Assembly: GCF_964213995.1 (NCBI RefSeq)
Contig: NW_027590136.1
Span: 1,302,001-1,366,000, forward strand
Direction: 5' to 3'
Length of the DNA: 64,000 nt
Source of the DNA: Mustelus asterias
Lineage: Eukaryota
The position numbers were made by a program, and so were the translations under genes. How positions within the stretch are numbered: the first letter of the stretch is position 1; each line of letters opens with the position of its first letter. Below are positions 1 to 64,000 of this stretch, piece after piece. The notes under the pieces are model-generated. The model had not been told where the DNA came from, searched no databases, and saw only the letters and a list, made by a program, of their open reading frames with translations.

Positions 1-291
1 GGCTACTGTGCGGACTGCCATCAGTTCTGCTGATACTTCTGTCAAGGCTTGCCCTGTTTTTCGAGCTTCAGCTGCAGTGATATTAGCCAGTTGTTCCAGG
101 GCTGTGGCCATCAGAATTAACTCGTTTGCCGTTCTTCCTGTCCCATATAATGGAAAGGCCATCATAAAGAACCAGTCAGTCTTACTGATTGTTCGTTTTG
201 CTCGCGAAGGATAGCTTCGTAGGGAAGTCATGTGGTGCATATACGGCACTACATATCCCATATAACAGGAGCCTGTCCAGTTCACAGGAAG

Positions 292-1084
292 AAGTTTAAC
301 AACACCAGGTTAAAGTCCAACAGGTTTATTTGGTAGCAAAAGCCACACAAGCTTTCGAGGCTCTGAGCCCCTTCTTCAGGTGAGTGGGAATTCTGTTCAC
401 AAACAGAACTTATAAAGACACAGACTCAATTTACATGAATAATGGTTGGAATGCGAATACTTATAACTAATCCAGTCTTTAAGAAACAAAACAATGGGAG
501 TGGAGAGAGCATCAAGACAGGCTAAAAAGATGTGTATTGTCTCCAGACAAGACAGCCAGTGAAACTCTGCAGGTCCACGCAACTGTGGGAGTTACAAATA
601 GTGTGACATGAACCCAATATCCCGGTTGAGGCCGTCCTTGTGTGTGCGGAACTTGGCTATCAGTTTCTGCTCAGCGACTCTGCGCTGTCGTGTGTCGCGA
701 AGGCCGCCTTGGAGAACGCTTACCCGAATATCAGAGGCCGAATGCCCGTGACTGCTGAAGTGCTCCCCAACAGGAAGAGAACAGTCTTGCCTGGTGATTG
801 TCGAGCGGTGTTCATTCATCCGTTGTCGCAGCGTCTGCATAGTTTCCCCAATGTACCATGCCTCGGGACATCCTTTCTTGCAGCGTATCAGGTAGACAAC
901 GTTGGCCGAGTTGCAAGAGTATGTACCGTGTACCTGGTGGATGGTGTTCTCACGTGAGATGATGGCATCTGTGTCGATGATCCGGCACGTCTTGCAGAGG
1001 TTGCTGTGGCAGGGTTGTGTGGTGTCTTGGTCACTGTTCTCCTGAAGGCTGGGTAGTTTGCTGCGGACAATGGTCTGTTTGAGG
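292..1084 (-). mobile_element. Penelope-like element 3' fragment: GIY-YIG endonuclease + pLTR, with TSD TCACAGGAAG (282-291, 1085-1094)
   Basis: ORF 592..1119: CKTC, NVVYLIRC, WYIGET, RMNEH, GLNRD; exact 10-bp flanking duplication. Confidence 0.92.
346..382 (-). ncRNA. Minimal type I hammerhead ribozyme in Penelope pLTR
   Basis: Minus strand: cac CUGAAGA aggggcuc-a-gagccuc GAAA gcuu gug. Confidence 0.7.
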
Positions 1085-2063
1085 TCACAGGAAGCCAGGG
1101 ATATGCCTTTGTACTGCATATAAAGTAAGTTCCATTGTAGGCCGTAAAGTTATCAGCCAAAGTCATCCAAGGTTGTACAGCTTTTCCTTCCCATTGTTGT
1201 TTGATGTGATGTTGCATATTTCAGTCCAGTCTATTTTGAACATACCAGCTGTACTTAAATCTTTCACAGGTGGTTGCCATTCTAGAGTTTGCTGATATTT
1301 ACTTTCTCCAACTCTTGCTCCATCCACATTTTTCTTTAAACAGAAGGATCCTGGTCCATTTGATTTTTTAGGACCGTCAGTACAGGTGGGAACTGGGAAT
1401 GGTCGTAGGTCGGTTGGTACCATGTAGCAAACCTGATCATTCTATACCCAGCTGACTCCCACATTGTCATGTTTCCTCCTTCCCCTGTCTTATTTTGTCT
1501 CAATATCCATTCTATAGTTTCTGAAATCTGAAAGGGGAGAGACTGGAGTGGTAGGCCTTCTTGGGAATGGCTTGGGACATGAGTGCAGACCCAACATTTG
1601 CTTATGTTCAATCTTTCTGCATACATATATGACATATATAGGTAAGTATTTATATGCGATCTGTCTTCTTCCTGTTCATTTTTACTCTTGCCACCCCTCA
1701 TACTAAGTACTAGTATTATCCCCATCCATCCTACCCCTACTTTTCCCATGCTATCACAAGGAGGGAGAGTACAATTTATCACAGTTTTACACAATTCTTT
1801 TTCCGCGCTTAGTCGCCGCTACTACTATGTAGTTTATACAGTCTTTCAGCTTCAATTTCAGTGATTTCTCTTGTTTTGTCAGTTCAGTTGATAGCTCAGT
1901 TTCCTGGGTCGAATTCGATGAACCATGAACTTGAGCGGTAGAGTTTGTGTCAACAGTCCTTGTTCCTGAGGAAGGAAAATACTGATCACTGGTATACAAA
2001 TCAAATTTCCATCTTCTTTTAACGCATTGAAACAGATCTTCCCCTCTTTTGCAGTCTTTAGTG

Positions 2064-3957
2064 CTACATTGCAAAACAAGGAGCGTCAGTCTCAATCAAA
2101 GTTATCATGAGTCTATTCGGTGGGGGTAATTCAACTTGACCCCATTCCTGGACTTCTTGTTCGGGGATTTGTTCATTCTCTATTCGCACTACCATTTGTC
2201 GCATCATTAGTCTGGTAATAAAAGATCTCAAAGCAGGCAGTAAACAACAAAACATTAGTCCAATTATGATTATTACTACTACTATTATAACCCCTGCCTT
2301 TGCAAACCATGCTCCCCATTCTCCGAATACATTATCAAGCCAATTCCAAATATTATGGCCAAATCCAGCATTGTCATGCATTTCTTTCCTCAGATTTTGT
2401 AATTTGGTCATAGCTTTAGTGAATGAACCTTTTGGATCAGTGTTGTTAGGGATGAATGTACAGCATTGATCGCCAAACATAACACATACACCCCCTTTTT
2501 CTGCTAATAGCCAATCTCGTGCTTGCCTATTCTGCCAAGCCATTTTGCTAGTTGCATCTAACTGCTCACCTAGTGCAGTAAGAGCCTCATCAGTGTAGTT
2601 AATGAATCTCTGCTGATTGTAATAAATGTAATTAATCCATTCAGTGTTTTTGTTGGGGGTAATCCAAATTAGAATGGATTCAAACCCCGCAGCTATCTCA
2701 TTTCTCGCTTTAAATTCATTGGGGATTCCACGAGGTTGTCCTATTGCATCTAACTTTATTTCTGGATTAGGTGTGTATGACCTTCTCACTCTTCGACCTT
2801 CCATTTCATGTTCCATTGGTAGCAGGACAGTATTTTGTGCCAGCATGACCCTAGCACACAATCCAATCCACCGGCAGTTTTGCCATTAACCCCTTTTTGG
2901 GATCACACAGCCACCACAGATCAGCTAATTGGTTTACCTGTGATTCCAACACTTGTGCGGGAGGTGGTGTTCCCCCTTTTTGTGGCACATATAGACTACG
3001 GACATCCCCTATGTTCCATATTCTTTCACAATCCCTGGTGTAATTTCCTAATTCAGTTCCCTTACTATTTTCCCTCCAGTAACAATCTTGAATCAACAAA
3101 GCTGGTTTCATTTTCCATTCTTTTGGGTCTACTTCTACTGTCGTTCTAGGCCATTTTGGACATCTGTGGGTCAAATTATACGTACCTCTTCCTACCCCTG
3201 CATATAAGATACAGTGATATTGGCACACAGGTGCCTTCCCAGTACACAAATTATTGCAAGTGGATTCTGAACAATTTATTACTTGAGCAGTGAATGTCTG
3301 GCCCCCTATAGTGTACTTTCTCTCATAGGTTGGATATTTACTTTGACAATTTTCTTTTTTCCATTTTTGCTGCCAATCCCTACAATTCTTTGATCCCCAA
3401 GGTATATCTATTATCCAAGTACGAGGTTTCTCTGAAGCACATATCACACATTCTTTCCCATTATTATTTTTGTATCCTGTGTATTCAGCCCATTTCCACC
3501 ACTCATTTCTCTGTGCTTTTTCCCAAATTGTATCTGCTGCTACTGACCGCTTGTGATTTCTTTTTCTTAGTTGATAATAGGTAGAATCCCGATTACCTTC
3601 CTTACTCATCTTGCTGTTTGCTAATTCCTTAGTTTTTATTTTCCACATTTTTCTTCCTCCTCGGACTTTTAGTGTTGTGTCTGCTATAAATTGCTCTTTT
3701 CTATTATTCACCCAGGAAGTCTTTGGTGGCAATGGTTTCCAAGTCCCAAGTCGGTAAGGGGGCGGGAGCTGCTGCCCCTTCTTCCCCGCTTCCTGTACTA
3801 GGACCAGGAACATCATCTGGCCCATCATCCAAATCAAACTCAATGTTATCCTCACTATCCTCCCTCTCTGCATCTCTATTTTGATCTGGCACAGAACTAT
3901 TGGAACTTTCTCCTGTGTTTTCTTCGTCCCCACTACTACTTCTCTCCGGGCTTTCAA
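2064..3957 (-). pseudogene. env: ERV envelope 1 (SU+TM), frameshift near 2855
   Basis: Hydrophobic signal (ITLSLIWMMGQMMFLVLV), CxxC (ECVIC), furin site RRVRR, DAIGQPRGIPNEFKARNEIAAGFES, ISD-like QNRQARDWLLAEKGGVC, CX6CC (CVMFGDQCC), TM anchor AGVIIVVVIIIIGLMFCC. Confidence 0.9.
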
Positions 3958-4803
3958 CTTCGACAGCCTCTCTATCTTCCCCTATACCTGGTATTGTCCT
4001 AGTACAATGATTTAAATGGTACCACAGTGTACTGCCTTCTACTTGTAAGGCTGTGGGTGAAACTCTGGTAACATCGAAAGGTCCTTCTCTTCTTGGTTCG
4101 TCCCAGCACCTTCGGAATTTCCTGATGTATACTCGATCTCCAGGTCTGATTCGGTGGTCAGCCGCTGGGCTTTCTTCCTCTTTGGCTTTTTCCTGTTCAA
4201 ATATAGTTCTATGTATAACAGTTAATTGCTGCATCTACTCTTTAGTGTCCTGATCTAAACATTCTAATGTAGGGCCTCCTGTTCCCCTAATCTTTGGCAC
4301 GGGCATTAGTCACCCCGTCATCATCTCATGTGGACTTAAGTGTGTTCTTCTATTCTCCTGACTTCGGCATTGCATTAAGGCTAGTGGTAGGGCATCAATC
4401 CAGTTTTTCCCTGTATCGCTACAGATCTTGCTTATTTTGGCCTTAAGAACTCCATTTGCCCTTTCCACCATTCCCTGTGACTGAGGATGGTAGACACAGC
4501 CAAATTTCTGTTTCACTCGGAGCACTGAGAGGGTTTCTCTCAGTACCCTTCCTACAAATGCAGATCCATTGTCTGAACTTAATTGGGCTGGTATGCCAAA
4601 TCGTGGAATGACTTCTTTTGTCAGGAAGTTGATCACTGTTCCTGACCCTTGATCTTTAGATGGTGTTGCTTCTATCCATCTGCTGAATCTGTCAATGATT
4701 ACTAACATATATCTTTTCCCTTTTATCTTTTTCACCATGTCCACATAATCCATACACAGGTGTTTAAATGGTCCCTCAGAAATGGGTATATGTCCTATTG
4801 GAT
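3704..4803 (-). pseudogene. pol: Retroviral integrase (3' end of pol) with in-frame stops
   Basis: ORFs 4310..4753 and 3704..4234: GPFKHLCMDYVDM, MLVIIDRFSRW, SDNGSAF, HPQSQGMVERANG, GPF motif (REGPFDV); stop at 4310-4312. Confidence 0.92.
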
Positions 4804-4805
4804 TG

Positions 4806-7800
4806 TTGTTCCACAGGAGCAGGCTGAGGGTAAGGGAGCTTGTGTGTGCACTAATTTATTTAATTATTTTTCAGTTAAATTCGTGAAAAAAATCGGAGGT
4901 TGTTTTTCTAAACAGGAAATAGGCCCAGCAGCAGCCTGGGAAGGTTTTGGAGGGTTTAAAAGTAGGCCGCACCTTTGAGCGGGCAGCGTCATTAGCGGGC
5001 AGTGGAGTGAGCAGGGGACAGAGTGAGAGCTATAAGGGCTTTGGCTCACAGGGCTTCGGCGAGGAAGGTTGTTTGTTTGTTTTTCTTCGGTTACACCCCC
5101 TTTTTGTTTTATCCCCAAAACTAAAAAGGACATGGCTGGTATGAGTGGGAGGCCAGTATACTGCATCCGGTGTGGGATGTGGGAGTTCCTGGAGACAACT
5201 TGCCTCCCGGAAGTCCATATCTGTGCCAGATGTGTGGAACTGCATCTCCTGAAGGATCATGTAAGGGAGCTGGAGCTGAGGCTCGATGAACTCAGTTTAG
5301 TTAGGGAAAACGAGAGAGTAATAGATAAAAGTTATAGTCAGGTAGTGACACCAGGGTCTCGGAAGGAAGACACGTGGGTCACAGTTAGGAGGGGTAAGAG
5401 TCAGAAGGGTGATGTGCCAGAAAGTACCCCAGTGGCAGTCTCCCATTAAAGAAAGGAATGGGCAACAGATGGGAGAAGGGAAGGGAGTGAGCAGTCTGTG
5501 GAGGGATCCCCTGTGGTTGTCCCCCTCCAAAATAGGTATCTTGTTTTGGATTCTGTGGAGGGGGATGACCCTCCAGGGGTAAACCACGAGGACCAGATCG
5601 CCTCCACGGAGACAGGCTCAGGGGTCCGGAAGGGAAAGAAGGGGTTTAGGAGAGCGATAGTTGTGGGGGACGCAATGGTTCGAGGCACGGACAGGCGCTT
5701 CTGTGGGACTGAACGAGAAGCCAGGATGGTAGTCTGCCTCCCTGGTGCCCGGGTACTGGATGTCTCCGAGAGGGTAGGAAGCATATTTAAAAAGGAAGGT
5801 AGTCAAACGGATGTGATTGTACACATTGGGGGAAATGATGTAGGTAGGAAGAGCAGGGGGGTCATACGAGAGAAATTCAGGGAGTTGGGTGCTAGGCTAA
5901 AAAGTAAGACCTCCAGGGTAGCAATATCTGGACTGCTCCCGGTGCCTAGTGCAAGTGAGGCTCGGAACAGGGAGATTCTACAGTTGAACGCGTGGCTAAA
6001 GGACTGGTGCAAGAGGGAGGGTTTTAAATTCATAGATAACTGGGAAATCTTCAAGTCAGGATGGCAACTGTACAGAAAGGATGGGTTACACCTTAACTGG
6101 AAGGGAGCAAATATCCTGGCTGGGAGTCTTGCTAGAGTGTTTCGGCAGGATATAAACTAGTGTGGCAGGGGGGTGGGGAACAAAACAGGTGGTCAGTAAA
6201 TACTGAGGCTGGGGTCGAGCTGGGGGCCAGGGCAAGGCTAGCTAAGAAGAGGAGCACTCTGGAGGAGGATGACCTGAGTGGGCCTGGAGGTCTGGAGTGC
6301 ATCTGCTTCAATGCGAGGAGTGTAACGGGTAAAACAGACGAACTTAGGGCCTTAATGCTTGTGCGGAATTTGGATGTGGTTGCGGTGACGGAAACTTGGT
6401 TAAAAGAAGGACAGGACTGGCAGCTGAATATTCCGGGGTATAAGTGTTTGAGGCGAGACAGAGGAGGGGCTAAAAAAGGTGGGGGAGTAGCGATATTAGT
6501 TAAGGAGCATATTACCGCGGTGCAGAGGGTAGACAACTTAGAGGGGTCATGTACTGAGTCGCTGTGGGTGGAACTCAGAAACAGGAAGGGTGCAGTCACT
6601 ATGCTGGGGGTGTACTACAGACCACCCAACAGCCCACGGGAAGTGGAGGAAAGGATATGTCAGGAGATTCTGGAAAGGTGCAGAAAACATAGGGTTGTTG
6701 TAGTGGGGGACTTTAATTTCCCTGGCACAGACTGGAAAGTGCTTAGAGCTGGGGGACCGGACGAGGAGGAATTTGTAAAATGCGTACTGGAAGGTTCTTT
6801 GGAACAGTATGTAGATAGCCCGACTAGAGAGGGGGCAATACTGGACCTAGTTCTGGGAAATGAGCCCGGTCAGGTCGTCAAAGTTTCGGTAGGGGAACAT
6901 GTGGCAAATAGTGACCACAACTCTGTTAACTTTAGGATAGTAATGGACAAGGATGAGTGCTGTCCTACGGGCAGGGTGCTAAATTGGGGGAAGGCTGACT
7001 ATAGCCGGATAAGGCAGGAATTGGTGGATGTTGATTGGGAGAGGATGTTCGAGGGTAAGTCCGCGTCTGGCATGTGAGAGTCTTTTAAGGAACTATTGAT
7101 AAGGCTGCAGGATAGGCATGTGCCTGTAAAAAGGAAAGATAGGAAAGGTAGGATTCGAGAGCCGTGGATAACCAGGGAAATTGAGGATCTGATTAAAATG
7201 AAAAGGGAGGCGTACGTTAAGTCCAGGCAACTGAAAACAGATGGAGCTCTGGAGGAATACAGAGAGAGTAGGAAAGATCTCAAACGGGGAGTTAGAAGCG
7301 CAAAAAGAGGTCACGAGATGTTCTTGGCAGGCAGGATTCAGGAGAATCCTAAGGCATTCTATTCATACGTTAGGAACAAAAGAGTTGTCAGGGAGAAAAT
7401 CGGACCTCTCAGGGACAAAGGAGGGGAATTATGCTTAGAACCCAAGGGAATAGGGGAGATCCTAAATGAATACTTTGCATCGGTATTCACGAAGGAGAGG
7501 GGCGTGTTAACCGGGAGTGTCTCGGAGGGAGGTGTTGACCCGTTAGAGAAAATCTCCATTACAAGAGAGGAAGTGTTAGGTTTTTTAGGGAACATTAAAA
7601 CTGACAAAGCCCCAGGGCCTGATGGCATCTATCCTCGACTGCTCAGGGAGACGAGAGGTGAAATTGCTGGGCCTCTGACGGAAATCTTTGTCGCTTCTTT
7701 GGACACGAGTGAGGTCCCTGAGGATTGGAGGATAGCGAATGTGGTCCCGTTGTTTAAGAAGGGTAGCAGGGATAACCCTGGAAATTATAGGCCGGTGAGC

Positions 7801-9162
7801 TTGACGTCCGTGGTAGGGAAGTTGTTGGAGAGGATTCTTAGAGATAGGATGTATGTGCATTTAGAACGGAACAATCTCATTAGTGACAGACAGCATGGTT
7901 TTGTAAGAGGGAGGTCGTGCCTTACAAATTTGGTGGAGTTTTTTGAGGAAGTGACAAAAACGGTTGATGAAGGAAGGGCCGTGGATGTCGTCTATATGGA
8001 TTTCAGTAAGGCATTTGACAAAGTCCCACATGGCAGGTTGGTCAAGAAGGTTAAGGCTCATGGGATACAAGGAGAAGTGGCTAGATGGGTGGAGAACTGG
8101 CTTGGCCATAGGAGACAGAGGGTAGTGGTCGAAGGGTCTTTTTCCGGCTGGAGGTCTGTGACCAGTGGTGTTCCGCAGGGCTCTGTACTGGGACCTATGC
8201 TATTTGTGATATATATAAATGATTTGGAAGAAGGTGTAACTGGTGTAATCAGCAAGTTTGCGGATGACACGAAGATGGCTGGACTTGCGGATAGCGAAGA
8301 GCATTGTCGGGCAATACAGCAGGATATAGATAGGCTGGAAAATTGGGCGGAGAGGTGGCAGATGGAATTTAATCCGGATAAATGCGAAGTGATGCATTTT
8401 GGAAGAAATAATGTAGGGAGGAGTTATACAATAAATGGCAGAGTCATCAGGAGTATAGAAACACAGAGGGACCTAGGTGTGCAAGTCCACAAATCCTTGA
8501 AGGTGGCAACACAGGTGGAGAAGGTGGTGAAGAAGGCATATGGTATGCTTGCCTTTATAGGACGGGGTATAGAGTATAAAAGCTGGAGTCTGATGATGCA
8601 GCTGTATAGAACGCTGGTTGGGCCGCATTTGGAGTACTGCATCCAGTTCTGGTCGCCGCACTACCAGAAGGACGTGGAGGCATTGGAGAGAGTGCAGAGA
8701 AGGTTTACCAGGATGTTGCCTGGTATGGAGGGTCTTAGCTATGAGGAGAGATTGGGTAGACTGGGGTTATTCTCCTTGGAAAGACGGAGAATGAGGGGAG
8801 ATCTAATAGAGGTATACAAGATTATGAAGGGTATAGATAGGGTGAACAGTGGGAAGCTTTTTCCCAGGTCGGAGGTGACGATCACGAGGGGTCACGGGCT
8901 CAAGCTGAGAGGGGCGAAGTATAACTCAGACATCAGAGGGACGTTTTTTACACAGAGGGTGGTGGGGGCCTGGAATGCGCTGCCAAGTAGGGTGGTGGAG
9001 GCAGGCACGCTGACATCGTTTAAGACTTACCTGGATAGTCACATGAGCAGCCTGGGAATGGAGGGATACAAACGATTGGTCTCGTTGGACCAAGGAGCGG
9101 CACAGGCCTGGAGGGCCGAAGGGCCTGTTTCCTGTGCTGTACTGTTCTTTGTTCTTTGTTCT
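4806..9162 (+). mobile_element. Near-full-length CR1 LINE (5'UTR, ORF1, ORF2, 3' tail)
   Basis: 5'UTR homologous to the element at 23617-27835; tail gttctttgttctttgttc; one premature stop in each ORF. Confidence 0.95.
5132..6160 (+). pseudogene. CR1 ORF1 (zinc finger, leucine zipper, SGNH esterase), premature TAA at 5447-5449
   Basis: CIRC..CARC, ELELRLDEL, VGDAMVRG, HIGGND, DGLHLN; ORFs 5069 and 5498 are in the same frame. Confidence 0.9.
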
Positions 9163-9327
9163 TCTCTTCCGCCTTTACCGACCACTGCAAATGTTAAAAC
9201 CTTTTACATCTGTAACATTTTCCCCAGTTCTGATAAGCATAATCGTTCCTCTATTTCTAACTGGAAAACTGCCGCCCATCCAACTGAGCAACTTCAGAAT
9301 TGTACGTTGACATTTTGGACACTATAA
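6160..9327 (+). pseudogene. CR1 ORF2 (APE endonuclease + reverse transcriptase), one TGA at 7075-7077
   Basis: NARS, VTETW, GDFN, SDH; PGNYRPVSLTS, DFSKAFDKV, GVPQGSVLGP, FADD. Confidence 0.95.
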
Positions 9328-9604
9328 CGTTCCTGGTGCATTCGAGTACATGTGATCACTGGGATTGAGGGAGGTCATGCAGCCACTTACGGAAATGTCG
9401 TAACTCCCTGTACGAATATATCTGCAAACATCTCCTTAAATATCTAGGGTTCCAGCCACCTTCCATTCAAACCGGCAATTTATTTCGCACATTTACCACT
9501 TTCTGTGAATGAGAAGCATTTTTCGATATTATCCCAGAATTGCACTTTTTACTTCGAACCCGTGTCCCCGAGTCCCTGTCTACAATTAACGTTGGAGTAA
9601 AATT

Positions 9605-10259
9605 GAAAGTTGGGAATCAAGTAGATAAGGTTGTTAAGAAGGCATATGGTGTCTTGGCGTTTATTGGTAGGGGGATTGAATTTAGGAGTCGTAGCGTTAT
9701 GTTGCAACTGTACACAACTCTGGTGCGGCCGCACTTGGAGTACTGTGTGCAGTTCTGGTCCCCACATTACAGGAAGGATGTGGAGGCTTTGGAGAGGGTG
9801 CAGAGGAGGTTTACCAGGATGTTGCCTGGTATGGAGGGGAGATCCTATGAGGAGAGGCTGAGGGATTTGGGATTGTTTTCGCTGGAAAGGCGGCGGCTAA
9901 GAGGGGATCTTATTGAAACATATAAGATGATTAGAGGTTTAGATAGGGTGGATAGTGATAGCCTTTTTCCTCTGATGGAGAAATCCAGCACGAGGGGGCA
10001 TGGCTTTAAATTGAGGGGGGGTAGTTATAGAACCGATGTCAGGGGTAGGTTCTTTACCCAGAGGGTGGTGAGGGATTGGAATGCCCTGCCAGCATCAGTA
10101 GTAAATGCGCCTAGTTTGGGGGCGTTTAAGAGATCCGTAGATAGGTTCATGGACGAAAAGAAATTGGTTTAGGTTGGAGGGTCACAGTTTTTTTTTAACT
10201 GGTCGGTGCAACATCGTGGGCCGAAGGGCCTGTTCTGCGCTGTAATGTTCTATGTTCTA
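9605..10259 (+). mobile_element. 5'-truncated CR1 LINE 3' fragment
   Basis: LVRPHLEYCVQFWSP...FFTQRVV; tail gttctatgttct. Confidence 0.92.
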
Positions 10260-10639
10260 CATGATGTATCTAATATTCTTGTAGGTACCAATCAGACACT
10301 TGGGTGGGGAGCTGATTGAGAGAAACACATGACCCTCTGTAGCGAGTCACACCGGCCAGAATCTATCTTTTGGGTTGATTTATTTCACAGATAGAAATAG
10401 TTCAACACGAGATAGGAAGTGAGAACAGCGCAATCATTTCTTAAGCACAGACCCCAGGAGGTTAACTGCACCAGTTGTAGGAACTCACACAGTTTCCATT
10501 TGACCTGCCTGCCCTTCTCTCTGTGGTGGGGAGATTGATGCACCTATTGCCTGGCTGCCATCGGTTGGCTGAGCAGTTCTGTGGTTGGGGACCTGCACTT
10601 GCTTTGACAGAGGAGTTCATTGTCTGCAGAGTTACAGAC

Positions 10640-11240
10640 AACGGGAGCGACATTCGGAACTATCTCTTTCCTTCCTGCTAACTCTGCAACATCTCAGTAA
10701 GTATTTCCTCCCGAGTAATACTCCACTCTCCCCCTAACCGCACTAAACAATGTATTCTTGTTTGTAAAATGGTGACAATTACGACATTAGCAGATCCAAA
10801 ACATTTTACTTGTCCTTTTACTTCCAACATGTTGCGAATCTGATTTTTAAATTCTCGCATGTTTGACCTTTCACCATTGGAACATCTTTTTTGACAGATC
10901 TGAGTCATGGAAACGCTATCAGCAGCTGCTATTCTCCGGAGTTAAGACAGAAGGAGAAGCGGTGACTTTAACCTCCATCTATAAGCCTGCACCGAGCGAC
11001 TGCAATGATTTATACTGCTACCGGCAACATTCCTGAAACAAAGCCAGAGCTTATTCTGATCAAGTACGCGGGAGGTTCAGCGATGAGACAGGTTTTGCCA
11101 AATACTTATTTTGGGAAATTTAACAGCTTGACAAGAAAATTCACTTTCCCCATCTCTGGGCTGTAACTGAGAGGCACTGCAATTTATTTCTGCTCCCTGA
11201 GGCATTCAGTGATAAAAAGTTAAATTCACGGCAGGAAACT
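10640..11240 (+). pseudogene. TCR alpha/delta-type V segment pseudogene (leader relic, intron 10697-10897, V exon, degenerate RSS)
   Basis: GTAAGT donor at 10697, TTTTGACAG acceptor at 10897; broken frames SHGN..KTEGEAVTL..YRQH..KPELIL..FTFPISGL*LRGTAIYFCSLR; TTCAGTG...CAGGAAACT. Confidence 0.75.
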
Positions 11241-11295
11241 CTCGCCTCTTGGCAGGACAGAAGTTGCCAATGTACATTATAGCATCGGTGAAATA

Positions 11296-11502
11296 GAATC
11301 ATGGAATCCCTACAGTGCAGGCTATTCACAAAGGGGCAATTTAGCACGGCCAATCAACCTAACCCGCACATCTTTAGACTGTGGGAGGAAACCGGAGCAC
11401 TCGGAGGAAATCCACGCAGACGCGGGGAGAATGTGCAAACTTCACACAGACAGTGACCCAGGTCCCTGGAGTTGTGCGGCAGCAGTGCTAACCACTGTGC
11501 CA
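11296..11502 (-). mobile_element. HE1/V-SINE-like SINE fragment
   Basis: Reverse complement of the SINE at 31097-31435. Confidence 0.8.
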
Positions 11503-11757
11503 AGTGTGAAAAAAAAACGATTCATACAATCTGACAGTCGTTTGCGGTAATTTACTATTTCATCTCTATCTGTCTTTCGTCGGTGCAAGTTACCCCGAGT
11601 CGCCCACATATTCTGAATTAAATTTCATGAAATTTAAACGCATTCGCCGAAGGGGGCATGAGGAGGTTGGTTCAGTTGTTGGTTTGATTGACGTCATGGG
11701 TAAGAGATTGTGTTCTTTTCATCTTTAGTAAAAGTGAACGTTATTGTCAAAGCTGTA

Positions 11758-12992
11758 TTTTTTGAAGGGGTAACCAAGAAGGTAGATGAGGGCAGTGCAG
11801 TTGATGTTGTCTACATGGACTTTAGCAAGGCCTTTGACAAGGTACCGCATGGCAGATTGTTGCATAAGGTTAAATCTCACGGGATTCCGGGTGAGGTATC
11901 TAAATGGATACAAAATTGGCTTCTTGACAGAAGCCAGAGGGTGGTTGTAGAGAGTTGTTTTTCAAACTGGAGGCCTGTGACCAGCGGTGTGCCTCAAGGA
12001 TCAGTGCTGGGTCCACTGTTATTTGTCATTTATATTAATGATTTGGATGAGAATATAGGGGGCATGGTTACTAAGTTTGCAGATGACACTAAGATTGGTG
12101 GCATAGTGGACAGTGAAGAAAGCTATCTCCAATTGCAATGGGATCTTTATCAATTGGGCGAGTGGGCTGACGAATGGCAGATGGAGTTTAATTTAGACAA
12201 ATGCGAGGTGATGCATTTAGGTAGATTGAACCAGGGCAGGACTTACTCAGTTAATGGTAGGGCGTTGGGGAGAGTTACAGAACAAAGAGATCTTGGGGTA
12301 CATGTTCATAGCTCCTTGAAAGTGGAGTCACAGGTGGACAGAGTGGTGAAGAAGGCATTCGGCATGCTTGGTTCATTGGTCAGAACATTGAATACAGGAG
12401 TTGGAATGTCTTGTTGAAGTTGTACAAGACATTGGTCAGGCCACACTTGGAATACTGTGTGCAATTCTGGTCACCCTATCATAGAAAGGATAATATTAAA
12501 CTAGAAGAAGTGCAGAAAAGATTTACTAGGATGCTACCGGGACTTGATGGATTGAGATATAAGGAGAGGCTGGATAGACTGGGACTTTTTCCTCTGGAGC
12601 GTAGGAGGCTGAGGGGTGATCTTATAGAGGTCTATAAATTGAGGGGCACAGATCAGCTAGATAGTCAATATCTTTTCCCAAAGGTAGGGGATTCTAAAAC
12701 TAGAGGGCATAGTTTTAAGGTATGAGGGGAGAGATATAAAAGTGTTCAGAAGGGCAATTGTTTCACACAGAGGGTGGTAGGTGTCTGGAACAAGCTGCCA
12801 GAGGTAGTAGTAGAGGCGAGTACAATTTTGTCTTTTAAGAAGCATTTAGATAGTTACATGGGTACGATGGGTATAGAGGGATATGTGCCAAATGCGGCAA
12901 GTGGGTTTAGCTTAGGGTTTAAAAAAATGGGCGGCATGGACAATTTGGGTCGAAGGGCCTTTTTCCATGCTGCAAACCTCTGTGACTCTATG
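11758..12992 (+). mobile_element. CR1 LINE RT 3' fragment, frameshifted
   Basis: ORFs 11710, 12411 and 12774 with DFSKAFDKV, FADD; tail gactctatga. Confidence 0.92.
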
Positions 12993-13224
12993 ATTGCCCA
13001 TCACTAATTGCCTTTGTAAAAGTGATAGTGAGCTGCCGTCTTGGACTTCTGCAGTCCATGTGTTGTAAGTATGTACACAAAACTATTCGGGAGAGAGCTC
13101 CGCATTTCGACCGAGGGGCAGTGAAAGGAAAACTTTATAGTTCTAAGTTCTAGCCCTCAGCCTCTTGAGAGGTATTGGCGGGCTTTCTTATATATAGCGC
13201 CGACGTGGATGGATCAGGACTAGT

Positions 13225-15608
13225 TAAGAACATAAGAAATAGGAGCAGGAGTAGGCCATCTAACCCCTCGAGCCTGCCCCGCCATTCAATAAGATCATGG
13301 CTGATCTGACTTGGATCAGTACCACTTACCCGCCTGATCCCCATAACCCTTAATTCCCTTACCGATCAGGAATCCATCCATCCGCGCTTTAAACATATTC
13401 AGCGAGGTTGCCTCCACCACCACAGTGGGCAGAGAATTCCAGAGATTCACCACCCTCTGGGAGAAGAAGTTCCTCCTCAACTCTGTCTTAAACCGACCCC
13501 CCTTTATTTTGAGGCTGTGTCCTCTAGTTTTAACTTCCTTACTAAGTGGAAAGAATCTCTCCACCTCCACCCTATCCAGCCCCCGCATTATCTTATAAGT
13601 CTCCATAAGATCCCCCCTCGTCCTTCTAAACTCCAACGAGTACAAACCCAATCACCTCAGCCTCTCCTCATAATCCAAACCCCTCATCTCCGGTATCAAC
13701 CTGGTGAACCTTCTCTGCACTCCCTCCAATGCCAATATATCCTTCCTCATATAAGGGGACCAATACTGCACACAGTATTCCAGCTGCGGCCTCACCAATG
13801 CCCTGTACAGGTGCATCAAGATATCCCTGCTTTTATATTCTATCCCCCTCGTGATATAGGCCAACATCCCATTTGCCTTCTTGATCACCTGTTGTACCTG
13901 CAGACTGGGCTTTTGCGTCTCATGCACAAGGATCCCCAGGTCCCTTTGCACGGTAGCATGTTTTAATTTGTTTCCATTGAGATAGTAATCCCTTTTGTTA
14001 TTATTTCCTCCAAAGTGTATAACCTCGCATTTATCAACGTTATACTCCATTTGCCATATCCTCGCCCACTCACTCAGCCTGTCCAAATCTCTCTGCAGAT
14101 CTTCTCCGTCCTCCACACGATTCACTTTTCCACTTATCTTTGTGTCGTCTGCAAACTTCGTTACCCTACACTCCGTCCCCTCCTCCAGATTATCTATATA
14201 AATGGTAAATAGTTGCGGCCCGAGTACCGATCCCTGCGGCACGCCACTAGTTACCTTCCTCCAACCGGAAAAACACCCATTTATTCCGACTCTTTGCTTC
14301 CTATCGGATAGCCAGTCCCCAATCCACTTTAACACACTATCCCCAACTCCGTGTGCCCTAATCTTCTTCAGCAGCCTTTTATGGGGCACCTTATCAAACG
14401 CCTTTTGGAAATCCAAAAACACCGCATCCACCAGTTCTCTTCCATAACGTTATCCACCATAATCCTCCGGCGTAACATTAGCCGTTTTCCAATCAACCGG
14501 CACTACCCCAGAATGCAACGAGTTTTGATAAATAATCACTAACGCATCCACTATTACCTCTGACATTTCTTTCAATACCCTGGGATGCATTCCATCCGGA
14601 CCCGGGGACTTGTCCACCTTCAGTCCCATTAGTCTACCCAGCACTGTCTCTCTGGTAACATTCATTGTATTAAGTATTTCTCCTGCTGCCAACCCTCTAT
14701 CGTTAATATTTGGCAAACTATTTGTGTCCTCCACCGTGAAGACCGACACAAAAAACTTATTTAAAGACTCAGCCATATCCTCATTTCCCACTATTAACTC
14801 CCCCCTCTCGTCCTCCAAGGGTCCAACATTCACTCTAGCCACTCTATTCCTTTTTATATATTTATAAAAACTTTTACTATCATTTTTTATATTAATTGCT
14901 AGCCTAGCTTCATAGTCTATCCTTCCTTTCTTTATCGCTTTCTTAGTCTCTCTTTGTTGTTTCTTAAATTTTTCCCAATCACTTGTTTCTCCACTATTTT
15001 TGGCCACTCTGTACGCAGCTGTTTTTATTTTAATACTCTCCTTTATTTCCTTCGTTATCCACGGCTGGTTCTCCCTTTTCTTACAATCCTTGTTTTTTGC
15101 TGGAATATATTTTTGCTGAGAACTGAAAAGGATCTCCTTAAAAATCCTCCACTGTTCCTCAGCTATCCTACCTGCCAGCCTGCTCTCCCAGTCTACCTTA
15201 GCCAATTCATCCCTCATCCTATCATATTTCCCTCTGTTCAAACAGAGGACACTGGTTTGGGACCAAACTTTCTCCTCTTCCATCTGAATCAGGAATTCGA
15301 CCATATTGTGGTCACTAGACCCAAGAGGGTCCTTCACAATAAGATCCTTAATTCTACCTACCTCGTTACACAGTACCAGATCCAAAATAGCTCGTTCCCT
15401 CGTCGGTTCCGTAACATGCTGTTCAAGGAAACTATCTCGACAGCATTCTAAGAACTCTTCCTCCATTCCACCCTTACCGACTTGAGTCTGCCAGTCAATG
15501 TGCATGTTGAAGTCCCCCATGATTATTGCCGTTCCGTTTTTACACGCATCCCTTATCTGCTTGTTTATAGCCCTCCCTACCTCAACATTATTATTTGGGG
15601 GCCTATAT
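13225..15608 (-). mobile_element. CR1 LINE fragment (endonuclease end + RT) with internal deletion near 14430-14470
   Basis: ORFs 14450..15520, 13652..14431 and 13316..13651; tail ttcttatgttctt. Confidence 0.93.
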
Positions 15609-15619
15609 GCCTATATAGT

Positions 15620-15892
15620 TGTTGGTGATCTGGACATCGAGAAACCTTGAAGCTCTCGACCATTCCCACTTCATTCCCGTTGATGTCGATAGGGCATGTC
15701 CTCCACTACGCTTAATAAAGTCGATGACTATCTCTTTCCTTTAACTGACATTCAGGGAGAGACTACTGTCCTCGCACCAGTTCACCAGATTCACCATCTC
15801 TTTCCTGCCTCATCATTGTTTGAAATCCGACCCACCACGGTGGTGTCAACAGCAAACTTGAAAATTGAGTTGGAGGGGAATTTGGCCATACA
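15620..15892 (-). mobile_element. Degenerate Rex1/L2-like LINE RT fragment
   Basis: Minus strand reads SNSIFKFAVDTTVVGRISNNDE (degenerate KFADD motif). Confidence 0.6.
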
Positions 15893-16104
15893 TTCACTGT
15901 TTCATTCATTGTTTCCCTTCTCGGACTCCGCTGTACAGATTGAGCTGCTAAAGGACCAACGTTGGAATTATTCCACAGAGAGTACTCAGGTTAAGATGAA
16001 TAAAATCACCTTTCACTCCGCGTCGAGGGCAGGAATTGAAGATCCAAGGAGTTTGACATTATTGGTTGAATCGTTGGCATATCTGTTTTAGATGATTCAA
16101 TGTC

Positions 16105-16140
16105 AACTGATGACGCACGCGGCGAAGAACCAATCAGAAG
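16105..16140 (+). promoter_or_regulatory. Putative TCR V promoter: CRE-like TGACGCA and CCAAT box
   Basis: tgatgacgca and ccaatc about 100-130 bp upstream of the leader ATG. Confidence 0.5.
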
Positions 16141-16235
16141 AGTAGTGGGTGTTACTCACCCGCTTCTCAATTCTTGAGTGAAAACTTTCAGCCTCAGCCC
16201 ATTGCTGTTGACTGTGCTATGAGGTCTCTGCAAAC

Positions 16236-17011
16236 ATGTCTCCTGTTACCTTGCGTTTATTCCTCACAGCGGCTGCTCTGTTAACCGGTCAGTTCACAAA
16301 TTTCACAAAGCTGTGTTTCATATATTTACCACACATGGCATCATCACATCGGTAACAATGGATTGATCACGGATCAGTAAATTAACCCTATCCACTTTAC
16401 CGCCACACACCCTGTGACAAACAGTGGACTTGAAAACCTATGGACAGTTGTCAGTTTCCCCTTCAAATTGCAGGAAACGCTAGAGGGGAAATGAACCCGA
16501 TAGATGGCGCCAATTGTGCATTCCAGAAATCTTATTATTCGATTCAAATATAATCAAGTTATAATTCCTGAGATGTTGGAAATATGTTTCACTTTCGTTG
16601 CACCAAGTTATTTATCCGGCTGTTGCACAAGGCAAAATGCAGATTCTGTGTGATAAACGTAGTTGATTGACATCATTTAATTTGTTGTTACTCTGAATAC
16701 TTTAGGATATTGTGGAGGAGACTCTGTTACACAGACACCAGCTGCAGTCACAGTGAGTGAAGGACGTGACGGTCAGTTGTTCTGTAACTTTACAGCTACA
16801 ACAGCAACGACCCTAATCTATTCTGGCATCGTCAGTATCCCAGCGGGTCCATGGAGTTTCTGTATCAGAAAAGTAGGTACAGTGGGAACACAGAAAGATT
16901 CCGAGGGGACCGTTTCTCTGCAGAGTTTGACTTTATGAAGAGCACCATTCCGCTGAATGTGTCTAAGATAGAGCTGGCAGACTCCGGGGTGTATTACTGC
17001 GCACTGAGACC
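16236..17011 (+). pseudogene. TCR alpha/delta V segment: leader 16236-16287, intron, V exon 16706-17011; 1-nt frameshift near 16800
   Basis: MSPVTLRLFLTAAALLT-G; GT..AG phase-1 intron; GDSVTQTP..QLFCNF / LFWHRQYP..RFSAEF..LADSGVYYCALR. Confidence 0.92.
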
Positions 17012-17050
17012 CACAGAGACACAGAAATGTGCTGAACCTGTACAAAAACT
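17012..17050 (+). other. V(D)J recombination signal sequence, 23-bp spacer
   Basis: CACAGAG + 23 nt + ACAAAAACT immediately after YYCALR. Confidence 0.93.
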
Positions 17051-17203
17051 GTCAGAGCGTCACTCAACATTCAAATGTGGCAGTTGAGTGAATCATTACA
17101 GAATATTTATATGCCGACTTACCTGATGTCACACAATGTGTTTAATGTCACTGATACGATGAATGAATGAAACACAAGCCAATTTGGCCCCCACCATGGT
17201 CCT

Positions 17204-17400
17204 TCAAACAACATTATTATGGATAGCCTGTTTCAGGACGTTTGTTCTTGGGTAGTTATTGACTCGAGCAACTCTAGTGCTCTTCTTCAAAAAAGTGTCC
17301 TTGCGCACTATCACCTCCATCTGAGAAGGCAGTCGGTGCCCTCGATTTAACATCTCATTCGGCACCTTTGACAATTCACCATCCGCTGCGGAGTGCACGG
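17204..17400 (-). mobile_element. Deu-domain SINE (SacSINE1/AmnSINE-like) relic
   Basis: gctcttcttcaaaaaagtg..ctgagaaggcagtcggtgccctcgatttaacatctcat resembles the Deu-SINE core as recalled. Confidence 0.55.
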
Positions 17401-19014
17401 CCGCATCTGAATGGATCCTGCGACTGGAGTCTCCTCAAATCTTCTGCTTCATAGGCGGTAAAAATACCTTCTGGGATTGTTTTTCCTGAAAGAATCCGTG
17501 TGTCTTGTGGAGGAAAGAATCTCGGAATAGACTGAAGACTGAATCCTGGATATCCCGGGAGTCAGTGACTGTTCATCCACCCAATCATGGATTAAAATAA
17601 AGAAACGGAAATTTAAAGCAGCAACCTTTGCTGGTCCTGATGGAAGCGGCCGGATAACATGTTTAACCTTTGGAATCAACTATTACTCTTCAAGGGAAAT
17701 AAAAGTTTTTTTTACTGTTCTCGCGTCCTTGATGGATTCTGGACATCTGAAAGCACTTTACAAATTATGGAAGTTTATTTCCAGTGCAGCCGCTGTGTGT
17801 GCTATTTGAAACATTATTTATACAGAGGACACGGGGCATTGTGGATCACCGCCACAAAGAGTTGGCTCTCTGACGCTCATAGCGAAATGAAGAGATTTTC
17901 AAGTCCTTGTATTTTCTGGATATTTTGTGTTTGTGAACAATCGTAACCAAAATCTTACATCACAAGCATGGGAACCCGCACCACCTCTCTCTCACAGACA
18001 TACCCTCCCTCTCCCTCTTTCGCTGTCCTTCTCACTGATCAACGCTATTAATTAGAAACATTGCGCTGATTTTTTCCTTCAGTAAACCCTGTGACCATGC
18101 ACCATGAAATGCAATCGTTTGCAAAGTTCACTCTCTAAGTCTCCTTTGCCATAACATTGACAATTCATCGACAGGTGCTTGTCCTAAATATGCCACTGTT
18201 CACAGTGAAGTGTCACATCACAACGTTATTTCCTGTAATTTACAGCTGTCACCTGTGAGAGCGGTGAACTGCAGTTTTACGTACTTTCGGTCAAATAAAG
18301 GTTTTTGGAGAGCCACCTTGTGGAATGATCTGTGTAAACCCAATTATTCTCGAATATTGCAGCATACTAAAATATTACTATGCCAGATTATTACGGATGT
18401 TATTGTTTTGATTTTATTATTCCTGATGCTTATGCCTTTTCATTATTTCAATTTTGTTACGCTTACTATTTACTATTAATTCCGACATTATTTTCCTAGT
18501 TTGCTGCCAACCGAAGTAACTAAAATTGAAACAGTACCATTTAAATCTCGAACGAATGTATGAACAGGGGGTATATTTACATAATTTTTATGTGTTGGTA
18601 TTTTAAAATCTGGATTTCATTGGGATCTTGGCAGATTCATATCGCTAAAGCAAGCTTCATGATCCAGAGTGGCTGAGGCAATGCAATAAATCGGCAGTCT
18701 TTAAAATAAAAGTGGAATTAGCTCTCATGTATACGTTCATTGCATTGCAACAATAACAATATTTGCAAGAATAATGCGGCAGAATCTTGGAACAACATAT
18801 TTCAGGAACTTGAGAATTCGGTGGTTTTCCAGGAATTAGCCTCACATAGCCACCAGATGGAGGTGTCTCACCATGTTTGTTTGTTTACTGCAGCGGGTAC
18901 GGGAACAATAACGTTGTGGTTCTGCAGCTAGTCTAGTATTCCAGAGGGACAAGCGGCTCTCCGAAATCACCCTTTCCTTAACACGTGTTATGTTATATAA
19001 GACTATATAATTAT

Positions 19015-19560
19015 TTGCAGCTATATAAGACCCTGGTCAGACCACACTTGGAGCACTGTGCTCAGTTCAGGTCGCCTCATTACAGGAAGGATGTGAAAGC
19101 CATAGAAAGGGTGCAGAGGAGATTTACAAGGATGTTGCCTGGGTTGGGGAGCATGCCTTATGAGGATAGGTTGAGTGAGCTCGGCCTTTTCTCCTTGGAG
19201 AGACGAAGGATGAGGGGTGACCTGTTGAGAGGCATTGATCGAGTGGATAGTCAGAGGCTTTTTCCCAGGGCTGAAATGGTTGCCACTCGGGGACACAGGT
19301 TAAAAGTGCTGGGGAGTAGGTACAGAGGAGATGTCAGGGGTAAGTTTTTCACTCAGAGGGTGGTGGGTGCGTGGAATGGGCTGCCAGCAACGGTGGTGGA
19401 GGCGGATTCAATAGGATCTTTTAAGAGACTTTTAGATAAGTACATGGAACTTAGTAAGATAGAGGGTTATAGGTAAGCCTAGTAATCGCTAAGGTGGGGA
19501 CATGTTCGGCACCACTTTCCTGTATTGTGCTGTAGTTTTTCTATGTTTCTATGTTTCTAT
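19015..19560 (+). mobile_element. CR1 LINE 3' fragment
   Basis: ORF 18985..19476 LVRPHLEHC..FFTQRVV; tail tttctatg repeats. Confidence 0.9.
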
Positions 19561-20202
19561 ATTATGTTATTTTATTTCTCCATCTGGAATTCCTGATTCA
19601 ATTCTGGACATTGCGTTTCTCAATGCGCCCCCTCGTTTCTCTCACTGTATAGCTTTCTGTTTCTCGTGTTCACAGCCTTCTTGTCTCTCTTTGTTTCTTC
19701 ACCGTTTCTTAATCTAATTCCCTTCCTGCCTCCGCCTCTTTTTCACTCCGTGTCAGTCCCACTATTTATCTCTGTTTCTCGCTCATTTCTATCATTCCGC
19801 TTCCTCTTTACCTCCCCGAATCTCAATCAGTCTCTCCCTATCTATGTACCTATATCTACCACGGTCTCTGCTTTTGATTCACTCACTGTCTTTCCATTTG
19901 CTTAGCTTCAATTCTTGTGTCGTATTTCTCCTTGCGACATGTCAAATATCAAATATTTTCCACAGCTCTTTTATAACAATATCTTAAATTTTTTAAAAAA
20001 ATGATTGTTTCAATCTCATCTTCACGTTATGTTCATGTATTCGAAAAAATGGGACAGAGGAAACGTTTCCCAGTGCAGTACCTGTTGCTCTCGACTTGCT
20101 AATAATTTGGGTTCATTTTAAATCAGAGCAATCTACAGGTAGGTTTAGAAATTCCAGGTTTTCCCCTTCTGCCCAGCTGTTCCCTTTGTCACACTGCGGT
20201 AG

Positions 20203-20241
20203 TTATTTTGCACGAGGCTTCCTCTGGTTCTGGTCACTGTG
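20203..20241 (-). other. RSS with 23-bp spacer (perfect heptamer, weak nonamer)
   Basis: Minus strand CACAGTG + 23 nt + GCAAAATAA. Confidence 0.85.
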
Positions 20242-20768
20242 TCTCTCAGTCCGCTGTAATAAACCGCGCTGTCAGACAGCTGCAGCTCACGTGGTGAAAT
20301 TTCCCTGCTTTTTCGAAGTGTTCAAAGATGCAGAAAATCGAGCCCCCACGCCCTCTGCCCTGACAACATCTTCGTAACTGGGGATGTAGATCAAGAATGT
20401 GGGGACTTTATACAGGTCCTGGTGGTAAAACTGAAAAGAATATGCAGCCGCTGTGGTCGAATAGCTGAAATCAATACACACCGATTCTCCTTCAAACCTT
20501 ATCGCTGTAACCGGACCCTGGGAGACAAAACCTGCAGCACTCACACCTGCAAAAAAGAATAGAAATACGAAATTTAATTTTTCTTATCACTTTGTCAGAA
20601 ACAACGGGATTTAGGTAATTGAATATATTACAAATAGATGGAAAAACAGTTCAATGGAAAGATTTCTATGTTAGTATCGCGAGCAAGCGGCAGAATGTGC
20701 AACTTGGGAACAGTTAAAAGAGTTGAAGCTGTGAGGAACTGGTAAAGACTAACACACAATGTCTTCAT
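20242..20768 (-). pseudogene. TCR alpha/delta V pseudogene in inverted orientation
   Basis: Leader MKTLCVSLYQFLTASTLLT (ATG 20768, donor damaged); acceptor TTTTGCAG; VSQGP..EGESV..FYHQ..RFSASLN / LQLSDSAVYYSGLR; both canonical Cys and the Trp are lost; frameshift near 20290. Confidence 0.88.
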
Positions 20769-20786
20769 AGAGATGATGCTGGATCT

Positions 20787-20982
20787 GAACTCAGTGAGTT
20801 AAAGCTCCATATTTATTTCAGGGTTCAGAAAATGTTGAGAAATATCCGGCCTCAAGCGATTGGCTCGTTTCTGACAGAGCCAGCGGGAGACAGCCAATCA
20901 GCTCACAGATTCATTACCCTCCATTTCATCCAATCAGCTCAGAGTGCCTTCGCTCACCAATCCATGACGTCAGACGGAGGAG
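20787..20982 (-). promoter_or_regulatory. TCR V promoter region: repeated CCAAT boxes and perfect CRE TGACGTCA
   Basis: ccaatcagctc twice plus tgacgtca at ~20965, upstream of the leader ATG 20768. Confidence 0.6.
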
Positions 20983-20984
20983 CC

Positions 20985-21170
20985 TTAATTGCCCTCCATT
21001 TGAGAGGACATTTAAGGATCAACCACATTACTGTGGCTCTGGAGTCACATGTAGGCCAAACCAGCTGAGGACGGCAGATCTCCTGCCCCCATGACATTAG
21101 TGAACCGGATGGGGTTTTGCAACAATCGATAATGGTTTCATGGTCATCATTACACTTTTAATTCCAGATT
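20985..21170 (+). repeat. Interspersed repeat fragment (SINE/LINE 3' end)
   Basis: taattgccct..ggagtcacatgtaggcc..gacattagtgaacc, recognised as a common shark repeat; family not assigned. Confidence 0.45.
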
Positions 21171-21789
21171 AATCACATCAAAACCTGAAAAATGTTCAAT
21201 CTGAGAGCTGGCGTTTCTTCATGCTGACGTTAATAATCTCCATAACTTGCTGCTTTTGAATATTCCGATATGTGTCAAATGAACTAATATTGTTTCAGGC
21301 ACAGAGTCAGTTCCTTCATTTCTCCAGGATAGGAGCAGATGAATTGCTAACCTATCGCTGGCTGTCACTCAATGCTTCATCTTTATTATTTTCTCCTTTC
21401 TAACTGTCTAGATCATTTCATTTCTTGGACCTTCAGCTATTCTCTTGAACTCATACCTTCCAAAATGTCTTTCCAAGCCTTGGGAACCAGGGAAGGCATT
21501 GATAACACATCCGGGGCAGTAAACACAAAACACGGCCGTGATGTGCTGGACCCCATCATTGAGAGTGGGGATGTTTGTGGAGCCTCCCCTTCCTGTGGTT
21601 CCACTTTGGATGGAAATCAGTGAGGTCTGAGAGCGGTTTTCTATTTTTCATATACTCGTAAAACAAATGAACTGATAAACTTGTTGAAATCCTCTTAAAA
21701 CAGCATTGTAATAAAAAGACAGAACTTCAAGGAAAACATATTAAATTAAAATATTTTCCCTATTTATACTCTTTATTCCTTGAACTGGG

Positions 21790-22305
21790 AAATTATCAAC
21801 GCAGTCAAACTGGGGAGAGGTCATTCACCGTCGCGAAGGGTGGAGATGGATTTAATCAGTTGTCCCTTCTGTCAACACACCAGCAAGTTCATACTGGGGA
21901 GAAGCTGTTCTGATGTATTAAATGTGCGAAGGAATTTGCTTACTCATCTGACCCGCTGGCACGTGAATGAGTTCACACAGAGGAGAATGCAGTCACCTGC
22001 TCTGTTTGTGGGAAAGGATTCGCTTAGTCATCCCAGCTCACTAAGCATAAACTTGATCACAGTGATCAGAGTCCTTTTAAATGTTCTGATTGTGACAAGA
22101 GCTTTAAAACAAGAAGTATACGTGAATAAAACAACAGCTTCAGACTGGAGTGAGACGGTTCATAGACCCGGAAAGTGGGAAAGGATTAATTCAGTCATCC
22201 GATCTGCTCACACACCAACAACGTCACACCAAGGAGAGGCCGTTCACCTTCTCTGAGTGTGGGAAGGGATTCCAACCACTTCCTGGCACACCAGCGTGTT
22301 CACAA
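21790..22305 (+). pseudogene. Degenerate C2H2 zinc-finger array relic
   Basis: Repeated TGERPF-type linkers, e.g. [21 protein letters not shown], broken by frameshifts. Confidence 0.75.
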
Positions 22306-22339
22306 ATGAGCGGAGGACATTGCAGACATGACGGCAACG

Positions 22340-22900
22340 GTTGAACGGACACTGCACAACAATCGCCAGGCGGGAATGTTCCCTTCCAGTTGGGGAGCTC
22401 TTCAGCAGTCCAGGACATTCAGCCTCCAGTTTTCGGGTAAGCGTTCTCCAAGGCGGCTTTCAAGACATATGGCAACGCAGAATCGCCGAGCAGAAACTGA
22501 TAGCCAAGTTCAACATGCATGAGGACGGCCTTAACCGGGATCTTGGGTGAATGTCGCACTACTTGTAACCCTCACCATACTGCCTGGGTTTGCAAAGTCC
22601 TACGAACTGACCTGGTTTGAGACAATTCACACCCCTTCAACTTGTAATTGTCCCTCGCTCCACTCACACTGTTCGCACCTATAAAAACTTGATTATTTAC
22701 TTTATATTTACCTATAAAGACTCATATTAAATCACTCTTCACATACCAATCTGTAACTATCTTGCAGTTGTGTCTTTCATTATATATGCTGTGCTTGCGA
22801 ACTAACCTCCACGCACCTGATGAAGGAGCAGCGCTCCGAAAGCCCGTGATTCCAAATAAACCTGTTGGATCTTAACCTGGTGTTGCGAGACTTCTTACAT
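22340..22900 (+). mobile_element. Penelope GIY-YIG 3' fragment + pLTR
   Basis: ORF 22341: CSLPVGE..EQKLIAKF..GLNRD; homologous to 292-1084. Confidence 0.88.
22814..22848 (+). ncRNA. Hammerhead ribozyme motif with mutated cleavage triplet
   Basis: cac CUGAUGA aggagc-agc-gcucc GAAA gccc gug. Confidence 0.55.
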
Positions 22901-23261
22901 TGCTGCAGTTACTCACGCCCAGGACTGAACTTGGAGGTTAATCCTGAGGTGTGTAAGGAATGTGTGCGAGCCGCTCTCTTCCATGGTTCAGAGCTCCGAG
23001 ACACGGAAGAGAAGCTCCTTTACAACTGTGTTCGGAGTCAGGAGAGCAATGTTGAATACTGCAAACGTGCTGTAAAATCAGAGGTTGGTGTAAAATTGGG
23101 CTGTTCCTGAGAGTGAAATGGCAGGTTTAAGTTTCCAGACTGAAAATGTTTGTGTGACTTTCCTGAATCTACGAATGTAAGTAACATCAAGTTACATTTC
23201 ACTCTGGAACTTTGAACCATTCTGTTTTGGTTGAAAATATTTTGTTGAAAATGTTGAAAAT

Positions 23262-23405
23262 AAGATGGGTATAGAGGGATATGGGCCAAATGCAGGCAAT
23301 TTGGATTAGCTGAGGGTTTAGAAAAAATGCCGGCATGGACAAGTTGGGCCGAAGGGCCTGTTTCCATGCTGTAAACCTCTATGATTCTATGACTCTATGA
23401 CTCTA
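23262..23405 (+). mobile_element. CR1 extreme 3' end
   Basis: gggccgaagggcctgtttcc..(gactctat)n tail. Confidence 0.8.
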
Positions 23406-23697
23406 TCTCCCACCTTCCGTTGACTTCAATGTGATGGAAACTGACTGTTGGAACCTGTCAACATTAGAAATATATTTACAAATGATGGAAGGGTTTCTTC
23501 CAGATGGATCTTTCTCTGTTCTTTCTACTGGACGTGTTAGAAAACAGACTTTCTCCTGTGAATATCCAGCTGGAATATTCGGCACTGACGTGTTTCCTTG
23601 TTCATCTTTTTCACTCGAACATAGAACATAGAACAGTACAGCACAGAACAGGCCCTTCGGCCCACGATGTTGTGCCGACCTTCATCTGAAACCAAGA

Positions 23698-26604
23698 TCA
23701 AGCTATCCCACTCCCTACCATCCTGGTGTGCTCCATGTGCCTATCCAATAACCGCTTAAATGTTCCTAAAGTGTCTGACTCCACTATCACTGCAGGCAGT
23801 CCATTCCACACCACAACCACTCTCTGCGTGAAGAACCTACCTCTGATATCCTTCCTATATCTCCCACCATGAACCCTATAGTTATGCCCCCTCGTAATAG
23901 CTCCATCCACCCGAGGAAATAGTCTTTGAACGTTCACTCGATCTATCCCCTTCATCATTTTATAAACCTCTATTGAGTCTCCCCTCAATCTCCTCCGCTC
24001 CAGAGAGAACAGCCCCAGCTCCCTCAACCTTTCCTCATAAGACCGACACTCCAAACCAGGCAGCATCCTGGTAAATCTCCTCTGCACTCTTTCCAGCGCT
24101 TCCACATCCTTCTTATAGTGAGGTGACCAGAACTGCACGCAATATTCCAAATGCGGTCTCACCAAGGTCCTGTACAGTTGCAGCATAACCCCACGGCTCT
24201 TAAACTCCAACCCCCTGTTAATAAAAGCAAACACACTATATGCCTTCTTCACAGCTCTATCCACTTGAGTGGCAACCTTTAGAGATCTGTGGATATGGAC
24301 CCCAAGATCTCTCTGTTCCTCCACAGTCTTCAGAACCCTACCTTTGACCCTGTAATCCACATTTAAATTAGTCCTACCAAAATTAATCACCTCACATTTA
24401 TCAGGGTTAAACTCCATTTGCCATTTTTCAGCCCAGCTTTGCATCCTATCTATGTCTCTTTGCAGCCTACAACACCCCTCCACCTCATCCACTACTCCAC
24501 CAATCTTGGTGTCATCAGCAAATTTACTGATCCACCCTTCAGCCCCCTCCTCTAAGTCATTAATAAAAATCACAAAGAGCAGAGGACCAAGCACCGATCC
24601 CTGCGGCACTCCACTAGCAACCTGCCTCCAGTCCGAAAATTTTCCATCCACCACCACCCTCTGTCTTCGATCAGACAGCCAGTTACCTATCCAATCGGCC
24701 AACTTTCCCTCTATCCCACACCTCCTTACTTTCATCATAAGCCGACCATGGGGGACCTTATCAAACGCCTTACTAAAATCCATGTATATGACATCAACCG
24801 CCCTACCTTCATCAACACACCTAGTTACCTCCTCAAAAAATTCTATCAAATTTGTGAGGCACGATTTGCCCTTCACAAATCCGTGCTGACTATCCCGGAT
24901 TAATCCGCATCTTTCTAAATGGTCGTAAATCCCATCCCTAAGGACCTTTTCCATCAATTTACCAACCACCGAAGTCAGACTAACCGGTCTATAATTACCA
25001 GGGTCATTTCTATTCCCTTTCTTAAACAGAGGAACAACATTTGCCACTCTCCAGTCCTCTGGCACCATCCCCGTGGACAGCGAGGACCCAAAGATCAAAG
25101 CCAAAGGCTCTGCAATCTCATCCCTCGCCTCCCAAAGAATCCTAGGATACATTTCATCAGGCCCAGGGGACTTATCGACCTTCAGTTTATTCAAAACTGC
25201 CAATACATTCTCCCTCCGAACATCTACTTCCTCCAGCCTATTAGCCTGTAACACCTTCTCTTCCTGAAAAACATGGCCCCTCTCCTTGGTGAACACTGAA
25301 GAAAAGTATTCATTCATCACCTCGCCTATCTCTACTGATTCCATACACAAGTTCCCACCACTGTCCTTGACCGGCCCTAACCTCACCCTGGTCATTCTTT
25401 TATTCCTCACATAAGAGTAAAAAGCCTTGGGGTTTTCCTTGATCCGACCCGCCAAGGACTTCTCATGTCCCCTCCTAGCTCTCCTCAGCCCCTTTTTCAG
25501 CTCGTTCCTTGCTAACTTGTAACCCTCAGTCGAGCCATCTGAACCTTGTTTCCTCATCCCTACATAAGCTTCCCTCTTCCTTTTCGCAAGACATTCCACC
25601 TCTTTTGTGAACCACGGTTCCCTCACTCGGCCATTTCCTCCCTGCCTGACAGGGACATACCTATCAAGGACACCCAGTATTTGTTCCTTGAAAAAGTTCC
25701 ACTTTTCATCAGTGCCTTTCCCTGACAGTTTCTGTTCCCATCTTATGCCCCCTAATTCTTGCCTAATCGCATCATAATTACCTCTCCCCCAATTGTAAGC
25801 CTTGCCCTGCCGTCCGGCCCTATCCCTCTCCATTGCAATAACAAAAGACACCGAATTGTGGTCACTGTCTCCAAGGTTCTCTCCCACAACCAAATCTAAC
25901 ACTTGGCCCGGTTCATTTCCCAGTACCAAATCCAATGTGGCCTCACCCCTTGTCGGCCTATCCACATATTGTGTCAGGAAACCCTCCTGCACACACTGCA
26001 CAAAAAGTGCCCCATCCAAACTATTTGACCTACAAAGGTTCCAATCAATATTTGGAAAGTTAAAGTCCCCCATGACAACTACCCTGTGACCCCCACACAT
26101 ATCCATAATCTGCTTAGCAATTTCTTCCTCCACATCTCTATTACTATTTGGGGGCCTATAGTAAACTCCTAGCAACGTGACCGCTCCTTTCCTGTTTCTA
26201 ACTGCAGCCCATATTACCTCAGTGTGCATATCCCCCTCAAAGTGCTTTTCCGCAGCCGTTAAACTATCCTTGATTAACAATGCTACTCCTCCACCTCTTT
26301 TACCAGCTTCCCTACACTTACTGAAACATCTATACCCCGGAACGTCCAACAACCATTCCTGTCCTTGTTCTACCCACGTCTCCGTAATGGCCACAACATC
26401 GTAGTCCCAAGTAGCAATCCACGCCCCAAGTTCATCCACCTTGTTCCGGATGCTCCTTGCATTGAAGTAGACACACTTCAACCCATCTTCCTGTCTACCG
26501 GTACCCACCCTTGACCTTGATACCTTCCCCAATACCTCACCACCCTCAACACTGACTTCTGGACTACAACTCCTTTTCCCACTCCCCTGACAAATTAGTT
26601 TAAA
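23698..26604 (-). CDS. CR1 ORF2p (endonuclease-reverse transcriptase); no AUG before the endonuclease motifs, start inferred at the frameshift site
   Basis: Uninterrupted: NARS, ITETW, GDFN, SDH, PGNYRPVSLTS, QGSVLGP, FADD. Confidence 0.9.
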   Translation of the reverse strand, partial: FKLICQGSGKRSCSPEVSVEGGEVLGKVSRSRVGTGRQEDGLKCVYFNARSIRNKVDELGAWIATWDYDVVAITETWVEQGQEWLLDVPGYRCFSKCREAGKRGGGVALLIKDSLTAAEKHFEGDMHTEVIWAAVRNRKGAVTLLGVYYRPPNSNRDVEEEIAKQIMDMCGGHRVVVMGDFNFPNIDWNLCRSNSLDGALFVQCVQEGFLTQYVDRPTRGEATLDLVLGNEPGQVLDLVVGENLGDSDHNSVSFVIAMERDRAGRQGKAYNWGRGNYDAIRQELGGIRWEQKLSGKGTDEKWNFFKEQILGVLDRYVPVRQGGNGRVREPWFTKEVECLAKRKREAYVGMRKQGSDGSTEGYKLARNELKKGLRRARRGHEKSLAGRIKENPKAFYSYVRNKRMTRVRLGPVKDSGGNLCMESVEIGEVMNEYFSSVFTKERGHVFQEEKVLQANRLEEVDVRRENVLAVLNKLKVDKSPGPDEMYPRILWEARDEIAEPLALIFGSSLSTGMVPEDWRVANVVPLFKKGNRNDPGNYRPVSLTSVVGKLMEKVLRDGIYDHLERCGLIRDSQHGFVKGKSCLTNLIEFFEEVTRCVDEGRAVDVIYMDFSKAFDKVPHGRLMMKVRRCGIEGKLADWIGNWLSDRRQRVVVDGKFSDWRQVASGVPQGSVLGPLLFVIFINDLEEGAEGWISKFADDTKIGGVVDEVEGCCRLQRDIDRMQSWAEKWQMEFNPDKCEVINFGRTNLNVDYRVKGRVLKTVEEQRDLGVHIHRSLKVATQVDRAVKKAYSVFAFINRGLEFKSRGVMLQLYRTLVRPHLEYCVQFWSPHYKKDVEALERVQRRFTRMLPGLECRSYEERLRELGLFSLERRRLRGDSIEVYKMMKGIDRVNVQRLFPRVDGAITRGHNYRVHGGRYRKDIRGRFFTQRVVVVWNGLPAVIVESDTLGTFKRLLDRHMEHTRMVGSGIA

Positions 26605-27521
26605 TCCCCCTGAAGAGCCGTAGCAAATTTCCCTCCCAGGATATTGGTGCCCCTCTGGTTCAGGTGCACCCCGTCCTGTTTGTAGAGGTCCCACCTTCCC
26701 CAGAACGTGTTCCAATTATCCACGTATCTGAAACCCTCCCTCCTGCACCATCCCTGCAACCACATGTTTAAGTGCACTCTCTCCCTGTTCCTCAACTCGC
26801 TATCACGTGGCACCGGTAGCGTACCAGAGATGACCACATGTTTTGTCTTTGCTCTCAGCTTCCAGCCGAGCTCCCGAAATTCCTGTTTTAAATCCCGGTC
26901 CCTTCTCTTACCTATGTCGTTGGTACCAATGTGTACCACGACTTGTGACTGTTTCCCCTCCCCCTTAAGAATCCGGAAAACACGGTCCGAGACGTCACGG
27001 ACCCTGGCATCCGGTAGGCAACAAACCATCCTCGAGTCTCTTTTGCTGCCACAGAACCTCCTATCTATCCCTCTAACTAACGAGTCCCCAATAACTATTG
27101 CCCTCCCGCTCTCCTCCTTACCCTCCTGAGCCACAGGGACGGACTCAGTGCCGGAGATCCTCTCACTGCGGCTCACCACTGGTATGTCGTCCCCCTCAAC
27201 CGTATCCAAAGCGGAATACTTATTGCTAAGGGGAACGACCACAGGGGATCCCTGCACCGACTGCTTCTTCCCAGCCCCTCTCACCGTCACCCATCTATTT
27301 TCATTCCGCGGAGTAACTGTATCCCTGAAGCTTCTGTCTATGGCCATCTCTGCATCCCTAATGATCCTAAGTTCCTCCAACTCCAGCTCCAGTTCCCTTA
27401 CACGGTTTTGGAGGAGCTGCAGATGGATGCACTTCTCACAGGTATAATCAGCAGGGACACTGACGTCGTCCCTCACCTCGAACATAGTGCAAGAGGAACA
27501 TTGCACTGCCTTCACACCCAT
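26595..27521 (-). CDS. CR1 ORF1p (zinc finger/leucine zipper/SGNH esterase)
   Basis: ATG start; CSSC..CEKC, RELELELEEL, GDSLVRG, HIGTND, DGVHLN. Confidence 0.92.
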   Translation of the reverse strand: MGVKAVQCSSCTMFEVRDDVSVPADYTCEKCIHLQLLQNRVRELELELEELRIIRDAEMAIDRSFRDTVTPRNENRWVTVRGAGKKQSVQGSPVVVPLSNKYSALDTVEGDDIPVVSRSERISGTESVPVAQEGKEESGRAIVIGDSLVRGIDRRFCGSKRDSRMVCCLPDARVRDVSDRVFRILKGEGKQSQVVVHIGTNDIGKRRDRDLKQEFRELGWKLRAKTKHVVISGTLPVPRDSELRNRERVHLNMWLQGWCRREGFRYVDNWNTFWGRWDLYKQDGVHLNQRGTNILGGKFATALQGDLN

Positions 27522-28187
27522 CCCCTCTAGATACCTTGCCAGTACCAGGTAGAAACAGCAAAAAATGAATTAACTCACCCCTGCTCGCCCAAGCCCTGTG
27601 AGCCAAAGCCCTACAGCTTTCACTCTGCCTCCTGCTCACTCTGCTGCCCGCTAATGAGGCTGAAAACTGCAAGTTAAGCACTTTTAAACCCTCCAAAAAC
27701 CTTCCCAGACTCCTGCTGGGCCCACTTCCTGTTTTAAAAAAAACCTCCGATTTTTTACACAAATTTAACTTAAAATAAATAAATAAATGTAGTGAACAAA
27801 CCAACTGCCTTCTCCTCAGCCTGGTCCTGTGGAATATTGAATATTTTGGTTTCAGACAGCAGATAATCAAACTCCCAGCAACAGACTGTCTATTACTGAC
27901 TTTATTAACAGCACTGCAATAATACAGATTAATTCCAAATTAGTTCCTTAACGAAGTAGTTAAATGATGGCATTCATTTGTATTTCAGAGTCAGTAATAT
28001 AGGAATGGTGTACTGGTCTTTAATTTCGATACAATTTTAATTCAATGTTCCTTCTTTCAATATCCTTTCCACCACTTCCCCGTTACCTGATTAATTTGAG
28101 ATACCAGCAGACACAATGTAAATCACAGTTGCTGTGGGCAATTGACGTGTTTGTGGCGTCAGTTTCTGAATATCAGGGCATCGGAGC

Positions 28188-28260
28188 GTTTCTGTAGTGT
28201 CGTGAGTATCACGGTCGCTTTACACGCGAAAGGGTTCCTGTTCGATCTGGGGCAGGAATA
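28188..28260 (+). pseudogene. tRNA-Val pseudogene (anticodon TAC)
   Basis: gtttctgtagtgtcgtgagtatcacggtcgctttacacgcgaaaggg.. matches the vertebrate tRNA-Val body with many mismatches. Confidence 0.75.
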
Positions 28261-28965
28261 TTTACCAGAAAAACAGAAATTTCTGGAAAAACTCAGCCGG
28301 TATGATAGCATCTGTGGAGAGAGAGTGGAACCAACATTTCAAGTCTGGATGACCCTTCGTCGGACTTCCTGATTCGACACAACGGCTCGATTCTCTCATC
28401 ACAAGTGCTGGCAGACCTGCTGAGATTTTCCGTTATTTTCTGTTTGTGTTTCAGATTCCAGCATCAGTAGTATTTTATTTTTACAAAAACATTTCCAAAT
28501 GTTATCAATTTCAGAGTGATTGGGCTTTCAGAATTCTTCGCACATTTGTCACGAAACTGAGCTGTGGATTATTTTCAAACAACGAACGTTGCAGTACAAT
28601 TATCACTTTCTCTCTGATGGTTCGAAACAGGAAAGAAATATTTCCAAGTACTTTACAATTCGGAGTGAGGGAAAAGTTTCGTAAATCACTGGCAGTGTAA
28701 ACGGTAAAATCTGACCTATTACCAGACAGATTTTACCTTGCAACAACATCTCAATCGTTCGTACTTTGCAGTCTTAATTCACCAGAAATGTTCCACACCC
28801 AGAAGCACGCTGCACCACTATCCAAAGCACTGCGTTGCTTTCAAAGGCAATCTCTCCTCTTAAAAGGTTGCACACTCTCACTCGATAATGGTGAAATGTG
28901 ACAGACAAATAGATAGATAACGAGGTAGAGAGAGAGAGAGAGAAGAGAGAGAGAGATGAATAGAT

Positions 28966-29189
28966 NNNNNNNNNNNNNNNNNNNNNNNNNNNNNNNNNNN
29001 NNNNNNNNNNNNNNNNNNNNNNNNNNNNNNNNNNNNNNNNNNNNNNNNNNNNNNNNNNNNNNNNNNNNNNNNNNNNNNNNNNNNNNNNNNNNNNNNNNNN
29101 NNNNNNNNNNNNNNNNNNNNNNNNNNNNNNNNNNNNNNNNNNNNNNNNNNNNNNNNNNNNNNNNNNNNNNNNNNNNNNNNNNNNNNNNN
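28966..29189. other. Assembly gap (224 N) flanked by (GA)n and (GGAT/GGAC)n microsatellites
   Basis: Run of N in the sequence. Confidence 0.99.
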
Positions 29190-29342
29190 GGATGAATGGA
29201 TGGGCGGATGGACGGGCCAACGGACGGATGGATGGATGGGGAGAGGGAGAAGGACGGACGGAGGAATGAACGGACGGAAAGGAACATTTCGTTGACTGAG
29301 AATAAATAACATTCACATTAGTTCAGCCTATGCGCAAAATTT

Positions 29343-32300
29343 TTAAAAATTAACACATTGTTTGAGTGGATATTTCACCAAATTCTTTAACTCGGCTCTG
29401 ATTTTACTCTGAGTCCCAGCATAAATCAATGGGTTAATGCAGGAACACAAAAACAGAAGCATATATCCAGTTTCCTCAAGATTAAATGTATTACTGAAAC
29501 CAGAACCTGAGAAATACGTACCTTTCGCAATTCGGACATAGATGATAGTTATAAAAAATAACAAGTATAACAGGATGAAATTTCCCGAAATGGTGAAGAG
29601 TAAAACAATGGACTTTTTCCGCTTCTCCACCTCTGGGTCACTCTGATTCTTTCCATTGTTCTGGGCCCGGAGTCTCCTGCGGGCTCTATTGGCCGCTAGA
29701 ATGTGTCTTACAGTAAGAGCATTCAGCAGCAAAATCAAAATGAATGGAAGGATAGGAGTGACAATACAACGCATCAAGTCATAAGCAGCCCAGAAAGGGG
29801 ATGTGTAAAATATTAACTTTACGTTGCCGAACCAGGGTACATCGTTAATTATGTACAGGGGTTCATAAATAAAGTACACAAAGACATTTTTTACACAGGC
29901 GAGTGTGGACACGATTCCAATGACCCACGTGGCCACATTTTCATTACAATATTTAACTTTGAGCTTCTGGCAACAAATAGCCACAAATCTATCAAACGTG
30001 AAAGCGACGGTTAACCAGACAGAGTTGTCCATGGCGGTAGAATGTAGGACTGTACGGACGCTGCAAACTGGTGTTACAGACAAAAAGCTCAATGGAAAAA
30101 AGATTCCCGCAATCCGGTTTAATATCACAGCAGATATTATGAGCAGGAGATCCACCACCGCTATGGACACAAGGTAATACGTGATACATCTGGAGAGACC
30201 ACAACTTTTTCTTGCGAGGACCAAAATCACTGCTGTGTTAGCTGTAATAGAGGGAAAGAGATTGTGAGAATTTGTGCATGACGAAGCATGGGAAGTGGAA
30301 CATTCATCGCAACAAAACAATCCATGATGTTGCATTCTGTGTGATGTATGCAAAATTTATACCTGATCTCAGGGACACTTGTTTCTGCTTAATAACAATA
30401 TCTTTATTAATAATAAGGAATGTTAACGAAAGTGACTGTATTTTTAATGAGAACTGAGAGAGGAATAATGCGAAATGGAAAGAATATCAAAACCAAAACT
30501 GAATAATTAAATGCACAATACAATGACATGTAAACAAGTAATTCAAAAATATTGGAGAAGATAAATTGGAAAATATCCAATAATAAGTGCGGAAGTTAAT
30601 ATGGTCACGGATTATATTTCAATGCGTATTAAATATGGCTCCATGAATGACAGCAAAATTATTTACTTTTGGAAACGTTTGCAGTGAATTTTCTCGAATA
30701 AATCCTCAAACAAAGGCAAATAAAAGGACAATTGTTAGCAGTTGTCGGAACTTGCAGATTTAGGAAGCAGCGCCAAGACTGAATTGTATCCCTGATAATC
30801 ATCTGAAATATCCGGTGAAATATAAAACGAGAGATTTGACGAGTTACTTTGCTTGACTCTTTGCAGAGAACAGAACAATTTGAAACGATGCTGGGTTCTG
30901 GGACAGAAAGGAATCAAGCAATCAGGAGCAGCAAATGTGAAATATGATTCCCGGGCTGAGCCAATGAGTGTTTGGCACTGGGAGCAGGCACAGATTGTTG
31001 TTAGTTCGGGATAAATAACAATCATTCATCAAAGGGTAACTGTTTGCATTATTTCAGCCTTCTACATATCCATCCCTGACGTTCGGTCAGAACAACGGGC
31101 GGCACGGTAGCACAGTGGTTAGCACTGCTGCTTCACAGCTCCAGGGTCCCGGGTTCGGTTCCCGGCTCGGGTCACTGTCTGTGTGGAGTTTGCACATTCT
31201 CCTCGTGTCTGCGTGGGTTTCCTCCGGGTGCTCCGGTTTCCTCCCACAGTCCAAAGATGTGCGGGTTAGGTTGTTTGGCCAGGTTAAAAATTGCCCCTTA
31301 GAGTCCTGGGATGCGTAGGTTAGAGGGATTAGTGGGTAAATATGTGGGGGTAGGGCCTGGGTGGGATTGTGGTCGGTGCAGACTCGATGGGCCGAATGGC
31401 CTCCTTCTGCACTGTAGGGTTTCTATTCTATTCTAACATCCCATCCATGCCCTTCTGTCCGCCCTGTCCCTGTAATCCCGCGCATTTACCATTGCTAATC
31501 CAACTAACGTACACATCCATGGGCATTAAGGTGCTTCTTTACGCGGCAAATCTACATAACTTGCGCAGTTTTGTATTCTGGGCACCTGGAGGAAACCCTC
31601 ACGCACACATGCGAAGAATATGCAAACTCCACTCAGACAACACATCTCTGGAATTGACCCCCTGTTTATTGTGCTATGAGGCAGCAGTGCCAACCACAGT
31701 GTACCTCTGCTGCTCAGTTTGAGAATTCGCCCAAAGGAATATTGTCAACGCCAACACAACAATCATAATAACTTTATAAACAAAAAACATAAATAACAAA
31801 ACATAAATAACAAAATTGAATTGTGTTTAACCATTATAACAGAACGGAAATGTAAATCAGAATGAATAACACAGTAAAACTTCGACTGTCAGATGTTACT
31901 GGTGAATGGGACAGGTTATATTACCAACTGATGAAATGGTACCTGTCACAGCACGGTTGTATAAGGTTAACACGGTGAAATCATGTATTTAATGTGAAGA
32001 AACTACGGTGGGGAGGACGTAAAATTATACCGTTAAATTTGTAGAATTTATGGAATGAACATCGAAAAATTATGTCAGGGAATAGTTAAATTATAATGCC
32101 AAATAAGGAATTGTCTGCTGAAGTAGAAACGGGACATTTTCGAGGAATACGTTAAAGGGCAGAAAACAGAACTTTGACGGGGAAACCTATATCCCTTTCA
32201 ATGAGAGGAGGAACTTGGTGCTGTTGAGATAAGGTGGTAATAAAGTGGAGGAATTAATGCAACCAAACAATATTTTTCGCCAGCAACTAAATAACTGAGA

Positions 32301-32378
32301 TATTTTACCTGAAACTCCAATAGCTGCTATGACTGGATAATAAATGGCAAACACCAGACCTTCTGGTATTCCATGCAT
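29343..32378 (-). CDS. Two-exon class A orphan GPCR (GPR139/GPR142-like), 322 aa; exon 1 32378-32309, exon 2 30241-29343
   Basis: MHGIPEGLVFAIYYPVIAAIGVS|ANTAVILVL; phase-1 GT..AG intron; seven hydrophobic segments, FTFDRFVAICC, CINPLIY. Confidence 0.88.
31097..31435 (+). mobile_element. Full-length HE1/V-SINE-like tRNA-derived SINE in the GPCR intron
   Basis: A/B-box head ggtagcacagtggttagc..gggttcggttccc, V-core tgtgtggagtttgcacattctc, CR1-like 3' tail gggccgaatggcctccttctg..ttctattcta. Confidence 0.88.
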
Positions 32379-32622
32379 TTCTTACAGAAGCGCTGATCGC
32401 GGTCTGCACTACATTGAAAAATTGTTACATTTATACGCGATGTCATGCTCCAGGGAGATAATTAGGTTGCTTGATCTTTCGCATTAATTAAATTTAAAAG
32501 AACAAAGAGATTATTGCAACAACGGCAAGGTGACACAATGGTTAGCACTGTTGCGTCACAGCGCCAGGGACCCGGGTCCAATTCCGGCCTCCGGTCACTG
32601 TCTGTGTGGAGTTTGCACATTG

Positions 32623-32712
32623 TAACCCGAACCCTAACTCTAACCTTGACACTAAAACTAACCCCAACCCGAAATAACTAACTAATCCGAACCCTAACAT
32701 TAACCCTAACCC
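32623..32712 (+). repeat. Degenerate (CCCTAA)n telomere-like tract
   Basis: aaccctaactctaacc..aaccctaacattaaccctaaccc. Confidence 0.6.
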
Positions 32713-34487
32713 TCGGTGACATAAAGCCAATAAAAAAAACAAGAATACGGACTTTAAAAAGGGGAAAGGAAATAATCCAAAATGAAACAAAGAAGATATT
32801 CCACCACTTAAAAAGCAAATAGTCTCGTCGACAGAGAATAATCTCTCCCTGAGCTACAGACAAAAAGATTCATTGCATCCCCCAGAACACAACACCACCC
32901 AGATGATACGAAGCACCCACCCCCACGCCCCCCCCCCCACAGCACTACACGTACCCAAAACCATCAAAAAGACACCCTGCCCCACAAATAAAACCCCACT
33001 ACCCAAGCCCAACACCATTACAAAAGATGTCCCACCAACCCTCTGCTTGGTTCACCTCGACCCTCCCACTTTCCCCCTCACGAATCAATAAGAAAAACCA
33101 GGAAGAAGCTTCGCTCCCTTACCCTCCACGCTCCTGACCAGACCATATACAAGGACGAGAGGCAACCACACTTGAAGACTTATTGACTGCCAGACACTGC
33201 CAAAGCCTCCAAAAAGAGACCAAGAGACCACCACTGGCACAGAATATCACAGAGGGAAAAAGGAATATCCCTCCCCCACAAATACCAGGAATGCAACGCA
33301 AGGACTGAACCAGGAACCAAAATATTAAAAGAGGTTACCACACAGGGCATAAGGGGACAACAGAGATTCGAAAGCAGAACCAAAAAAACAAACACCCGCC
33401 CATCCAAGCAAAAAACATCCTCAACCCGCCCTAACCACAGAACCATAGATTGAGGGAACACAAAACTGAGAACACAGCACACCGTTTCCCTGTCAGTCAA
33501 TGATTGGGAAGGGGTGAATTCAAAAGCTACAGAGAACCAATGCGTTTCAACAGCTTCCTGTCACTCCGGGACAAGAATTGGCGCTACTTAAGGCCATATG
33601 CAGTACAGGTGGAGAGGGGAAACTTCCTTTACCCGCAGAGGTAGCACGGAACACGAGCTGAACACAGAGCACTCACTCACCCCAAAATTGCTGGACGACA
33701 CACTATCCGAAAAGGCCACGAAAAGCACACGAAGGACAGGACAGTGAGAACAACTCTCCCTTCCCTTGATGAAGCGTAAGGAAGCAGCGAAACCGGTCGG
33801 GATGCAAGCTAAATAAGCAAGATTAAACCCCAGTTGGGACTCTACTGGAGAGGAAATGTAAGAATGGCCTGACACTATCCACCGCCAGCCTTGGAAGTGG
33901 GACGAATGGGAGCTAAATGAACCTCAGCTGGATCTGGCCTTGGCATCCTACAGCCCTAGGGTGAGTGAATTTTCCACATCCACACAAAAATAAAGACTCT
34001 CAGACCGTGTGCCCTGGACACGGTCCGCGGATTGACATAGGTTCACCTTAATCAATGGGGCTAATCCAAAACACATAGGGACCTAAAAGAACGGTAGAAA
34101 TAATCGACTCGGCGAAGTGTAAACCACTAAAACAAAATATAAATCTGTATTTTTTTCATGTAAGATATAAAATGGAGGACAGAATGGCCACATGGCGACT
34201 CTGTACAATCCACGGGCAGGTCTCGGAAAAATATCAATCATTAAGTATTCGATCACCCGAATCAATAGGACAAACCTGGACACAGGATAGCTTGTCGCAA
34301 CTAACAAACGGGCTCTCCCTTAAACATGCGAATGTCTATATTCTTTGAATCACCTTGAACAATGGAACGAACCCTGGTCACAGAGTAACACACAATAACT
34401 GACAGATGAAACTCTCCTAAGAAGGGCAACAACTAACCCACTGGATCACTTTAAAATGATACAATACATGTGAAATCATTAATTTAT

Positions 34488-34752
34488 GGGCCGGGACGGT
34501 GGCACCGTGGTAAGCAGTGCTGTCTCACGGCGTCAGAGACCCGGCTTGACTTGGACCATTGTGCAGAGTTTTCACGTTCTCCCCGTGTCTGCGTGAGTTT
34601 CCTCCAGGTGCTCCGGTTTCCTCCCACACTCCAAAGATGTGTATGTTATGTGGATTGTCCGTGATAAATTCTCCCTCAGTGTACCCTTTCACAGTAACTT
34701 AATTGCATCGTTAATGTAAGCCTATTGGGACACTAATTAAGAAATAAATAAA
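34488..34752 (+). mobile_element. V-SINE-like SINE, degenerate
   Basis: Shares head and core with 31097-31435. Confidence 0.7.
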
Positions 34753-48197: not shown

Positions 48198-48351
48198 GCT
48201 GCTGCAAGCGTCTGTCGCCAGAAGCTCAGCAATGTGCATTGTAAAAGAAGCTGAACTGGCTGAAAAATTCCTCTCCCTATTCCTGCTTTGTGGGAAATTT
48301 AAACAAAAGGTTCTTCAAAAAATCAATCCCCAGCAACGGCAAAGGAGAGCA

Positions 48352-48612
48352 AGGATCGGCCTACATTTGAACTCGGCTGGTTGGATTCAAATGCTCACCA
48401 TTAGACCAGAGAACCCAGAATACAGCAGCCAGCTGCAAATCGTCGCTCAACGCATTCGACCCACTTGCAGTTGCTGCCACATTGAATGAAAGAGGTCGCA
48501 GTCCTTGAGTGACCATTTGCAGCTCGCGGCTGTGTTCCTGGTTCTGTAGCGTGATGTTGAGCACTCTGGTCTCTGAATGCAGTAGTCCGAGTTCAGATCT
48601 CGATGAAGCATT
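48352..48612. pseudogene. Head-to-head pair of tRNA-Gln pseudogenes (48352-48415 minus, 48541-48610 plus)
   Basis: atttgaactcgg..gctcaccatt; gagcactctggtctctgaat..ccgagttcagatctcg. Confidence 0.62.
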
Positions 48613-48813
48613 GCAGACATGGGGCGATAGTGCAAATTCCACACAGTCACCCGAAGCCTCACAGAACTAAACCCCCGTCCCTGGCACTGTGAGGCAGCAG
48701 TGCTAACCACTGTGCCACCGTGGCAGAAAACGGTTCCCCTACCGATACCATTCACTGAGTCATCTTCCCAAGTTAAGCAAGAGTTGGTCCGATGAGAATA
48801 CTCATTCCACCGA

Positions 48814-48873
48814 GATTCAAACTCTCATTTTTGTATACACAGTCCAGAATGCTCACCGTTACATCACAGAACC
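48814..48873 (-). pseudogene. tRNA-Gln relic
   Basis: ttccaccgagatt..agtccagaatgctcaccgttacatcacagaacc. Confidence 0.55.
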
Positions 48874-49327
48874 AACAGGACGTCCGTCGAAGGCAGGAGG
48901 CATTTCACCCAGATCTCACACATCTACATTCTTGCTCAATAATAGTCAGGATGCAGTCGAAGGGTTGTTGTTCTTTGACAGCAACTGCACCTTTCTTTCG
49001 ACAGAGCGTTAAAGTGCAGCGAAAAGATGAAAAAGAAAATTGTCTGCACCTGTAAGGGCTTGATTACCTCTAAAGATTCACATTCCAACCATTATCTTGC
49101 AATTGCGTCTCTGTCTGTTTATGTCGTGTTTGTGAATAAAAATACCCCAGTCCAACGCTTGCAAAGGAAATGATTTGCTGTAGATTGGGGGATTATGTCT
49201 TCTGAGCTTCGCTCCTATCAATGGTGGCGAATAACGACACGTTGTTGTCGCACTTGCTGTTGCTGTCACATTGAATGAAATAGGTCAAATTCTTCGAGGG
49301 ACCATTTTGGTGGTCACTCTGTTCTGG

Positions 49328-49399
49328 GATCTGTGATGTGACGCTGAGTACTCTGGACTCGGAATCCAGCGATTCGAGTTCAAATAGCGGCAGAGACTT
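49328..49399 (+). pseudogene. tRNA-Gln pseudogene
   Basis: actctggactcggaatccagcgattcgagttcaaat. Confidence 0.62.
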
Positions 49400-50030
49400 G
49401 CGTTGCTTTGCTTAAGCCGCTGATGGGTTTGCTGTTGGCATTTTATTTAAAATTCTCAGTCAGTGCACATCTAAACACTGAGGAAACTTCAACAAATTCC
49501 ACCGCACTTGCGCCCAATGCACCGAATGACTCTCTTGGCGTCATTGCTTCAGCACCAGAGGACGACTGCTCAAGAATACAAAGCGTTGAGAGGCAGGGGA
49601 GCCACAGTGGGCATGAGGTCCATCCACAGGTGTCAGTCACTCAGTTGTGTCACAAGCTTAGAAAGAGTTTGAATGCGAGAGTCCAGAGTGCTAACAGTTA
49701 CACCATGCAACCGACAGCACACTGACCTCAGACACTAGGCCTTTCTCTCAAATCAGAAACACACACACAAACACACATGCTCAATAACTGCCAATAATTG
49801 TTATTGTATGAAACCAACTTCTCCTTTCTTTCAACTTAGGGGTTAAAGAGTAGCGAAAAGATGAAAAACAAATGCTGGTGTTGCAGGTATCTGACGCCAG
49901 GGGCTCAGCAATGTACATTGTAATAGCTGTTGAACTGGCTGACAAATTGTCCTCTCAATTCGAACTTCGTGAGAAAACTAAACGAAATGTCCTTCAGCAA
50001 ATCAATCATCAGCATTGGCAAACAAAAAGA

Positions 50031-50102
50031 GAGGTTCCAACGAAATGTGAACTCGGGTAGCTGGATTCACAGTCCAGAGTGCTCACCATTACACCACGGA
50101 AC
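50031..50102 (-). pseudogene. tRNA-Gln pseudogene
   Basis: aggttccaacgaaatgtgaactcgggtagctggattcacagtccagagtgctcaccattacaccacggaac. Confidence 0.72.
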
Positions 50103-50283
50103 ACAGCGGGCGACAGCATCTGAAAGTGGTCGTTCAATGCCTGTACCAATTTGAACAGCAGGCAGAAATATCAGCCCCATTCCACAAGCCCGTCAATTAC
50201 CCACATTTCCCTTACCTTTTCCTCCTGTCAAAATGTGTATTCTACCTTCAACTGCAATACATTTCACTGTCGCTCACCACATT

Positions 50284-50431
50284 ATGTGGAGATGCCGGCG
50301 TTGGACTGGGGTGAACACAGTAAGACATTTCCACTCCATCTGACGAAGGAGCAGCGCTCCGAAAGCTAATGGTATTTGCTACCAAATAAACCTGTTGGAC
50401 TTTAACCTGGTGTTGTTAAAACTCTTACTGT
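50284..50431 (+). mobile_element. Solo Penelope pLTR piece with 12-bp TSD GCTCACCACATT
   Basis: TSD at 50272-50283 and 50432-50443; aataaacctgttggactttaacctggtgttg shared with the other pLTRs. Confidence 0.8.
50336..50372 (+). ncRNA. Minimal hammerhead ribozyme, intact core
   Basis: ccau CUGACGA aggagc-agc-gcucc GAAA gcUA augg. Confidence 0.75.
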
Positions 50432-51399
50432 GCTCACCACATTCACAGAGCAATGTTAGCATCGAACTGATGGAAACCTTATTGTGGTAAAAATGCTGAA
50501 CAACATCAGCTTATCACAGCTCTGCCTTCGTCACACCAGTGTGAAAATGTGAACAATTTCATATCGGGACAGAAAGGAAGGATAGTGTGGCTGTGGATAA
50601 TTGGGCGCTGTGTACATTCCTGTAATCAGTATCTGGGAGAATCGGGCAAATGAGATCCTGGTGGCCTCGTGGTTAGGGGTTCGGCACTTTCAGGGTTACA
50701 GACTGCCATCGATATATTAAGATTTAATATTTTTTACAAACAAACCAGCAATACTTCCTGGTCCAAAGCAGCTCTGCCAGAATCAGTGGAGTGAGATTTG
50801 CAGTTTTGTTTCCGAATTGGAAATGTCACGTGGACAACAGGTCAAGAACAAACACAGATAGTGAAGGACATTGATCGGACGCAAAGTGCTGATGATGGAA
50901 ATGGTGATACAAGGCAAATCTGGGTGGTAATTGTCAGGTTGAACCGTTTCCACTGACAGAAATATCATTCATTTCTGGACAAAAACTCGGGCTAAGTGAC
51001 AAGAAAACTTCTCACTGAATTCACCAGTAAACTATTTGTCTTCGACTAATTGCAAGCAGTTTTCATTCAGAAAGCAGGAACAGTGAGATTAACAAAGCGG
51101 GATGGAGAAAGATTCAGTTTGAGCGGTGACATTGCCAGATGAATGGGGAGCTGGAGTTCACCCAGGAAAGCAGCAAAAGTTCAAATATAATGAGAAGCAG
51201 CCAATGTTGCCCTTGTCCATCATTCTTTGTGTCAGTTAATCCATCCTGTGACGCTTTCTATCACAGACCTTCCATTTAATATCTTTACTGAGTGTTTCCC
51301 GTCTTAAATCCCGCAAAAACTCAACAGCTCAATGAATGTTTCGTGAGAAACGAGAATAATTCTGAAATCTGAATCATTTTGAAATAAAACTATTTAGAA

Positions 51400-54300
51400 A
51401 TATTTCTCCCTGGTCTTGAAGCGGGAACTTTCGCGTGTGAGTCAAACATGACAACCACTGCACGACGAGATGCGAATATGTGCACGGTGTCAAAATCGAA
51501 ACGTTTCTTTCCTGTCAGTGCGTCAAAGAAATATCAGCATCCCTTATTTTACAGAAAACATTTGAGGCCGAGGTCAGAGCAAAGGTAAGGTGGCTGTAAT
51601 CTCGAGATTCGGATAATGTTGACCAACGAACGGAAATGATACAGATTTCCCTCACCCTTAATGAGAAAGCTTAATGAACGTTTTTGCTTGGTTTTGAACC
51701 AGGGACTTATCACGTGTCAGGTGAACCTGATAACCACTACACTACAGAAACAGCTGATCTAGCCGATAGCAAATCGGCCTGTCTGCAATGTTCAACTGCG
51801 CTATGGTGCTGCACGTTCAAATGGTTAGACAGAGAGCCCCCCATCTCCTCCGCCCCCCTTCCGCCCCACGCCCCCGCCCTCCACCCCCCCCCCCCCCCCC
51901 CACGCCCCCCATGTTTCAGGAAGATAGCCGTTACTTTCAATCTGATTGCTCAATTTATATTGAACTTCAAACCTTAGAAGCGTTCGTCTGGAAAATATCT
52001 GAGGGAGCAATGATTTCTGCTCATGCATTAATGCATCATACTCATCTTGCTTCGAATAATCTCAACCAATTGTACTCAGTAATAAAAACAATTTACCGCG
52101 GATGCTGGAATCTGAAACCAAAAGAGAAAATGCTGGAAAATCTCGCAAGGTCTGGCAGCATCTGTAAGGAGAAGAAAGAGCTGACGTTTCGTGCCCAGAT
52201 GACATTCGTCAAAGCTCATTTTACAATTGTACTCAGTATGTATTTCATTATCCAATATTTAATATCAGGACGTTATTTAACACATAGATCTTCTTTATGA
52301 TTTGAATATCTCTGAAATTGAATATCATGAATTGCAAACATAACTGACCAACAGAAGGAAGCGAGTCTCCGGGCAATGCAGATCGCAATTTTGACCTTGA
52401 ACATAGTCTGATGTTAAATAAAATCAACTACATTTAAATGGAAGAGATTGAAAAGATATCTGTTAGTTGCACTTGAGCCTTTTAATTATGGGTGTGAAAC
52501 ATTCAGGCGCATAAATTCTGGCCATCTTTAGGAAAGTCCAATAGATCCGCACTGAGTCTCGATTTCCTCATCTGGCTGAGTGATTTTTCCTATTACTTTG
52601 TTATGAAGAACGATTTCAAAAAAAAGCTGTAGGACACGTGCGTCATTTCCTCTAGTTCGCTTGCACTATGTCTTGTGTCTGTCTTTTTGAGCGCACACTG
52701 CTTTTAGACATGTTTCAGATGGTAATTAACTATGTTAGTCTGCACCTATAAACCCATTAAATTCTGTTATAGGCTGAAAGAGATGCTAATATGTGCAGGT
52801 TGTCAAAATTGAAAATTTCCTGTCAGTGCGTCAAAAGAATCAGCATTTCATATTTTGCAGAAAACATTTGGGGCCGAGCTCAGAGCAAAGATAAGATGGC
52901 TGTAACATCGAGATTTGGATCATGTCCAGCAACGATCTGAAATCATACAGACTTCCCTCACCCGACATGGGAAAGCTGATGAATGTTCTGCCCGGTTCTG
53001 AAGCGGTGATCTTTCACGTGTTCGGCCAATGTGATAACCACTACACTATAGAAACAAGAGAATGCGCCACGCCGCCAATTGGCCTGACTACAATGTTGAA
53101 CTACATTGTGTTGCTGCAGGTTGTCATGGTCAAATTGAGGGTCCATGTCACTTAATAGAAGAACAAATCCGATTTTTCAACCTGATGTCTCAACTTATCT
53201 TGAACTTCGTCTGGCAAATGTCTCAGGCGGCAACGAATTCCGCTCAATCATTAATACATCATTCTCATCTCCCGTCAAATAATTTCAAACAGTTATATCA
53301 AATATTTGTAGTTATTCAATATTTAATTTCAGTACGTTTATTTAACACAGATGTCCTCATTCTGAATTGGATACCTCTGAAATATACAACATTTTCTTGC
53401 AAACATGACTGACCAACAAAATAAATAGAGTCACTGCGTAATACACATGCCATGGTGCTTATTTGAGATTGACAACATTCATCCTTTAAAATATACTTGA
53501 ATCCCCGCTATTCTGTTTGTGAAGTATTCTGGCGCCTAAATCACGTTCATCTATCGGAAGTCCAGGAGGTCCGCACTGAATCTCGATTTCCACATGGGTC
53601 TGAGTGGTTTTAGCTATTTCTTTATTGTGAAGAGCAATTTTAAAAACGTGCTTCTGCGAAATGCGCGCCATTTACTCCAATTCAGTTCCAATTTCAATTG
53701 TGTCTCTCTTTATGAGCACACAATACAATTTGATATGTTTCAGATGTTGATTAACTATGTTAGTCTGCACCAAAAACCCATTGAATTCATTTGTGGACTG
53801 CACGAGTTGCGAATATATGAACAAACAATAGAGTTTTTCATTCCCTGCGTCCTAAAATGCATCAGTTCCGATTTTCGTAAATGCATTTGAGGCCGACGTC
53901 AAAGCCCATATAACATGACCATATAAGATTATATCGGATTCGCATGACGTTGAGCAACGAACCTACATCGTGCAGACTCCGCTCACGCTTAACGCGAACG
54001 ATCCAACAGCATTTCTACCCGTTTCGAACTGGGGATTTGTCGTGTGTGAGGCGACCGTGATAACCATTACACTACAGGAACAGCTGACAGTGCTCACTTA
54101 TCGTTTCACTTGTATCTGTCTTTTTGAGCACACACTACGATTAGGTATGTTTCAGATGGTGATTAACTCTGTTAGTCTGCACCTATTAACCCATTAAATT
54201 CTGTTGTAGACTGAACGAAATGCTAATATGCGCATGTTGTCAAAATAGAAACGTTTCTTTCCTGTCAGTGCGTCAAAATATTCAGCATTTATTTTACAGG

Positions 54301-54660
54301 AAGCATTTGAGGCCGACGTCAAGCAAAGATAACATGAATCGAGACTCGGATAATGTTCAGCAACAAACTGAATTAATTCAGATTTCTCTCACCCGACATG
54401 AAACATCTTAATGTTTTCTTCTGCCCGGTTTCGGACCCGGGTCCTTTACAAGCACTGCACTACAGAAACAAATGACAGCACATCGCCCCCAATCGGCCTG
54501 ACTACAATGCTCAACTGCACTGTGTTCGTGCTGGTCGGCATGGTTAGATTCAGAACCCCCCATGCCACTTAATACAAGAAAACACTCGTTACTTTCAACC
54601 TGATGTATCAACTCATCTTGTAATTCCAAATTAAAAAGCGTTCCTCCAGTAAATGCCCAA
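51400..54660 (-). repeat. Tandem array of five tRNA-Val pseudogene units (~51402-51470, 51680-51752, 52984-53055, 54009-54081, 54415-54469)
   Basis: Repeated tgataaccactacactacagaaac plus shared flank cctgtcagtgcgtcaaaa..catttgaggccga. Confidence 0.8.
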
Positions 54661-54663
54661 GGG

Positions 54664-54858
54664 AACTCAATGAGTTAAAGCTCAATTGTTTTAGCTCAAA
54701 GTTCAGAAAATGTTGAGTAATATCCGGCCCCAATGGTGAGAGGTTCATTCCTATCCAGCAGGAGACACCCAATCAGCTCACAGCTCCTTTATCCTATATT
54801 TCACCCAATCAGCTCCGAGTGTCTTCATTCTTCAATTCATGACGTCAGAGAGAGGAGC
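54664..54858 (-). promoter_or_regulatory. Orphan paralog of the TCR V promoter at 20787-20982
   Basis: Colinear: tgagttaaagctc, gttcagaaaatgttgag.aatatccggcc, ccaatcagctc twice, catgacgtcaga. Confidence 0.7.
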
Positions 54859-54997
54859 AGGAACAATTTGAATCTATTCTCAGAACAATGAGCTGAACAG
54901 AAGAACATCAGAGAATAGGGAAGAGGTGTTGCAATGAACCATTTGCTCCTTCATTAGGGCCTGTTCCGTGATTCAGTAAAATCATTGTTGATCTCCC

Positions 54998-56262
54998 TCA
55001 CAGTAAGAAGTCTTGCAACACTAGGTTCAAGTCCAATCAGTTTACGTGGTCGCACGAGCTTTCGGAGTACTGCTCCTTCATCAGGTGAGTGGAGAGTTGG
55101 GTTTAGAAACAGGGCATAGAAAGACACAGACTCAATTGCAAGATAATGGTTGGAATGCGTGTCTTAACAGCGAATCAAGTCTTTACAGGTACAGACAATG
55201 CGAGTGGAGAGGGGGACAATGACAGGTTAAAGCGGTGTGAATTGGCTCACGCCAGGCCAGTTGGTAGGATATTGCAAGACCAGGTCAAATGGTGGGGGTT
55301 ACAAGTCGTGTGACATGACCGCAAGGTCCCGGTTGAGGCCGTTCTCATGTATGGAATTTGGCTATCAGTTTCTGCTCAGCGATTCTGCGTTGTCGTGCGT
55401 CTTGAAGGCCGCCTTGGAGACCGCTTACCCGAAGATCGGTGGTTGAATGCCCTTGACTGCTTAAGTGTTCCCCGACAGGAAGGGAATATTCTTACCGGGT
55501 GATTGTCGAGCGGTGTCCATTCATCTGTTGTCGTAGCGTCTGCATGGTCTCGGCGATGTACCATGCTTCGGGATATCCTTTCCTGCAGCGTATGAGGTAG
55601 ACAACGTTGGCCGAGTTGCATGTGTATGGATCGTCTACCTGGTGGATTCTGTTCTCACGTGTGATGGTGGCATCCGGGTCGATGATCCAACACATCTTAC
55701 AGAGGTTGCCCTGGCAGGGTTGTGTGGTGTCGTGGTCGCTGTTCTCTTGAAGGCTGGGTAGTTTTCTGCGAACAATGGCCTGTTTAAGGTTGCTCTGTTT
55801 TTTGAAGGCAAGTAGTGGGGGCGTGGAGATGGCCTTCGCGTGATATTCGTCTTCATCGATTGTACGCTGAAGGCTCCGAACAAGATGTCATAGCTTCTCC
55901 ACTCCGAAGATGTCTTGGCTTCTGCCCTCTGGGGACGTACTGGAGGAGGAAGGGCACTCTGACGGCCGTGTCCCCTACTTGTCTTCTGAGGAGGTCGGTG
56001 CGTGTTTTTGCTGTGGCGTGTCATAGAAATCATAGAAACCCTACAGTGCGGAAGGAGGCCATTCGGCCCATCCAGTCTGCACCGACCACAATCCCACCCA
56101 GGCCCTACCCCCACATATTTACCCGCTAATCTCTCTAACCTACACATCCCAGGACTCTCAGGGGCAATTTTTTTTTGTCGGAACTGTCGATCGATTAGTC
56201 AAGCGCAATATCCTGTTCTCGCAAGGGCGTCTGTCAAAAACGACACCGCTCAGATTCCGACG
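54998..56262 (-). mobile_element. Penelope element fragment (GIY-YIG + pLTR) with nested SINE piece at ~56023-56175
   Basis: CNSANVVYLIRCRKGYPEAWYIAET; homologous to 292-1084. Confidence 0.88.
55053..55087 (-). ncRNA. Minimal hammerhead ribozyme in Penelope pLTR
   Basis: Minus strand: cac CUGAUGA aggagcaguacucc GAAA gcUC gug. Confidence 0.7.
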
Positions 56263-56315
56263 TTCAACCTGAGCTGTTGGACTTCAGCTCCAAGGACAAA
56301 AACTTGCATCAACTC

Positions 56316-56397
56316 TGGCAGCGGTGGGATTCGAACCCACGCCTCGAGAGAGACTGGAGCCTAAATCCAGCGCCTTAGACCGCTCGGCCACGCTACC
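56316..56397 (-). tRNA. tRNA-Leu(TAG), apparently intact (82 nt)
   Basis: GGTAGCGTGGCCGAGCGGTCTAAGGCGCTGGATTTAGGCTCCAGTCTCTCTCGAGGCGTGGGTTCGAATCCCACCGCTGCCA; intact A/B boxes; T5 terminator about 14 nt downstream. Confidence 0.92.
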
Positions 56398-57431
56398 ACA
56401 CAAGAAAGTGCCCTTATCATGTCGTTCCATTGCATTAATACTGAAATATATCAAAACCCGTGGAGTTGGGATGGGCCCTGACGAAATCGTAACCGAATCA
56501 GATGATCCTGAAATGTGTAGCAAACAAAAATCATCTCCAGTCAGAAACACAATGAGCTGCAGTGAAGGGCCGGCTCCATTTAAACTGTCCTTAACCTCGT
56601 CTGGCTCCCAGAAAGGACAATATGGCTTCCTGTTGAATTTGCTCAGGGTCTTCACTTGAGAAAGGACAGGACACAAGGCGAGACTGGCATTTGTGCCTTC
56701 TGCCGGGAAATAACTGATATTTGTTCTCACGGCTTGGAGGAGAGCAATAAATCTTCATTTCCTGACCTGCAATCAAAACAGCAGTGAAAGTTTCAAATTC
56801 TAACCATCAGACCAACAGGTTGCAGCGTGTTTTGCTATTTGCTTTGCCCACGATCCTTTTGTTATTTTAATTTCCACGCCAGACCACTTGCACCACGAAC
56901 TTCTCCTGCAAAATGGCACCTTCCGTTTCAACACCAGAGAAGTGTTCAGCCAATTACAGGAATAATTCTACGACAGTTATCGCGTCCGCCTCCCACGGTA
57001 TGAAACTGGGCAGATTTTTTTTTCCAAATCATTTTCATTGCAGACTGAGGGAAAAGTTATTTTATTCATATATTTGCACATTTTAATTAGTCTGATGGGT
57101 TTCCCCTGCATTTTCTAATTGCTAAGTCAGGGGCCACTCAATAAAAAGGACAGAAGGTGAGGTTCGGCACAGAAAACAAAGGAGGATGTATTATTTGACA
57201 CAAGGAATGATAGACAAGGCAACATTGAGCTGGTGATGGTGGAACTCGGGTATTCCAATGGTGCAAAGTCATCGTTTTCACGACCATGGACTCGATGGCA
57301 GGTGGCAAATGTGGTAAGAAGCAGAGTATTGTTTTTCAAAAATGAGGAACCTGTCTATTGTGTGACGGAAGAGAAGGAAGAGAATGGCTAAAATGACGAT
57401 GATCCGCTGATTGGGAAAGTCACTGTCAGCT

Positions 57432-57503
57432 TCCCTGCTGGACCAGTGGTTTGGATTTGGCACTTTCATCACTATGGACTGGATTCAATCCCCAGCCAGA
57501 GAG
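57432..57503 (+). pseudogene. tRNA-Glu(TTC) pseudogene
   Basis: tccctgctggaccagtggtttggatttggcactttca..gattcaatcccc. Confidence 0.65.
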
Positions 57504-57792
57504 TAATTCGTTTGTGTTGCTGTGTGAACTCACACCATGAAAAGGAAACCTTCATTGAATGAAACCAGATCTGGCAGCGTCTGTGGAGTGAGAAACAAAG
57601 CTAATCTTGCATCTGGATCTTTCATCAGAGCTGGAAAAGTCAGAAATGTAACAGATGGAAAACAAGTGTTTGGCTATGATTCCAAAATATTGTGAGGGGC
57701 TTAAGGGGCGAAATATTCCATCCAAAATCCCAATTATATTCTAATCCGTTGCAGATATCACTCTGCGCAACAGTTAGCACGTGGCTTCGACT

Positions 57793-57874
57793 GGCAGTGG
57801 GGCCGAATGGTTTTAGTTGCTAAATCAAAGCTTCAATATCTCAAAAGTTGTGGGTTTAAATGCCACCACTGCCA
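57793..57874 (+). pseudogene. tRNA-Leu relic
   Basis: ggcagtggggccgaatgg..gtgggtttaaatgccaccactgcca. Confidence 0.55.
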
Positions 57875-58035
57875 AAATGTGCAGCTTGTTTGTCTGTTCG
57901 GCGTGTGGCATTTTGTAAGGAAGAAAAAAGAGGGATGAAAGGTGCAGCGTGACCTCCTGGGACCGAATGTTCCCTTTTGTTGCTGTCACTATTCAATGAT
58001 TTAATATGAGTAACACTAACACATTGACACCGGTT

Positions 58036-58112
58036 GCAGTGGTGGCCAAGCGGCTCAGGCGGTGGATTTGAAATTGCTGTTTTCTCACGAAGATTTGATC
58101 CTCACCCACTGC
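58036..58112 (+). pseudogene. tRNA-Ser(TGA) relic
   Basis: gcagtggtggccaagcggctcaggcggtggatttgaaat..cactgcg. Confidence 0.5.
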
Positions 58113-59157
58113 GCTGCTCCGCATTCATTCCTTTAGGTGACAGCAGGATTAATTATTCGTTCAATGGAATCAAAATCTTTCAAATATTCCCATCTGTTTT
58201 TCCTGTTTCACTTCCACGTTCCTTCATTTCTGTTCATCAGCGAGAATTCACCAAAACCCCAGCCAGAAATGGAACAAAACTGAACCCAGTTAGTGACATG
58301 TGTTTGTGTCTCGTCACCCCTCTGTGACTCTCGGTGTCGGTGTGTGTTCCTCTGTGCATCAATGTGATTCATTTCCCAGAAGGGATGAACACATCTTTTA
58401 CCATCACAAACTGCGTTCACTTCTTCATATACCTCAATGGCAAATGGTACAGAGAATAACAACATGTTTGAAAGTTGCGAGAAAGATTGACTGATACAGG
58501 ATTTTTTTGACTGGCTATTGCTCATTGACTCAGTGGCCGTGTGTTACACAGCAGAGGATGATTGAAATTTTCACTGATCAACATTTAAACAGACAGTGGA
58601 TTCACTCGGTGTGATGGTGCGTTCCAGTTCTATATCTGCAACTACAGCATCAATTTCTCTCAGTTACTGTGAATCCCATATTTCTAATAGGTTGGAAATA
58701 TACAACAGCATGACCTAATGTATCTCGTTTTATTTGAAATGAATATTCATCGATCGATTTGTATGACAATTTAGCGAATATTAGCAAGACTGGCAAAGTT
58801 TGGACAATATTTCCCTATTGCAGAAGGATACAAAGAATATCTATGTCGGAATATAAGTAGAAACAGAAATAGAGGGAGTCTATTTGGCTCGGGGTGCTCT
58901 CAAACCTCCAAACTTTCAGTTGGCAGCTCACTTTCCTGAACAATTTTCCAACATAAATCCTGCAGCAGTTTAAATTCAAGGCTGCCTGGATCCAATTCAA
59001 TTCGCAGTCTGGACCTTGTGCTAGTTGTTATAACTCACACTTGGCTACTGGTTTGAAAAGAGTCATATTGAATTCGGAAACTTAACTCTCTGTTTTGCTC
59101 GACATTTGTTGCAAGCCCTCCTGAGAACTTCCAGTCCTTTCTGTTTTTATTCTAACA

Positions 59158-59800
59158 TGAATCATAGGAGGAGGAGCAGACCACTCGGTCCATCGAGATT
59201 TCCACCATTCAATACCATCATGGCTGATGTTGGGCTGCAACTTTGTTTTTCCACCAGCTCCCCATATCGCTAAATTCTTCAAGAGATCAGAACCATGTTT
59301 ATCCCAACGTTAAATGTGCTCGATGAGGGGGCATACATAACTGTCAGGTACAGAGAATGCCAAAGATTCTCGCCCTTTGAGTGAAGTAATTGCTCCTTAT
59401 CTTCGCACTAAATGAGCAGCCCCTTATCTGTGCCGCAGTGGGTTAGATTCCTGACCAGCAGAAAAAACAATATCTCAGTCTCCATCCTGTCAAACCTAAT
59501 CAGAACTGTGTAGGTTTAAATAGATCGCCTCTTATTCTTCTATACTCCAGAGAATTTCATCACAGGACAACTCCCTCACCCCAGGGAGCAATCTGGTGAA
59601 ACTTCTCTTTACCGCTTCCAATGCAAGCATATCCCTTTTTAAATGTGACTATCACATCTGCACAGAATATTCAACCTGGTCTCAACAAAACCCAATGCAA
59701 CAGCAGAAACACCTTGTTATTCTTGAACTCCAGTCTGCCGGCAAGAAAGACCAAAATGTAATTTCCCTTCCAATTATCTGCTTCACCTTCATGCATTCCG
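59158..59800 (-). mobile_element. Old degenerate CR1 3' fragment
   Basis: cataggaggaggagcagaccactcggtcc..; ttctatactccagag. Confidence 0.65.
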
Positions 59801-60014
59801 AGTACAAACGCATCTATTCTATTCTTAATATCAATATTTACATTTTTTAGCTCGTCAAGTATGTTCTGCTCTTTCTATTTTTTCACGAATGAGAATATGT
59901 TTTTGTTTTCCAAAGTTGCACCCAATCTGCCCCTCGACCCATAAAAGCACTCTGTTTTGCCTCCCATTCGATCTGCCTTTTCCCGACAGCTCATATTAGC
60001 AAAGTTTTGTCGGC

Positions 60015-60087
60015 AGGCTCCAGTGAGAATTGAACTCGCGACTCCTGGTTTATAAGACCAGTGCTCCAAGCACTGAGCTATGGAGCC
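60015..60087 (-). tRNA. tRNA-Thr body with TAT anticodon (TGT>TAT); probably pseudogene
   Basis: GGCTCCATAGCTCAGTGCTTGGAGCACTGGTCTTATAAACCAGGAGTCGCGAGTTCAATTCTCACTGGAGCCT. Confidence 0.78.
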
Positions 60088-61539
60088 AAATGCTGCAAAG
60101 TGCTTGCGGTACGGGTAGCATTATCAATGGATTAAGGAACAGGATGGGGTTTGAGGTTGGAGATTTTTGATGAATGTGGAAATGTCTGAGGTGGAGAGCA
60201 GGAGGTTAAAAGACGGAACTTGAAAGTGACATGATTTGACATGTGTGCTGTGTGTGTATCTGACATGTATGTTGTGCGTGTCATGTGAATCTTCTTCAGA
60301 GTTTATCGTTAGTGTTACATCTCTGACTTTTCCAACTGAGATGCAAGTTCATCCGGCTGAAAGATTTAGATGTTGCTCCCTTCACAGACGCTCTGAGGCG
60401 TGTTTTCATTAAATGAAGAATTGAACAAAAAGTTATTCACTCCGTGACTGGGAATCGAAACCGCGTTACGGCGCCGATCCTGATCACTGGACCCTCAGTG
60501 ACGCTGATGTGAGAGATTTGCAATGAGTTGATCATCTCTGTATTCATTGCTTTATTTTGAATAACTTTCAATAAAAATAAGTCACAATGAGGAATGACGG
60601 GAAGCGGACATGACAGGATTTGAGCCTCAGTTAGAAAGTCCCAATCTATCCCCTGGGCCGGGACTGCAGACTCAAGGTTTGCGATCTGTTGTTTATATCA
60701 GCAGACAACCATTCAGCCTGTGTTCCCGTTTGTATTCTCTATCGGAGCAACTCCACTCCGCCCAGTTTTGACAAAGGGTGATCTGGACTCGGAACGTTAG
60801 CTCTCTTCTCTTCTTACAGATGTTGCCAGACATGCTGAGATTTTCCAGCATTTTCCCTTTTTGTTTCCAATTCCAGCATCCACACTCACTTGCTCCACTC
60901 CTTCCACACGGCCCGAAGACTTGCTGGAAAGGTGCATTGGCCATGCTAAATTCTCCCTCAGTGTACACGAACAGGCGCCGGAGTGAGGTGACTCGGGGAT
61001 GTTGACAGTATCTTCATGCACTGTTAATGTAAGTCTACTTGTGGCAATAATAAAATAAACTACTAAACTTTAAATGCAGCAGCAGTGTGGATGAAAATGA
61101 AACAATTATAGAACATTACAGCACAGGAAGAGGTTATTCGTCCTGGCGTGCTGCTTTTAAACAGCAGTTGTGATTAGTTGATCAGGAATGAGAAAGAGAC
61201 AATATTTTCATAACAAATTCTATTTTCACAATTTGTCCCCAGTCATTGAGCCTGGGCCCTGGCGGTGAAAGCCTTCACTCTGAAAAACTAGACCACCCGG
61301 CATCCAGCATCACCTGCTCAATATTGCCTTGTCCATCATTCCTTTGTCCGTTGATCCATCCTACCTTGCTCTCTGCTACAGACATTCACTTTTGTTGTTT
61401 TTACCGAGTGACTCCTGACTTTGCAATCAGAAAATGCTGGAAATACTTAGCATATCAGTTAACATTTAGCAAAAACATAAATTATGAAACTTTTCCCTCA
61501 CTCTGTATTGAATGGCATTTGGAAATATTGCTGTCTGGT

Positions 61540-61790
61540 TTTGCGGGTGTGGGGATGGCCTTGGCGAGATGTTCGTATTCATCAATGGCATGTTAAAGGC
61601 TCCGAAGAAGATGTTGTAGCTCCTCCACTCCACGGAAGTACTAGACGACGAAGGGCACTCTGTCGGCCGTGGCCCGTGTTTGTCTTCTGAGGAGATCGGT
61701 GTGGTCTTTCGCTGTGGCGCGTCGGAACTGTCGATCGATGAGTCGAGAGCCACATCCTGTTCTGACGAAGGCGTCTGTCAAAAACACACT
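61540..61790 (-). mobile_element. Penelope fragment, duplicated from 55815-56260
   Basis: aaggctccgaagaagatg..aagggcactctg..gtcttctgaggag..ggcgtctgtcaaaaac. Confidence 0.7.
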
Positions 61791-61838
61791 GCACACACTC
61801 CTGCATTCAACTGCAAGGACAAAAATTGAAATCAATTC

Positions 61839-61920
61839 TGGTAGCAGTGGGATCCGCACCCACGCCCCCAGAGATATTAGAACCCAAACCCTGCGCCTTA
61901 GACCGCTCGGCCACACTACC
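61839..61920 (-). pseudogene. tRNA-Leu pseudogene, paralog of 56316-56397
   Basis: gcgccttagaccgctcggccacactacc; anticodon and T arms decayed; shared flank caaggacaaaaa. Confidence 0.75.
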
Positions 61921-63307
61921 ACATGGTAGACAAGGCAATCATGTCCTTTTCTTGTATTGATACTGAAATATTTCAGAATCCGTGGAGATGGGCCAGCAGG
62001 AAAATAAGGTTCGTCACAGACAACAAGGGAGGTTGGATTATCTGACGCAAGGAATGATGGAAAAGGCAACACTGAGCTGGTGATGGCGGAGCCCGGGTGG
62101 TCCAATGGTTCAGAGACATTGTTTTCAGGACAATGGGCTCGCTGGCATGTGACAAATCTGGAATTAAACGGAGATTTTTTTAAAATGAGGAACATGTCTT
62201 TCGGGTGACGGACCTGAAGGAAGACAATGGCTAAAATGACGATGGTCAGCTGATTGGAAAAATCACTGTCACTGTCACGGGGCAGGAACATTATCAAAAC
62301 TCACTGCTCCGATGTTTCCGAATTCAAGTTTATTGTTGAATGAGAACGGAACGGGGTATCAATCAAAATATTGAATATTTACTCTTCACCATTTCTGAGA
62401 AAACACACAGAGCAAAATATCCAGTGTTTTCTGCTGGCTGGGGGTTTGGACAGTGGGGGCTGGAATATTGCTGCTTTTCCCTGTCTCACTCGCTGTAGAA
62501 TGAGGAAGAGAGAATAATTAATAGGTTTGGTAGAATGGAATCATTGAATGGCTTTCTAATGGGTTAGAAGCAGACACAATTTAAGGCTAATAGTCGCAGA
62601 ACACCCATTACAGACACATGCATGTCACCGGGAATTAGCTCTCCTACAACCGGCGCCGTCTCCCTTCAAGCCTTTCGGTTTCTTGTCTGTAACCAAATAA
62701 TTGGACAGTCCCGAAGCTGATATTAGGTTTGAATTCCTCTTGTGCTGTAACGAGAATACTTCCAATATCTCCAATCAGTTACTTTCACTGCTGACATCAG
62801 AGTCAATGTTATAGCGTCATAAAGAAGGGAAAGATGCCTTGACTGGCTCTGCACAGTCAGACAGTTCACCCTTCAATCTCCTCTGATTACGGTTCCCAGA
62901 GAGTTTCTAAAGATTCACAACTCTGGCAACCATAATAATATATCTCGTGAAGCAATATAAGTTTGCTATCAATGCTAATATAATATTTTTGTTTGGACTT
63001 ATGCTCTTTTAGTTGCATTCTCTCAATATTGTTATTGGCCGTGGTTGAGAGTCTGGAATTCGCCCCGATACCGAACCCAACACGGTATCTCACTGCGCTC
63101 TGATGGGGGTGACATGGAACTACAAAGTGCAACTTTCGACCACCTGTGAGTCTTCGGGACTCAAGTTTGTGTTCAACAATTTCCGGTCGTGAATTCCAAC
63201 TCGATTGGCTTTATGCCCTTTATTCAAAGTTTAGCCTGCACCCGGGGTGGAGAATCTTTTTTGCTATGAGTCCACCTCCTCCGGACAAAGAGAACCCTTT
63301 TCCATAT

Positions 63308-63410
63308 ATGCGTCATGGAGATTCTGTCACTCAGCCGATGTCCTCAGCAGTTCGGACAGAAGGAGAAGCGGTGACTTACAATGTATCTATAACACGACGT
63401 TTTACTCCCC
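63308..63410 (+). pseudogene. Truncated TCR V exon relic (FR1 only)
   Basis: HGDSVTQPMSSAVRTEGEAVT / LQCIYNTT (1-nt shift); shares gacagaaggagaagcggtgactt with the V at 10898; no Trp, YYC or RSS follows. Confidence 0.7.
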
Positions 63411-64000
63411 GAAGAGGGGAACATTCTGAACAAATCAATTAAGTCGCTTTTGTACCTTCTTGCTTATAAAATAAAGAAACTAAATTAGTCTGGTAATCCC
63501 TGGCGCTATTCTGATTTATAACCTCCTTATTTACTCCAAAGACTTGGCGTTCTCTCGACTGCGTCGTCGCCAGTATTTGAACAGAGAACTCTAGCAATGA
63601 TTTCCGCAGATTTCGCATCGTTTTCCCAAATGCATATCAACAGTAACGAAGTCAGTATCTAAAGAACTCCAATTCAGATATCTGAGCAGCGTTTGTGTCT
63701 TGGTATATGTAAACCCTGAATCAAATCAGCAGGAAAATCCGAGCGTGCAATAAAAAAAAAACATTTGCCAATTGACGGCTCTAAATTCAAGCCCGAGCGC
63801 CACAAACACACGTGATATTATCATTGAAACCTGTATGGATGGTAGGTTTGTGATGTCACAATAGACACACCCCTCCCCCCACCCCACCCACTCACCCACA
63901 CACACACCCGCACACTCACTGCAATGAGTTGAACAGAGCCCAGGTTCCTCTCTCCTTCTCAATCTCTGACTCATTCCATTCCCATTCACTGAGAAGGATT

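Follow-up and report, generated by a model that had tools for sequence, protein, structure and literature searches.

Retroviruses are taken to have one env gene, and envelope swaps are usually inferred from mismatched pol and env trees. Gamma-type Env proteins fall into nine published groups. The initial annotation of the locus studied here named as a precedent the two-env arrangement of XTERV1 of Xenopus tropicalis. The abstract of Sinzelle et al. (2011) on XTERV1 reportedly gives a classical LTR-gag-pol-env-LTR layout, in which case the two env frames of XTERV1 could belong to a single split gene. The human genes ENVV1 and ENVV2 are reportedly near-identical and situated in separate proviruses far apart from each other.

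XTERV1 is an epsilon-related ERV (PMC8278194). A second env of XTERV1 is not mentioned in the accessible text of PMC8278194 or PMC4131045, nor is one mentioned for its branch in that of PMC12690878. ENVV1 and ENVV2 have been described as two env genes in tandem (PMC2567338), whereas our locus has two unrelated env genes 314 nt apart. Epsilon-related fish ERVs have a gamma-type env and no accessory genes, and recombination between env and pol is frequent among anamniote ERVs (Chen et al., 10.1101/2021.11.23.469661). The ZFERV group (the ZFERV genome is 11.2 kb long, PMC4977317) resembles our locus in having an epsilon-like integrase with a GPY/F domain followed by a gamma-type env; 19 named relatives agree with our first env at 30-41 of 48 core positions. 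One env is described for this group (10.1101/2021.11.23.469661), whereas here a second, unrelated env stands behind the first; the phrase “two env” is absent from the available text of that work. A fish ERV locus, L002, has the same order of pol and first env. Two env clusters are known from chondrichthyans (Proudley et al., 10.64898/2026.05.06.723177), and a tandem env arrangement was not found in the part of that report available to us.

Entry of a foreign gene or env into the 3' half of a retrovirus by recombination, as proposed for our locus, is also seen in the env-acquisition recombinants BaEV, RD-114 and XtERV-S (PMC10536682) and in CrocERV29, an ERV with an extra captured ORF for KIT-ligand (PMC4299795). 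However, the new env replaces the old one in the three recombinants, and the extra gene of CrocERV29 is cellular. Our locus has two complete env genes next to each other. A provirus with two distinct env genes was not found in the searchable portions of open-licence PubMed Central papers or bioRxiv. In particular, none is described in the accessible text of PMC8672886, PMC8278194, 10.1101/2024.07.05.601823, PMC4131045, PMC10536682, PMC12690878, PMC4977317, PMC9967133, PMC12813294, PMC5408684, PMC524368 or PMC4299795.

The window, i.e., the whole stretch of DNA analysed, is 64 kb long. On its minus strand an integrase, a first env (env1), a 314-nt spacer and a second env (env2) follow each other in this order, env2 running off base 1. 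The tandem is real: two unrelated gamma-type env genes follow one another in a decayed fish ERV. Our preferred reading, which we hold to be about as likely as not, is that a recombinant class I retrovirus with two envelope genes left its decayed 3' half here.

The integrase (3704..4808, minus strand) includes the core, the GPY/F C-terminal domain and an acidic tail. It matches Pfam rve (E=2e-18) and MLVIN_C (E=5e-11), which confirms the annotated integrase upstream of env1, and it has 2 premature stops in 1.1 kb. Its tail is 64% identical to the ray protein P0096, and the integrase is 35% identical to pol of L002. With a GPY/F domain and closest similarity to fish class I ERVs, it probably belongs to an epsilon-like class I ERV. 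At about 4809 the integrase is cut by a CR1/L2-type LINE (4809..9170, plus strand) with a GDSL esterase, an endonuclease and a reverse transcriptase. The provirus does not resume behind the LINE within the 64-kb window, and no target-site duplication was found there. The gag, RT and RNase H frames of L002 gave no match in the window beyond the integrase and env1; thus the 5' LTR is lost and the 3' end lies outside the window. The stretch 1086-4808 has no second copy anywhere in the window. Rfam gave no match in 1-10000. A bacterial promoter scan, whose model is irrelevant to this sequence, returned 0 sites. The window sequence includes an N gap at 28966-29189.

env1 starts at ATG 3873 with a signal-peptide-like hydrophobic segment that overlaps the pol tail. 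Its SU frame (2851..3873, minus strand, within the open frame 3981-2851) contains CVIC at 3450-3439. The SU end and TM (2064..2885, minus strand) contain RVRR (2792-2781), ISD (2534-2496), CX6CC (2486-2460), a hydrophobic membrane anchor and a tail. The initial annotation called env1 complete. This holds for the motif set (CxxC, RVRR, ISD, CX6CC and anchor) but not for a single intact frame, SU and TM being in different frames; the gene (3873-2064) has one frame break at about 2885-2851, i.e., 1 per 1.8 kb. With CxxC in SU, a furin site, ISD, CX6CC and an anchor all present, env1 is a gamma-type Env, and it matches Pfam TLV_coat (E=9e-10). Its SU has 25% identity over 241 aa to the Mobula env P0032. 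Its TM has 312 homologues among 818 candidates, those with names coming from rays, sharks, teleosts, amphibians, birds and man.

env2 is split into two parts. The 5' part (1085..1749, minus strand) starts at ATG 1749, directly followed by a hydrophobic, signal-peptide-like segment, and contains CWVC (1596-1585) and NGTYFIC (1136-1116). It is spread over three frames with breaks near 1441-1336 and 1220-1163 (2 in 0.95 kb). The 3' part (1..291, minus strand) contains WTGSC (279-265), RAKR (204-193), a hydrophobic TM N-terminus and a heptad that runs off base 1, the part ending just before ISD. All of the annotated env2 motifs, up to the heptad at base 1, were thereby located, as was the second signal peptide that had been placed about 300 bp past env1. 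In contrast, the claim that the 3' part appears only after excision of a Penelope element did not stand: positions 1-309 are an ordinary frame, open at the window edge.

The element that splits env2 was correctly recognized. It is a 5'-truncated Penelope-like element (292..1084, minus strand) with a GIY-YIG domain match (E=7e-5) and with copies in the window at 55.0-55.8 kb (80%) and 22.3-22.9 kb (70%). A 10-mer is common to both of its junctions (1094-1085 and 291-282), which occurred by chance in 18 of 5000 random pairs of 61-nt windows. Three of the 10 junction bases also match the element's own end, and we therefore state the target-site duplication as 7-10 nt. The proteins P0121 and P0122, which match 1243-1089 in the 5' part, cover both sides of the insertion as a single run (residues 1-26 and 25-121 of P0121).

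A search with positions 1-285, the 3' piece of env2, gave 3 protein matches among 148 candidates. Its identity is about 81-82% to P0121 and 76-77% to P0122, over 97 aa, and about 62% to a protein of the catshark Scyliorhinus torazame. Together with the ray protein nearest to the integrase tail, this points to a cartilaginous fish as the probable host. The ISD and CX6CC of env2 would lie beyond the window edge; both are found in P0121 and P0122, which extend into this region, and the anchor in P0121 alone. Since CxxC in SU and a furin site (RAKR) are both present, env2 is, judging from its motifs and homologues, one gene of gamma type. P0121 aligns to syncytin-2 over residues 11-227, including the SU end (217 residues, E=5e-21), and the 3' piece itself has no PDB match at E<=10. 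Thus the likeness to syncytin-2 or HERV-FRD-like Env is distant and seen via P0121 only, and env2 is broken, unlike a co-opted intact gene. The N-terminal piece (1749-1244, 170 codons) is joined to the rest only by contiguity and motif order. None of 24 candidates was significant in its homologue search, its PDB matches were at chance level, and its fold predicted from the single sequence had an unusable pLDDT of 41.

env1 and env2 are, by the comparisons that follow, deeply separate gamma-type lineages. In the 48-residue ISD-CX6CC core, the homologues of env2 agree with env1 at 22 positions, and 19 named relatives of env1 from fish, frog, bird and human agree with it at 30-41. For this comparison 21 named rows were taken from 120, and 2 were dropped for lacking CX6CC. 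The set was chosen as env1 matches, which favours the contrast; even so, the env1 core has more in common with envs of birds and man than with the env2 lineage. A TM tree (22 rows, 74 columns) splits the env1 and env2 groups at 100/100, the bootstrap being not fully settled. BLASTP found no similarity between the env1 and env2 pieces (best E 0.73); the ISD region was all that it showed the two lineages to have in common (32% over 100 aa). A local duplication of env was rejected: as the annotation had proposed, env2 is not one, since it is further from env1 than outside relatives are, and the TM phylogeny that it suggested gave two groups.

The spacer (1750..2063, minus strand) is of ambiguous origin. 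It contains no complete LTR, primer-binding site (PBS) or host repeat, no AATAAA, ATTAAA, CCAAT or PBS-like word, and no copy elsewhere in the 64-kb window, which is a weak test. The separate splice acceptors to be expected of two env genes have candidates here, recognized by pattern: the only two strong acceptor-like sites in 4810-1 are both in the spacer, at 1966 and at 1751, the latter directly before the env2 ATG. Two such sites occurred in 1 of 5000 simulated spacers, under a rule set post hoc, and one in 2.5% of simulations; for comparison, L002 has 7 weaker sites in 8.4 kb. These sites could serve env2. Between site 1966 and env2 there is an ATG (1926) that opens a short frame.

The initial annotation would have been contradicted by an LTR or target-site duplication of env2's own in the spacer. 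A complete LTR or PBS was not found there; a polypurine-tract-like run and a TATA box were, and they are compatible with an LTR remnant. Some 14 nt past the env1 stop comes a run of 14 purines (2050-2037; about 1% of simulations), and TG follows it. TATAAA is at 1838 (12% of simulations) with a CpG-rich start 30 nt later, GATAAA is at 1780 and CA at 1751-1750. This pattern fits a truncated 3' LTR, and site 1751 could be the pyrimidine-rich R end of such a remnant. The composition (A 35-36%, GC 40-45%) is continuous from the integrase through the 5' part of env2. Positions 1436-1749 of env2 are closer to pol-env1 in composition than all 370 control tiles. In composition the spacer is only modestly ERV-like (27 of 370 tiles do as well), and no ERV-likeness is seen for env2 1-281 (78 of 370).

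Another possible origin of the spacer is the decayed integrase tail of a second virus, which is a lead, not evidence. Parts of the spacer may resemble the C-terminal end of gamma-like class I integrases, where the env acceptor is in the same place. The three spacer frames have 10, 3 and 8 stops, i.e., the spacer is far more decayed than the adjoining genes. If it were truly an integrase relic, its heavier decay would mean long carriage in a replicating virus. Comparisons with integrases of epsilon-type references stayed at the level of controls. A DNA alignment scored 125, a score reached by 137 of 500 shuffles; for the protein frames, 46, 492 and 85 of 1000 shuffles did at least as well, and for the frameshift-tolerant scores 4, 5 and 22 of 25; a profile of three sequences was outscored by 111 of 370 tiles and by 251 of 500 shuffles. 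None of 58 proteins matched the spacer. Pfam recognized nothing in the 3 full frames and no integrase in any of 5 sub-frames, PDB gave chance matches for the 2 of 3 frames searched, and plasmids gave none. The spacer motif words had no relevant occurrence in the available supplements of published ERV papers. The most suggestive result was a pairwise match, in register, to the pol tail of L002, an epsilon-type reference (E=0.035).

If a single two-env virus did replicate, an epsilon-like virus with a ZFERV/ERV-V-type env (env1) would have gained a cassette from a second retrovirus just behind the env1 stop, consisting of the donor's splice-acceptor region and the whole env2. The route may have been a non-homologous template switch in reverse transcription or, alternatively, read-through into a neighbouring provirus with a later deletion. 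env1 would be expressed from the usual spliced mRNA, its acceptor having been in the part of pol now lost; for env2 there would be a further mRNA, with 1966 or 1751 as acceptor. Each gene would encode an SU-TM fusion protein that had a signal peptide, CxxC, a furin site, ISD, CX6CC and an anchor; env1 has all these features, and env2 has them up to the heptad, the remainder being taken from its homologues. Two receptor-binding proteins might have let one virus use two receptors, have caused interference, or have marked a half-finished envelope swap; dual tropism and superinfection resistance are the possible benefits that the initial annotation had suggested. Decay would have followed germ-line integration, and its traces are seen as stops, frame breaks, the Penelope in env2, and the LINE with LTR, gag and RT lost beside it.

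Several observations argue for such a single unit. env1 and env2 are on the same strand and 314 nt apart, without a host repeat, AATAAA/ATTAAA or PBS between them. Both genes are whole at the junction, where the env1 stop and the env2 ATG with its signal peptide are kept. The two acceptor-like sites and the continuous composition point the same way, as do the frequency of env-pol recombination among anamniote ERVs and the 11.2-kb genome of ZFERV. The lesion load is of the same order in the integrase, env1 and env2, a comparison of low power. Had two proviruses been freshly joined, an integrase C-terminus ought to be recognizable before env2; none of 8 spacer frame pieces matches one, unlike the stretch before env1 (E=5e-11), and this favours the single unit. 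Against it, a single copy of the env1-spacer-env2 junction was seen. The LTR-like pattern of the spacer, the ATG at 1926, and the low or absent ERV-likeness in composition of the spacer and env2 1-281 count against it too. None of 55 named env1 relatives (among 120 listed) carries env2-like sequence; these are proteins of 150-478 aa, a range that excludes long fusions. A collection of genome contigs, which is not a vertebrate genome set, gave 0 env2 loci (124 candidate stretches) and 2 env1 loci (48 stretches); one of these ends inside env and the other 105 nt past its stop, too short to show a sequel. We have somewhat less than even confidence in a stronger claim: that two complete and mutually unrelated gamma-type envs, both under selection, were carried by a replicating lineage of cartilaginous-fish retroviruses, with dual-receptor particles and an env2 cassette that brought the donor's decayed integrase tail and native acceptor.

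The main competitor, which we regard as possible though rather doubtful, is a one-off chimera made in the host genome. In this view the end of one provirus (pol, env1, polypurine tract and LTR) would have become linked to the env of another, nested in it or in tandem, through a deletion or an ectopic recombination. The joined end would perhaps be U3-R of the first provirus's 3' LTR; the junction would never have replicated as a virus, and the LTR remnant may have been a promoter of env2. The succession of purine run, TG, TATAAA, CpG-rich start at +30, GATAAA and CA makes a layout that resembles U3-R, is about 285 nt long and has no ATG ahead of that of env2. Rearrangement is evident here in any case: the 5' half of the provirus is gone beyond the LINE, where no target-site duplication could be detected. 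No two-env relative was found among the named env1 relatives or in the genome-contig scans. However, the spacer is without a canonical poly(A) signal, CCAAT box, U5 or primer-binding site, and it has no copy elsewhere in the 64 kb (weak). The join would have to fall by chance within about 60 nt of the env2 ATG, and acceptor-like site 1966, of a kind that only 2.5% of simulations have, would be left unexplained. The classical form of nesting, in which a separate ERV complete with LTR, PBS, gag and pol inserted behind env1, accounts for env2 being from a different lineage, but 314 nt is too short for these parts, and the spacer has no PBS, canonical poly(A) signal or gag/pol similarity. In its strict form it is excluded, and it survives only with a later deletion, as the chimera just described; overall we regard it as the least credible reading.

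A half-finished envelope swap, in which the recombinant replicated with one env needed and the other an outgoing passenger without dual function, would have an anatomy identical to that of the two-env recombinant, and acquisition of env is a common route (PMC10536682; 10.1101/2021.11.23.469661). The motif sets of both genes are nearly full and their lesion loads similar, with no marked excess of erosion in either, and such a swap seems to us unlikely. Still less probable is an assembly chimera of two ERV loci. The sequence is repeat-rich and scaffolded, with the N gap at 28966-29189, but at the junction there is no gap or repeat that would drive a mis-join, and the composition is continuous.

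If the locus does descend from a replicating two-env virus, an old and a new env in one genome would be the missing intermediate of a swap or a stable two-receptor design. The course of env exchange and the retention of two fusion proteins per genome would become testable, and ERV surveys seeded with env could count one two-env virus as two lineages. Should it instead be a chimera that arose once, we would class it as an ordinary ERV ruin.

The env2 lineage itself has 42 further relatives. The first 78 aa of the catshark homologue had a best score of 0.86 in an atlas comparison, with unnamed or BAR-type clusters, which was uninformative.

The long acidic tail of pol is overlapped, in another frame, by the signal-peptide region of env1 (3873-3704, minus strand). 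Fish class I ERV sequence is present on contigs from two Brevinema MAGs, at locus L002 (1-8436), with frames for gag, pol and env, and at locus L001 (1-1123). Its presence in these contigs is most likely due to host contamination.

In a protein of Scyliorhinus torazame (P0123, scyTo_0005063), the N-terminal 78 aa are env2-like, and the same protein carries an F-BAR-type domain. The env2-like N-terminus is probably an artefact of the gene model with an intronic ERV as its source; alternatively, it could possibly represent exonisation.

The Penelope-like element inserted in env2 has copies at 54998-55790 (plus strand, 80% identity) and at 22321-22896 (minus strand, 70% identity). Two long LINEs of the CR1/L2 type, located at 4809-9170 (plus strand) and at about 23600-27834 (minus strand), both include a GDSL-esterase ORF1, an endonuclease and an RT; the second contains an open frame of 1005 aa.

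A rhodopsin-family GPCR of 337 aa is encoded in one frame at 29346-30356 on the minus strand (7tm_1, E=1e-17). An N gap at 28966-29189 lies beside this frame. ARAGORN called tRNA-Val (51678-51752), tRNA-Leu (56315-56398) and tRNA-Ile (60015-60087), all on the minus strand. Further occurrences of the tRNA-Val-like sequence, perhaps as pseudogenes or SINE heads, lie at about 53.0 and 54.0 kb of the window.

Follow-up and report, generated by a model that had tools for sequence, protein, structure and literature searches.

CR1 LINEs probably produce their ORF2 protein by −1 programmed ribosomal frameshifting at a U_UUA_AAC heptamer, which would give a 1,274-aa ORF1–ORF2 fusion. The claim is drawn from sequence comparison: in this very common vertebrate transposon, shark elements and reptile- and bird-type relatives alike have the heptamer, an adjoining ORF1 stop codon and a G motif, which makes −1 slippage the likely origin of the ORF2 enzyme. 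The retrovirus-style fusion proposed in the earlier note is thus supported by the in-phase conservation of the heptamer and by the maintenance of ORF2 in the −1 frame.

The intact CR1 element and its ORF1–ORF2 junction

The following features were placed in the window (the whole 64-kb stretch of DNA that was analysed).

23617..27840 (−): whole intact CR1 element, about 4.2 kb; 5′ end set by identity to sister copies, 3′ end by the tail
26595..27521 (−): ORF1, 308 aa, ending L-N-stop; from Pfam and homologues
26598..26604 (−): slippery heptamer T_TTA_AAC, in phase with the final ORF1 codons (xxT TTA AAC); from the sequence and 161 of 171 copies
26595..26597 (−): ORF1 stop adjoining the heptamer (TAA; other families have TAG or TGA); from the sequence
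26578..26587 (−): conserved G motif (G4-5, two free bases, G3), candidate frameshift stimulator; from the position table and genome matches
26470..26598 (−): −1-frame linker without an AUG, about 43 codons, from shift site to endonuclease; open in 44/44 family copies
23698..26598 (−): ORF2, 966 codons, −1 frame; from the reading frame and domain matches
6151..6160 (+): same junction in a dead, diverged CR1 copy (TATAAAC TAG; TTTAAAC TAG in its family), followed by the G motif

The intact element belongs to a young, abundant family (1,438 first-look candidates, the best 40 of which were about 100% identical) and terminates in a short TTCTATG-type tandem tail. ORF1 carries an N-terminal Cys motif and a C-terminal SGNH esterase (Pfam PF13472, E 3e-12). 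Homologues occur in sharks, rays, a snake, turtles and a bird, and homologues of 305–315 aa terminate in LN. On the minus strand ORF1 ends GAT TTA AAC TAA, and TTTAAAC (26604-26598) has the X_XXY_YYZ phase, as originally read. The −1 frame is uninterrupted by stops from the heptamer to 23698 and encodes an APE endonuclease (about 26469-25858; residues 46-249 numbered from the heptamer) and a reverse transcriptase (RT; about 25017-24325; residues 530-760). The reading frame also confirmed that the first in-frame AUG of ORF2 (codon 125, position 26229) lies within the endonuclease, after the NARS (codon 45-46) and ETW motifs. From its Pfam domains (SGNH esterase in ORF1, APE and RT in ORF2), its tail (a short tandem repeat without poly(A), with numerous 5′-truncated copies) and the likeness of its junction to CR1-labelled consensus rows, the element is assigned to the vertebrate CR1 LINEs. 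Canonical vertebrate CR1 shares the esterase, the APE and RT domains and the tandem-repeat tail (PMC13343379, PMC3905857), and the same junction is visible in consensus rows of PMC13343379.

Conservation of the heptamer and of the −1 frame

With 25 TTTAAAC sites over the two strands of the window, any one of them means little. Copies were counted at the junction. From 209 loci, among which at least two copies were entered twice, 38 were excluded: 14 had no ORF1 C-terminal match and 24 had a stop displaced by indels or contig ends. The heptamer was present in 161 of the 171 copies with the ORF1 stop in place. Codon use was compared in 24 diverged representatives, hand-picked out of 28 clusters from the shark-like genome and amniote-type relatives, with the decayed exception L120 (TAAAGTT) left out. 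With the caution that counts across lineages are not independent because of shared ancestry, T precedes TTA in 24/24 representatives, although that codon encodes seven different amino acids. The Leu codon is TTA in 23/23 (13% usage elsewhere) and the Asn codon AAC in 23/24 (42% elsewhere). For comparison, the top codon share reaches only 0.36-0.80 in 12 other columns with at least 80% amino-acid conservation. Both the stop type and the base immediately 5′ of the heptamer vary between representatives. Nucleotide conservation at the heptamer exceeds what the protein needs, and the X_XXY_YYZ pattern is in phase, as expected of a −1 programmed ribosomal frameshift site.

Genome-wide, the pattern of heptamer, stop and G motif gave 22,090 matches, compared with 7 for a reversed control. 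The first heptamer position is T in these 22,090 matches and A, C or G in 364 others, which are spread over families. On these counts, the conservation of heptamer, stop and G motif is not due to chance. The palindrome GTTTAAAC was rejected as a source of the constraint because the base before it varies (G, C or A).

Amniote-type elements with 28–34% ORF1 identity have the identical heptamer, the adjacent stop and the same frame. The prediction that the heptamer would be conserved in phase across CR1 subfamilies was therefore borne out, synonymous positions being identical where ORF1 is only about 30% identical. ORF1 of the snake, turtles and swallow terminates in LN, and the junction is present in CR1-labelled consensus rows from crocodilian, lizard, frog, bowfin, coelacanth, chimaera, shark and ray (PMC13343379). 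The main text of that paper does not contain 'frameshift', 'start codon', 'overlap' or 'translation', and the junction signal is undescribed there. A terminal LN, GN or KN was seen in 29 of 69 ORF1 relatives, most of them distant, for which the end was not matched to that of the profile; internally, these pairs make up 1% of dipeptides. U_UUA_AAC, G_GGA_AAC and A_AAA_AAC, which encode the three pairs, are listed among the most shift-prone heptamers (PMC5009743); the GN and KN ends were seen at the protein level only. Searches for the DNA of GN- and KN-ending relatives yielded one unrelated match or none in viral contigs, no match in plasmids, and 21 loci in prokaryote genomes, of which L169 alone has a LINE ORF2. 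This invertebrate-type relative is without an in-phase heptamer.

Where the endonuclease motif was found, it lay in the −1 frame in 127/144 copies and 20/23 clusters. The linker measures 39–71 codons across families and changes between families in whole codons. Upstream, the −1 frame is closed within 1–5 codons 5′ of the heptamer in 16/20 representatives, so entry into ORF2 must occur at or after the heptamer site. The downstream ORF is open from the heptamer and has no conserved start, as expected of a frameshift site.

In a rival reading, ribosomes would terminate at the ORF1 stop and resume −1-frame translation from an AUG or near-cognate codon, the conserved letters then being a reinitiation signal. 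Mammalian L1 has a bicistronic RNA, with ORF2 dependent on ORF1 translation and a separate ORF2p. Stop-start translation is documented in SART1 (UAAUG; PMC3708506, PMC10275272), and CR1 would resemble both in its bicistronic RNA and in the dependence of ORF2 on ORF1 translation. In SART1 and L1, however, ORF2p is a separate protein that starts at the stop or beyond it, whereas CR1 conserves a slippery site and no start. An AUG was found in 13/20 family linkers, at codon 3, 4, 17, 18, 20, 22 or 25, counting as AUG-containing two rows of one family in which the motif finder misplaced the endonuclease start. Several amniote-type elements (3/4) have it at codon 4, 2 nt past the stop. The absence of an AUG before the endonuclease is therefore not a general rule, but it holds for both young families represented in the window, with 44 and 30 open copies. 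The frequency of linker AUGs is no different from chance (absent from 7/20 linkers, 7.5 expected), near-cognate codons have no common position, and one linker runs for 62 codons without any ATG, CTG, GTG, TTG or ACG. A conserved start codon adjoining the ORF1 stop, as in SART1 or TURBS systems, was not found in these elements. The core of the calicivirus TURBS, UGGGA, is present 25-100 nt upstream in 12/21 representatives, compared with 3/21 and 2/21 in control windows. Its matches, however, fall at six different distances, mostly over Trp codons, and are missing from 5/6 amniote-type elements. Reinitiation also leaves unexplained why the frozen letters are exactly an in-phase slippery heptamer, and it is considered unlikely.

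Expression of ORF2 from a spliced mRNA, in which an AUG from further upstream is joined to an acceptor at the junction (CTAA as a branch-like site, CAG/G at +9 to +12), is least to be expected. CTAA or CTAG does overlap the ORF1 stop, and in 11/20 representatives the G run directly follows a CAG or AAG. The acceptor AG, however, is missing at that place in 8/20, and the branch-to-AG distance is just about 10 nt, which is short for splicing. One contig, from a run guessed to be RNA, crosses 26000-27612 unspliced, and among contigs whose RNA status is likewise a guess no joint with splice ends was seen at the junction site.

As a separate observation on such contigs, the 40 of 365 differing places listed for them do not include the heptamer, an absence that is given no weight.

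The downstream G motif and the search for a stimulator

A slippery heptamer without a stimulator shifts weakly, so the lack of a conserved structure counts against frameshifting. Folding of the 3′ flank, a check suggested in the earlier note, gave no conserved stem or pseudoknot in 21 elements: nested folding found no conserved stable local stem (z-scores mostly within ±2; −0.03 for the intact copy), and duplex scans, by which alone pseudoknots were probed, found none that was conserved. The stem-loop or pseudoknot 5-9 nt downstream that is typical of retro- and coronaviruses is thus missing from these elements. Long-range pairing had no common partner position in the 21 elements, several of which are incomplete, and the luteovirus type of pairing between 3′-adjacent sequence and the far 3′ end of the RNA was not found in them. 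The 3′ ends of the elements are G-rich. Pairing with the 3′ tail was discarded as its best partners were scattered; recurrent upstream matches fell on C-rich codons of conserved Pro-containing motifs. An intramolecular three-tier, four-tract quadruplex was also discarded, its pattern occurring in 1/20 representatives. A two-tier G-quadruplex may form at the G motif, since the best ViennaRNA fold includes a quadruplex in 9/20.

The G motif begins 11 nt past the heptamer at a fixed spacing. In a position table over 25 clusters (L107 and L120 omitted), G occupies +11 to +15 and +18 to +20 in 21-25 of 25 clusters, and the wobble G at +11 is present in 25/25. The 22,090 genome matches at the observed spacing fell to 43 when the spacer was one codon longer. 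The earlier remark that no clear pseudoknot is seen, only a G-rich tract, holds. The tract is more than base composition, however: it is a second element, conserved at a fixed position. An unstructured motif at a fixed 3′ spacing of about 11 nt is the sequence arrangement of the arterivirus type.

Heptamer and G motif could instead act as an RNA or DNA element in packaging, in dimerisation or in the binding of ORF1p or ORF2p, ORF2 being expressed by a route that leaves no mark on the sequence. With no structure apparent in it, the G motif might be bound by a protein or be one half of a bimolecular quadruplex, which would suit such a role. An element serving another purpose, however, needs neither the ORF1 codon phase nor the fixed −1 relation to ORF2, nor an open linker varying by whole codons, nor the apparent switching between LN, GN and KN ends. 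This explanation is judged very unlikely.

Under −1 frameshifting, the majority of ribosomes would terminate at the ORF1 stop and release ORF1p. A minority would shift from UUA/AAC to UUU/AAA and continue via L-N-L-I-C into the linker, and the predicted product is a 1,274-aa esterase–endonuclease–RT fusion alongside free ORF1p. The junction peptide FKLICQG given previously is a conceptual translation; tandem slippage would give L-N-L-I-C. The pause may be supplied by the unstructured G4-5-N2-G3 motif, 10 nt past the heptamer, if a protein bound there blocks the mRNA entry channel, perhaps with help from the ORF1 stop codon. Granted frameshifting, this roadblock is given somewhat less than an even chance; the pause might otherwise come from a bimolecular or two-tier G-quadruplex, or from the stop codon alone.

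Comparison with known systems and implications

IBV coronavirus-type U_UUA_AAC sites have the identical in-phase heptamer and likewise connect a structural-type ORF with a −1-frame polymerase ORF (PMC5009743). Unlike these, CR1 lacks a stem-loop or pseudoknot 5-9 nt 3′ of the heptamer; it has an immediate zero-frame stop and an unstructured G motif 11 nt downstream. The geometry of the CR1 junction resembles, by analogy, the protein-stimulated site of the arterivirus PRRSV, which is transactivated by nsp1beta/PCBP and also has a short motif 11 nt 3′ in place of an RNA structure (PMC5009743). The PRRSV motif is C-rich (CCCANCUCC) with known binders, whereas that of CR1 is G-rich and known from its sequence. 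Among APE-type LINEs, a −1 frameshift is stated to be required for ORF2 in Dictyostelium TRE5-A and TRE3-A (PMC5911963), which differ from CR1 in being amoebal, of the L1 clade and with another ORF1. No description of CR1 frameshifting was found in the open literature, a coverage that excludes key older papers such as those of 1997 on chicken and turtle CR1.

ORF2 translation in two-ORF LINEs was called 'not clear' in PMC3708506. It is an open question in which the worked cases are reinitiation, and a 30-nt signal conserved over jawed-vertebrate CR1s makes it directly testable in a reporter. If frameshifting is true, CR1 ORF2p would bear the ORF1 coiled coil and esterase at its N-terminus and would thereby assemble together with ORF1p in a set ratio, in the manner of Gag-Pol. 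An annotation in which ORF2 begins at its first AUG would cut into the endonuclease. Such a stimulator would also be unusual, since PMC5009743 (2016) knew of no natural G-quadruplex stimulators and gave a viral example of protein stimulation. A bolder reading, held tentatively, is that the dominant retrotransposon of most jawed vertebrates makes a Gag-Pol-like RT fusion by a −1 frameshift predating the split of sharks and bony vertebrates, switched on at G4-5-N2-G3 by a protein or a bimolecular G-quadruplex and not by RNA structure. Within it, and just as doubtfully, the protein might be a host G-run binder or ORF1p itself. Such a site would be a cellular, G-rich mirror of the trans-activated arterivirus site, through which host or element could gate ORF2 output.

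The plus-strand copy reads GAT ATA AAC TAG at 6149-6160, has its first AUG at 6355 and carries in-frame stops in both ORF1 and ORF2. It had been described as having the same geometry with one mismatch. The geometry stands, and the mismatch is private to this dead copy, 29/30 copies of its family having TTA.

Anatomy of the CR1 copies in the window

The intact CR1 on the minus strand was delimited as follows.
About 23617-27840, minus: whole element, an ordinary CR1
27521 (ATG), minus: start of ORF1 as read from the sequence, 308 aa, ending GAT TTA AAC TAA
26604-26598, minus: heptamer TTTAAAC, in X_XXY_YYZ phase with ORF1, the stop following directly
Open to 23698, minus: ORF2 in the -1 frame, APE endonuclease from residue 46, RT at 530-760

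ORF1 is an SGNH esterase, and its named relatives come from sharks and rays. The family is young, with at least 1,438 candidates at first look in the 3.68-Gb genome and ~100% identity in the best 40. The sequence at 26604-26598 bears out the in-phase heptamer and -1 ORF2 described in the earlier note. The first AUG of the ORF2 frame, said there to lie inside the endonuclease, is indeed codon 125 (26229), deep within this domain; it was replaced in contigs from all four sequencing runs compared and in sister copies. At least eight more CR1-type ORF2 fragments, mostly 5'-truncated and on both strands, occur at 9513-19476 and 37832-48197.

The diverged plus-strand copy (junction GAT ATA AAC TAG, 6149-6160) carries ATA where the heptamer has TTA. 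This mismatch, already noticed, is real but is not a family feature. It is decay and no exception to the heptamer rule, since TTA was present in 29 of the 30 loci fetched using this copy itself as query and the copy has in-frame stops in both ORF1 and ORF2.

Conservation of the heptamer

Many diverged families were obtained through protein queries and the loci of an esterase-motif pattern blind to the junction (14,662 matches in the genome). From 209 loci, 38 were removed (14 lacking a C-terminal hit and 24 in which the stop was displaced) and 171 were kept. TTTAAAC stood directly 5' of the ORF1 stop in 161 of these 171 (28 clusters), about 30 loci having been drawn by a heptamer-containing DNA query and at least two copies being counted twice. 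The weight is therefore carried by a family-level test on 24 hand-picked representatives, from which the decayed singleton L120 (TAAAGTT) was omitted. The third base of the third-last ORF1 codon was T in 24/24, across seven amino acids; the penultimate Leu was TTA in 23/23 and the last Asn AAC in 23/24, codons whose usage in these ORF1s is 13% and 42%, respectively. Twelve other columns reached 80% or more amino-acid conservation, among them the catalytic D-G-x-H-L stretch, and their top-codon shares were 0.36-0.80. In-phase conservation across CR1 families, the check proposed initially, was thus obtained with synonymous positions fixed. The frozen stretch and the heptamer coincide exactly: the base just 5' varies among G, C and A, and the stop among TAA, TAG and TGA. 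A genome-wide pattern gave 22,090 matches with T as first base versus 364 with another base, the latter spread over families; all four matches sampled were CR1 junctions.

The amniote-type metagenome loci showed 28-34% ORF1 identity and likeness to a swallow ORF1. Of 24 metagenome loci, 7 had TTTAAAC TAG in the phase described above, and one more kept the heptamer amid decayed sequence; the remainder stop or are interrupted before the junction, or have it outside the part examined. ORF1 proteins named from snake, turtles and swallow end LN. In the supplement of PMC13343379, a motif search of the first 400 characters per cell, informative on presence only, located heptamer and stop at the ORF1 end in the CR1-labelled rows AllMis, CroPor, PogVit, AquCat, AmiCal, LatCha, CalMil, HypSab, PriPec, ScyCan and SquAca, which we read as crocodilians, lizard, frog, bowfin, coelacanth, chimaera, rays and sharks. 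Most CR1 rows show the G run described below, some are too gapped for spacing, and a few hits fell at unrelated chance places.

The end of the ORF1 profile was reached by 148 proteins, of which 87 end LN, 9 GN and 2 KN. Such ends occurred in 29 of 69 proteins whose end was unfitted to the profile end, relatives and hence non-independent, versus 1% of internal dipeptides. In this protein-level comparison, LN, GN and KN are the pairs encoded by U_UUA_AAC, G_GGA_AAC and A_AAA_AAC, all three being among the four heptamers that PMC5009743 names as most prone to shifting. Distant esterase ORF1s (P0104, P0106, P0110, P0116-P0118, P0120, P0150, P0166 and P0149) end GN or KN at the protein level. The invertebrate-type relative L169 (2440-5631) is a CR1-like LINE with an esterase ORF1, a long ORF1/ORF2 overlap and an in-frame AUG. 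No in-phase heptamer was found at this overlap; esterase LINEs thus do not all carry the signal. L169 sits inside a bacterial MAG contig, probably as host contamination; similarly, the protein P0008 carries a Pseudomonas label but is a shark-type ORF1. Judging from the sequences compared, the CR1 junction is a real, deeply conserved recoding-type signal.

The G motif and expression of ORF2

Seven free bases separate the stop from a second conserved element, G4-5-N2-G3. Counted from the heptamer, G occupies +11 to +15 in 25, 25, 24, 23 and 22 of 25 clusters and +18 to +20 in 22, 24 and 21. Position +11 is a wobble base, and the codons concerned specify six different amino acids. At the motif's two Gly codons, GGG was found in 19/20 and 18/20, versus ~35% GGG usage in ORF2. 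The linker, i.e. the -1 frame between shift site and endonuclease, measures 39-71 codons in the representatives; a protein linker of so variable length should tolerate one extra codon, yet the distance is fixed, with 22,090 matches as against 43 when it is one codon longer. The G run is costly to the element: in one family, 7 of 28 copies had a run of altered length. The earlier note had seen only a G-rich tract and no pseudoknot: folding of the representatives and of the intact copy likewise gave no conserved stem at the motif, but the tract is position-fixed and not mere composition. No common pairing partner was found upstream, downstream or at the element's tail, and four G3 tracts were found in only 1 of 20 representatives. 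In the amniote-type loci L064, L067, L068 and L070, a small inverted repeat lies ~25-50 nt past the heptamer, downstream of the G motif; it was not significant versus shuffles and has no counterpart in shark-type families. These data establish the anatomy and conservation of the signal at the ORF1/ORF2 junction; that heptamer and G motif form a non-translational RNA element is very improbable.

The endonuclease motif was found in 144 of 171 copies (no find in 27); 127 of these, and 20/23 clusters, had it in the -1 frame. The -1 linker is stop-free, the representatives having been chosen as open, and the other two frames contain 1-7 and 3-9 stops; upstream of the heptamer, the -1 frame is closed within 1-5 codons in 16/20. 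Absence of an AUG before the endonuclease holds for the intact CR1 but not generally, as 13/20 linkers contain one (in three amniote-type elements, 2 nt past the stop). Expression of ORF2 by reinitiation could draw on these AUGs and on an upstream excess of UGGGA (12/21 versus 3/21 and 2/21 in control windows), but the UGGGA matches lie at scattered, Trp-coded places, and we consider this route unlikely. The linker AUGs scatter over codons 3-25, and AUG-less linkers number 7 versus 7.5 expected from Met frequency. Visible selection is on the heptamer and on no start codon. Splicing is highly doubtful: AG is missing at the junction in 8/20, and one contig (putative RNA) crosses it unspliced.

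Tandem slippage from UUA/AAC to UUU/AAA at the heptamer would bring the ribosome into the -1 frame and probably gives a predicted 1,274-aa fusion beside abundant ORF1p. Less firmly, the pause would come from the G motif, probably via a bound protein or possibly through quadruplex formation (two-tier or bimolecular); the adjoining stop may aid it. The stimulator is the component likeliest to surprise. The nearest precedent found is PRRSV (PMC5009743). There, an RNA structure is mimicked by an unstructured CCCANCUCC motif, 11 nt 3' of the shift site, to which nsp1beta and PCBP bind. According to the same review text, synthetic G-quadruplexes stimulate shifting, natural cases being unknown as of 2016.

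Precedents and other features of the window

Frameshifting in non-LTR elements has precedent: PMC5911963 states a -1 frameshift for the Dictyostelium elements TRE5-A and TRE3-A, and PMC5009743 covers frameshifting of HeT-A gag. No description for CR1 was found in the literature searched by listings and abstracts (older CR1 papers and Repbase reports, where a passing mention is possible, fell outside this scope), nor in term look-ups of PMC13343379, PMC11835228, PMC4255032, PMC3708506, PMC10275272 and PMC3905857.

A provirus-like remnant, broken into several frames, occupies 1336-4855 (minus) and includes the following.
4310-4855, minus: integrase core frame (rve, E 2e-18)
2064-2885, minus: envelope-like frames (TLV_coat, E 9e-10), after the integrase core

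A GIY-YIG domain frame at 592-1149 (minus, E 7e-5) probably represents the terminal part of a Penelope-like element. Among repeated blocks at 51678-60087 (minus) lie three tRNA-like calls (Val, Leu, Ile), which could be tRNA genes or else repeats derived from tRNAs. A single-exon rhodopsin-family 7TM receptor frame (29343-30356, minus, 337 aa, E 1e-17) shares the strand of the intact CR1 and lies ~1.5 kb upstream of it.
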